A stretch of DNA of 64,000 nt, taken from contig OZ076416.1 in the NCBI GenBank assembly GCA_964187785.1, forward strand, positions 42,470,001-42,534,000. The letters are read 5' to 3'. Source of the DNA: Amphiscolops sp. MND2022 (taxonomy: Eukaryota). Both the position numbers and the translations under genes were made by a program. The notes beneath the pieces are model-generated. The model did no database searches. It saw only the letters and a program-made list of their open reading frames with translations, and was not told the origin of the DNA. This document shows positions 1-64,000 of the stretch, piece after piece (the stretch's first letter is position 1; each line of letters opens with the position of its first letter).

Positions 1-2310
1 CGATTTCGTCCCATTCCATGCCGCCAAAGTGCAACCCATGCAGGAGTTGTTGAAGAAAAACCAACACTTCTACTGGGAAGATAGTCATCAAGAAGCCTTT
101 GACTCGGTAAAGCGAGCCCTAGCAGACGCAACAACTTTAGCCGCGCCAAACGAGCAAGGAAGATTTGTGCTAGACAAAGACGCGAGCTCTGTTGCAATAG
201 CGGGCATCCTACATTAAGAGCAAGAACACAATGGAAAAACCATCCTGAGGCCCATAGTCTATGGCAGTAAATCACTAACAAGAACCCAGCTGAACTATGG
301 AGCTCCGAAGTTGGAGATGTACGCGGTATTCTACTTCGTCGAAAAGTTCCACTCATACTTAGCCGGGCGAGAATTCACGCTCCGCGTGGACAACTAAGCA
401 CTATCATGGTTAAAAACCTATTCAATGGATCAAGCCATGATCGGTCGTTGGATCGCGCGCCTAGACCAGTATCATTTCAAAACAGTCCACCGACCCCGCA
501 CACAACACCGCAACGTCGACGGACTCAGTAAAAGAACCAATGATTATATTCATCGCGAACAAATCCTCGAAAAACTGCCAGAAGTGAGCGAAGGGTTCAA
601 TTTCAGGTCACAAAAAGACTACAATGAACGTGCCACCGTACCATACTTTGAAAAGCATGGTCGTATCATCCCAGACCACCCTGATTTTCCACCGGAAGCT
701 CGAGCACGACTACCCTTACTGTAAATCTAAAAAAAAGAAACGGAAAAGCAATACCCTAGAAGAACCACCCGGAGATACTCCTTGGTATCCTCAAGTCCAA
801 TGGGAAACCACGCCAACCCTTGAAAAAGTTAAAAGACCAAACTGCATCTTGAGCATAACAACCAGAGTGCCTCCAGCACGAATAGATGTCACTGACCCAA
901 CCTTGAGCGAATTACCCATCGGGTGTCAAATACAAGCAGACGTCCTCAGGACCATTGGAACAGAACTCCACGAACACAACCTGACCAAATATGGTCTGGA
1001 AGATCGGCACCTGGCTCAGAACAGAGATATGCACCTCTTGGCATTAAAAACAGTTTATGAGAAATGAACCCTTAGAAGACCCCGTGTTTCCCTGATGAGG
1101 TGCAAGACTTCGCGAGACGCTACTATAACCAGAAAAAGGATTTACTCTTCATGAAATCTGACGACATACTCTCTGTCAATTACGTCCCTCAACAACGTGC
1201 ACTGCCCATGTATGATCGTCATGCCACAACTCTTCCAACACGAGATCCTATATCGAGCACAGAACGAATCCGGACATCAAGGCGTGGGAAAAGTGTTAGC
1301 AAGAATACAAGAGCGACACACCTGGCCGGGCATCAAAAGAGATGTTGTAAATCACATCAAACAATGCTTGACGTGCCAGCAAGCTAAATACCCAGCGGGA
1401 AACCCTTGTTATCCTTTGCAAACATAAACAGTAGCAATTTCAACGATCTGGTGCAGTTCGACCACCTGAAACTTTGTAAGACTGATTCGGGCAACACTGG
1501 ACTGTTAGTCATGATTGATCACTTCACTAAATTCGCAGACGCCATCCCATGCGCCCACGACGAATACGACGCGCAAACCACGGCGAAGATTAACTTCAAC
1601 AAATGGTTTGCCAGGCATGGCACCCCAGCACGAATGCAATCAGACAATGTGACAAACTTCACGGCTGAAATAGCTCAAGAATTAATGAAGGCATCGCAAG
1701 TCACCAAAGTGACGTCCACGCCCGCACATCCCAGAGGTAATTGACTCGTCGAACGCCAGAACAGAACCTTGCTTACCTTACTTAGAGTCTACACCTCACG
1801 CAGAATGCGAGACTGGGATGAGCATATTGACGGAGTGTTGGGAGCCTATAACTCCACTCGGCATGCCACAACAGGATTCTTGCCGTACATGCTCCAACAT
1901 GGCGCAGAAAAATCCATCCCACTATCATTCATATACCCAGAATTCGCAGCACGAGGATTCGACTCCAAAGAGGAATTCGTAGAACACCTGCTAGCAAGGC
2001 AACAAGAAATCCATGAATTAGTTCGAAGAAATACCCATCAAGCCCAGCCCAGGCAAAAGTTGAAATTTGACCGCCACCTCAAGGCAAAAGCACACGCCGT
2101 TGGCGACGCTGTTTGGGTTTTCTGCCACATAATCCCCAAGGGCGGCACCCGTAAACTGTTTCGCGCTTGGCCCGGACCCCACAAGGTAACCGATGTATTA
2201 CAAGACGGACGTCTCTACGTACTTGATACTGGCCAAAAGGTCCATTATGAAAGACTGAAAAAACACACACCAACCCATTGGACCAGACCAGAACGTAGCC
2301 ATAATAGCCG
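1..2310 (+). pseudogene. pol: Gypsy pol copy 1 (end of RT connection, RNase H, integrase); stops and frameshifts
   Basis: ORF pieces 29-217, 425-724, 1197-1427, 1406-1744 and 1769-2300 carry RNase H and integrase motifs; in-frame stops at 215, 394 and 1742. Confidence 0.92.
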
Positions 2311-5300
2311 CCCAGCTAAAGGAAGAGCTATGCTGAAATACCAAATACACGATCGCCGCTCGACCACTACCGCACTTCGCCAGAGAAAACGAAACCAAAT
2401 TGGCACCCATCCGAAAGGTAAAGACAGTTTCTCCAGTCCCAGTGGCTATCAATGTAGATGGCGTAGACGTGAAATTCGACGCAATAGTAGTCCTAGAAGG
2501 ACACTTCCCGCAGGGACAATACTTAGGCCGCCAAAAACTGCGATGCTACAATATCGGCGTCCAAGACGCACAGGGGAAAGCTAGGATAGACAAAAGGGCT
2601 TCACTGGTAGTTGCATTTGGCACCACCTTGCAAGAACCCATCCCGTTGTATGGCATCATAGACACAGGTTTGGGAGTCTCCATCCTCTCACTTTCCGAAT
2701 ACCAAAAGATCGCCTCCGCCCACACCTTGAGCCTTCTGCCATACGATATCCAACTGTTTGCAGCCAACGGCAAAACCATAAACACCATCGGTATACCCGA
2801 AAACGTAAACTTCTAACTATGTAGATCACTTGGGAGCAGAGGACTTCTTGTTAGGCCGCAACTTTCTGCGCACCTATAACGTCCTCGTCGACCTAGCTGC
2901 AATGAGAGTCACCATTGGAGGCCCAAAAGCTCCTCGCCATTTCAAACCAATCCATGAGGTTAGTAACCATGAACCTTCCCTAGTTGTTTCCACTGAAAAA
3001 GTAGTATTAGGCCCCTTTGAACGCAAACTAATCAGAGCCCAAGTAATCACTCAGGACGCCAACGAATACCTTTTCCGCAACGTAATGATACGCTCCAGCG
3101 GGGTTCACAAAAAGTGCTCATTTGTTTCAGAAGACACCCTGACATCGGTAGGGGAAGACGGCTCGGTTTTCCTAGCCGTAAGAAACCGGACAGCCAACGA
3201 AAATTTGACACTCCAAACAAGACTGTCCTGGGTAAGGCAGAGCCAACAACCTTTGTGTTTAGACCAATTCTGGTCGACCAAACTAATGAAACTTCACTAC
3301 CTTCTGTGGAACGTGTTAATAATATTAATATTGTTGACTTGAGTGACAGCAGTACTGAATTTAGCTCCTTTGCCCAAAATTTTTTATCCACCACTGAAAT
3401 GTCGGAAGAAGGCCTAACCGAAAATGAGAAGCGTGCAAGAACTGATCCGCAATTGTTGAAACCCATCCCAGGTCCGGATCTCTCCTGTCCTTTCCTTTTG
3501 AGGGGGGAGGGTGCAAGGAATCAACTTGCAAAAGTTTTGAATGAATATGATGTTCTCTTCATGAAACGTAAGGCCGACATAGGAAAGTGCACAATAGCCA
3601 AACACCGCATCGAACTAGAGCCAGAGGCTATTCCCCACAGGGAAGGCGCCAGGCGCATGTCTCCTGACAAAGCTGCTAAAGCTAATCAAGAAGTGAGAAA
3701 CTTACTAACCCTAGGCGTAATCCAACCTTCCTATTCGCCATGGGCTAGTGAAATAGTCATGGTGAAAAAAAAAGACAGGCGAACTTCGCTTCTGTTGTGA
3801 CTTTCGACCGCTAAACGACGTGACCGTAACAGACGCCTTCCCCCTGCCAAGAATAGACGAAAGTCTGTCAAGAATAAGCAAAGCAAAACTCTTCACGAGC
3901 ATCGATTTGGCGTGGGCCTTTTGGCAAATACCACTAAAGAAATGCGACAGGAGGAAAACTGCATTTGCCTGCGAACTGGGATTATTCGAATGGCGACGCA
4001 TGCCCTTTGGGCTCTGCAATGAATCAGCTACATTCCAACGATCCATTACAAGAGCCCTCCAAAAAATCCAGCAAAGACATGGAAGTGTCGTCATGGCCTA
4101 CATTGACGAATAGTAATCGCAACTGAAACAATCGAAGACCACATCGCCAGAATCAAAAGTATTTGAATGCCTCAGAGAGGCAGGCTTCAAAATGCGAGCA
4201 GAGAAATGCGATTTCATGCGTACGGAATCAATGTATCTTGGACGAGTGGTATCAGCCGAGGGAATCAAGCCGGACCCAGAAGCAGTAGTCAAAATCCAGG
4301 AATGGTTGCCCCCCCCCCTCCCGAAACAAGGAAGAACTGCAAAGCTTCCTAGAATTTGCCAACTATTACCGCGATTTCGTCCCATTCCATGCCGCCAAAG
4401 TGCAACCCATGCAGGAGTTGTTGAAGAAAAACCAACACTTCTACTGGGAAGATAGGCATCAAGAAGCCTTTGACTCGGTAAAGCGAGCCCTAGCAGACGC
4501 AACCACTTTAGCCGCGCCAAACGAGGAAGGAAGATTTGTGCTAGACAAAGACGCGAGCTCTGTTGCAATAGCGGGCATCCTACATCAAGAGCAAGAACAC
4601 AATGGAAAAACCATCCTGAGGCCCATAGTCTATGGCAGTATATCACCAACAAGAACCCAGCTGAACTATGGAGCTCCGAAGTTGGAGATGTACGCGGTAT
4701 TCTACTTCGTCGAAAAGTTCCACTCATACTTAGCCGGGCGAGAATTCACGCTCCGCGTGGACAACTAAGCACTATCATGGTTAAAACCTATTCAATGGAT
4801 CAAGCCATGATCGGTCGTTGGATTGCGCGCCTAGACCAGTATCATTTCAAAACAGTCCACCGACCCCGCACACAACACCGCAACGTCGACGGACTCAGTA
4901 AAAGAACCAATGATTATATTCATCGCGAACAAATCCTCGAAAAACTGCCAGAAGTGAGCGAAGGGTTCAATTTCAGGTCACAAAAAGACTACAATGAACG
5001 TGCCACCGTACCATACTTTGAAAAGCATGGTCGTATCATCCCAGACCACCCTGACTTTCCACCGGAAGCTCGAGCACGACTACCCTTACTGTATATCTAA
5101 AAAAAAGAAACGGAAAAGCAATACCCTAGAAGAACCACCCGGAGATACTCCTTGGTATCCTCAAGTCCAATGGGAAACCACGCCAACCCTTGAAAAAGTT
5201 AAAAGACCAAACTGCATCTTGAGCATAACAACCAGAGTGCCTCCAGCACGAATAGATGTCACTGACCCAACCTTGAGCGAATTACCCATCGGGTGTCAAA

Positions 5301-6667
5301 TACAAGCAGACGTCCTCAGGACCATTGGAACAAAACTCCACGAACACCACCTGACCAAATATGGTCTGAAAGATCGGCACCTGGCTCAGAACAGAGATAT
5401 GCACCTCTTGGCATTAAAAACAGTTTATGAGAAATGAACCCTTAGAAGACCCAGTGTTCCTTGATGAGGTGCAAGACTTCGCGAGACGCTACTATAACCA
5501 GAAAAAGGATTTACTCTTCATGAAATCTGACGACATACTCTCCGTCAATTACGTCCCTCAACAACGTGCACTGCCCATGTATGATCGTCATGCCACAACT
5601 CTTCCAACACGAGATCCTATATCGAGCACAGAACGAATCCGGACATCAAGGCGTGGGAAAAGTGTTAGCAAGAATACAAGAGCGACACACCTGGCCGGGC
5701 ATCAAAAGAGATGTTGTAAATCACATCAAACAATGCTTGACGTGTCAGCAAGCTAAATACCCAGCGGGAAACCCTTGTTATCCTTTGTAAACATAAACAG
5801 TAGCAATTTCAACGATCTGGTGCAGTTCGACCACCTGAAACTTTGTAAGACTGATTCGGGCAACACTGGACTGTTAGTCATGGTTGATCACTTCACTAAA
5901 TTCGCAGACGCCATCCCATGCGCCCACGACGAATACGACGCGCAAACCACGGCGAAGATTAACTTCAACAAATGGTTTGCCAGGCATGGCACCCCAGCAC
6001 GAATGCAATCAGACAATGTGACAAACTTCACAGCTGAAATAGCTCAAGAATTAATGAAGGCATCGCAAGTCACCAAAGTGACGTCCACGCCCGCACATCC
6101 CAGAGGTAATTGACTCGTCGAACGCCAGAACAGAACCTTGCTTACCTTACTTAGAGTCTACACCTCACGCAGAATGCGAAACTGGGATGAGCATATTGAC
6201 GGAGTGTTGGGAGCCTATAACTCCACTCGGCATGCCACAACAGGATTCTTGCCGTACATGCTCCAACATGGCGCAGAAAAATCCATCCCACTATCATTCA
6301 TATACCCAGAATTCGCTGCACGAGGATTCGACTCCAAAGAGGAATTCGTAGAACAACTGCTAGCAAGGCAACAAGAAATCCATGAATTAGTTCGAAGAAA
6401 TACCCATCAAGCCCAGTTGAAATTTGACCGCCACCTCAAGGCAAAAGCACACGCCGTTGGCGACGCTGTTTGGGTTTTCTGCCACATAATCCCCAAGGGC
6501 GGCACCCGTAAACTGTTTCGCGCTTGGCGCGGACCGCACAAGGTAACCGATGTATTACAAGACGGACGTCTCTACGTACTTGATACTGGCCAAAAGGTCC
6601 ATTATGAAAGACTGAAAAAACACACACCAACCCTTTGAACCAGACCAGAACGTAGCCATAATAGCCG
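2311..6667 (+). pseudogene. pol: Gypsy pol copy 2 (protease, dUTPase-like spacer, RT, RNase H, integrase); disrupted
   Basis: LYGIIDTGLGVSIL and FLLGRNFL (protease); WASEIVMVKKK, FTSIDLAWAFWQIPL, KTAF, LFEWRRMPFGLCN, VMAYID (RT); FVLDKDASS (RNase H); H2C2 and core integrase motifs, spread over several frames. Confidence 0.95.
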
Positions 6668-9030
6668 ATCCATATGTGGAGGAATCTAATGAAAAAATCA
6701 CCTCAGACATCTCCCGAGATTCATTTCTACCGGAACAACTCCCGGAGGCATCTTTCGAATTGGAACCAACCAGACCGGTTCCCCCGCGAACTATCCAAAC
6801 CCGCACACACTGCTCTACGGCAGGGAATCCCACGAAAAAGATTCAGTCACTTCGATTACCCATCTGACTCCGACTCGGAACCAGCAATAACAGAACCGCC
6901 AATCCCAGACCCAGCTCCCCAGGTGCTTTTTCCAGAACTCGACGACTTGGCGCCCCTATTCTCCGATCAAGAAGTTCAACCAGAGATGCTCACCGAGAGT
7001 TTGATACCATCACCCTCAGGGACATCAGCTCCATTTTTATCCAACCCATCGCTTACAGACACCCTAAGCAACATCCCCTTGTTTCCACCGAGTCAGTCAA
7101 GACCCTTAGCACAGGCAGAGCAGCCACAAAGGACCAATACCGAATAGGCGAGTCAGAACCCGGAAACATCCACACTCCCAGTCCAACGAAACGGTACAAG
7201 CGGATGGAGAAGACCATGAGATAGACCCCTTGGTCGCAGAAACCAACGTACCACTTCCTCTTGTAGGAGCGCAACATCTTCTCGCAAGCCACCGCTGCGG
7301 ACCAGAAAAGGCCTCAGAACGAGATTCTCTACTAGAGCCCAACCTGGAACTCACGATAGAGCCATGACGTTGCCTGAGATTCTTGAGAGCCCCTCATCTA
7401 CTCAATCCGGCCCACGCGGAAATGTTTCAACACAGGCACCACGATACCAACTGCGAGCAAATCGAGTACCACGTTATAAATGTGGAACCTGCGGTTCCCG
7501 TAACTGTACTTGCGTACGCCAGATCATCATCGAGCCTCCGAATCTTCGATTGGCTCGGGGAGCGGTGATCCCAGCTTGTGAACTCGCTCTGGCACGCACA
7601 CCTGAACACCCGCAACATGGGATCCTAGCCGTGCGAGCCCAGCATCAGGAACACGAACTCTCACCCATTATACGGCACATCTTCGTGACCGTGGAGAAGA
7701 CCTATACCAGTACAGAATCCGGGGTAGTGCCGCCTCTAGAACCCACGTTAAAAGCAATGCTGGACTCTTCCCCCTCTGACTGCCCTACTTACCGCTTTAA
7801 AGAATGGACTTCTAATGAACGTGGTGGACTGGAATTTACACTATCCGCTATCATTCCCCCGTTACCACCCTCGATCACTTTCGGAGAAGTGGATAAAGCG
7901 TGCACCAGTACACAGATGATTCGCTGCATCACTGCGCACCTATTATGGGAGAAGTATCAGGTGGTCCCTCCCCGGGTGACGTCTACCAACCTACCCACGG
8001 CTGGTGGCTCTTGGTCACTTCCCTCGACCACTCCTCCCTAGTTTACCCAACCACGCTATTGATATGTCTGGAAAACTTGCGCACCCGCGTAGAGGTAAAT
8101 GACACTCTCTGTTTCCACCTTGCCGACATCTACCGCGGAAAGTTTTTGAGTCAACATTGGTTACATTTAATGGCTATCACCTTCTGCCGACAAGCCAACA
8201 TCCACATCTTAGATCGATTAGCCTACACACCGGAAGCGCCAATCACTCCCCTCGAAGCCCTCTCTGTAATACACGACTGGTCATGCATCAACATGGGCGA
8301 CCGCCCCTTACGCCACACGGTATGGGAAGAGCGTCGAGCGATTTTCGAACACTTGACACCCCAGTCAATCGACATCAATGACGACGCTGCAGGAAAATGG
8401 CTCATAACGCAACCAAAAACCAGACCAAGCTACCTGCCCTGGATAACTTACTCCAACACGGATATCCTACAGGCCCCAGGCACCTTAGTGCTATGCTGTC
8501 CAGCAGACTTATTTTCTTACTCCGCAACAGCTCGTTATGTCATTCGCGAATATGGGCAAGAAAGCATATTCCGCCTGAAGCCATCAGTCGGCGAGGCCGT
8601 ACGCTTAGACCGCTCGCCTACTGCACCCTGGAACAATCAAAGTTTTCTCCTGCGTACAAGAGCCTCCAATAAACATCCGCTCCTGCATGAAACCCTACAC
8701 GCATGCCTCACGCATCTCCTACATCAACTCCAACAATGTCGCGTCACGCGATTTCACTTGCCCATCTATGACCCAGAACGATCAATCAACTTATTATCAA
8801 CTTGGTACGCCACGCTCCGCGATCACTTCACGGGTCATAACCTAGAAATAATTCTCCACGACCGCGTTTACGTTTCCATTGCATTGGTCACTTCGTCCCA
8901 TGTAAGGATCACGGACATTCCCTGGAACTGCAAGGCCAGAGGCCTTCCCGTTTTTTCTCCACCACCATTTCTCATATTATTTCCTTATGACAGAACACAC
9001 TCTAGCCCTTTTAACGATCGAGTATCATAA
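6668..9030 (+). pseudogene. Probable Pol C-terminal extension: Pro/Ser-rich linker, CxxC-x4-CxC motif and two tandem TARG1/OARD1-like macrodomains
   Basis: ORFs 6674-7147 and 7364-8041 share one frame; a frameshift near 7960 leads into 7900-9030. ITFGEVDKACTSTQMIRCI..PGDV..WLLVT..TLLICLENL and WITYSNTDIL..GEAVRL..FLLRT..TLHACLTHL align by eye with the TARG1 ITYVKGDLF..HCIS..GEV..YLITK..LQKSLEAM pattern. Confidence 0.68.
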
Positions 9031-9257
9031 TAAAGACCACCTTTTAGTCCTAAGCACTGTCCTTTCCAATTCAATACCCCTGTGTTTGTCCCGTCTATTT
9101 TCAGTCTTTTCACGATCTATCCTTTTATGTTCACTTGCAACTTGCTTTTCAGTTTTGTCCTGTTGCTTCACCCTTGCGCAGCTATCCTACATTGCACCAA
9201 CACCTTGCTTCGCCAATTTCGTTGTATCACCCCCCACTGCTATCCAACCCACCATCA

Positions 9258-12200
9258 ATGGATGCTTCTTCGCGCAATTGTATGCCCGCACCTACCACTC
9301 AACAAAACCAACGACAACGTGCTCCCAATTCCTCCACTACCAGCACCCCTACGTCTGTTGGCGAGGTCAATGGTCGAGTCGACCAGCTTGCCTTAGTTCA
9401 ACAAGCGCTACAAGATGGGGCCACCCCCACAATGATCGCTGGCTTTGCCATGATCATAGCCCAGATGCAAGCGCAAGCAGCGCTCCCAGAGGTTCTACTA
9501 ATCATCATCAGTAGCATAGGGCCGCTTGAGCGTTCCGCCACCTTCCGCGATGGAGCTTGGCATGGCTACACTCTGACTCATAACCTGATTGATCCACGCT
9601 TCCACATGATTTATGGAGAACCTACCAGGCCTCCCATGGACCAAGAACGATCGTTTAGAATAACCCCACCTACCATACAACCACTATTCCAAGCAACACA
9701 ACCCCCCCAATCGCAGACTGTGGCTCCTCCTCCGCCGATACAACCTACAACATTCAACTGCACCCTGCCCTTAGTTCCTCCTCCATTTTTGACACCACCC
9801 ATGCCCCTGGCATCTGAAAGCGTGCATTCACTCACACACTCGTCAACTAACTTCATGCTCCCTTCCGCCTTTCAGGGGGAGGGGTGCAAGTGAGTCCAAC
9901 CGAAAATGAACAAACCACAACAGAAGGACAGACAAGAGAAAATCGTCAAGGCAGAACGGTCACCTTCAAAGACTCATACGAAGAGTTGACGCCATTCTCA
10001 TCTATAAGCGAACCTCCGAGAAACGAACCTAGTCGCCTGATAGGCTTCCAGAAAGACCCCAAGTTGAAAAAACGTCAGCGGGAACAACAACGAACAGAAA
10101 GTAGAACCACCAATGCCCCAATAGACCTTCGAGATAAACTCAATGATAGAAAGAGAGACAGGGAACAAGGCGACCAATCGAATACAAGAGGAAACAGTGG
10201 AGTTCCAACTCCTTCTCCTAGTCATCCAGAAGCCAGGAGACAAAAGGAGACAAGAGAATTGCTCACCGCAACAGAAGTAAATCAATTAGACATAACTGCA
10301 AGAGACGCAGTGCGTCTCCAACGAGAAGTTCCGAAAACAGCTGATGAAGAGAATCCCCCAAGACCAAAATTTGAGAGTGCAACCAGTAAAGGAGACTATG
10401 CAACACAACGCACCATAGAGAAGGCCAACATTAGAGTACTCTACACAAGGCCAGTTAAACAACCGATATTCACAAATGATGGAACTCCGCCATGGTTCGA
10501 ACGTCTCCGAAGGGATTTACAGAGAGATGACTCCACTTACCTCCAACCCCTGCAAACCATTAGCGAGCAACTTACCCGTCAAAGGCCTGGTAGATTCGGA
10601 GAAAACCAACTGCAAACTAAAAACTACGCTAGAGACCCAATTACTCTACTGCCAATGGGAAAAGATTTGCTAGAGAAAACGAGGATCGCACTCTTTGTCG
10701 ACTCGACAATCAAATCCTCGTACAACGCCAATAACACCCTGATGGATGTCAGATTGATGAATATGCCCTGCACTTCTCTCAGCAAGATGACAGAAGTAAC
10801 TGACAAAATGTTCACGCCAGAGGCGGCAGAAACAATACCCCTATCCCCAATGCTAGTATACTCAAATGTGATTGATCACCTCGCCTTGCAACGAACGCTG
10901 AGGTATTTTGATATGCAACACAACCGCTTCACAGAAGGATTCGTAACTGACGAAGTAGTAGCCTATGTGGAAACGATGTCTAACATCGCCAACAGGATGA
11001 GAAACAAAAAGCCAAAAACAGATACCGTGTTTGTGTCACCACCTCGGGTACATACATCTCCCAAGAGCATTGCGACAATTCTTGTATCTGGTGCTAGAAG
11101 CTTCTTATGCAAGGGACTTGCGTTTTTATATTGTAGCGCTAAACCTCAGAATCAACGTGACAACATGGCGCCCTTGTGAAGCCTCTTACCCTGCTTTCTT
11201 AGCAGAAATATCTAAGGCCGTACAAGGATACACTGGATATAGGGGAAAGTCGCAACTTCTAGTCGACGAGGCAACAACTTATGACTATGGGATGCAAATG
11301 TCGTCCAGATTTTTAGACGGAAATGGTGTGCGCCATGTGAATGATCCTAATGAACAAGAGCGCAAGCACCTTGTGAATAATTTATGGTACGAACGGAGGG
11401 ACGAATCCACTCTAGACGATAAGACCCTTGATCCAGAGTTTCACGAAGAGCTACTAGCTCTTTTCAAGGTGACGGAGACAATCAAAATGGAGCGAATAAA
11501 CACCACAGTATTTCCAATAGCTGCTATATCAACAGACGTGCAACCCGGAATGGTATCGCCCACACTGACACTACTGATAGTGATGGCAAGGAACCTGGCA
11601 AAACAAAACGAGACGGAACCCAGGCATACCTACCAAACATGGCACCAAGCCTTGCGCGAGACTTTAAATCAAGTCGCTCTGCGGCTTGAAATTCCGTTCC
11701 CGGTACTCCTATATAACATATCCTTATTCTGGTTTCCCAGTTTCGTACAAGCTGAAAATTACTTGGACGACCAACAGACGCGCTTATATATGGAAGCTAT
11801 GCAAGGAGCCACGATAAGGGAATTCTTGGGATATTTGATGGCAATCGGGCTACACACAGTGTACAAAGGACCTTCTGGCCTTTCCCAAAAACTCATATTT
11901 GATAAAGGAAGCTTGTCCTCTTCAGCTTCCTAGTGTATGCTCAGAACCAAAAGAATTGGCTACAAGCAATCCTATACGCCTTGGACCCAGCGGGTCCCTA
12001 ACAGTTAAAAAAGCAACTGGAGCTCAACATCGAAGCCCTCCTCGCGTGGATCTACTCCACCTGGGTCAACGTTGCAGGAATAATGAATCCTCTGAATGAG
12101 AACCCTGCAGTCAACAGAGAACCCAACCATCTCCCAGGTTTCTTGTTTCCCTCGCAGATTGCCACACTCATGTTGGTAGAAACGGAAGACCTGATACCCC

Positions 12201-13308
12201 TAATCGCCCCCATACTTCACACCCTGGCCAATCTTCGGTGCAGTTATGGGGTTGCGATACCCGACGCAGGTCCTGCGAGTAGCCGCAAATCAGTATCATC
12301 AAAGACAAGAAACAAGTGGAACACAACTTCGCATCGATTATTCGAGCACGTGCACGATGCGCCCTCCCAATGCCCATGGAGTTCCACCCAATCACATGGC
12401 TACACATTCCCCTAGATCCAGAGACAGGCGCGGCGGACTCTTTCGCAAACTGGAATACAGAAGTAGTCCCGAGAGTTCTAGCCACAATAGTCCAGAGACT
12501 GGGCGGCAGAAAACGAGGTGAAGAACCCACCGGGTTGCGATACCCCTATGTTTGCGACACATCAAGAATGTACTGCGATAGAACCAGCCCTCGTTCATGC
12601 CCAGCTCGCATTCTGAACGCAACGACGTGCTGGTCAAAACCAGAATTGGTAGACTTGGCTGTCCACCAAATGTCCCTGCGCATGAAAGCCAAAATAACTC
12701 TGGTGGGCAAGGAACCGAACAAAAAGACCTTATCAATCAGCACAGAGGTCCCTAGCAATTCGCGCGCTGCGCTGGAAATATGCCTAAATCTGCACAGCAG
12801 ACCAAAACAGCAAGGACAGTCGGTTGGCGAAGATTATGCACGTGGAATCCAAATCTTCAAGAGTCTATTTTTGCAATATGGTCATCCAGAATAAGCCAAA
12901 AGTCTATCCGACTTCCCACAGGGAAGTACTACTGACCAAGACGCTACAACAATTGCGACTGCCCCTGGCAGTTCACAACAGTTATCAACAGGCATGCTAT
13001 CCTCGAACAGAACCGAAACACGAATGGAAGAAGATCAAGAAGGCTCACCCATTATTGTCGATCCTAACGACGAGCCAATGACGGACGACAACTTCATCCT
13101 ATCGGATGGAGCAACTTCTGCCCAAGACGAATCCGAAGCGGGAAAATCGCAAATGGATGCAGCCAACATTGAATCCGAGCTAAATAATCTACTAACTATA
13201 GACGACTCTGTTCAATATCCTCCCTTGGTGGCGGATCCTTCTGCAAACCCAGAAACAGCAGTCACGTCAACCATCCCTGAGCCACAGTTGAATCAAAATA
13301 AGGAATGA
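9258..13308 (+). pseudogene. Large accessory ORF of the Gypsy element (~1350 codons if frameshifts are repaired), unknown function, with an SGNH-like region at ~10670-11230
   Basis: Abutting or overlapping same-strand ORFs 9135-9893 (ATG at 9258), 9884-11179, 11031-11933, 11899-12099, 12083-12415, 12316-12894 and 12994-13308 tile the interval almost without gaps. Confidence 0.6.
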
Positions 13309-13871
13309 AGAAGCTACCTACGCTAACCAAGTAGAAACTAGACTGAGAAACATTCCAGTTACTTTCAAAAACATGAAAACCTTGTTTTGTTTAAATGGCC
13401 TCTTGTCATTTACGTTCAGTTGGTGCCATATACATTGCATCCTCAAGCGATATTCACTATATACATTATATTTTGAAAGTACTCGTTTAAATTTTTGTTG
13501 ATCCGCAATGCGTTACTGAGCCCTGAAACAGTGTCCACCCCCTCCAACCTGACAATTCACTGTTGCTACCAAGATCCAAGTGTTGTTACTCATGCAGTGT
13601 AAGAGCACTTTTAAAAAAAATTTTAAACCCAGACTGCAAATAGAATTTTAAAATCAACTGTCATACTTGTAATACTATTCAATACTCTTAGACTTGTTAA
13701 AGCCTGTCAACGCTAGTGCGAAAGGAAATAATGAGAAAAAAGTTAAAAAAAAACGAAAGAAAAAGAAATGAAAACAATAGGGTCTTTTCTGAGTGTCTAG
13801 CCGATTCTCATCGCAGTTACCCTTTGGGTATGATTATCCTCTCGTTTGCCGAGGACGACAAACTACGGCCC

Positions 13872-13879
13872 GGGGAGGA
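13872..13879 (+). other. Polypurine tract of the Gypsy element
   Basis: GGGGAGGA immediately 5' of TGTAACG. Confidence 0.8.
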
Positions 13880-14584
13880 TGTAACGTCAGCCACCGGCAT
13901 GGCAAAATTTCGATGAAAATTTCGAAACGTGCGATATCAAAACAGCACATTCAAAATGGCCGACCTAGCAAGTACCAAGACGTGAACGAGAGAAAGCAGA
14001 GCAAGAAAGAAAGCACGTGAGAAAAGATCAAAAAAAGAAAGAAGAATGCGATGGAAAAGAAGGAGAATTCAGCAGGAGAAAAGATCAACCCAATCGGAAT
14101 GTTGTGCCATCTCTCCGAGAAGACACCCAAAAGTGAAGAATGATGCCAGAGGCCGAGTTGATGAAGAACCCAAAACTGCAATGTAGTTGGGGCTTATCCC
14201 CGTATTTTGTTGTCATTTATCAAGTATTTGGCTGATGTTAGACCTACTAGGTCTCAATTTTAGATCTTATTCATCAAATACAATGTATTTTAGCTAGACA
14301 ACTTTTTGGACCTCAGAGGTATGTAGGAAGTCGTAGGAACGTGCTAGAAACCTTAGGACACGTTTTTACAGGCTTGTGGGGCGTGTCCGGACTTTGAGAG
14401 TGCCGGCACGTCGCTTCGGAGCTCTAACTAGAGAAGCCTCCTCAGACGATAGAAAAGTCCCTTTAGGAGACCATTTTGGGATTAAAAACTAGTGTCTAGG
14501 TATGTAGTAAGACAACCGTCTCCTGTTTAAACATCCTAGGTATTGTCTCTCTTCCTAAATGTGCATCGCTAGCCAGTCGTTACA
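13880..14584 (+). repeat. 3' LTR of the large Gypsy element (705 bp)
   Basis: Starts TGTAACG after the PPT and ends CGTTACA (7-bp terminal inverted repeat). The partner LTR is outside the window. Confidence 0.83.
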
Positions 14585-15180
14585 CTTTTAAAAGGAGACC
14601 CAAAAAACAGAACGCACAAAATAACTACTTTTCCTATTCAAAACATGGGTCCTTCTGTTAATTCCCCCACAGTAAGCGCGGAAGTTTTAATTCACTACAA
14701 GTGGTGTATCAGCGATGAGTTTCAGTTGCAGTTAAGAGTTTTAAAATACTGCAATTTGATTTGTTGTTACTATTAATTCAATCAATGATAATTTCACTCG
14801 ACCACTTAACTGGGTGTCGTAACCTTCATCACTCTCATACGAGTTTACTGAACTCTCTGTAAGGTGATTATTATTTTGCGACCCCACATTTTAAAAATGG
14901 GGGAGGAAAATAATGATCTGTGACGCGTTATTTTTTTCCAAATTTTGCCAAATCTCCACCGTTTGATTACTTGACTGATTTATATAGCTTCCAGTAACTA
15001 AAATAGTCAAGTAACTAAAATAGCATATAGCGGGAATAATATCTAACGTCAAAAAAGGGATAAGATCTAAAGAGAATAGGATACAAATTCAGGGCGAGAA
15101 TAAGATCTGAAAGGAATAAGATCTAAAATCACTAAATTTTAGATATTCTTCTTTGGATCCTATTCCCCCTTCCAAAGTAG

Positions 15181-15776
15181 TTATGGCTCAGTTGGTGAAG
15201 GCGAAAAGGGCGGAAAGTATTCCTTATGCTTAGCGGGCGTCTTGTTATAGATAGTTTTTGTAGAACTCGTGTTGGGAACGTCTGTTTGTGTTTTGCGGCT
15301 CATTCCGCCATTTTCACGTTGATGCGGTCCATACGACCGAAGGTCCAATTTTGCATTAGATTTTGCGCTATGCGTGTTTACAGCATTTTGGATGGTTGAC
15401 AAAACCTGTTCTTCAATCGCTGAGTTAATAGCTTCAAGTACATGTGCATTCAGGTCTATTCTAACCTCCTCAAGTTTCCAAGACATTTGAGAAGAAATTT
15501 CTGAATTAATATCTCTACTAGTCTCCGCAGTAGTACTTTCACTATTTACACTTGTATTAGTGTTCAAAAGTGATCTGAAGTTTTCTCCTGTTTGGCTAGT
15601 TTCTCTCTGCAGTCTGTCTGACTCAAGGTCTGTATCTATCTCTATGCCATTTCTTGCCTTTCAAAATCATCCTCAGGGAAATTTCCCAACATGACATCCA
15701 TGTTTTCTATATCCGACATAACGTCTGATTGCCCAGAGCGCTTTTCTTTGGCCTTTTGCTTGCTAGTCGAAGGCAT
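15181..15776 (-). mobile_element. Fragment resembling an LTR-retroelement gag N-terminus, decayed
   Basis: Minus strand reads MPSTSKQKAKEKRSGQSDVMSDIENMDVMLGNF..., then after a stop EISSQMSWKLEEVRIDLNAHVLEAINSAIEEQVL. The flank at 15060-15130 carries TTTAGATCTTAT motifs also seen in the LTRs of this window. The family assignment rests on resemblance only. Confidence 0.4.
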
Positions 15777-16827
15777 GACAAAGAAGCATTCTTGTCGTAA
15801 GAATGAATTTCAACCCAGAAATGATTGATACCAAATTGGATTACTAGAATCCAGATATCAGGAAGCGAATGAAAGTAAGAGATGTTATTGAGTGAGGGTA
15901 GTACAACTGATTTGAAGCGGTTTGAACGGTTTGAATTGTGATTTCGCAGTCAAAATTCTGATACTCGAGGTGTCGGTGCCCCAGTATTTATACTTTTAGC
16001 GCCATGACACTCGAATCATGATTACTAAAAGAGTATATGATGTCACATTCTAAAAACAGCAGCAGCATACTAGTTTGATCGGAATATCTATAAACAGCCC
16101 ATAAAACGACTGTGACGTCATGTCAACTTGCGCAATAGATCGTAAATAAGATATTAAAGAAGTTAATATAGTTATATACATGTCAACAGCAACAATTCAT
16201 GCATTGTCAACACTAGCTAAGATAATTGAGTGAATTGACCATGTGTCAGGCTGACTGCATCAGCTAACTTAGCTGAGCAATCTGATTGGGTGAAATCAAT
16301 TTGACTGCATCATCGCACTAGTTGAACGAACGCGGTTCCCTTGCTTTTTTACGGTACACAGCAACTTTTGAGCAATTTTATCAGTTTGCAAATTACTGTC
16401 AGCGTGAATTTACAAAGCATTACTCAATACATTCAAGTACAAGAACTGTTTGCAATTATTTGAATAAAACACAGCTAAACTATTTAATATTACTGTTACA
16501 TGTACATTTGGTGTAGTCAGGTTGACTTAAGGTCAAATTAGTAATGAATGTAGCATCTTGGTTAGATAGGATTAATGGGATATTAGTGTATGTGACATCG
16601 TAACAATTAATGTAAAGCAGTAGTTTCGTGTTTCTTTAAATTGGCAAAATTCCTAGTCCGGGTTGTCGTGTCTATTTTTTGGTGAAATTTGATTAAACAC
16701 GCCATCTCAGGCGCCAGTCTGCGATACTGGGGTAATTAAAATTGGTGGGTGTGATTAACCGAAGAGATCCCAAAACATTTGTAAACAAGACACTGAAACT
16801 CTTTTATGCTCTCTGCCAATCATCCTC

Positions 16828-17290
16828 TCATCCCGTAATGAAATCTTCAACAGAGAATGATCCGGACTTTCTGAAAGTCTTAGGTTTTATGTCTTTACCA
16901 GTATTCTCTACAACACTTTCTTCGATGTGTGAAAGTTTCTTGGCTGCGATAAAAAGTTATCAAATTGAATGAACGACAAACTGAATTGGAATGTTCAATG
17001 AGTTGTTTTGAAAAATATTTGAACCTTTGTACCTTTGTTCACCCAGTAAAATCCAAATTTACTAAACAAGCGTTGGAAACAAAAGTGATGAAATCATGTG
17101 GTACAATTTTGGTTGTATAATTACGATTGAACAACTTCAGAAAACCTGTTCGAGTCCCATGCTCGCCAATATCATATCATAATGTGCTATATCACTCACC
17201 CGGGTTTATCAAAAGTACCCAAGACGAGCTCCAGGAAACTGGGTTTGCCGGAATGCGAAAAGTCATTTGAAAGCTCGCAAATCGGCGTCA
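16828..17290 (-). CDS. Putative terminal exons of an unidentified minus-strand gene (...LELVLGTFDKPG/KFGFYWVNK/AKKLSHIEE...FITG*)
   Basis: Three segments with GT-AG boundaries join in phase; the last has acceptor TTTATCGCAG at 16944 and a stop at 16828-16830. No recognisable domain; may or may not belong to the GPCR-like gene. Confidence 0.3.
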
Positions 17291-17569
17291 AATTTTCACT
17301 TCCCCATTTTTTTGATTTCAGTAAAAAAATCATTTTCTGAAACTAGTCTACGGTAAACTCAGTCTACTAGTTTTCGGTAAACTAGTCTATTTTCTTTTGA
17401 AACTCAAACTTAAGCTACGAAAAATTTCTTGTCAATGGTCACTGAAGATGATGCATGCTCATGCTCTGCAGTAAACGACTGAAATTGGTATTTTTTCTAA
17501 CGTAAGACATTATGAAAATCTGCACAGGACTGTTGTATTGAGTTGTTGATATTTTCTGTCACATGTTTG

Positions 17570-17740
17570 TCAGTTTCGATTCATTAGATCACATCACCAA
17601 ACTTTTCCTTCTGTGAAAAACCTTCCCGCACTTGCTCTATGGGCAAGAAAGCAACAGCGCAAACCCTTTTCAGAAACAATGCAAGCTCTGTGTTGTTTTT
17701 GTTTTGGTGGGTTGTGACAGATGGGTAAACTTAAGAAAAC
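17570..17740 (-). mobile_element. Possible MULE-type transposase remnant
   Basis: Minus strand reads ELALFLKRVCAVAFLPIEQVREGF, resembling the ALAFLPxxxVxxxF motif of MULE transposases; short and isolated. Confidence 0.28.
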
Positions 17741-18082
17741 GAAATGTATTAAAAACACAACGAAGAGTTATAAAAAGTAGCAGAAGTTCATCTCATTGGC
17801 ATTCCGTCAGCGTGCGTTAAGGTGTCTCATTTTTATTGTTTATATGCTGTATGGCTCTACAGCTGTAGTCGGATTAACTCTTTCAACTTTTATCTGTGAA
17901 TCATTGCATAGAAACACGACGTTTGAAAATTTTAATTACTTGTTTGATATCTCGAAACTTCCGAATGGTCTTGTGTTCTAGGAAGATCTATACTCAAAAG
18001 ATATATTAAGTCAGAAAGGAATCGACTAAAATAAAATGGTTAAGGAAGGACTCGTTTGATCACAACGTGATTCACCACTTAC

Positions 18083-18213
18083 AGTTGGTTTTGGCTTATT
18101 GGCGATTGCTCTCAGACGGTGTACCCCTGCCAACAGGAAGACCACAAGAAGGGCATTGGGGTACGCGAGAAGGATCACAAAGATTTTACCATCTTCTGCT
18201 TTCGCATTCCGAT
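18083..18213 (-). CDS. Class A GPCR-like gene, exon encoding TM3/ICL2 (IFVILLAYPNALLVVFLLAGVHRLRAIANKP)
   Basis: Acceptor TTCCTGCAG and donor GTAAGT; hydrophobic helix ending HRL-x-AI-xx-xP, at the position of the DRY-x-AI-xx-P motif. Confidence 0.55.
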
Positions 18214-18396
18214 CTGCAGGAAAGACACAAAGTACTTCAGATGTGTGCTGTCCATTAAAAATTAGAGTAGATTAATTCAACTGTAACGAATTTTTTCCGG
18301 AAAAATTACCGATGAACATGAAACTGAAAGCTCCCATTCCGTTTCCAGGATTATTTCAAGAGCGAGTCTAGTTGAAGTTGATATCAGAACAATTAC

Positions 18397-18483
18397 TAGC
18401 CATGAAATGTGTAAATGATTGAAGGCACAGCCATGACCACTAGAGCTAGAATGTCAATCACGGCAGTCGTGATGATGAAGTAC
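18397..18483 (-). CDS. Class A GPCR-like gene, exon encoding TM2 (YFIITTAVIDILALVVMAVP)
   Basis: Acceptor TTTTTAG; phase-compatible with exon 33250-33434 (AG|G = Arg); matches the YFLxxLAxxD TM2 pattern. Confidence 0.62.
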
Positions 18484-18977
18484 CTAAAAATAGTTACCTA
18501 CTGCATTAATCGATGTAATTAATCGATGTAAAACGATGATACTCAAGAATTGTTGAAATGCAAAAATTGAATTCAAAACTTTCTATTTTTAGTTTCAAAC
18601 CGTGCTCAACAGTTACTTTGAATCACACTGCAGATCATATATTGGCCAGATTATGATCAAACTGAAATCATAAATTTTTGTTCCAGACGCGGGTTGTCGT
18701 GACATGCAACTTAAACAAAATTTTCAAATTTTGAGAACCGCCAGCTTTATAGGCTGAAAGCAATAGAGCCACATTCGACCTTTAGTATCTGCAAACGATA
18801 CATTGCAGGTCAGGTTAAAGAAAAACTATATTCACTCAATTTGTTATAGCAACTCTTTTGTTATAGCAGTACCCACTTTGCAGTGTAATTTTTTATTCTT
18901 TCCGAAAAAATTACCAATAATTCAGAAAAAACTGCCAAAAATTGATGATTGCTACCTTGTTTTCAATTTGGTGATTG

Positions 18978-20748
18978 TGTAACGGCAAGCTCTGGTACAG
19001 CAATATCAACCGATTTTGCAACTTTGACATGTTCAGAAATTTTGTCAAAAATTCTAATCCGATGTGTGACGTGGCACTGAGCATGTGATTGCTCTTTTCG
19101 CTGTTTCGATTGCTCTTTTCACCTCGCATTAGGCTCAAATGACCCACAGAAGCTCCAAAACGGAATTAACAAACTATCACTGTATTGTGATCACAATGAT
19201 ATTTCTGTGAATATTGAAAAGACCGTGGTACAGGTGTTCCAAAATGCTGGTCGCAACAGACAGATAGACTTCTTTTACAGAAATATCACCCTAAGTTATA
19301 CGAAATGCTTCATCTACCTAGGTCTTGCTCTTTCAACCAGACTCAGCCCGCATCCCCATATAGAGCGAAACATCAAAAACGTCAGGAAGAATATTGGGGC
19401 TTTGAACAAGACAACACCGATAAGAAAATTTGACTTCGATTCAGCCTCTCGTCTGCTCAAATCCGTTTTTATCCCCACTGGATTTTATGGACTCGACTGC
19501 TTTAACCCTAACTGGACTATTCGCGAACTATCCGACCAGTCCTATAAAATTCGCGGTACTTTCTACAAATACTGGGCAAGCCTCCCTATTTATACGAGTA
19601 ACCATCATCTGACGGACCTAATTGAGAATTCTGACCCACTGAGTATTAAAACTGCCCCAATCGGTACAAGAAAATTAATCGGCTTATTATACTCAGACGC
19701 TCTTCACAAGAAATTATGCTGTACCACCAAATGTTTTCGTCAACCAAAACCCACAGAAAGAGTGCCAAACCCCCCTACCTGCATCTGCAAACTATGTGGT
19801 GACAACTTATCACTGTTACACCCCACCACATGTACAGCTTTTCCCCCGAATACCCCCCCCCCCCCAATGGAAAGAATTAAAACACTCTGGTTCAACTCGT
19901 ACAGTTTAATCCCGATGATATAGTTATATGTACTCCTTTTGTCTCCCTTGATGTGATTATAGTTATGTCCTCTGGGTCTTGATGCTTTTATTTTATTTTA
20001 TTTAGTTCATTTTTATCTCATTACATAAATTACTCACTGTTTTTTAATCTGTCATTATGACGTAATTTACTGTTTCTCTCTCTCTCTCTCTCTTTTCGCT
20101 GTTTCCACGAAATTGGCAGGTACTTCGACAACAAAGAGCAAGAACGAGCAAAAACACGGGCGCGCCGCCATGAAAGAAGCCAGAGACGGCAAGAACATCC
20201 GAAAATAGACTCTTTTTGAGGTGCTAACACCGGTTTTATCGACTTTCAGCATTATACTACCCTATGTAGTGGAAACCGTAAAAATGAGTCTTTTCGCCTA
20301 AAGATCCTTGTTTGGTGCTTGGAGCCCCTGCGCCCCAGCTTTTTAGCTGTGTGGTTTGCCCTATTCGTGCCTGTTTTCATGTATTTTCAGTGATTTTGGC
20401 TGTATTCAGTAGCGCTAGCGCTAGTTTAGGTCTTATTCCCCAATTTTAGATCTTATTAACATGTCACCCTGGAACTGGAAATTTACCTTATTCTTGGCAT
20501 TGTTTTTATATGCTAGTTAAACGGTGGTCTTTAGAGAGTCAGAAAGATGCCCGTTACTATTAGCAATCAAAGACTAGGACCGGTTGGACAGTATTCGTCG
20601 AAGCACCCGCGGCCCCTGGACGTATTTCACCCCTGGAGGCAAAATGGATCTGTGGCGATGGGCGCCTGTCCCGAGCGAATCACCCATTCCTGCAGGTTCC
20701 TCCACCTCTGTTAACGTGTTAAGCGACCGATAACTGCTTGCCGTTACA
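18978..20748 (+). repeat. 5' LTR of the non-autonomous element, interrupted by a LINE fragment
   Basis: TGTAACGGCAAGC...GCTTGCCGTTACA (13-bp perfect terminal inverted repeat); 18978-19107 plus 20106-20748 is colinear with 27404-28176. Confidence 0.93.
19108..20089 (+). mobile_element. 5'-truncated non-LTR retrotransposon (RT C-terminus plus CxxC..H..C finger) with a (TC)n tail
   Basis: ORF 19207-19923 has NIEKT..F, FIYLG, IPTGFYG and CKLCGDNLSLLHPTTC; flanked by a 16-bp TSD CTCTTTTCGCTGTTTC (19092-19107 and 20090-20105). Confidence 0.85.
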
Positions 20749-20763
20749 TGAGACCTCATTTTT

Positions 20764-20780
20764 TGGCGACCACAGAGGGA
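20764..20780 (+). other. Primer-binding site, complementary to a tRNA-Arg(TCG)-type 3' end
   Basis: TGGCGACCACAGAGGGA; its reverse complement TCCCTCTGTGGTCGCCA resembles the ...TCCCTTCGTGGTCG-CCA end of animal tRNA-Arg(TCG). Confidence 0.7.
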
Positions 20781-21869
20781 TCGCTTCCGATTACTGCCCT
20801 ATTATATGGTTTTAAAATTTCCGACCCCCTGGTATTGGACGCCAAGAACGGTTGGACTCTGGAAGGAGACGTTTACCCAGAGTTTTTCCAAATTTTTTAG
20901 ATGATAGGACATTATATTTTGGTATTTTTCCTGTATTTCGGGGGATTTTCCCGAGTACCTTTGGTATATTTCGATAACAAGTACTTGTTGACAGATATCG
21001 TCTAAAATTGTAAGGTTCCCATCAGCGGGTCCTCTTTTTAGAAGCGTAGTGGACAGTAGCACGTCGCTACTGGTGTTTAACAGGTTTTTCTAGCTGTTTT
21101 CAGTGATTTGCGCTTATGTACGAGAGGTGAAGTTGATGGTTGAACCATATTCCATCCGACTGATAGATGAGCTGAAACGAGTGTTCCCGACTCTCCTTTC
21201 CCATTTCTCGTGGAGACGTGCTAGAGGGATGGTTTTTGGTGGAAAGGTAGAACAAGTGCTGACGTTGCCGACGGTCCAAACTGTTTCTCTCTAGCTGGTC
21301 TGGGTGTTGAGAAAAAAGACGACGAAAGTACCACCCCTCATTCCAGAAGTATCAGTTTTTCGGAGTATGGTATGAAAAAATTTTTAGATTGCGTATTTTT
21401 TGACGGGGAATCATTTGTGCATGCTAGTTTTACCCTGTTGCAACTAAGTGTGTGCTTTTGCACCTGTTTTCAGTGAAAAAAGTGCGATTTTTAGTGCAAA
21501 AGTCGCAAAAACGTGATTTTTGGCATTTTTGAGTACTTTTCTTGGTACGAGCGCGAGCGCTCGAAGTATCAGCCACAGCAGTTGCAAAAATGAATAGAAA
21601 GCAGCCCAAAACCTTGAGGGTTATGCTACATAATGTAACGACAACCAGAAAGGCCGTTGGAGTCCTTTTTGAGACACATTTTGCATGAAAAAACCCGGTT
21701 TTTGGCGAAATTGGCAAAAAACCACTACGAAATGCCACTGGGAGAGTGCTGGATTGTGATGTAATCGCCTCTTCCGTGCTGCTATTAGTTTGGGGCACAC
21801 TCCACAGTACCGAAAATAGGATTTAAGAGAGTTTGTAACGTTTTCTTGGTGAGAACAGGTCGAAAAACC

Positions 21870-22415
21870 TTGATTTTTGGCCAGTTTCAGGAGTGCCAGA
21901 GTGCATCATTAAAACCTCTGAGGCACTCAGTGTTTTCGAGACCTGGGAGCCCGCGCGCTCTCATTTTCTGTTTTTATAGTAAAAATAACGCATAGTGGTG
22001 AAAACCGCGTGCAAAAATTCCTTTTCAGTGTTGAGAAAAATTGAAAAACGCTGATTTTTAGTCAGTTTTAGGAGTGTCTGAGTATACAATTAAAACCTCT
22101 GGGGCACTCAGTGTTTTCGAGACCTGGGAGCCCGCGCGCTCTCATTTTCTGTTTTTATAGTAAAAATAACGCATAGTGGTGAAAACCGCGTGCAAAATTT
22201 CTTTTCAGTGTTGAGAAAAGTTGAAAAACGCTGATTTTTAGTCAGTTTTAGGAGTGTCTGAGTATACAATTAAAACCTCTGGGGCACTCAGTGTTTTCGA
22301 GACCTGGGAGCCTGCGCGCTCTCATTTTCTGTTTTATAGTAAAAATAACGCATTGTGGTGAAAACCGAGTGCAAAAATTCCTTTTCAGTGCTGAGAAAAG
22401 TGGAAAAACGCACTG
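21870..22415. repeat. Tandem repeat, ~180-bp unit, about 3 copies
   Basis: CCTCT..GCACTCAGTGTTTTCGAGACCTGGGAGCC recurs at 21915, 22096 and 22276. Confidence 0.95.
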
Positions 22416-25123
22416 AATTTGATCAATTTTCCACAAAACCGGACTGTCTCTGAGCTAGGGTCGGGTCATCGATTCCTGAACCCTAGCCAAAAGGTGGTTG
22501 CATTTTCGTAACCACCACAAAAATTAACGTTAGTGCCGAAAATTTGATGAGCGTATCGGTCACCAAAGTCGAGAAAAGCTCTCTGACGTTTCGACTTCAG
22601 AGAAGCGTAAAAGGACCGAAAAAATCCAAAACTACTGGACTGTCAGCGCCTTATACCCAACGGGCACAACCAATTGAGGGTTTATCCCAGTGCTACGGAT
22701 AGTGGGGCAACACGTTGGTCCCATTTTGCCCGCCGTATCACTTTCTGAGGTGATCCTCTTGGTCGATTTGTGAAAAAAGTAGTCAAAAACAGTGTTTTTT
22801 CGTGTACAACGTACATAGTTTGTCGAAACCTTAAATAAGCGCTCGCGCTTCAATTCGACCATTTTAGTGGCATTGTAGGTGCCCACTGGCATAAACTACC
22901 AAGTTTGGTGCCGATCTGTGTGATACTTGTTGAGAAAATAGGAAAAACGCGGCGCCCAGAAAAGTGCGCAAAAAGGCAGTTTTTTCTTAATTTTTCCAAG
23001 TAACCCGGGCACCTTAGCCGACGGTGAGGCTATATTGCAGCCCACCATTGTAACCTATGCTAGTTCCTACGTTGCTGCAGAGAATTTGAGCTTGCTAGCT
23101 CCTTCCAGTGGACCGCAATCTTGAAAAAGACGTGAAAAACAGTGTAATTTGGTACATAGTGGTACCGCACGTCTGTACCTAGGTGAAACTGTGTAGAAGG
23201 GGTGCAGCTCAATTCTGTGTTCATTTTCGTAAACCTACGTGTACCTAAGATCTGCTGGTCAATTTTGGGCTGGATACGGCGCTTCCAGTGCACACACGAG
23301 CCTCTGGAGAGTTGTTGTGCGATTTTTGGAAAATCCAAAAATGCTTTGAAATTCTTCCTGTGGGTGACTGGAGACTTTTTGCCCTAAACCAGGTTAATTT
23401 TCTAGCCCAGTGTGCTTGTGGGAAACAGCTGTGCAAATTTAAACAGCCTACGAGCCTTAGAACGTGTTTTGAAAAATCTTGGACGTTGAAAAAACATCAA
23501 TTTTCTTAAGTCCTCACCGAGACGAGCAGAGGGCCAAATCCTTGAGGAGACCCCCTGCAAGCCTACCAGCGTCTGTTTTACTATTCTAACAGCGTGGTTG
23601 GTGCCCACTGGCAGCGCCTGCCAAGTTTGGGGTCAATTGGTACTGTATCTGTTGAGAAATTGACTAAAACAAACTGCACAAGAAGGTGCGCAAGAAGGCG
23701 AATTCTACGAAGTCTTGTGGGATTGCCTGAACACCTTATTCAAAGAGTGGGGCCAAATTGCTGCCCACTATCGTAACCAGTGCAAGCTTATCGTATTGTT
23801 GCCGAAAAAACGAGCTTGAGAGCTCTTTGCTGGTTGCCGGAATCTGAGTTGACGCGTGAAGAACACTGCATATTGGAACACGGTGATACCGAAGGTCTGT
23901 ACTGTGTTGAAACTTCACCTAGTCATCTCAGCACAAATCAGCTATTCTTCCCTTGTACCTCAACTCACGTGGGACTGTGTGGTTGATTTTGAAGCCGATC
24001 CTGCGTTTCTAGCGTTAGCGGTAGCCTCTGGAGTTTTTTTCAAGTGAAGCTGAAAAACCCAAAAAACATCTGAAAAACCTCTGACCTGTGACTGGATCCT
24101 AATACCCCAATTCTGGACTCACTTTTTGGGTCAGTGCATCAATCTGGAAGTGCTGTATACCTTCCAGCACGCTACAACCCTTGGAACTTATTTCGACGCT
24201 TCTCGGACGTGCATATTCATTGTGTCTGTCAGAGGTCTCATCGAGACGAAAACAGGGAAAGTGAGAAAAAGTCATTTCTACGTGTTGGAAACCTGTGGAA
24301 ACCCCTAGTTTGAACTCCCAGCAGTTAGTTCATTGCTGTGCGTGTGATATTTGATCAGTATCGAGTGGGCTGCTTTGCTGGATCATAGCATTTTATTACT
24401 TGAAGTTGTGATATCCTGTGTATTGTAACGAATTGGATCATTTTTTCGGAATTGTCGGCGCACCTTATTGGGAAGTTGGGATTACATTGCCCTGGACTAT
24501 TCTTAGTAGTGTCATTTGGTGCACCGTTGCTGAAAAAGTGAGCTCGAGAGCTCAGCACTGTGGACGAGAGTCTTTGATTGCATGTGAAAAATCGTGTCAA
24601 TCGAGACACGGTGATACGGAACGTCAGTATCAAATCTAAATCTTGCCCAGTGGTCTGAATTCTCAATGGTTGCTACTGTAGTGAAGCTGGCTATACGTGT
24701 GATCGCGTGACCAATTTTGAGCCCGATACCACGTTTCCAGCACTTGTAAAAGCCATCTGAGTGATTTTCGAAAAAAGATGAAAAGTCCTAAAATAGTTGA
24801 AAAAGGCTCTAGCTTGGAGCTGGAGGCAATTATCAGCTACGGAAGGTTATTTTTCTGACTTGTGTGACTGACAAATTGTGCCGTGTCATTTTGTACCCAG
24901 TACGATTGATAAAACTAAATTTGACTTTGTTCAGACACACGTCTTGAACAAAATTCAAAAAACACCAGAAAATCTATCATTGTAAATCTTCAATACTTCC
25001 GCTGTACAGGAGGCAAACCCAAAAAGCCTTCATTTTCCAACGGAAGGGACCAAATAGACCTTCCTGGGTGCAAACGAGGCAAATCCCACGGTTCAAAAAA
25101 ATTGCCGGCAGGGGTCATAAATT

Positions 25124-26254
25124 ATGGACTCCTCTTGGACTTCGAAATTAGGTCCTGAACAGTTCAAGTCAGCAGTGTTGCGTGCCTGGGACGTACTCTG
25201 GACTACATCTAACACTGGAATGAAACCTTCGGAAAAATTCCAACGCCTCTGCTTCTTTTTGAAGGGGGGAGAGGGCACCAGCGCAGCACAACCAATCGAT
25301 GAACCGGCCTCGATACCTTCGAACAACGCAATCATGGGCATGGCTCACACGTCGCCTATGGATCGAGGCGGGTTGCTCGAGAGCAATTATGGTACAGATA
25401 ACCCAAAAGATGAATTGATATCTCGCGAAAAGTTGAAGCGAGCGCTAGCTGAAATGCAGATCAATATTTCAGACGCCGTCGAATCAGAACCATTGACACC
25501 GCCAACAAAAGACATGGGGGTGGACCCAATAGCTTTGGACTCTACAACCATGGGTATTGCTGACACTTTGCCCGAATATCACGCCGGTGATAATGGGTTG
25601 CTCGAGCGCAACCTCTACTCAAGTGATACGAAGAATGAACGAATATCTATCTCATCCTCCATTTCCTTATCGCAGGATTCTTTAAGCAACTCTCACTTCC
25701 CTGGAACAAAGTCCCTAATATCAACTACGAAGTTGCTACCGAATTTGCTGAAAGACTCCTTTGAGCCACATTCTGCTAAACGTGGGCTACAGGATTTTAT
25801 TCAGGTGGACCCGCCAGTCTTTATCAATTGGTTGCCTGGTGGTTCAGCTAAAACTCAACCAACTGGTCATAGACGTGGTCGACCACCCCGCACAGACTGT
25901 GAGCACTCATGGAAAAAAGTTCTGCTGTCCCTTTACGATGGACGTCGCCGTGGCCGTCCACCACGCCAAGTTCTACCATGGTCGCTTCGACCGAAGGGAC
26001 ATAGGCGTGGCCGTCCTCCGAACAACTATTCCAGTCTTGAGACAGACCCAGTCTCCACAGTTTTCTTTATCGGATTTCCTGATGCTTCATGCTTGTTGCA
26101 CGTCCTGCTGCTATTGGATGGTGATGTCTATTCAGTCCAAACCACACTCCACTTCTTTTCAAAGGGGGAGGAGGTGTCGTCAACGCTTAATCTTTCCTGC
26201 TGCATTTTTATGTCAGGCATTCAATTTTGTCCATTCCTCACTATCCTCATGTGA
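25124..26254 (+). CDS. Intact 376-aa ORF with three AT-hook-like motifs, cargo of the non-autonomous LTR element
   Basis: ATG-initiated and uninterrupted; GHRRGRPPR, GRRRGRPPR and GHRRGRPPN, plus an internal repeat (MGMAHT..GLLE / MGIADT..GLLE). Confidence 0.62.
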   Translation: MDSSWTSKLGPEQFKSAVLRAWDVLWTTSNTGMKPSEKFQRLCFFLKGGEGTSAAQPIDEPASIPSNNAIMGMAHTSPMDRGGLLESNYGTDNPKDELISREKLKRALAEMQINISDAVESEPLTPPTKDMGVDPIALDSTTMGIADTLPEYHAGDNGLLERNLYSSDTKNERISISSSISLSQDSLSNSHFPGTKSLISTTKLLPNLLKDSFEPHSAKRGLQDFIQVDPPVFINWLPGGSAKTQPTGHRRGRPPRTDCEHSWKKVLLSLYDGRRRGRPPRQVLPWSLRPKGHRRGRPPNNYSSLETDPVSTVFFIGFPDASCLLHVLLLLDGDVYSVQTTLHFFSKGEEVSSTLNLSCCIFMSGIQFCPFLTILM

Positions 26255-27393
26255 AAGAGGGTGCTCAACGACTAAGGCCCGGGGAGTCAACTAAGGCCCG
26301 GGGAGCCTCAGTTGAAGACAAACACCCCTACACTCATCAACTCAACTGGATAACGCCCGGAGGATATCACTACGTTTGGAAATGGATACCTTGCAGCGTG
26401 ATGTTCTTGTTGGAGCAGTTTTTTCTGCAACTTTGTTTCGTAATTTTAGTAGTCATGTAAACGTACGTCGCGACATTTTTGTTTTAGTTTTATTTGAGAT
26501 GTTTGAATCCAAATACTTCTGTTAATTCAATAAATAACCCAAAAACTCTACATGTATTGCTACGCCCGAAAGGTGCTATTTTTGTTTTTGCGTAAATTTT
26601 TCCAAAGATTTCCAGTAGTTTCCTGCAGATTCCAAAGTGATATCCGGAAAAATAAGGAGCGCGCGCGCTCCTGATCTGCAAATGGCAAGATTTGATCTAC
26701 CTTTGTCTGCTTTACTCCAGCGCTTATGCTTATGAGCAGTTCGTAGTTTGCTTCTGATGCGCTCCCTGACAGATGCTACTGAACTCTACACAGGTATGGA
26801 GCTGCACATCAGTGCGTGTTGCCCAAACCAAGCCGAACTGTACAAAAAAAGTATCAAAGAAACAGCTTGTCTTCCTTTTAAACAGTGGTTTTACTGCTGA
26901 AAAGAAGTTTTAGCGAAAATGACTTTTAACTGTGCTGCAAACTGAAGTTTTATTGCCGTGGAAAAGATGTTTTTGCTGAAAACCACGTGCGCTTTGGAGC
27001 GTGAGCGCTCCGTAAAAGAAATTTTAGACGTCCAAAAACCAAAGTGCTAGCAGTATCCTATTCAGACTTTTGCAGAAAACTGAAAACTCGTACTAAAAAA
27101 GTGGTGCTTTTTTGATTGATGTATGGAATCTTGGATTTGATCAATTTCAAGGTGCATTTTTGAGTACTGGTATTCTAGCTCTCGAGCTAGCTCTGTTTCA
27201 ACAGTTTCTGGACGATGCAGGTTCTCTGGATGGCTAGAAGCAAGACCTCATGGTTGCCCAATCAGCAAAAGATGACAGTGCCACTGGACCGTTGCAACAT
27301 CACCAGTTTGAGACCCTAGTGGATTGCACTTATGATGTGGCGATGTATTCAATGCCAGCCTCTCCGCATGACAGGGACGTCATGCATAAAGCC

Positions 27394-27403
27394 CGGGGAG
27401 TGA
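27394..27403 (+). other. Polypurine tract of the non-autonomous LTR element
   Basis: CGGGGAGTGA directly before TGTAACGG. Confidence 0.72.
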
Positions 27404-28176
27404 TGTAACGGCAAGCTCTGGTACAGCAATATCAACCGATTTTGCAACTTTGACATGTTCAGAAATTTTGTCAAAAATTCTAATCCGATGTGTGACGTGG
27501 CACTGAGCATGTGATTGCTCTTTTCGCTGTTTCCACGGAATTGGCAGGTACTTCGACAACAAAGAGCAAGAACGAGCAAAAACACGGGCGCGCCGCCATG
27601 AAAGAAGCCAGAGACGGCAAGAACATCCGAAAATAGACTCTTTTTGAGGTGCTAACACCGGTTTTATCGACTTTCAGCATTATACTACCCTATGTAGTGG
27701 AAACCGTAAAAATGAGTCTTTTCGCCTAAAGATCCTTGTTTGGTGCTTGGAGCCCCTGCGCCCCAGCTTTTTAGCTGTGTGGTTTGCCCTATTCGTGCCT
27801 GTTTTCATGTATTTTCAGTGCTTTTGGCTGTATTCAGTAGCGCTAGCGCTAGTTTAGATCTTATTCCCCAATTTTAGATCTTATTCACATGTCACCCTGG
27901 AACTGGAAATTTACCTTATTCTTGGCATTGTTTTTATATGCTAGTTAAACGGTGGTCTTTAGAGAGTCAGAAAGATGCCCGTTACTATTAGCAATCAAAG
28001 ACTAGGACCGGTTGGACAGTATTCGTCGAAGCACCCGCGGCCCCGGGACGTATTTCACCCCTGGAGGCAAAATGGATCTGTGGCGATGGGCGCCTGTCCC
28101 GAGCGAATCACCCATTCCTGCAGGTTCCTCCACCTCTGTTAACGTGTTAAGCGACCGATAACTGCTTGCCGTTACA
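27404..28176 (+). repeat. 3' LTR of the non-autonomous element (773 bp)
   Basis: Uninterrupted copy, TGTAAC...GTTACA. Confidence 0.95.
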
Positions 28177-28736
28177 TTGTATTGGCACTTTGGTTGAGGA
28201 AAATCTAGTAATTTCATCAGTGTATGCATTAATTGACTACAGGATCCTAATTTTCCTTTTATGGCTCCAGGCTGACCATACTCTGGAGCATATATGGTGC
28301 AGAGTATGGTCAGCCTGGAACCATAAACTTTTATGGTCCAGAGTATGATCAACCTGTTTTTGTGTTTTTGTATGGGAGGGAAACCCGGGACGTTTTCAAT
28401 AATTTGTTTTGTTTCTTTCATCTTCTCTTTCGTTTATTTTGCCCAATGAAGACCACGTTCTCATAGTGGGTTCTGTCACATGAGACTTTTTAAGAACTGA
28501 GAATTTAGCAGACTGCTTCATAATTCTCAACATAACGACTTCCATTCTAAATACTCAAGTACCGTCTCCGTGATATTGAATGTTACTTCTTGTATTATTT
28601 TCGTTTTTGGGATGTTGCATCTCAGTTTCAAATGATTTGTCTCACACAACGAGACAGATGTCAAGCTGAACGGTTGTGCTTTTCGTCGCTGCAGTTGAAA
28701 CGCATTCAAGGCCAAATTTCAAAGCTGAAAATAAAC

Positions 28737-29431
28737 ATGGCGGACTTAGTGCAAGAGCTGAATAAACTTGGCAAAAAATACAGCCTGAATTACAAGAATT
28801 TCTTTCGAAATTGATTCAAAATCTACAGGAAAAAGACAAAACTATTGAAACCCTGGAACAAAAAGTTGCGTATCTTGAGACATCTGTTAATCGAATTGAG
28901 CGTTATACATCCAAGGACTCAATTATTATTCAAAACTTACCTCTTATCTCCGGAAACAACTTAGTAGCTGATGTTATCAACTTTTTCTCACGAGTCTTCC
29001 AAACTCAGGTAAATGAACAAGACCTTGTAGCATGTCATTTTCTGGGACAAGTCAAGGATATCAAATTCCCACCCCCTGCAATAGTCAAGTTTGTCCATTT
29101 TTGGAAAAAAGATAGGATATGGGCAAGGAAATATTGGCTCAGAAATTTCGGAAACCCAGTTAACAATAAACCTGTTTTCATGCATGAGAGGCTGACAAAG
29201 AGGGACAGGGACTTATCGGATTATGCAGCTGGATTGGGCCTCAAAGTGTCTTCGAAAAACAGTGCTCCAGTGGTGCTCCTGAAGGACGGACAGCATACAA
29301 GGTCTCATTTCATTGTTGATGAAACAGATGCAGACGAAATTCTTGCAAGTGGCAAGGCTATAGTGAGAAAAAGTGCCGCTACTGAAACTCCACGCGAACC
29401 AAGAGCTAAAAGACCGCTTCCTATGGATTAA
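28737..29431 (+). pseudogene. LINE ORF1 (coiled coil + RRM/CTD, L1-transposase-like), one frameshift near 28810
   Basis: LEQKVAYLETSVNRIERY..SIIIQNLP..DLVACHFLG..PAIVKF..VFMHERLT. Confidence 0.8.
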
Positions 29432-29674
29432 CCCAATATGCTCTCAAACGTGGATATTACAAATAAACTGAAAGAGTACAAGCAGGCTTCTGATGCAGAT
29501 GGCTTAGAAAACTTTATTCAAAATTTAATCGGTTGTTCGCCCCCACTGAAAGTAACTGGATTAAACGAAAGTGAAAATGGCCAAAAGAAGTGAAATGTTA
29601 GAAAGCATTAACAGCGACGGAGTTGCTTATTTCAAACTATAAAAACTAGCAACCCAAGCAACTCCGAAGAGGCA

Positions 29675-32513
29675 TTGGAGACAGACTGTAAATATATAAG
29701 ATCACTAAACACTAACTCAAAAAATAGAACGTTGCAGGGATTTACGTTTTTCTACAATAATATAAGATCCGTATCAACCAACTTAGGTAATTTAGAAATT
29801 TTGATAGCAGAAAGAAAGCCTTCAATCATTGCACTCACTGAAACATGGTTCAAGAGCGAAAGTGACGCAGAATTATATTGTCTTGAAGGATACCACAGAC
29901 CTTTTGCCAGCACTAGAACTAAAAAACGAGGTGGCGGTGTAGCAATTTATGTAACGCTAGATTTGGAAGCAGAACTCCTGCACACTGATGAATACAATGA
30001 GTCAATTTCAGTGAAAGTTAGTGACTTCAAAAAGACAAAGAAAGTCATAGTTTCTTGTTTTTATTGCGAACCTTCCAGAAACAAAAGTAAGTATTTAGAT
30101 CACGTCGAAGAAGTTCTTGAAATCAACAGTGGCGGGTTACAGATAGCCTGTGGAGATTTCAATATTGATATGTTAAACGAAAATCTAGCTACACGAGTAT
30201 CATTAGAGTATTTAATGTATTCACAAGGTCTTGACTTGGTGAGTTTGAGAGAACCTACACGAGAAACAGCTACATCTGGTACATGTATTGACTCTATATA
30301 CAGTAACATCACTGTTCAAAGATCCCAGATAGAAAAAACCACGTTCTCTGATCACTATAGTCTTAAATTAGATTTAGATATTTACTATGAACTAGTAGAG
30401 GAGATTTTTGAATTTAGATCTTTAAAAAAGCTAGACGATCCACTTTATTGTGAAAAGTTTCTATTTTTTCTCAGTCATTCTCTGGGTAAAATTCCCGAAT
30501 CAGATGCAAAAGCAGAAACATATCTCGATAATATTACAAAAACCCTGAAAGAGGCAACAGAGAAATACTTCCCACTTAAACGAATAAAACGACGTGATCC
30601 CAATAAATCTTGGATAACAAACCGTATCAAAAGGCATATAGTTATCAGAGATAAAATCTACCAATTATGGATCAGAACAAAATCACCAGAGGTCTTCCAT
30701 AGATACAAAGTGAAGCGGAATGAAGTTAACAAGGAAATAAGAGCTGCTAAACGGAATGACGTTCAACGCAAAGTTGATCAGAATAATCCAAAAGAACTCT
30801 TCAAGTATATAAAAAGATCGAGAGGAGTAGAAACTCAGGTGAAAAAATCCAGTGAATTGACTGTTGATCAATTCAATGATTATTTCATAACTGCTTGTGA
30901 TCCAGAAATTAATGCACCGATGTCCAGTAAATGGACAAGTCAACAAGGATATCATTCGCAATCTATGTACTTCTTTCCAGTTACTAATGAAGAAGTTTAT
31001 AAGTTTTTGCCAAATTAAAAAACAAAAAATCGGTTGGATTAGATGGCGTGAACGTGAGAATATTGAAAGCAGCGGCTCAAATTATCACTCCCTATTTAAA
31101 AACAGCTTTTAATAAATGTATATCCGAAGGCGTTTTCCCTAAAAGTATGAAAATTGCTAAAGTTGTTCCAATTTTTAAAGATGGAGAAAAAATATAACAT
31201 CCAACTATAGACCGATTTCGATCTTGGGAAATCTATCAAAGATGTTTGAGAAAGTAATTCATAAAAGACTCATGAATTATCTAGAAAAATTTTCAATACT
31301 ATCAGAAAATCAATACGGTTTTAGAAAAAAGAAAGATTGCTTACAAGCAGCTACGATGTTATGGAAAAAAATTCAAAGTAATTGGAAATCTAAAGTGAAA
31401 ACAAACTGTATTTTTGTTGATTTCAAAAAAGCGTTTGACTCAGTTGACCACAAAATTTTATAACAAAAGTTATACCATATCGGTATCAGGGGCATAACCC
31501 ATAAACTCTTAGAACATTATTTGACAGATAGGTATCAATTTGTGAAAATTGAGGATAAATGCTCTACGATTAAACCTATAATACGTGGAGTACCACAGGG
31601 ATCAATATTGGGACCTCTGTTGTTTCTTGTTTATATAAATGATCTTGGTACCGACCCAAATTGGCAGGGCGACCTCATACTTTACGCTGATGATACAGCT
31701 ATGATAGATGAATTAAACTCTAACTCTGATGATAAAAATCTTTTGCAAAATTGGATGTCGGAAAACAGAGTTGCCTGTAATTCTGAAAAAACAAAATTTG
31801 TCGTTTTTGAGAAAAGATCTGTGAAGTACTCGAACATAAAAATTGGGGACAATGAAATATCCTCTATTGAGAGTTATAAATATTTAGGAATCTTTTTTGA
31901 TAAAAAACTTAATTTTGAAGTACACATTACCAAGGTCATCCAAAAACTTGCGCGACATAGTGGCATACTTTATAAATTAAGGGAAACTTTGAATAAAAGA
32001 CAACTAATACAGTATATTAGATCATATGTATCACCAGTTGTTCAATATGGTGCAGTTCTCTATGGGTTAGGACCTAAATCTAAGCTACAAAAAATTCTAT
32101 TGCTTCAGAAAAAATTAATCCGGATAGTTCTACGGCTTCCTCCATGGGCCAGTGTCATAGAAAAATTCAAGGAATTCAGGATTGGAACAGTATTCGAACA
32201 TCACCTCTATGAATTATTCAAATTTTCACTTGATCAGATCAGAAATGGATTCAAAATTCTCAATATTGGGATACAGAATAGACAAACGAGGAACCAAAAT
32301 CTCAATATATGGAATTTTGCTGAAAAATATGATCTTCTTGATTATCGTGCAATAATATTAACGAATGCATTACGCAAATGGGGAGTATTGCCTCCTGATA
32401 AAAACATATGCGAAATGGATGAAAAGCAATATAAAAAGTTCTACCACCAAATTGCAGATCTTTACATTTTTGGAAATGATGAACTGATAAGTATTATCTA
32501 TAATAAATATTGA
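29675..32513 (+). pseudogene. LINE ORF2, APE endonuclease + reverse transcriptase; two frameshifts and one stop
   Basis: YNNIRS, LTETW, GGGVAIYV, GDFNID, CIDSIY, SDH (APE); NYRPISIL, QYGFR, FVDFKKAFDSV, GVPQGSILGPLLF, YADDT, YLG (RT); lesions near 31015, 31195 and 31461. Confidence 0.96.
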
Positions 32514-32811
32514 AGAGTCTCTCACACTGCATGGTCCTCCACATAAGGACTTGCGAGGATGATTTCTGCTGATACTATATCTGATCAGAAATAAAATTAA
32601 AAGGAAAAATTATATGTAAAAAAAATAAACAGTCTTATCCAGTCTCTTGGAAATGCCTCTAACTTTTCACTACTTTTTTTCTTTCGGGCATCTTTACAAA
32701 AAGCTTTCTAATAGCTTACTTGATGCCCCTTCCTTGGCAATTTTGTACAAATATTTGTCATTTTCTACCTGTGAGTAGAAAAAAAAGTATTTTGTTGTTT
32801 AAATATGCCAG

Positions 32812-33111
32812 GATAAATTCAATTATTATTATTATTTGTAAACATTTTAAAACTGTTTTTGTAGGTCACAATATGATTCCATTTAAAGAACCATAAGCTT
32901 CCATTAAGCTCCATGCATGGAATGATATGTGTCCATACGAGTTCATGCATGAATCATATCGTTCAATGCATGAAATTGCATTGAATTCCACGTTATGTTG
33001 GATCCGAGGGCTATGAACATTGAAAAGTCTCTATTATGGGTTCAAACTATGGGTTTTATGAGTATGGAAACAGTAGTGAAAACATGTACAAAACAGTCTC
33101 TTGAATTTATT
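32812..33111. mobile_element. Possible MITE-like insertion
   Basis: ATAAATTCAA ... TTGAATTTAT terminal inversion, a second inverted pair ACTGTTTT/AAAACAGT inside, and a CCAT/ATGG-rich interior. Confidence 0.3.
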
Positions 33112-33249
33112 CGAAAATGATGACCGAAAGCGATTGTGTATGAATTTTAGAAACGTTTTCCATAGAAAAGTTTCCTGGGAATGTTTTTGTTTTGTCTAAC
33201 AACTTTCGTTCATGTTTGATAAGAGGATAGTTGCTCAGAAAATAGTTAC

Positions 33250-33434
33250 CTAGTGGTGGTCCAATCTTCCCTCTGCTTTTTGATCGTCACCGAGATGAGG
33301 AGAATGTTCATACCACACAGCACGAACAACACAAGACGATAAAATATTTCCAGTGACGTGTAAATGTCCTCAAAGTCATTTTCTAGTTGTTCACACCAAG
33401 TTAGCGGCACCTCATAATCAATGTTGTCTCCCAT
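33250..33434 (-). CDS. Class A GPCR-like gene, first coding exon (N-terminus, TM1, ICL1)
   Basis: MGDNIDYEVP...IFYRLVLFVLCGMNILLISVTIKKQREDWTTTR|GTAACT; the GxNxLLI TM1 pattern is followed by the ICL1 TTxRYF pattern when joined to 18483. TM4-7 were not found, so the gene may be truncated. Confidence 0.62.
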
Positions 33435-34909
33435 CACTCTATGGAACCAACGCTGAGCAAAACCGATTCAAAAGGAGTTTGCCCTAACTGTGTTTCTATA
33501 ATTATCTCGTAGTTAAAAAATAAAGGTCTTTCATGGAACTTTCTTTCCAAAACGGAAAACCTAATAATTTTCGTGAAAAAGTTAAACAATTTCAAACTTC
33601 TTCAGGGAATGTCCGCAAGTTAATAACTGAGTTATAATTAATTATTATTATTCCTGCAAACTCGAGTTAGATTCGGAAAAAGTACTTTTGCAAGCGGAAA
33701 AAAAATTTGAAGAGATATACACTTCAGAGGTTTCGAAAATCAAGTTGTTGGAATTTTTTGTTTATTGAATTCAACGCTAAGTTTGTTGAAAGTTTCTCCA
33801 AAAAGGTAGATGACAATAATCTAATCTTTTTTATCGATACATGCATAGTTTTTGGGTCTGGGCAAAATCCGAAAACTCTGTCTTATAGAATTGAAACTGA
33901 AACTGAACCTTCAAATTTTGGTGTTGAAGTTCTGGTCAAACGTCTAATGAAGAACTTTCGGAACGAAAGCTTGAAACTGTGAAAAGCGAATCATTTAATG
34001 GTACTTGAATCGAGATAATTTTGTTGAATTTAATCCATAAAACTGATATAGGTTTCTTGAGTATAATCCGATAACCGTGTTAGTTTAAAATAGTCCTTCA
34101 TAAGCCGCGAGGAATTTCAATTTATGTACAACCAGTGCTGTGATGTTCTGTCAAAAGTTTTGAAGACTTGATAAAAGAAATTCAACTGTGCATTGCAGTT
34201 GACTTCGAATACAATTATTGAAGAATGTTCTTTTTCCCTGTTGTTTATAATCGTCTTGAAGTAAAAGGTGGTCTAGACTTGCTAGGCTTGCTTAGAAGAA
34301 CTGCTTATCTGAAAGATCACATCACAATTTGCAATATTGTCCATTACAATTCATCATCTCGAAAACAGTGAACATAATTCAAAAATAATCATAATCATCT
34401 ATAAAAGATTCCACTGAGCTTTTATTATACTAAAATTTGATATCGTTTCAGTCGAACTTGATATTTCAGCAGCTGACGTGTCTTGAATACTACTCAAAAA
34501 TTTTATTAGCAGCAACCAAGCTCTATAGATTGACTATGGTACCAAAAAGCTAAAGGCATCAATTTTTGTTTCCTACAGCGTCTTAGGTGAATAATTTATG
34601 GACTCTAATATGAAAAAAGTGAAATGGTATATTTCATTTCGAAATCTTCTGAGATACAAACTATGGAAACTAGTTTGATTTATTGAGAACATCATTTTTT
34701 GTTGGATTTTTGAACTTTCTCATGCAATATCTCGAGAACCATTGAGAGTATCGTAAAAATTTTGTGGCCTCGACAATATCCTCATAATTTCCCATCTTTA
34801 TTTTTTTGAAAATCTTAGTTTTAAAAACAAACAACGCAATCCGGTTTCAAACTGAATTCACGTTTGAGCTGAATTTTTTATTTGGACGGAATTGCAACCG
34901 TTTCCGAAG

Positions 34910-36563
34910 TGTCAGGACGAGTTGACGTCTCAGAGTTTAGGACGTCTTGGTGGTTCCTTTCCTTACTGGATGAAATTTTCTCAGTAAGGGCTCTAACAAT
35001 ACTAGTCAACTCTCCAATCTGCCTGTTCATATCTATAAATCTCTGTCCTATTCTGAGCCTTTCGTGGTCTCTCTTCATTGACCCCATTGTCTCATCATCA
35101 TTCTCAACAAAGTAGTTTTCACGGTAATGATCAGGTACACTGAAATTATCATCATTATCGGAAAGTCTCTCATCTTCTGATTGCTCTAATCTGTTTTCTC
35201 TGAGGATTTGCGATCTGGTTGGTGTTCACCATTTCCCAGTTAATAGGTTAGGCTTGATAAGATTTGATTTGATATTGAGGGGAAAATTGTTAGTGTTTAA
35301 TTGTACGTAAGCAAGGTAGTAAGTATATTTCAATATCGTGAAGATACCTCTGGTTACAGTGGTAGCACTATTTCAACTGGTGATTTTCTACTTCATTTTA
35401 GCACCCGCCAAATTTCTAGTAATGCGTACATACTACCTAATTGATTGCGTCCACATATCTGGTGTTTCTCATTGATCCGGTAAATCACACTTCAAGATAC
35501 GTTAGACGACTGGATACTTCAGTCGTCGCTAATTTCCTTCGCAGCACTTTCACACCTGTTATCACATCACTAATCTTCACACTTTTAGCTCCGATTACTT
35601 CACGATTAAAGCGGTGGTGGTAACTATGGATACATAGATCAATGCACTAATTGTTGTTGACGACTAATTGTTTTGGTTGTTGGTTTGAATCGATGCACTA
35701 CATGGTCGAAAGTTGCAACTACTGAATGAAAATGAATTGGTGGTTACTGCTTGATAAATAGGAAATGACTTTCATGAAATACGAATCGATGCACTGTTTA
35801 AGTAAATGTTGAAGTGCATGTCATGATTTCCGATAAAATGGCGACTGGATGGGCCGGTCGTTCTTTTCTGTAAAATTATTTTTTGAGTTTTTAGTTTGTG
35901 TTGAGCTTCAATTGCAGTGTCTGAAGACTGGGACGGAAATAGCACTAGGCCTCTTTGAAAAAGAACGTGAAGTATCAGATTAGGATATCGAGAGGAGGGC
36001 TCGCTCAGATTTAGCTCGGTTCGTTTGCGCATGTGGCTGTTTCGATTTTGACGACTTGGGGCTGCAGTCGTTGGTTGGCGTTGTCCATCTGGTTTAATAC
36101 AGTTCGGTAATTGGATAGCATCGTGATGGTGACAACTCGTGTTAACAGTCGTGAGCGTGGTTGCACTATTTCGGTCGGAAGTAGGAACCAGTACTGCAAG
36201 CAGTGGAAAGTGAGAGAGTGAAAGGTAACGTCACTGAACAGTTCGTGAATGAGTATTGCGAGTAATTAGTTAAACGGTGGCAATTGTATGCCACGTCATC
36301 CTGTCGTGCGCGTTTGAAGAGGTAGTCGGGTTAGAGTAAATAGTGATCGGAAGTGGACGCGGCAGTCGGATAATCCGTTGTAAGTATTACTGTTTTTGAT
36401 AGTCGTGTTTCGCTCTCTCGAAACCATTCTGTTGCAGGCTGTTTCGTTTCTACTGTTTTGTTATTTGACTGTTCGCCACCTCCTGGTTTGTCATTCGTTG
36501 CGTTTTTTACCATGCTGCAGCTTTCCTCCTTCGAATTCTTTTGTTTGTGGACTGGTAAGGACA
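34910..36563 (-). mobile_element. Solo-LTR-like segment containing the start of a gag-like ORF
   Basis: TGTC...GACA ends. Minus strand reads MVNT(fs)..ENRLEQSEDERLSDND..HERLRIGQRFIDMNRQIGELTSIVRALTEKISS up to the boundary at 34910. No matching TSD found. Confidence 0.45.
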
Positions 36564-39500
36564 TTTTGCGGGGTGTGTGGTTATGAAAGGTACGCTTTGG
36601 CTTTCTTTTTTCTTTTTTGCGCGAATGAATTGCAACTGAAATTACTTCGACAACGACTAATACTTCTGGATGTGTGGTGTGACATCCGTTTGAAGGTGCT
36701 TGTACGATACTTTCGAAACATTATTGTTGGTCCTTCCTGGAGGGTAGTTGCTGTCGGAAGGAGGAAGTCAGAAGAATGCAGCCATTGCTAAGCGAGTTCA
36801 TATGGTTTCATTTGTTGTAGATGCAGATTTCGTCACATACTGGTCGACGTTAGAAGCAAGATTGGAGCGTGATGTCAACCGCTGGGTGAAGGCGGCTGTC
36901 GAGATGTCCATGGGTCAGTTGGGGTTTGTTGGAGCTATGGCTATGGAGAAGTTTATGCAACGGCTGAAGGCTGTTATTCAAGAGATAGTTGCCTCAAGTG
37001 CAGTTACTGCTGAAGCTGCCTCACATCTGATGGATTTTAGTGTGCGGTCATCAACTGTCGCCTCTGGTTCAGTAGATGGGACGTCATCTGTACCTACTGC
37101 TTTTGGTGAAGGGGTTGCCCCATCAATCGACAAGACAGTTGCTGGTTTGCCGTCGTCGTCAAAATTGAAATCTGGTGAGAATCTCATAAGGTCACATGAG
37201 GGGTTTTAGTGGTAGATTTTTCGATCTAACCAAGACATTAGGGAGGAGGAAAAAAAAGTTTTTTGTTTTTTTTAAGGCGTGCTTGGTTTTTTTTTCTTGA
37301 GTTCTTACAGTTAAGTGGCTTGGTAGACTTTGTTTGTGTGCTGTTCGAACTCGCGGTGCTGGGCGCGCTCAGGAAATCACTGATTTTATGATGGTTTTGC
37401 TAATTGGTTTTCTTTTGTTTCTAGCGAGGAAGCGAAAGATCAACACCCTAAAGCCTGCATATTTCGTGTCGCCTGTCCTCAGTCTGTTTGTCGGCTTTCC
37501 TCGTCATAAGCGGACTATCGACGGGTATGTGCGATGTATGATGTGCAAGGTCGATATCAGCATCGCTGGACGTGGGCCGGGTAATTTGTGGGGGCATGTG
37601 AAAGTGCGCCGAAGACATTTTGCTGGAACAGAAGTTCTGTATCATGACGCAGCGTCCTTTGTTTGGTCGATTTTGTCGGACCGTTACTGCAGTTGAAGAT
37701 CGTCGCATTCGTCTGATGCGTATGGTCTAGCCCCCAGTTTATCTGAAGTCCCCCTTGGACTTATCAGTTGGATATACGAGAGGATTGCTATTGAGGAACC
37801 GGAGGCGGAAACCGAGGCTCGTCCGGCGTTGTCTTCTGAGAGTGGAGCCTATCTGTGGCTCAGTTCCTTCCTTAACAGTTTTGTGTCTGCGACTGATTTC
37901 AAAACGGTGATCTCCCAGTTGGAACATTGGACGATGTGTTTGCAGACTGAGTTGAGCTTTACTCAGCGATTACTCAACTACGAGCCGTGTCAGGTATGTT
38001 CAGTAGAAGGCGTATCAGGGTGGGGAGATAATTGAAACGGAGCGTAGAAAAGAGATTTTTTTCTGAAGTGTATTTGTGTCCTGGTGGAATTTGTCGGGTC
38101 CCCTGAAGGGGTGTTCTGAGGACTGTTAATTCTAGTGTTACATGTGTTTAGAGCCTTGTTCTGTATGTATTATATCCTCAGGTCCTGGAACAATTCAATG
38201 ACATGATGTCCAGAGGCAGTCGTGTGGGTTTGCAGCCTTATCGAGACGGGATGATGTGGCGTGTCGACTGCCACGTGGTTGACGGGTATGATGTCAAATC
38301 CAGTTGCTTAGGTGCTGTCTTAACTGGTGAAAGTCGGGAGAAACAACTGACTCACGTGGTTGCCTCCCATCTCAGTTGTCTTGAGTCTGTGGTAAATGTG
38401 AATGTCGTTTGTGTCGAAGGAGATCTTGCAGTAGGACGTGCTATTGCGAGTGTCATGTCACCTACCCGTGGTCGTCCGGATTCATGACCTCACGTGGTTG
38501 CATGATGTGATTCGTGGTCAGTTTACAAGCCAGTTTTGTGGATTGGATCCATACGGAGTACTGGATTTCTTAAAGTGTTGACTGGCCGGGGTGATTCCTG
38601 GTCAACGGTTTGACAAGATGCCAGAATTGCGTCAGGTACGTTGTGTTTTGCGTATATTTTTTTGTTGTTACTTGGCTAGGCGTCGCATTTTTGTCCTTTT
38701 TGTTAAGTGGGTATGTAGTGATCCCTTTTTTTGTTTGTTTGACTTTTATTTTTGTGTGTGGAGGGGATTGTTAAATGTTATGCTTATTATTGGGAGTTTG
38801 GTAGGCCTGTTTTAGTTCGTACACGGAGGATGTGAATCTGCCGTTGCTCTTCCGCGTGTTTGTGTGGAGCTTGTCGAGATGTGGGATGATTTGGGTCTCT
38901 ACTTTGGAACACATCGCTCTACCACGGCAGCTGAGATCCGGACGCAACCGTGATTCGATGTGTACTTGTTCGAGGACCGATTGTCACGACCGCGATTTGC
39001 AGTTCTCCGTAATCTGTCGACGATTCGTAATTTCTCCTGGGTTTAGTTTTTTGGATACAGAATTGGGTGCAGGAATTTTGTGTTGTGGTTGGGCGGGTGT
39101 ATGTCGGAGTTCAAGTTCGGTTACAACAGAGACAATTTTGGGTTTCAGTCGTTGAAGTGTGTCCACGAGCATGTTCGACAAACTGGGACCGAGACTTTTG
39201 CTTTCAACGTGAATTTGTTGCTTTTGTTGGATCCCTTCGCTTACTTATTCAGAATGCGACCGATGTTCCCGCTGCTTTTGAAGTTGACCAGATTTTGAAA
39301 GCGCGTGATATGGCGTTGAAGTCCGTAGACAATGACAGGAGCCATGTGTTATTCGGACAGTACTTCCGTTTTGATGTGAGCTCTGAACAGCCGTATTTTT
39401 ACCGGGATGTGCAGCAGCTGCTACATGGGTTGTGTGTGACCCTATCGGCAGAATACCTGCAGGACCAAGAAGATCGGTTTTGCCTCATGCCTTTCGATCC

Positions 39501-40500
39501 AGTACTGATCTTCCAGGGTTCGAAGGACCGTCTTGTGGATTCGTTGATGGACGTGTTTTTAGTGTTAACTCGGTGTAAAGTTATTGGAGAAGACATGGGA
39601 GCAGTTGTGTTACGGCAGTACAAAGACGTCAGTGTTTACTTTGCCAACGTTGGCTGAGTCAGTCAGATCAACTGCCTTTCGTTTATGATATCATTACCTT
39701 GTGGTTTAGTTATCCTCACTGGCAGCGTTGTCCTGAGCGACTAGACGTTTTTCGTGTCGTGATTTGCGGTGTGTTGCGAAGTTCCTATCAAGTGGATTTA
39801 TTGGATCTGAGCCGTACTGCCTTGCAGGATTCAGTAGTCGGCCGAAAAACTGCTTGCTGGACTAATACGTAATTGTGCTTCGACGGACTTACAGGTGTTG
39901 CGTCTCAATAACTCTGAGCGTTGTCAACTATGGGCTCACAATTTTTGAAAAGAAGATTTGTGGAAGTCTATGGTGAATGTGACCGTGTGCTTGCAGGTGG
40001 AGTCATCGAACAGTAAATATTACCTATAGATGTTTACAGAGATCAGCTGTTTGCGCGCACCTCGAGAGTCGGGAGCAGAAGTTAGTTAGTCCTGTGCATG
40101 GTCGAGGTCGCAGTTCTACTGCGGAATCAACTAAACAGAAGTTAGGATTATCAGCTTCTTGTGATTCCCTGAGTGAAGATGCTTCTATCCCGTCCACTTC
40201 TAGCCAACGGACGCCTTGTCTGCGGAGTGAAGTAAGCCTCGTTGTGACTTCGCCATCTCAGTCAAAGTTCAAAGGAGTAGAATCCTGGTTTTCGCCAGCA
40301 ATGAGGAACAGAGATCGTCGGTGTAAAAAATCGACCTATTTACAGCCACCCTGCGATGGTGAGGGCGAGCGTGCATACACCGGATATGCCCCACATATCA
40401 TAAGAAACGTTTCGGCAAATGTTTCTAGCCTGAGACGTTTTGGCATATTTTTTTGCCGAAACGTCCGCCGCCATGTTTTTGCCGAAACGTCCGGAATCCC
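36564..40500 (+). mobile_element. Decayed element of unknown class with a BED-like zinc finger and subterminal GCCGAAACGT repeats
   Basis: YVRCMMCKVDISIAGRGPGNLWGH..H at ~37525-37620; further ORF pieces 36748-37209, 37829-38035, 38203-38487 and 39067-39657; GCCGAAACGT occurs twice direct and once inverted at 40387-40500. Confidence 0.5.
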
Positions 40501-40793
40501 ATTCTAGAATTCAAATCTTGGGCAGTTTTGGCGAAGACAGGTTGTGTCCAACTATTCTGGGTTCCATCGAGACGACTTTCCTGTTCATTCGTCAAACTCA
40601 ACCATTTCTCAAGCGCTTTTGTAAAAGAAACATCTTCGAATGTTTCTGAGAAAATCGTCGTGAGAAAGTCACTTGCACCAAAAGCTAAGGCCAAAAAGGC
40701 GGGAAGTGCTAATAATGTTGCGGATGACCTCCCAAGAGCACCCATTTCAGCGGGCAGTGCCAGCTGAGTACTCGAAATATCGTCGAAGTTCAC
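40501..40793 (-). mobile_element. Fragment of a CRE-like non-LTR RT C-terminal region
   Basis: QLALPAEMGALGRSSATLLALPAFLA resembles the LPxxxGGLG..SA..ALPAF motif; cut off at 40500. Confidence 0.6.
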
Positions 40794-41097
40794 TTTACAT
40801 ACTTTGGAAAGCCCGTCGCGTACGGGTTTGTCATACTTTTCCGGATAAAAGGGTCTTTACGAAATAGAATTAGCCCGAGTTGAAGCATGGGCAGTCAGAA
40901 AAAGATAGGCAAGGTGCCAGATCGCTGCAGGCTGCAGAGCCTCCATACAGTGTCAAAAACGGTCCCCTGAATGAAACAAGCACCAAGAACATCAAGTGGA
41001 GGAGAGATTCATAAATTAGGGCATCGTATCATAATTTTAAAAAACATCGGCGGTAAATATATCGCAGGAATCACCAAATTAGGATCGTCGAGGTAAG

Positions 41098-44000
41098 TCA
41101 CGACAACCTTCCCTCTTCAACCATTGCAGAGATAGATGATTCCTCAGTTTGACGGCGAATAGATCGAGATCCTCTGAGGCATAGCACGGAACTGCGTAAC
41201 AAAGCGAAGCTAATTTGCGTCCTGATGTATCCTATGGCGTCCGAGTAGCTGTCTTGTCCTTTTTCGCTGATCTTCAGTGCAAGTCGGGACATAACTTTCG
41301 AGGCTGAAGGACCTGCGCCTCCTGAACAAGCGAAGACAAGAGGATTGAATGAGCTGTTTCCCACATCAAGGATTCTCTGTTCGTACTTCAGTTTTTTCAA
41401 AGTTTCATGATATTTATACGCTTCCTTTACTTCTTTCGGACAGGACTTGGCCAGCGGGTTAAAAATTTTGACGTCAAAAAACGTTCTGAGAATCGTGAAT
41501 CCCAGAGTCCATTTGCTCTGATATCGAGACGAGCTTCATCTTCAGTGCAAGTTGATTTATATTCGAAGGATTCCCCTTCTAACCTCTGAAGTTTCGGCTC
41601 CACCTCAACGTCGAAGCAAACGTCTTTCATTATCTTTGCGAACGTATCGCGTATTTCATCATGTCTCAAGTGAGTGTAGCCTCCTTTTCCGCAGTGTAGG
41701 GAATGGGCAACAGTGAAGGGTTCACCACAAGGGCATTTGGCAGGTAAATTCTTTGGCTCCCAACCGTAGCGCAGCGCGAGACCGTCCCGAAAATCAGACT
41801 TCGTAAGAGTGAAACCATAGCGTTTCAGTGGGAGGGCGACTAACCAGCTGGATGCTCCTTTTTCCGAAACAAGTGTAACTGCGTGTCGTTGTTCGTGATT
41901 CAAGTTGCATTTGACTTCTCCAAGCTTAGTTTTTTGAATTTCTTGCTTCTGTTTCTTTATCATGTTTACTGTTGAGTGTTGCTTCGCTTCAGCGGTGGTT
42001 AGATCTTCTTCATCTAGATGAGAAGTAACATCCTTTGACCACTGCAGATCGTTTCTTCTGTCTTCGGGTGAAAGGATATTCAGCCCACCTTTGCTGAGCG
42101 GTAGGGAGAAAAGAGAACGTTCTGCTATAGATAACTCACCACGGCCGGTGATGTTAGGGATCAGTTTCGTTGTTAAGAGAGATTCGGTGTTTTGCAGTGT
42201 GTTTTCCATGTCAGGTGTTGTTCTTGACAGGAAGGTGAGTTTGTGTTGAACACCTTTTGTAAATGCATGATAGACATTCTGTGGTGACTTTTTCGCATGT
42301 GACGCAAGTTTGTTTACAAAGTTCGTGTACTCAGTGAGTTTGGAGGACTGGAAAGCGTGACAGGCCTCGGGCGATCCAATAACGGAACCCAGAACACGGT
42401 GTCCTACCACTAGTTCAACATCCTCGTCTTTAAAGAGGTCTTTTGCTTTGTCAAGGGAGGAATCTTTCGTGATGAGATGACATTTAGTGATGTTGTATCC
42501 AAATGCGGGACCGTGGAGCTTCAGTTTTTCGAAGAGATTTCGAAGCGATTCGATGCTACCGGCTACATTGCCATCGTCAGCATACCATTTTTGTAGCACT
42601 CCTTCTTCGTTCACGAGGTCCATTAACGGTAGAAGCGCAATGCCATACATGGACATAGCCAAAGGGTCGCCTTGAGTAGTTCCTTTTTGCGACAAGAGAG
42701 TTTTCCCATTCACGTAAAGGTTTGAAGGTGTACCATATGAGTTTCGGAGCGCTGTTATGATGGATGGACAGGTTTTCTGAATGTTTTTCAGGGCCAGATC
42801 CCTATTTAGACTATTGAACGCGTTTTTGGCGTCAATCAGGAGAAGCCCTTGTGTCTCTGGCAGCTCGAACGTCTCACGTAGACTGTGAATGGCGTGTTCG
42901 ATGCCACATTTTTGACCAAGGCAGAGTTGCCTATTCTGGCCCAAGATCTTGAGATCGTTCCCGATGCATCGAAGAATGTTCCTCCCAATTATGCGTCTGA
43001 TGACTTCGCCCACTCCGATTGGTCTGACACCTGGGTTTTTGTCTAGCGGTATGAGACGGCATGCGTTGTAGGGAGTTAGATCATGCATTTGTTCTGTTGC
43101 GAGCCTCCCGGCAAATGCCGCAAGAGCCTTGCAGAGGTTCGTGGATGCTTGACCGAAATGTGAAAGCCACCTGCGCCAGTCGTTGGCGTCGACGCCGGAT
43201 GGTCCGTGGCTACCTTGCGTTACCATGGCTGTTTTTCGGACTGTCGACGCGTTGATTTTGTCGAAAATACTGTGATGGTGTTCGACGGTGTGGTCATTTT
43301 CGTTAATGACGTAGCTGTCTTTTGATTTCATCGGTTTCGGGTGTTTCTCCTGAAGGATTTGCATTACGGTTTTGCTCCCCACTCTTTCTTGCAGCGAGAA
43401 GACGTTGCCTTTCTGAGACTCATCCAGACACCGCAATGCATTTGAGATTTTCCCTGATGACATTTGGATGTCAAAACTTTTCATTTCATCGCGGTTCTGG
43501 GTTTTCCGCACTTTTGGTATACGTAGCTGCAGTGCCTTTGCTTCGTTGAAGAGCGCCTCGAATTCGCAGCTAAGCCATGCCTTCATTCGTCTTTGAATGG
43601 TTTTTCCGATGGATGTTTCACGTTTCTCTTTCGTACGGGCCAGAACTAGATGGGGCATTACCATCGCGAAGTAAAGTGCTACATTCGAGTTTCGCGATTT
43701 TTCGGCAACTTCATCGAAGATAATGCTGAGGCTTTCGATGAAGCAATGTCCAGTTTTGTTTTTGCTGAGAGTGACAAATTGGGGCTTCCAGTGGACTATT
43801 TCAGAGTAGCCTTTTTTGATGAAGTCAGTATGTGTTGGTGTTATTTTCGTCCAGAAGTTAGCGGGTGTGGGCGGAGTGACATTGGGGGAAGTGTCGGGGT
43901 CGTTTTGGTTTATTTCTACAGTTGTAAGCGGATTGGCTTGTGGCGTGTGTGTTGGTGTCAACTTGCGGGGCGGCGGCAAGATTGCAGGTTTGACAGATGA

Positions 44001-44130
44001 AACCCGCGTAGTGGTCTCGTCCGGATGCCAGACCGCTGCATCGTATATGAATGTGGCCGCACTCGTTGCACCATACACCTCCGCCCCTCAGATGCCCGTT
44101 GCATTTACTACAATGCGTTTGATCTGCCAT
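41098..44130 (-). pseudogene. PHD finger - RT - CCHC knuckle - restriction-like endonuclease; two frameshifts
   Basis: CSKC..CNEC.HIHIRC..CQTC (PHD); GPSGVD, PIGVGEVIRR, DAKNAFNS, GTTQGDPL, YADDG, LPLSKGGL (RT); CPCG..HSLHC; RLDI..FFDVK..K (RLE); frameshifts near 44000 and 41470. Confidence 0.9.
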
Positions 44131-44178
44131 GGAATTGAGGGAAGGTTGTCAGGTCAGTTATATGTACAATTCGATTAT

Positions 44179-44721
44179 TTACATATGAATAAAATTACAA
44201 CTATAGAGAGAAATATAGAAAGACAGAATGCGGGTGAAACTATGATTTCCAAAGAAGGAAAAGTAAACTCCGTCACGGCAGAATATCTTGGTGTCAAAAT
44301 CACGATTAAAATTTGGTGACACAATGGGTAGATTCAGTGAGCCTAGGAGCTTATGTAGAGCGAAGTTCAGCCAATAGATACGTCGGTTGGTGATTGAATC
44401 GTTAGCAGTTGCAATAGTCTTTGGGATTATGACCGTTGAGGGGTTGAATTTCCAGTAGATCAGCTGAACAATGTATTTCCAATTTTCTACAAAAGTGGCC
44501 GGGGATTTTCGATGGTCGTTGAAGCCAGCTACAACAATAACAGTACTCAATTGCTGATGCGGGTAACTTTCGATTACATGGCTCAATTCACTCAGGTTCG
44601 CGCCTCTGTAGGAGTGTATTGCAGCACCGACTTCGTTGGCTTTGATGTATTTAGTTCGAGAGGTTCCGATAACCAAATTTGTCGTTCTTGGGTTTAGTCT
44701 TCTTGGTTCAAATCGGCACAT
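44179..44721 (-). CDS. SGNH/GDSL hydrolase-like protein (~180 aa), putative ORF1 of the CRE-like element
   Basis: NLVIGTS (block I), HSYRGA (II), VIVVAGFND (III), VIIPK, LNFAL, DGVYFSFFG (V, His replaced by Tyr); uninterrupted. Confidence 0.75.
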   Translation of the reverse strand: MCRFEPRRLNPRTTNLVIGTSRTKYIKANEVGAAIHSYRGANLSELSHVIESYPHQQLSTVIVVAGFNDHRKSPATFVENWKYIVQLIYWKFNPSTVIIPKTIATANDSITNRRIYWLNFALHKLLGSLNLPIVSPNFNRDFDTKIFCRDGVYFSFFGNHSFTRILSFYISLYSCNFIHM

Positions 44722-45812
44722 GATGCTAAAACAAGATTGAAGCAGTATCTGAAGTGCATTTGAAAGCACTTCAAGGTTAAAAATTCATGAAAATTTTTTT
44801 TCCACAATTGAAAAAAAAATTAAAATTCTTCTATAAAAAATTTTAAAAAAATCAAAAATCTAAAACAAAAAGGACTTAGGTAAAAATTCAAGTTCAATCA
44901 AGTTGAAAATGATAGAAACAGGAGAGGTACAACCTGGCGATGATGCTGGGGGCTGTTGGTTGCAGGTTCCTCTCCTTCTTGTGCCTCGCCGCACCTTTAA
45001 TTTGGGATAAAAGCTCAAGAGCTGTCCTGGTTCTGCTCACCTACGGCTGGGATGGTGAGACTTTTCGACAGTAACCAAAGTTTGTTCAGGCCCAGCGCGC
45101 ATAAGGATATGAAACAGATCAAGTTTGTGAAAAAGAAAGGGAGAAGCCTATTTAATAAGTTTATCACAACAATTAGGCTGGATAGGTGGATGATAGGTGG
45201 ATGAAAAGCAACAGATAGGTGGATGATTAAAACATGTACTGGTGCGAAAAAAAACATTTGAAAACTACTTTTGCTTATTGCAAATCAAGATGCTGGGACC
45301 TGGCAGCTTTTTGAAGCAACCGATCTCAATGGCTCTCCAGATTGGCAATGCGGCGTGTGTTCTAGGAACTGTGAGCGACAGATGCGTTTGAAGCAATTTA
45401 TTACATATTTTAAAAAAACCTTTATATTATTGCAGCTTTTTTGAAAAAACTTGTTTCTATTGGCTGGTATGGGGTTTCCTTTCGTTACAGACCACGGGTG
45501 TGTGTCTTCTCCTCCCAACATGATGACACACATGGAACTTGATTGATGACGAAGATCCATGATATCTGATAGTGGAAAGAATTAAAATGCTGATTTCGTC
45601 TGGGAAAATATTAATTAGTGCAATCGGTATATGAAAACTATATACTTCGTTACATTTAAAAGGGAAATATGTAAAGTAATTGCTGATTTCGTCTGAATAA
45701 AAATTCATTGATATGAATAGAGTTGTATCGACTATAATCTCAGCTTATTTCAGATCATGTTGATTTTTCTGTATAAATTGAAATCTTGCTATTAAATGGT
45801 TAATCGCGGCAA

Positions 45813-48800
45813 ATGTCTTTGTCTGGGGAGGAGTTTTCGCGACTTCAGGTAATAGCACTTTTCCTTTGTTTTGTCATTCCCATTGCAATATTGGAGACTT
45901 ACCCTGAGTTACTTGAATCCAACCTCTGAATTACTTGAATTCTCTTCGCTTCACGAAGTTTTGCCTCATAAATCCTGGCAAGACAACCCTGCACTTTGTT
46001 TGTAAAAAGTTTTGTTCTTGTAGTAGGATCTACAAGTAGATTGTTTACTCTTGCTGTTTTGTTTTTTCAATGCTCATTGAAAGAATTCAAGACTTTAACT
46101 ATCTATCGGCGTAGCTTGCTAGGCACAAAAGCGTCCCTTAAGATACTTCATTTCAACAAGCACATCTGTAGTCATTGTTCTCATTGAGGCATGGTAATTC
46201 AATTGAATGAACCGTGTATATTGCTCACCTTAGAGTCAATCATGAATTCTCTATTCATAGACTTATCGCTCGAGGTTGGATTCTCTATCCTCGTAGTCCT
46301 TTTACTTGGACTCTAAGTTTGGAGAAATTGATATGGTGTTTCCTTAGTATAGATTGTTGAAATTATTAAATACTGGCGTTTTTTGAAGGGTCAAATCTTG
46401 GATCTGAGGAATGCCAATTACGAGCTCAAGGAGAAATTAGATCGTCAAACTACCGGTGAGAAAGTTTTTTTTGGAAAATTGATTTATCTTCGAAATCTCA
46501 ATATGTGTGCATAGAAAGTGTTATGAGCTTTCAGAAGTGTGCTGTAAAGGTTTGGGATCAGGATTGAAAATGTACATAAAAATACAATATTTTTCACTAT
46601 GGGGTACAGCGATGTATTTTTTTGTCCAAGACATTTAGAAACTCTAAATGCTAATGCTGATCAATGAACATGTAAGTGCTCAACATAAATTCTGATGCAC
46701 TGGTGAAACAGTTATCTATCTGGAGTCATTGTATATAGGAAGAACAATATTGCCCGATTTTACCCGTGGCGCCGAAAAATACATTCATCAGGCCATCCAA
46801 TTTGTCATCGATGAAACTTATATGTAGCATTTTTGCTTCAGAAAACAACAGCTTGCGTGAAATTCTGCAACGACAGAAAGTTGAGCTCACAAAAAACAAA
46901 GTTGGTAAAATTATCAAAGAAGTTGACCATGAGTTTATAATCATCAGTGGAATCTTTCATTTTCTCGTAATATTTTGTTAGGTTCAAGGCTCCTTACTCT
47001 CCACACTCAGTAAAGTTGGCGGTAGAGGTGGTGGGGGCAATCAAGAGGAAGTTCTCATCCAAGAAAGGGACAAACTACAACAGAAATTGCTGCAACAAGA
47101 AGAGGAGTTTAAGCTGCAGTACAACACTGTTAAGGATGAAATTGACAAGGTTCATGTTACAAGAAATTTTTCGTGGTTTCATAGGGCTGTTATATAGAAA
47201 AATGTTTGAATTATTCTTTCAAAAGTAGCAAAAAGTTCGTCCTGGAAACAAATGCATTTGCAAAACGGACCACTAGTTGATCTGAACCTTGTGAATGACA
47301 GCCTAATGAAGAAAAGCCAACCAAAAAAAAAACAAAAGAAATGACCCCTGAGGAATGGGCCCCCAATTAATCTTTATTTTCCTGGTTCAAATCACGGCTC
47401 CCATTAGGACGTAGAATAGACAAATGTATCGATAGATAAAACGAAAACGCGTCTGGCAAGAGTAATTATCATATTTGTTGCTCTCGAAAGTGTGATTTGC
47501 TGTTGATTATAATGTCAATTTTAATATTGTTGCTGTGATTTGTGTGAAAAGTAAAAATTCCATAAACAATCCCAAATAGAAAGCTATCCTAAACCCCATG
47601 TGATACGTCAAGTTTTGTTTCAGCTCCAAAACGAAAACAATTCTCTGAGGGCTCAGCTAGACGAGCTTAATGACCCCTTGTCAAGGGAATTATTATGTGC
47701 AAATCCCAATGACAGTGAAGGGCCCTTCCCCGAAACTCGAAGCTCAGCATCTGATAATGCATCCTCGTTCCGTAAACAAACATTGGGTTAGTTGTGTTGT
47801 CATTTGGTTATTGACTCTATAATATTCCCTCCGGAAAGTTGAAAAAGCCTCTAAACCGTCAAATGAAAATTTGATTATATGCACCAAAGTCTATCAGTTT
47901 GAATAATTTCCTCCATTTTGGGCAAGTTTCACAAATATTTGATAGCGTAGTTCATTGATGAACGGCAAAATGGATCTATTGAAACCACATTTGATGTATC
48001 CGTCAATTTTTCCATTAATCAAAAGATTAAAGCGATTAAAAACTTTTTTGAATTTCCCCCTACTGATTTTTAATACAGATAGTTGTTTTTGAAGAATTTT
48101 CAACGATTTTCTCAACAGCAACGCTCTTTTAATATTTTCGTGGATATAGAATCTGCTTGAAATGTTTTTTATTGTCACATTGTTCGCGTTTGCCATGAAT
48201 TTGCCATCTTGATTTGGAAAATGAACAATCCTATTTTTGGAAACCGTTCCTGAATTAAATGGATTCTATAACTTTCCTTAAAAAGAATGACTGGTTATTA
48301 CTAGCATAGTCCTTCATATTGCTTGTTGCCAATATGAAGCTGTTTTCAATCAATCTCTGCTCATTAGATGGGTATTTTTCAGTAGACGGTGACCAAACCA
48401 CGACAGAAGAAAACTCCGAATGTGCCTGTTAGTCATTATTACCGTTGAATACATTAACAATGTCCGGATTTGGTTAATTTTATTTGGTTTGAATTTGACA
48501 GCTGAGTCTTCTACTTCGATCGACGTTGAAGTCACGGCCGACGAGCGACGCAATATTTCTGATCAACTTCGAGATGCTCAGGCAAGTGTCTCAGCGCTTT
48601 TACGGTCGGATCTCATTTTCAACAGCTTCTGTTTACTTTTTGTTTTCAGGCTTCCAGTAAAATTGAATACTCCAAGTTGAAGAATGAAGTTGAAAAGGTT
48701 AGTAGATTGGACCATGTTTCTCTACACTCCCGTGCGGAAAATTGAAAACAAAAAAAAACAAAGTTCAAATATCAGAAAATCGAGTTTGCGGTGAAATTTC

Positions 48801-51800
48801 GGTCCAATGAAATAATTGATGCCCACATTGTCCTATCTCTTACAGTAATTCACAGGTTAAAAGTTCGATATATTCTACGTTGGAGAAATTTTGCGTTAGA
48901 ATTGGGGCCTTCAATATATCAGAAGTGTCTTTTCAAATAGTTTTTCTGTACTCAAATTTGCGCTGTTTGCGTATTCAATAATATTCTGATTCTGAAAAGT
49001 TTGTTTTTCGCTCGCGAAAAGTAACTTATGAATGGTTTTAAAACAGCGGTGAAGCTAGGAAGCAAGAGTTGGTTGTTTTGAACCTGTCGTTCCTCAGGTA
49101 CTTGTAGATATAACGTCATTCGTGGGGCGGGTATACCTAATTCATCCTAAGTGTTAGAAATCATGAAATCTTATCTGGTTTGGAATTCTTTCACGCGCCT
49201 ATCTTAAAAGGCTGACATCATTCTCCATCTCATTTTAACCAAGGTGCGAAGTCCGTCTAATTTTCGAAACTGATTTCTCGAAACCTTTAGTACAACGATT
49301 TTACCAAATTTATGAGTGCTTCGTGAAACTTTTGTGTGAAAGGATCCTATATTTTCCACTACCTACTTGGATTCAATTTTATCGCTTGTGCTTCTTTTGA
49401 GTTTGATTTTTTCCAATTGTACCGCGGAAAACTGTTGAATGAATTCTATTGGAAATGAACGATCCCCTAATATCTGAATATTTGATGTGATTCGTTTTGA
49501 TTCCCAGTTAACGGAGAAAGTGAAGAAGAAGCAAGAAAGCATTGTGCTTCTGCAAGAAGAGAAAGAGCATCTGTACACGGACAACATGCGACTACAGGAA
49601 GAGATCAAGCAAGTGGCCCTAGACAAGCAGAAAGAACTGACCGTGCAGAAGGAGACTCTGAATGCCACCGTCGAAGCCAAGTTACAAGAAATTGAGAGCC
49701 TCCGACATTTCTCAAACTCCAGAATCAAAGAGTTGGAGGACATCATTTCATCTCTGAACAGAGAAGTAAGCACTGGGAGAAGATACTCTCCGTTTGTAAA
49801 TAGAACTGTATTGATTAGCATAATGCCATGTGATGTTGCAATCTCATATTTATTAATATTTCTGCTTTAGCAGGAATATTATTGAAATCCGAAAATGTCT
49901 ACTTATTTTTTTTCAGTACAATTTTTCGGACGATCTGAATAATTCAGATATTTTGTTCGGCAGTGAGTGTGAGCGAGAGAGATGCGGAAGACAATTCAAT
50001 TCTAGTGCGATGGAACGAGCGAGTGGTAATTATCCATTCGTATGCTGACGTCATTGAGATGAAGCGAGCGAATGTTCGTAATTGTGCTTTCGTTGCCCCG
50101 AGTTATTGAGATGAAGCGAATGAGTGTTAATTATTCGTTCGTTGAGAGCTTCGCCTGTATTCAAATGCGAATGCGAAACTTCGTCTACGCTTAGTAGTTA
50201 TATTTTCTTTAGTCCGAGAAGAAGTAAAGGCGGTGTAAACTTGTACAGTGATTACATGTAATTGTGCGCTAAATAATGATTAAACAAGAGTGTATTGGTA
50301 TTCCAGATATGATTCTTTTATTAATGATTTTTTTGTTTAAAAAAATAAAGATTAAAGCAGAAATAGTACTGAGCCCCGGAAGGGCCTATTTTATAGACAT
50401 TGACACTGACTGGTCTATATGAGTATTAATGTTTTTGGTTTTTGTCTCTTTGTAACCTTAGGTTGTTCAACACGTTTACGGCGGCGCTAAATGGTGATAA
50501 TAATTTGAATGAAATTTGCATCCATTGTTGTAATTTAATGTATGAAAGCTTCATCGATTTCCTCTATCGCAGTATGGAGTGTTAACTAAATCTTTTTTTT
50601 TTGGTTTTCAGACGACAGAAACAGTGAACAACTCGTCTCGACAGACAGCAGAGTTGGAGAGTGCTCTGAGAGAGGCGAGTGAGAGGTACGACCAGTTATG
50701 TGTGAGTCACAAGCGACTGCAGGCAGACTACGAACAACTGACCTCACACAAAATTCAATCAGACCAACAGATGCAATCAATGCAACAGGAAAACTTGCAC
50801 ATCGACAGAGAGTGTCAAGAACTCAAACATACCATTGACGTTAGTTGGAAATTTATACCATTGACGTCACTTGGCTAATTTCACCCCTTTACTGCTCATG
50901 GCGAACCCCTTATGGCTGTGTATATTTTTCTACACGCCATTTTCTAAATACTTTCACTTTGCTCTGAGGCAATTTCGACATACTAGAATATTTCACGTTG
51001 AATGTTTTGAATTGAAAAACGTCAAAAGGCCCAATTTTTGTTTGATTTGCAAGCATGGGAACCTTAGCAAAAGTGCAAACTGTTTATCGGTTTCAGTTCT
51101 TTTGTCCTTTCGAAGTTTCAAGTGTTTCTTTCACAAAAATTGCCTTTTTCATCCTATAAAGCTATTCAAAATCACTTTTATAAATAATTCTAATTGCTAC
51201 CGTACCTCTTCTACAAAGTATTGAAACTGTAGCGTTTCCATTTCATTGAATATTGATTATTTGATTTCATTTTAAAATGAATAAGTTTTGATTATTATTG
51301 CAGTTGATACTCTTTAGTTGATGCATGCCAGTTTTTTGCTTTACTAGTTTTTACTTGGCCAATTCTGAGATCCTTTTGAACCCTTATTTCTTTCAAACAT
51401 TGATTGCATTTGAATTGTGCAGGAAATGAAGCAAACAGTGGAGCGATTGACCGAAGAGAACATCAAAAACGTGGCAAAAATTAGACAGCTCGAGTCTTCG
51501 CTTGAAGAAGCGACAAAGGTAAACTGTATTTCTTTCATTTTCTGTGGTCCCTTCAGTCAACTACAGTTTACACTGGCCCGCAAAAGTGATTTTCAAAGAC
51601 AAAAAAGTGCCTCAATCTAGAAAGACTTAACGAAATATCTCAGGGATTAAATATCAATTTTTTTTAAAGAAGTGTTATGTGATGCTTTCAATTTTGCAGT
51701 ATAATCTTTTCGAAAAATGAGAAACACTTTTACCGTTTTGGTCTTTGAGAGTTCATGGCAAATTAGTTTGTACTCGTAACAGCTATCGTCAGGGCTGTTT

Positions 51801-54800
51801 GAAAAAAAACATGAGGTTTCTCCGAAAGCGCTCCAAATGACGATTTTGTCGTAAATCAACAAATTAGAAGTGTTTCGTTTTGAAAACTTTCAGCTAAACC
51901 CTATCTTAATACATATACATGGGGCAAGTGACCAACGTCCATTTTCTGCAGAAACCTTATGAAGCTAAATTTTAGAAATCAGAAACGTCAGTTAAAATGA
52001 GTTAAAACGTTAGCTTGTGAATACCCAGAGTCTCAAAACATGCTCTCGAACCAGCCATATTTGAAACCATCGTCGAAATTTTCCCTTTAATTGTGCCAAT
52101 TGGTCGAATTTGGTTAAAAGGTGCGGGTAACATAACTTTTCAAAAGAATGACAGATTGCAAAATGAAAACATTAAAATCTTAAATTTCTAAGACTTTCTT
52201 CCTGAAAAGTGTGGAAAAATGAAAATTTAATGCCTTTTTCGGCATGAAAATGAAAAAAGAAAATGGTACTAATAAGAGCGTCGACGCTTTATTTTTGCGG
52301 GTTAGTAGGCTCTATATTTATTGTAAGTTTTACTCGAGGGAATTTGTGAATTAATTAGAGTCAGGTTAATCAATATTGGGTCCTATATTGGTAATAATTC
52401 CCTCTGGAGCTGATATAATCCGAACTTGAATCAGGAAAACTTAATTGTTTTGAATAATATTGAAGTGAACTCATCGGATAACCAAGTAAATGAGAGTTTT
52501 TTTCCTTCAGTATCAAAACCCATCATTCTTAATGTATGTTGTTAGTTTGTAAGACTTGTCAAATATTTTGAAAGAAGTTTGATCAAAACATTTGGATGTT
52601 TCAGCTTGCGGAGAAACGCAAGAATATGATGGAAGACTTTGCTAATCAGTGCTCTAAGTCCGTAGAGCAAGCCAAACTGGAAGCCAAGACTGTCTCTGAC
52701 TGCGAGGCCCAGTTGAAGGTAAGAATGGTTTTTGATTATGTCATTGGCGAAATGCAGTTCAAGCTAAAAGGACCTTTTTGTGGAACAAAAGACCTATGTT
52801 GACGGCAACTTTTGCTGAATTTTTAATCCGTATCTTTCCATAGGAAATACTCAATTTTTAAATAAACGACCCCTTCAGAGTCAGATTTATTGGTATTACC
52901 TTAATTTTTGAATGCACATCTATCAGTCTTGAAAAAAAATCACAAGTCGATTCATGTTTTCCTGGTATTATAGTAAGTAAAAGCATTTGAATTCGTGGCA
53001 TGAAGTTCAGTGTACATTTAACATTTTACAATGTCTGCTTGAAGGAGGAGCTGAAGAACTGTGAGCTGCAGAACTGCGAGATGGAGAGTCAGATCCACAA
53101 ACTCACAGAGGAGAATTCGGTTCTCTCCGCGTTCCTGGACCAAGTTAAGCAGCAGAACTCCACTTTGCAGTCTCAGTTAGAGACCACTCAGTCACAACTC
53201 GATGAAACGAAGCAATCTATGGCTGACCAAGTATCAGCTTTGCAATTGAAACATTCCTCAACCTGCCAAGTATGTCAACTAGCTTATCTTTCCATTGTAC
53301 TTCCACTGTATCAGTAAAAGTGTAGTAGATGAATGGGGTTTTTTTCAATCTTGAGGCCAAAATTTCTGGCTACTCTGTGATTTGAATGATGAATCTACAT
53401 TAAACCTATAGGGAGTCCTACCGGGAAGTCGATGAACTTAAATGAACTCAAATCTAACAGTAATTTGCCAAAAATAGCCGGAAATGCCCTGTTTGCTCAT
53501 GAATATTTTCTACTGGTTCAAGGTACCCATAAGTCTTCATAAAAACTCACCTATGTCGATGAACTCATAGATGAATTCAGTTTTTGTTTCGATTTCGGAT
53601 AACCAACGGTTTAACTAGAGAATAATCGCCAATTCCAGTTTAGACAGGGGAGCCAGGAGTTGACTCAATATGCAATAGGCATTTAACAATGAGTTGTTGA
53701 AACGATTGCGAGCTCTGAAATGTTTTTGCCAATGTTTCCCTTCTCTGAATGACTATCGTTTTGCAGAACATTGGGACTTTTTTGAGGTTTCCTAACGAAC
53801 GCTCTGTTTTGCTTTTTCTTTTTGTTTGTTTGTCCTACTGGTGAAATAATGAATAGTTTTTTCAGGACTTCGAGAAACAGATCAAGTCACTGAAAGAAGA
53901 ACTTGAAATCAAAAATGGTGCTATGAAAAAGTCTTCTTCACACATTGCCGACCTCGAACAACAAATTCTCGACAAGGTAAGTTATCGCATTCAAAGTGCT
54001 GTCAAAAGAAAAATTGTATTTTAAACCCAAAATGGTTCATTTCACTGAGGATCATTCCGCCGAAAGCTGCAAATCATCCTGAAGTTGTAGAACCTTGTGC
54101 TGGAGATGGGCGAAGCCTCCAGTTTTTTCACAGACTGTTACCGTTCAGACGTTTGCCGATCAATTTCGTGGAGTATTGATAATCTAAAACATGTTCTGAC
54201 TGTTTTAAAACTGACTGACGAGTTGCTGCAGCTATTGGTTTATGCTAGATTTTCTTGAGATTCTACCGCTTCGTACCATGTAGATATTCGCTATATGCTT
54301 TATTTGACCTTTTTTCGAGAAATTGTAAATTCCAAGAAAACATCAAGTTTTGAACTATAGCAGATATCATCTTTTTTATAGGCGTGATAACGTCCTCCGA
54401 AATCAATTCCGATTCTTTGACGTTTATTCTAAAGTCAATTCAACCGATCAATTTTGTTTTAGGTAGAAGAAAGGAGGATTGGGGAGCAGAAGTTGGTAGT
54501 CAAACTGAAGGATCTGCAGAAAGTTGCCAAGCAGGAGAAGCAGAGGGCGGATAAGCTGCAGCAGAAGCTGGAAGAATTCCTCTCCAACGCACCCAAACTT
54601 GATTCTCAAATCAAAACAGGTAATCTATCACTAAACTTTCTTTTGATGTTTCCTTTAAAAAAGGACTTAAGTTATGGATAGAATTCGTCGTCTCAACTAC
54701 TTTTTTAATGGGATTTTTTTGAAATTAAGGCTCATAATTGTTGATTTAAAGCATGTGTATCATGAAACACCTGGAAAAAAGAATTTCTGCTCTTTTTGAA

Positions 54801-55242
54801 GTGCGTATTCATTGATGACTTGGACTCGATTTCAAAATGCGGCCCACTTCAACCAAATGTGGCCTCTATTCGAGGGCGGTTTCTATTGGAAGAAATGAAG
54901 TAATAATTAATTAATGTCAATAATTAATGTGTCGTGTGATTAGGCTACGATGACGTGTACCTCTCCGTTTCTCGCACTAAGAACTCCAACAGTGCTTTGG
55001 GGGGAGCGGGAGACGTGGACTCTCTCAGCGTGTCTTCTTTCGGCCAATTGAGTGACCTGCCCTTTAGCAACCACTCTCCAAACACACCCCTGCAGTTGCA
55101 ACAACTGAGCAGTCCCGTCCCCAATGGCTCACTTCTCTCTCAGGGTCAAGGTCAAGGCTCATCATGTGGTGCAGACGACATCAAACAGTTGTTCGAGAAA
55201 CTAGCTGTATTGCAGCAGGATAAGTGGATGCTGGAAGAAAAG
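45813..55242 (+). CDS. GRIPAP1: GRIP1-associated protein 1 (GRASP-1) orthologue; 15 coding exons, 3' end not seen in the window
   Basis: Exons 45813-45848 (MSLSGEEFSRLQ), 46389-46455, 46842-46900, 46982-47149 (EVLIQERDKLQQKLLQQEEEFKLQ), 47624-47786, 48502-48581, 48650-48697, 49508-49765, 50612-50839, 51423-51518, 52605-52718 (LAEKRKNMM), 53045-53269, 53866-53976, 54463-54619 (LKDL..EKQRADKLQ), 54944-55242 (DSLSVSSF..LFEKLAVLQQDKWMLEEK) join in phase and match GRIPAP1 hallmark segments. Confidence 0.9.
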
Positions 55243-55574
55243 GTTAAATTAAACAATGAATGCTTTATGTATACTGTATCTTACTCGTTCGAATAAAGGC
55301 TGGCTCTTATTTTTGACGCGTTTCTCGAAGTTTGCATCACTTCAAGTTTCAATGACGGTGGCTCATGTTTTGTGCAGTATATTGATGTAATCTGTATCTT
55401 GGTTTCACAACGAAGTCCACGGCCATGAAATATTAGAATTTATTTGATAAGCCTAAAATTACTTTTATAAGGCCTAAAAAAGACTTTATAACAAAACCAA
55501 AGGGGCGACTCTAGACACATTTGTGAAATTTCAAATTTCTGAAAAAAGTCACACGGTCCCAGGTTGAGCAAACA

Positions 55575-55756
55575 TTTTTACCATGCTATGATCATAGAAT
55601 GATCATACTATGATCACGGTCATTCCATGATCATGATCATGCCAAGACCGTACCATGGCGACCATGTTTCATAGTATGACCATGCTATGCTCATCATGTT
55701 TCATAGTATGATCCATCTTGTTTCATAGTATGAACATAGCATGATCATAGTATGAG
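55575..55756. repeat. Degenerate CATGAT/CATAGTATGA minisatellite
   Basis: Repeated ATCAT, CATAGTATGA and CCATG units. Confidence 0.7.
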
Positions 55757-55944
55757 GAACGATGAATTCTAGATCGAAAGTCGAGATATCGGACATAGCA
55801 ATCTCCTGTAAACAAAGTTCACAAATTGGTTACCGAGTCCTTATGCTGTATTTTTAAGGAGGCACTCAGCTCATGAGATACATAGTATCCCACTTGACGA
55901 GACCCACGGCGAGAACGTGGCCTCCGTTGGGTCTCAAAATCTAA

Positions 55945-56665
55945 ATTTTGGGCAAAATAGCAACTAAATTATGGAAATCAGCTACTGAAAGAGGAATTAG
56001 ATCTAAAACCTCGGCGAATTCGATCTAAAATCATCAAAAACTCGAAAGACAGCGAAGAGTATCTAAATCATGCATAATTTTGTCTCTAAATCGAAAATAA
56101 TAACTAAAACTTGGGCAAAATAGCTGCTAAATTATGGAAATCGGCTTTTGAAATAGGAATCAGATCTAAAATCTGGGTCAATTGGATCTGAAAACGAAAA
56201 CTTTAAGATAACGAAGAGTATAAATTATGCATAATTTCGCCTCTATATTGAGAATAATTTTTGAAATTTCCGCGAATTAGCTGCAGAATTATGGAAATCA
56301 GCAACTGAAATAGGAATCAGATCTAAAACCTGGATCACTTTGATGAAAAAACGAAAACTCTGGGACGACAACGAAGAGTATCTGAATTATGCATAATTCG
56401 TCTTTTAATCGAGAATAATAACTAAAACTTGAGCAAAATAGCTGCTAACTTATGGAAATCGGCTATTGAAATGGGAATCAGATCGAAAATCTGGGTCAAT
56501 TGGATCTGAAAACGAAAACTTCAAGACAACGATGCGAATCTAAATTATGCATAATTTCGCCTCTTTATTGAGATTATCTGAAATTTCGGCAAAACAGATG
56601 CAAAACTATGGAAATCAGCAACTGAAATAGGAATCAGATCTAAAACCTGGGTCAACTTGGACAAA
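55945..56665. repeat. Satellite-like array, ~160-bp unit x5, with dimeric alternation
   Basis: TATGGAAATC at 55970, 56133, 56290, 56451 and 56607 (spacing 163/157/161/156). Confidence 0.9.
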
Positions 56666-58043
56666 AAGTGACTCAACCTGTTCGTAGATTCTAATTGCCA
56701 AGCAGCTTCAGGAAACGAAAGTAGCTCTTGAGGATCACGGAAAAAAATCGTAAATCTAAGTGTTAACGTTTGTGAATTAGCCAGGAAAACCACAAAGCAT
56801 CATAGACATTTTTACATTTTTGAGTATTTTGGGTAGAACGGAACAAAAAAGCAGGAACTGTGAACGGAAATCACCTTAAAAGAGCCGACGTACATGAAAA
56901 CACTACGAAACAAGAGAGAATCAAAGAAACATGGTTTCTGGAAACAGTCGAAAAACCCATCCTTTACCTCAAGATTTTTCATTCATGCATATACAATGCG
57001 GGCCAGCGGAAGCTAAAAAGAATAAACAGCCTCACAGCATTTGTCTGAATCTGCAGGCTTCGAAAAACAAACGAAATGAAGACTGACCCAACTGCAGCAC
57101 GGAAGTCCACGCGATACATCATTCTTAAGTCATTCGAAAAACTATTCCAGGACCACGCTAACTTACACTTCTATTTGAAATTGCAATTTATATGGCACAA
57201 GGCGAGCAAAGGGAGGACTGCCAATAGTTTTGATTGTAAAAAAAACTTCGACTAACAGCGAATGCAGTTTGACATTGTTCCGAAAAAGTGACGGACAAGT
57301 CACAAAGCAACAACGATTATTCTAATACCTGACAACGATAACTTCAGGGAGAAACGCAACAACAGGAACAACAGTTACCGGAAATCAATTTTAAAAAGGA
57401 CAATATAAATGAAAATATTTGAAAAATGGAAAACAACGATGAGCAGCACGTTAATGAGACACGAGCACCATATATACCATTGTTAATCTTTCAGTTAGCG
57501 CAATTTAAACAACGACTCTAGCTCAGTTCAATACTTCTATTTAAGCTTGGAGATGAGAAATAGATATTTTAATGAGAAAAGCCTTCTGAAATAAAATGAG
57601 CTTCATAAAAGAAAGTTGCAATGTTTAATTCGAACGGTTAGGAAAATAATAGTAGAAAAACGATTCTGTAACAAATTGATAACAACAACCCATAGTCAGA
57701 CCATCAGTCATTCATAAAAGCTTTTTAGCTAATCAGACCGAAGGCCTCTCCACAAGTGTAATGTACTTATACCTGGAACATGAAAGTTTAATACAAAATA
57801 TTGTAATTGAAACAAATGAAAACAAATGGAACATGAAACAAACTATTACATATCAGGGATCTGAAACCAGCTCTTGATTCAATTTATCATAAATGAAAAA
57901 GTATTAGTTCAGGCATTCTATTCAAAAACGGGTAACAGCTTATTCAACTACCAGTCAGCCATAGAAAGCATTGAAGCTAAGCCGACTGATGAACTCTTAG
58001 CGAAAGGTTTTAATTCCAGGGAGTAGACAAATCACTTTCCAGG

Positions 58044-58525
58044 CTAATCACTGCATGTTCTATCTTGGCTGGCCAAGATCTCCTCGCTGCCAGGGCTTCT
58101 CATAGTGGTCTTGAGTTCCCGGCCATGCTGATTAGCAGAGTTACGACCCATTTGGTAGGCGTAAAGCGCTTTCACAGGGCCTCGCTTTGAATACGCCCAC
58201 AGAACAAATTCTTTGAAGTCGGCTTGTTTCTGCAGATCAGTGAGGGGTCGACTGGCGTTGTTACCCTCGGGTTCAATCATACTGTGTATGAGCTCATTTT
58301 CTAAATTTTTGCCAAATATCTTCGCAATTTTCCGTCCATGTTTTGACGGCTCATAGGGAATAGACAATTCTCGAAGGTTCACTCCTTTATACTTTATTTC
58401 CCGGAGATCTGTCACATCGTTCGGAGTATCACCTTCACATTCAGTGTCATTGACTGAGATTTCATGTCTCTCAGCAGTCTCGAGGCCTCTCGCGTTTTTG
58501 AAAAAAAACTCGACCGACTCCGACT
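58044..58525 (-). CDS. BEN-domain-like terminal exon of the transposon second gene
   Basis: Acceptor TTTTTTCAG; GVNL..SKHGRKIAKIFG..EL..RP..D..K..K..Y...RNSANQHGRE resembles the BEN pattern. Confidence 0.58.
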
Positions 58526-58814
58526 GAAAAAAGTAATGCACCCATAAGCTATGTCATCGTCTCATGACTAATTGTCTCAAGATTTCTCGGTTCAATCACC
58601 ATTTCAATATCTGAATGGATCAGTCAAATTAGAGGCAAAAGAGAAGCAGGTGGGAAAAAACGAAATCAGCGGATATTTCTCATAGCATTTAAAAAGGCTT
58701 ACTAGTCGTTCGCGCTCTCTCCGTTCTTTTCTTGCCTCCTCGCGAGCGATACTCTTTCCAGCACTCGCGGTGTGTATCGAGCAGTCTCTCCATGGTTGCC
58801 GAAAATGTCTTTAA

Positions 58815-60541
58815 GGTCTCACGGATCGCGGTAGTCGTACACTGTAAAAAAACTAACTCCTATTTGAGTCTTATGAAAAACTGATCGGGAGTTATGGTCC
58901 GGATTCAGGTTGAGGAACACTAGCGAAGTTTTGTTTAAATGAGTAACTCCGTCCCGAAGATATTGTCGCGAAATCTGAGATAAACTTACTTTGCTGACAT
59001 TGTCACAAGTCCACGGAGTTGAGGTGGACGGAGTGGACCGATCTTTCAGCATTACTGGGGACTGCTCAAAAATTGGCTTCGATCTGACATTTTTTGGTCG
59101 TTTCGAAGGTGGTGGTAGTTCAATGTCTATCGGGTCCGGGGCATCGGCATCCGCTTACAAATCTTTGTCATCTGAATCCTCTTCGTCGTTCGAAGGTTCT
59201 GGGGGATCATTTTCATCGTTGGCGAAGGAGACACTTAGGTCTAGCAAGGTCTCCTGCATGTTCGAGATCAGTTTCGCACCTTTAGCTTCCACTTTTTAAG
59301 GTATTCTTCTGTGCCACTGTCTATCAGTGAACACTCGTGGTATTTCCGGGTAACCGGGTTCCGGATTTGCACTCTGGAATGCTTCTGTAGGCTCAACTTC
59401 CGATGCAGAGATAAGTCCTTCGGCCAGCCAGAGCTTTAGGAAGATATAAAAACCGTTTTATCTCCGGGGCAATAAAACAACCAACAGATTCTGGCGACAT
59501 CCTCCAGCAATGCTTTGGTATCAAACCTTCGTTTTTCACGTCTATCCATAGTGATCAAAAGGTTAGCGCAGTTCTGAGAAATTAACAAAAACCACAAAAT
59601 GGGGAACCGCGTGGCGACCTCTGGAAGCCAATTATCGAAACGGTCAGCAAAAAAAGCTTGTGAGCAACACCGACCATTAAGAGGTCTCACGGATCGCGGT
59701 AGGCGTACACTGTAAAAAAAACAAACTAATTGAGTCTTATGAAAAACTGATCGGGAGTTATGGTCCGGATTCAGGTTGAGGAACTATAGCGAAGTTTTGT
59801 TTAAATGAGTAACTCCGTCCCGAAGATATTGTCGCGAAATCTGAGATAAAATTACTTTGCTGACATTGTCACAAGTCCACGGAGTTGACGTGGACGGAGT
59901 GGACCGATCATTCAGCATTACTTCGGACTGCTCAAAAATTGGCTTCGATGTGACTTTTTTCGGTCGTTTCGAAGGTGGTGGTCGTTCAATGTCTATCGGA
60001 TCCGGGGCATCAGCATCCGCTCACAAATCATTGTCATCTGAATCCTCTCCGTCGTTCGAAGATTCTGGGTGATCATTTTCATCGTTGGCGAAAGAGACAC
60101 TTAGGTCTAGCAAGGTCTCCTGCATGTTCGAGATCAGTTTCGCACCTTTAGCTTCCACTTTTTTAAGGTATTCTTTTGTGCCACTGTCTATCAGTGAACA
60201 CTCGTGGTTTTTCCGGGTTCCGGATTCGCACTCTGGAATGCTTCTGTAGGCTCAACTTCCGATGCAGAGATAAGTCCTTCGGCCAGCCAGAGCTTTCGGA
60301 AGATATAAAAACCGTTTTATCTCCGGGGCAATAAAACAAGCAACAGATACTGGCGACATCCTCCAGCAATGCTTTGGTATCAAACCTTCGTTTTTCACGT
60401 CTATCCATAGTGATCAAAAGGTTAGCGCGGTTCTGAGAAATTAACAAAAACCACAAAATGGGGAACCGCATGGCGACCTCTGGAAGCCACTTATCGAAAC
60501 GGTCAGCAAAAAACGCTTGTGAGCAACACCGACTATTAAGA
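58815..60541. repeat. Tandem duplication (~868-bp unit x2) inside the CACTA second gene
   Basis: GGTCTCACGGATCGCGGTAG at 58815 and 59683; copies are colinear with scattered substitutions; TTAAG microhomology at the ends. Confidence 0.95.
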
Positions 60542-61229
60542 TAAAAAGTTCCAGTCAAAAAAGGATAAAACAGTTAAATATTTCATTGGAAAAAAGATCC
60601 ATTAGAGTAAACAGAATGCACTTATACAAACCCACTGGTTTTTCGGAAAAGACCAACTTTATAATACTAGTTCATAGAATTGGTAATTGCACAATCCTGA
60701 GAAACTGACAATTGTTGAGATTTCCAGGTACTGATGCGTGAAAGATGCGAGTGATACGAACGTATTCTTTACGAAGAAAGGGTTCTCAGGGAAATCTTTG
60801 TTGGTGAAAAACATTGCATTCGAAAACTTTATTACCGATGAAGAGAAATGTATTAATAACGTGACATCAAACCAGAGTAAGACACGTAAGTCAGTCATAA
60901 AAGCTTTGAAGCTAAACCGACCAAAGGTCTTTCAACATAAAACCGATAGAATGAAGAAACATAAAATGTAAAAATTAAAGAAATAACAATTCGAGATTCT
61001 AAGGAAGATTCTCGAAACATCTACTGAGACCATGGAAGAAATATAAATGAGATTGTACTTGGTGGCTGAACAGAAAACAACTTCCAGGCATTCTGCATTA
61101 AAAATCCAATATTTATCCATGAGTCAGCTAAAAAGCGTCAGAGCTAAACCGACTCAATGACAAACAAAGTGTTAATGAACATTCAGAAGCTTTTATAGTT
61201 AGTGTAACAAAAGAAGTTGGTTTATTCGC

Positions 61230-63740
61230 TCAGTTGTGATCAAAATGTGGTGAAAGGTTGACGAGGAATTTTTCTTGATCAGCGAAAAAAGCTATCATTT
61301 GCGCGGAATTTGCGTCACATGGAACATCGATTCTTCCCTCGGTTTTTGCTACGCGAAAGAAAGCACAGGCTAAATCAGCTCCAGGACAAGTTGAAGCTTT
61401 CTCGACTATGTATCGTTCAACTAAACAGAATCGGTGTCCACCAAGACGGAAAAATGCGATGATCTGGCCGAGCCAGAGTTTCCCAGAGCTATCAGCGGAA
61501 TATGAAATGAATGAGTTGCAGTCAGACTTGGTATCGCTGGCGGAGTCATAGGCTACTCCGTTCACAATTTCTCTCGCGGACACTGAGGAAGCTCGGAGAA
61601 AGAGATCTCGAACGGCTGCGGATTCCTCCAGATGACCATACCCAAATTTCTTGCGACCAAGCATCAACTCAGTTGTCAAGTCGAAGAGCCCATCATTGTC
61701 TATCTTGGAAGAAAGAAGTGATTTTTTATTCAAATAACGTTCAACCAGTAACCTGAAGTGGTTAACTGATCCGGTGAATGTAGATACGAGAGAGTGATGG
61801 GCCGATTGAAAATCAAAGCAAGACGCTGTCCACAATGGGCCATAGTTTCGCACTTGCCAGGTTAAATGTCTTAGCGAATGCAGATTAAAAGTTTGTTCAT
61901 TCCGATCCAGAGCAGCGAATCCGACACAAAAATCGTTGAGCAAAGTATCGCATTCCATAAAAAAATCGTCAGTTTCTAGCAGGACTCGGATTGAATAAGA
62001 AAACTTCCACAACAATTCACAGAGTTTCATTCAGCAACCCCAATATAATTACAGGCGAAACGTACAAGAGCCAAGTTTTGAATTCACTCGCTTTAAAATG
62101 AGACTTTTGGTCCAAGCCACGAACTGATCGTTGGAACTCGAAAGGCAATTTGCAATTTCAGGCTCTGATATAAAACTATTCTTTTGACGGGTTGTAGAGA
62201 AGAATACAAGTGACAAAAAAAGTTCTTAGCAACCCCGAAACACTGTATGCATGTAATCAATGGTAACGAGGAACAGTACCCTCTCACTGATCGAACTCAA
62301 TGGAGATTTACCTATGAGTAGCGAGCAATGATTTTCAGGAAAAATCAGCCGATAAGGGAATTTCAAGTCCGCGAAGATGAAGTAGTCAAAATGCTATGAT
62401 TGGTGAATGAACTAAATGGTAAAGGAAAAACGAAAAATTTAACATTTACTTTTCGCTTAATCAATTTAGCTCAATACCCTTGACACCCTTAGTTCGACGA
62501 CGAAAAGACTTTGCGCTGGGATCAAACCCAGCAGCTTCCAGTTTCTGAACTTCGGAGTCATACGACTCTTAAGTGCGCATCTTGATAACGCTTTGGCAAG
62601 GATAAATCCTTGAACTATGTGAAACAATTTCACCTTCATCTTCACAAAGATGACAACCAAAATACCCATTGAACTGCTTCATGTTGAGTATGGCAGCTTT
62701 GGCAACATTGTCAGCACTGAGAAACAGAACTCCGATGTTCACAGTATGAGAAAAACCATCGTGATGAAAAAAGTCGAAGTCCGATACTTCCCTTTTGACA
62801 TATCGGAAAAATTGTCGAAATCAGGTTTTCCTTCACCAAACCACAAGCTCGCCAGAACAATATTGTGTCGAACGAAAAACGCAAGACCGGTGGTAAATCC
62901 GCGATAGTCATCCATAAGGGGTAAAGATGTTTACCAGATGAGTGAATAATTTTGACACCATCAGTCGAAATTATCAGAGTGTGATTCCTGTCAGAGAAAT
63001 TTCCCAATTTTGACATCTTTCGAACTCTCCGATGTGGTCCTGCGCGAACGTTCTCTCAGAATCCTCCAATTGCGGCAACAAGTATCCTTTAATTCCAAAG
63101 CGAACTTGAGAGGTATCGAATCACCTGAATTACAAGGCACTTGGTTGTATGTTTTTTCAAGAAATTCCTTCCTACTTTCATCTTTGGAAAGCTTCATTCC
63201 TGGTAAATTTCTGCCCGGGTTTGTTGAACGGAAAACTTTCAGAACGTCGTTCATGAGCGCGTCTGATGCCGGATGTTTAGAACATTTTGCCGTTAAACAT
63301 ACTGGGGATTGTTCAACCCAATTTTTGGCTGGGCAGTCAATGGGATGTCCAGTGTTGAACATTGACTATCTGAACTTGAGAGTTGGTGCACTTCTTCGAT
63401 GTTTTTAGCGGAAAAAACTTCGCTGTGGTCTCCGTTATCAATAGGAGTTGAAGAACCGACAGGTTCAAGCTCGAGGAGACGTTCTTCAGGCCGAGATTCC
63501 TCACATAAAAAATCACTCGAGTCCTGACTAGGAGAAGCTCGCAGGTCCTCAATTTCACCAGCGGAATTGTCCATGAGAACCGTTCTTTTCCTCTTGTAGG
63601 ATTTCGAAGTTTCTGCGCAGTCGAATGACAAAGGCTGGCAACGTAATACGCCGTCTTTTGGCTTTAGCAGATTCAAAACTTCGACTTACAGAAAGTGATC
63701 GGCTACAAACAGTGGATAAAGGTTGCTCGTGAAGATGCAC
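61230..63740 (-). pseudogene. CACTA/EnSpm-type transposase, multiple stops and frameshifts
   Basis: LIISTDG..SS..LYPLW..IADLPP; KAAILNMKQFNGYFGCHLC; GVKG; KLPFEFQRSVRGL..FKASEFKTWLLY; FNLHSLRHL..VRNYGPLWTASCFDF. Confidence 0.9.
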
Positions 63741-64000
63741 ATGAGGACAACGACATTCAAGTGATTCGAAAAACTCTTTTCCATAGTAGACTGTAATCTC
63801 GTCTCCGGCCTCAATAGCTTACAAAGTTTTCAATTTGACTCAAAGAAGCCCATTAAGAGACGTGGATTCATATCTGCAATTTGTATTACACGAAGAATTG
63901 ACGAAACGAATACTTCCAGCCAATAATCTAGGATATTTACACATCTGTGTTGGCGCTATGGTGGATAGGTCATCAAAATTATGTTCGTCAGCGGGTTTGA

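Follow-up and report, generated by a model that had tools for sequence, protein, structure and literature searches.

A broken copy of a conserved third gene with a candidate SGNH-fold domain in a giant Gypsy-type LTR retrotransposon

Introduction

Additional open reading frames in LTR retrotransposons usually encode an envelope protein or a small product. The envelope protein of errantiviruses and Gypsy is distinguished by a signal peptide, a furin site, a Cys-rich ectodomain and a C-terminal anchor. A different kind of third gene is found in the Vesta LTR elements, where an ORF3 of ~1.3 kb encodes a GDSL/SGNH protein with its invariant catalytic residues intact, according to the available text of Rodriguez, Kenefick and Arkhipova (2017, PMC5408684). 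SGNH folds also occur in other settings: the accessible part of Schneider et al. (2013, PMC3905857) reports that liposome binding by the SGNH esterase of the ZfL2-1 LINE ORF1p survives mutation of the active site, and the OSK domain of Oskar is described, in the sections available of PMC5785220, as a non-catalytic SGNH-like fold that binds RNA. In the portion available of a paper on the errantivirus/Gypsy envelope (PMC13524379), esterase, macro and acoel are not mentioned. Here, a 4-kb non-envelope gene is described from a stretch of 64,000 nucleotides of Amphiscolops sp. MND2022 (contig OZ076416.1), hereafter the window.

Results

Architecture of the element

Positions 9258-13308 of the window are a broken copy of a real third gene (ORF3) of ~1,380 aa, a non-envelope accessory gene carried by a family of giant LTR retrotransposons of the Gypsy type, as delimited by tblastn with intact natural proteins. 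The gene and all other parts of the element lie on the plus strand. Positions 1-2310 hold an internal, tandemly duplicated stretch of pol that covers RNase H through integrase (self-blastn and tblastn of Gag-Pol) and by self-blastn is 98.3% identical to 4372-6667; it is followed by a broken pol (2310-6630) whose protease, RT, RNase H, ~240-aa insert and integrase are colinear with P0373, P0403 and P0406. The domain order PR-RT-RH-IN, assigned with Pfam on these three intact relatives, is of the Ty3/Gypsy type, and Pfam also placed a Gag zinc knuckle upstream of the pol domains in P0373, as expected for this type. A polypurine tract, GGGGAGGA (13872-13879), is directly followed by the likely 3' LTR of 820 bp (13880-14699), which has the TG...CA ends of Ty3/Gypsy elements (TGTA at 13880, TACA at 14699); these ends are inferred, because the partner LTR falls outside the window. 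The preliminary description had put ~7.2 kb between integrase and polypurine tract, a distance borne out by the end of the integrase at ~6630 once the Pol C-terminal tail (6630-8910), ~2.3 kb of the total, is included. Summing the parts, the genomic RNA of the element would be ~16-17 kb. The window was scanned for a second relative of ORF3 or of the Pol tail and none was found beyond this element; Rfam returned two miRNA matches only, both sub-threshold and disregarded.

The ~750-aa Pol tail is joined to the integrase in intact Gag-Pol proteins (2,974-3,178 aa), and consists, in order, of a low-complexity linker, RGRP repeats, a Cys cluster and two alpha/beta domains (~7860-8220 and ~8440-8890), both macrodomain-like by eye. 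The two domains are possibly duplicates, as their hhalign score against each other (21.2) was reached by 0 of 40 shuffles. When compared to macrodomains, the second domain scored 17.3 against those of phages (E=0.046; reached by 2 of 40 shuffles) and the first scored 9.9 (28 of 40 shuffles), HMM comparison with macrodomains gave no enrichment, and no TARG1/OARD1-like macrodomain match was found in Pfam, PHROGs, PADLOC or PDB. Between the tail and ORF3 lies a pyrimidine-rich spacer (8910-9257; C+T 66% versus 48% in ORF3).

Using intact proteins as tblastn queries, ORF3 was resolved into six frame segments (~9258-9890, 9860-11125, 11046-11915, 11918-12217, 12225-12290 and 12292-13305) that are colinear with those proteins across the whole interval. 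Damage to this copy amounts to five frame changes, two extra in-frame stops (11999 and 12892) and one gap of ~38 codons near 12290. Seven same-strand ORF pieces had originally been counted over the 4 kb; the same-strand tiling of 9258-13308 stands, but the pieces number eight, because of the two further stops and the gap. The closest intact relative, P0097 (1,382 aa), is 62-82% identical to each segment except for the short one adjoining the gap (44%, in an alignment that continues past the gap). At this composition, an open frame of 1,360 codons would be expected by chance with p ~1e-29.

ORF3 is conserved in natural relatives

Intact ORF3 proteins of 1,341-1,448 aa make up 27 of 108 cluster members among those listed, counted from a length of 1,340 aa upward, the eight ORF3 protein clusters hold 1,151 members together, and a profile search of 1.84 billion proteins retrieved 469 at E<=0.001. 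Identity is 47-84% between subfamilies and 23-37% to remote relatives, and conservation is block-wise. The preliminary description had named two outcomes that would undo its reading, a consensus with no long ORF and a nested insertion present only in this copy; instead, ORF3 is unbroken in natural copies and is shared by at least three close subfamilies as well as by several lineages that are remote. Because ORF3 has been kept open over these distances, it is likely that the elements need it. Searches for the DNA context of ORF3 relatives among viral contigs and metagenome contigs found none, and the search of genome contigs returned one 816-bp contig from a Bacteroidota MAG record, which is likely eukaryotic carry-over.

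The protein divides into several regions. A small conserved N-terminal domain (9350-9650; P0097 residues ~31-130), delimited on the conservation profile, is also detectable in the remote P0294, and a basic region (17% K+R, residues 336-460) precedes the core, which holds the candidate SGNH-fold domain (10663-11255). A large conserved C-terminal region of ~490 aa (11500-12950), of no known family and likely mostly helical, contains the most conserved block and an internal hydrophobic segment, and is followed by an acidic, poorly conserved and likely disordered tail (12950-13308; D/E 22% in P0097). No internal repeat was found in ORF3. Scans of ORF3 and its relatives against the family libraries gave sub-threshold matches only, and no credible match came from Pfam, NCBIfam, PHROGs or PDB. 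Designer pentatricopeptide proteins, a PDB profile match at E 4e-9, were rejected, as this score adds up contributions from artificial repeats and each stretch has E ~7 or worse. In the ESM Atlas the best scores (0.81) fell to unnamed clusters and within the chance range, with no usable match for residues 440-1250. The earlier designation of an undescribed accessory protein agrees with the four libraries of protein families, with the PDB and the ESM Atlas, and with the open-access literature covered, in which no account of the family was met; Repbase, Dfam and GyDB lie outside this scope, and could hold an uninformatively named entry.

A candidate splice acceptor upstream of ORF3

A donor-like site had been pointed out at ~9888; however, a splice donor there is unnecessary, because intact proteins read through this point with no segment missing, and the sequence there varies between subfamilies. 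A candidate acceptor, TTTCAG|TT (9147-9154, plus strand, AG at 9151-9152), is in frame with ORF3 and lies 37 codons upstream of its Met, and FQF[S/C]P occurs at the equal 37-codon distance in three subfamilies, those of the window copy, P0003/P0065 and P0070/P0080. This evidence consists of translated 5' extensions, and the acceptor is visible only where the gene call of a copy begins upstream. The acceptor motif occurs twice in 1-14698, its pyrimidine score is modest and places it outside the top 12 of 393 YAG sites, and a stretch of 37 open codons has p=0.39 by chance. On these sequence features, the ORF3 mRNA is somewhat more probably than otherwise spliced to the acceptor at 9151-9152.

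A candidate SGNH-fold domain

From the order of its motifs (VDST, NxxDH, SPPG and RPxxxSY), the ~200-aa core of ORF3, delimited by HMM coordinates and motif counts, may well have an SGNH fold, and we favor this assignment with some reserve. The domain makes up ~15% of the protein and crosses one frame break in the window; remote relatives at 23-37% identity retain its motif order, and P0283 (1,187 aa) carries it together with the C-terminal region on a single chain. Block I has the expected serine as xDS[T/S] (D and S each in 28 of 29), with V or M at its first position and Gly in 1 of 29, and at the candidate column for the block II Gly, this residue stands in just 3 of 39 rows. The block III Asn is present in 33 of 36 and is followed by xxDH (Asp 33/36, His 30/36) in place of D and without Gly, and hhalign does not place this Asn on GxND. 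At the column of the catalytic His (block V, DxxH), Arg is found in 35 of 39 rows and His in none (0/39); P0078, outside the 39-row alignment, has His at this position. At the Pro motif column, P is present in 32 of 38.

In a local hhalign comparison with 10 SGNH proteins of bacteria and phages, either annotated as such or homologous, 158 columns were aligned end to end, VDST falling on GDS and RP on GxHP; the match (E=0.15) was no better than that of other 200-aa windows of the same protein, its score was reached by 2 of 40 column shuffles, and the register was lost in global mode. With the HMM of the ORF3 domain, 25 SGNH proteins ranked no higher than 61 decoys (p=0.74 and 0.94), and profile searches with ORF3 returned no SGNH match in Pfam, NCBIfam, PHROGs or PDB. 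These profile tests are low in power, because the positive control, LINE SGNH against bacterial SGNH, is itself weak (E=0.002). A GDSL-lipase cluster at rank 6 in the ESM Atlas (score 0.79) serves as a lead only. Separately, a LINE in the window has an SGNH-looking ORF1 (44179-44784, minus strand), whose profile gave no match to the ORF3 domain. If the fold is indeed that of SGNH proteins, it is rather probable that ordinary esterase chemistry has been lost.

Proposed function and its alternatives

The reading that we prefer, at a probability of roughly 0.4, is that ORF3 is a conserved third gene, likely expressed from a spliced subgenomic mRNA, whose product would contain an SGNH-fold domain without the usual catalytic His and would work inside the cell as a membrane- or RNA-binding scaffold that positions the particles of the element. 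Such a scaffold might bring Gag-Pol particles or genomic RNA to membranes or to germ-line cytoplasm, with no envelope needed. [quoted passage not shown]

It is unlikely that the product is instead an active SGNH-type hydrolase or acyltransferase, employed in lipid remodelling or in the deacylation of host or element proteins, with the Ser as nucleophile and the NxxDH His or the invariant Arg replacing the canonical His. Conservation of the Ser, the Asn and the Asp-His pair is at the level that catalytic residues would show, which suits an enzyme with a moved His; these residues and the Arg are retained down to 23-37% identity, and catalytic residues are kept in the bdelloid ORF3 and LINE ORF1 esterases, as far as the available texts describe them. 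However, the NxxDH His is replaced by Asp in the P0283 lineage and by Tyr in P0190, the block II Gly is nearly absent, and the SGNH fold is itself a candidate that the profile tests support weakly or not at all.

We are equally doubtful of a nuclear regulator like CERV of Cer1 or like Rev, made from spliced RNA, which would export or protect unspliced genomic RNA or counter host silencing, with the SGNH likeness incidental or serving RNA binding. A C. elegans LTR element needs a spliced accessory protein for export of its genomic RNA, according to the part of PMC10309623 available, and a genomic RNA of the size given above, the basic region, the acidic tail and the candidate acceptor would suit such a role; however, the product has a conserved, strongly hydrophobic segment, and the library scans, in which CERV itself was not aligned, linked ORF3 neither to CERV nor to any nucleic-acid-binding family.

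Considerably less likely is a fold and role unrelated to SGNH, for instance a novel type of structural or scaffold protein. Every SGNH profile test was weak or negative, the Atlas had no usable match over most of the chain, and ~85% of ORF3 lies outside the candidate domain, but the four motifs stand in SGNH order and spacing, with conserved residues at the active-site positions of that family.

The preliminary description had also held that ORF3 is not an envelope protein, and this is upheld on every feature examined, the caveats being one hydrophobic helix within the protein and an exon that may lie upstream. No signal peptide is apparent by composition and hydropathy (the first 30 aa are 57% P/S/T/Q and 13% aliphatic or aromatic), the furin motif is missing in eight of nine full-length relatives, and the protein ends in its acidic tail rather than a C-terminal TM anchor. 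Previously missed was a conserved internal hydrophobic 19-mer (~12190-12250; Kyte-Doolittle 1.83-2.22 in 9/9 relatives), the sole strong one, ~400 aa before the C-terminus. If an upstream exon supplied a signal peptide and this segment spanned the membrane, ORF3 could be an atypical envelope or surface protein, and its location where env would be, the in-frame acceptor-like motif in the pyrimidine-rich spacer before it and its 7-13 NxS/T sequons would fit; however, the segment contains two prolines and is followed by those ~400 aa, there are just 5-11 Cys in ~1,400 aa, long P/S/T/Q-rich and charged stretches are present, and no envelope family or solved fusogen was matched. We consider this reading very improbable. 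Lastly, an origin of the interval as a nested insertion, or as a host fragment carried along passively, without element function and confined to this copy, would accord with its heavy decay but is largely refuted already and has a negligible chance of being correct, because the frames are open and conserved in blocks in natural copies across lineages, and the Pol and ORF3 member lists have five contig sizes in common, like subfamily always with like, which is weak evidence because control lists share 1 and 2.

Discussion

The ORF3 proteins constitute a family with over 1,100 sequences, which is missed by four family libraries and by the PDB. If the SGNH reading is true, retroelements, which have captured this fold repeatedly, would also have it in a large, probably non-catalytic form, and a natural variant without the His would make a question of the esterase papers, that of catalysis versus membrane or RNA targeting, testable. 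A bolder and decidedly speculative reading is that of an ancient and uncatalogued radiation of Gypsy elements 16-17 kb long in which a 1,400-aa pseudo-esterase scaffold replaces the envelope and would steer particles into germ cells or through membranes, coupled to a Pol tail whose tandem macrodomain-like modules would counter host ADP-ribosylation. If true, this would be a third route of LTR-element transmission and counter-defence, relying on neither an envelope nor a described accessory protein.

Compared to known systems, ORF3 resembles the envelope ORF3 of Errantivirus/Gypsy elements in its position after pol and its likely spliced subgenomic mRNA; however, it is without the signal peptide, conserved furin site, Cys-rich ectodomain and C-terminal anchor. 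Plant Retand elements (PMC11963269, in the text available) likewise have a long region between pol and the 3' LTR (2.9-6.6 kb) with extra ORFs, but these are antisense (TRP28), whereas the window element has one 4-kb sense ORF. CERV of C. elegans Cer1, so far as the accessible part of its description goes, is a non-envelope accessory protein that an animal LTR element produces from a spliced mRNA, as is proposed for ORF3, but it is a nuclear RNA-export factor. By its description in the available text, OSK is a host germ-plasm domain lacking catalytic residues, whereas ORF3 retains the Ser and the Asn. The ZfL2-1 protein, as the accessible text presents it, is similar to the ORF3 candidate as a retroelement-borne SGNH fold, and its catalysis-independent membrane binding provides a model for function; dissimilar from ORF3, it belongs to a non-LTR element, occupies the ORF1 position and combines a coiled coil with an active esterase. 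The closest known system is the GDSL ORF3 of bdelloid Vesta, a non-envelope third ORF behind pol with an SGNH-type domain, the latter inferred in the window. By description of Vesta in the available text, rather than by alignment of its proteins, the window ORF3 differs in its size of 4.1 kb (Vesta being about a third of this), in the Arg at the His site, and in ~1,150 additional aa that are unassigned.

A retrotransposon with a long extension behind integrase

The window opens with the 3' part of an LTR retrotransposon (1-14699), in eukaryotic, repeat-rich DNA that carries several LINEs. Intact Gag-Pol relatives, each a single frame of 2,974-3,178 aa, are colinear with 2310-8889 (tblastn). 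A polypurine tract (PPT) at 13872-13879 (+) is followed by an inferred LTR (+), running from TGTA at 13880 to TACA ending at 14699, whose partner lies beyond the window; the summed parts suggest a whole element of ~16-17 kb. Directly behind the inferred LTR end, at 14700-14712, AG followed by TGGTGTATCAG resembles a primer-binding site, and the LTR may be common to this element and a following truncated one. The 7.2 kb that the preliminary description placed between integrase and PPT is correct in size, but 2.3 kb of it belongs to Pol as a C-terminal tail, followed by a 0.35-kb spacer, 4.05 kb of ORF3 and 0.56 kb of 3' untranslated sequence.

Self-blastn identified 1-2310 as a copy of 4372-6667 at 98.3% identity. 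This tandem duplicate covers the RNase H-integrase part of pol, with a joint at ~2310 to the region immediately upstream of the protease, and it likely postdates decay of the element, because most inactivating changes are common to both copies. RNase H and the zinc finger of integrase are separated by an insert of ~240 aa (~4900-5600) that is kept in intact copies and has no Pfam match.

The Pol tail (~750 aa; 6630-8910, +) is fused to integrase in intact copies and carries RGRP repeats and a Cys cluster. At its end are two possibly duplicated alpha/beta domains, regions that align with each other in intact copies (hhalign 21.2; 0/40 shuffles). By eye these domains resemble TARG1-type macrodomains. 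With a set of 12 macrodomains collected from T4 Tk.4 as seed, a protein that itself matches OARD1 structures, the second region aligned weakly (score 17.3; 2/40 shuffles) and the first did not; HMM ranking showed no macrodomain enrichment for the tail; the likeness is a lead only.

ORF3 is a conserved accessory gene

The same-strand ORF pieces reported across 9258-13308 (+) are present, and they represent a real, conserved and uncatalogued accessory gene. Residues 150-442 from the second piece, searched against longer proteins, matched 8 out of 1,065 candidates, of which five are 1,277-1,429 aa long; their clusters total 1,151 members, and 27 of the 108 members listed measure 1,341-1,448 aa. 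Intact natural proteins align colinearly over 9258-13305 (tblastn), whereas the window copy has undergone five changes of frame, carries two stops (11999, 12892) and has lost ~38 codons near 12290. The nearest intact relative, P0097 (1,382 aa), is 62-82% identical per segment (44% in a short segment beside the 12290 gap), and the window's own subfamily is therefore absent among the intact clusters. Subfamily representatives share 47-84% pairwise identity at full length, near-sister pairs aside. Conservation is blockwise, with variable low-complexity linkers and tail, and an open frame this long has p ~1e-29 by chance; the pattern is that expected under purifying selection on a protein.

A profile of 12 natural ORF3 copies retrieved 469 proteins at E<=0.001. 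Among the 150 matches listed, 21 fall below 45% identity to whichever of six full-length references is nearest; some are merely decayed copies, and others are remote lineages (P0283, of 1,187 aa; P0282/P0248; P0216/P0297; P0247/P0269/P0294; P0190; P0242), at 23-37% identity to the first row of alignment A3. In a core-domain tree of 17 proteins, long branches separate the remote lineages from the close group, with unsure deep joins. P0283 holds both conserved regions in a single chain; P0248 (N-terminal part) and P0234 (C-terminal part) lie on contigs that are both 23,006 bp. A remote relative lies on L023:1-816, a contig of 816 bp whose record carries the title Bacteroidota MAG; this contig is likely eukaryotic carry-over.

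Equal contig size served as a stand-in for linkage: of 92 sizes in the Pol lists, five recur among the 102 of the ORF3 lists, against control overlaps of 1 and 2 with 58 LINE-ORF1 contigs, a weak enrichment. All five matches pair the same subfamily of Pol and ORF3, and this concordance is suggestive.

A splice donor proposed at ~9888 is not needed, because intact proteins cross this point without a missing segment and the residues there vary between subfamilies. The spacer between pol and ORF3 is pyrimidine-rich. At a distance of exactly 37 codons upstream of the shared Met, an in-frame FQF[S/C]P occurs in the window and in the relatives P0003/P0065 and P0070/P0080, among which the residues between motif and Met are largely unrelated. 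In the window the site reads TTTCAG|TT (9147-9154), a motif that occurs twice in 14.7 kb, and fits a candidate conserved splice acceptor; however, FQF[S/C]P was observed only where the gene call starts upstream, the site does not rank among the best 12 of 393 YAG sites on pyrimidine score, and the 37-codon open stretch is unremarkable (p=0.39).

A candidate SGNH-like core

ORF3 is unnamed in every library scanned (Pfam, NCBIfam, PHROGs, PADLOC, PDB, Atlas). By eye, residues ~460-670 of P0097 contain five hydrophobic strands alternating with amphipathic helices; the first strand is followed by xDS[T/S], the third by NxxDH and the fourth by SPPG, and RPxxxSY precedes the final helix, which is the motif order of SGNH hydrolases. 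Counted in the 99-row alignment A6 over rows with a residue at the column, the first motif retains D and S in 28/29 each, the second N in 33/36, D in 33/36 and H in 30/36, and RPxxxSY has Arg in 35/39 and His in 0; the block II Gly occurs in 3/39. Aligned locally by hhalign with 10 SGNH proteins from bacteria and phages, the domain ran end to end in one register of 158 columns, with VDST on GDS and RP on GxHP; the score (E=0.15) did not surpass that of other windows of the ORF3 protein and was reached by 2/40 column shuffles. The register was lost in global mode, and in the ranking by a core-domain HMM, 25 SGNH proteins came out no higher than 61 decoys; the positive control, a LINE-encoded SGNH-like profile against bacterial SGNH enzymes, was also weak (E=0.002). 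A GDSL cluster listed by Atlas at score 0.79 is a lead only. On balance, the motifs and their order make an SGNH fold somewhat probable. The ~490-aa region behind the core holds the most conserved block and, in the libraries scanned, has no family assignment.

The control profile comes from a near-intact LINE at 41427-44784 (-), with an 886-aa RT ORF and an upstream ORF bearing SGNH-like motifs (GTS, GFND, DGVY), which Pfam misses and which has 33 relatives. A second LINE (28766-32513) has a coiled-coil ORF1 and endonuclease-like and RT-like ORF2 pieces. An A/C-rich, element-like stretch of opposite skew at ~36000-40000 (-), with a 153-codon ORF on the opposite strand (36748-37209), matched neither ORF3 nor Pol-tail profiles. 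The window also holds a dispersed 660-bp duplicate (20090-20749 and 27518-28177), a tandem 866-bp duplicate (58814-60541) and tandem arrays of ~160 and 181 bp (55916-56695; 21847-22430).

Proposed function and comparison with known systems

We propose, at a probability of roughly 40% and largely by analogy, that a spliced subgenomic mRNA yields an intracellular accessory protein whose His-less SGNH-fold domain would bind membranes or RNA, and whose large C-terminal region would act as a scaffold, the two together positioning particles or genomic RNA. Both analogies come from published work: the ZfL2-1 esterase floats with liposomes despite active-site mutations (PMC3905857), and in Oskar an SGNH fold without catalytic residues serves for RNA binding (PMC5785220).

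That ORF3 is an active enzyme whose His has moved is unlikely. Just as doubtful is an RNA-export or anti-silencing factor like CERV (PMC10309623). An unrelated new fold is less probable still. An atypical env is improbable. An internal hydrophobic 19-mer with two prolines, ~400 aa before the C-terminus (hydropathy 1.83-2.22 in 9/9 relatives), might either lie buried as a helix or form a membrane segment, and full-length relatives have 5-11 Cys each. As the preliminary description held, envelope hallmarks are absent in N-terminal composition (57% P/S/T/Q in the first 30 residues), furin motif (lacking in 8/9 full-length relatives) and C-terminal tail (22% acidic in the last 130 residues), and library and PDB scans matched no envelope family or solved structure. 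A passenger sequence is hardly credible.

No description of the ORF3 family was found in the literature, with repeat databases, subscription journals and supplements outside the scope of the search. The gene would be of greater interest if a structure confirmed a pseudo-esterase or showed a new fold. Bdelloid Vesta elements carry a non-env ORF3 of ~1.3 kb encoding a GDSL/SGNH esterase with intact catalytic residues (PMC5408684). Should the proposed SGNH core hold, the likeness to Vesta ORF3 and to the LINE esterases would be one of way of working, whereas the window gene is three times larger than Vesta ORF3 and falls outside the SGNH hydrolases, with the block V His absent and no significant profile match.
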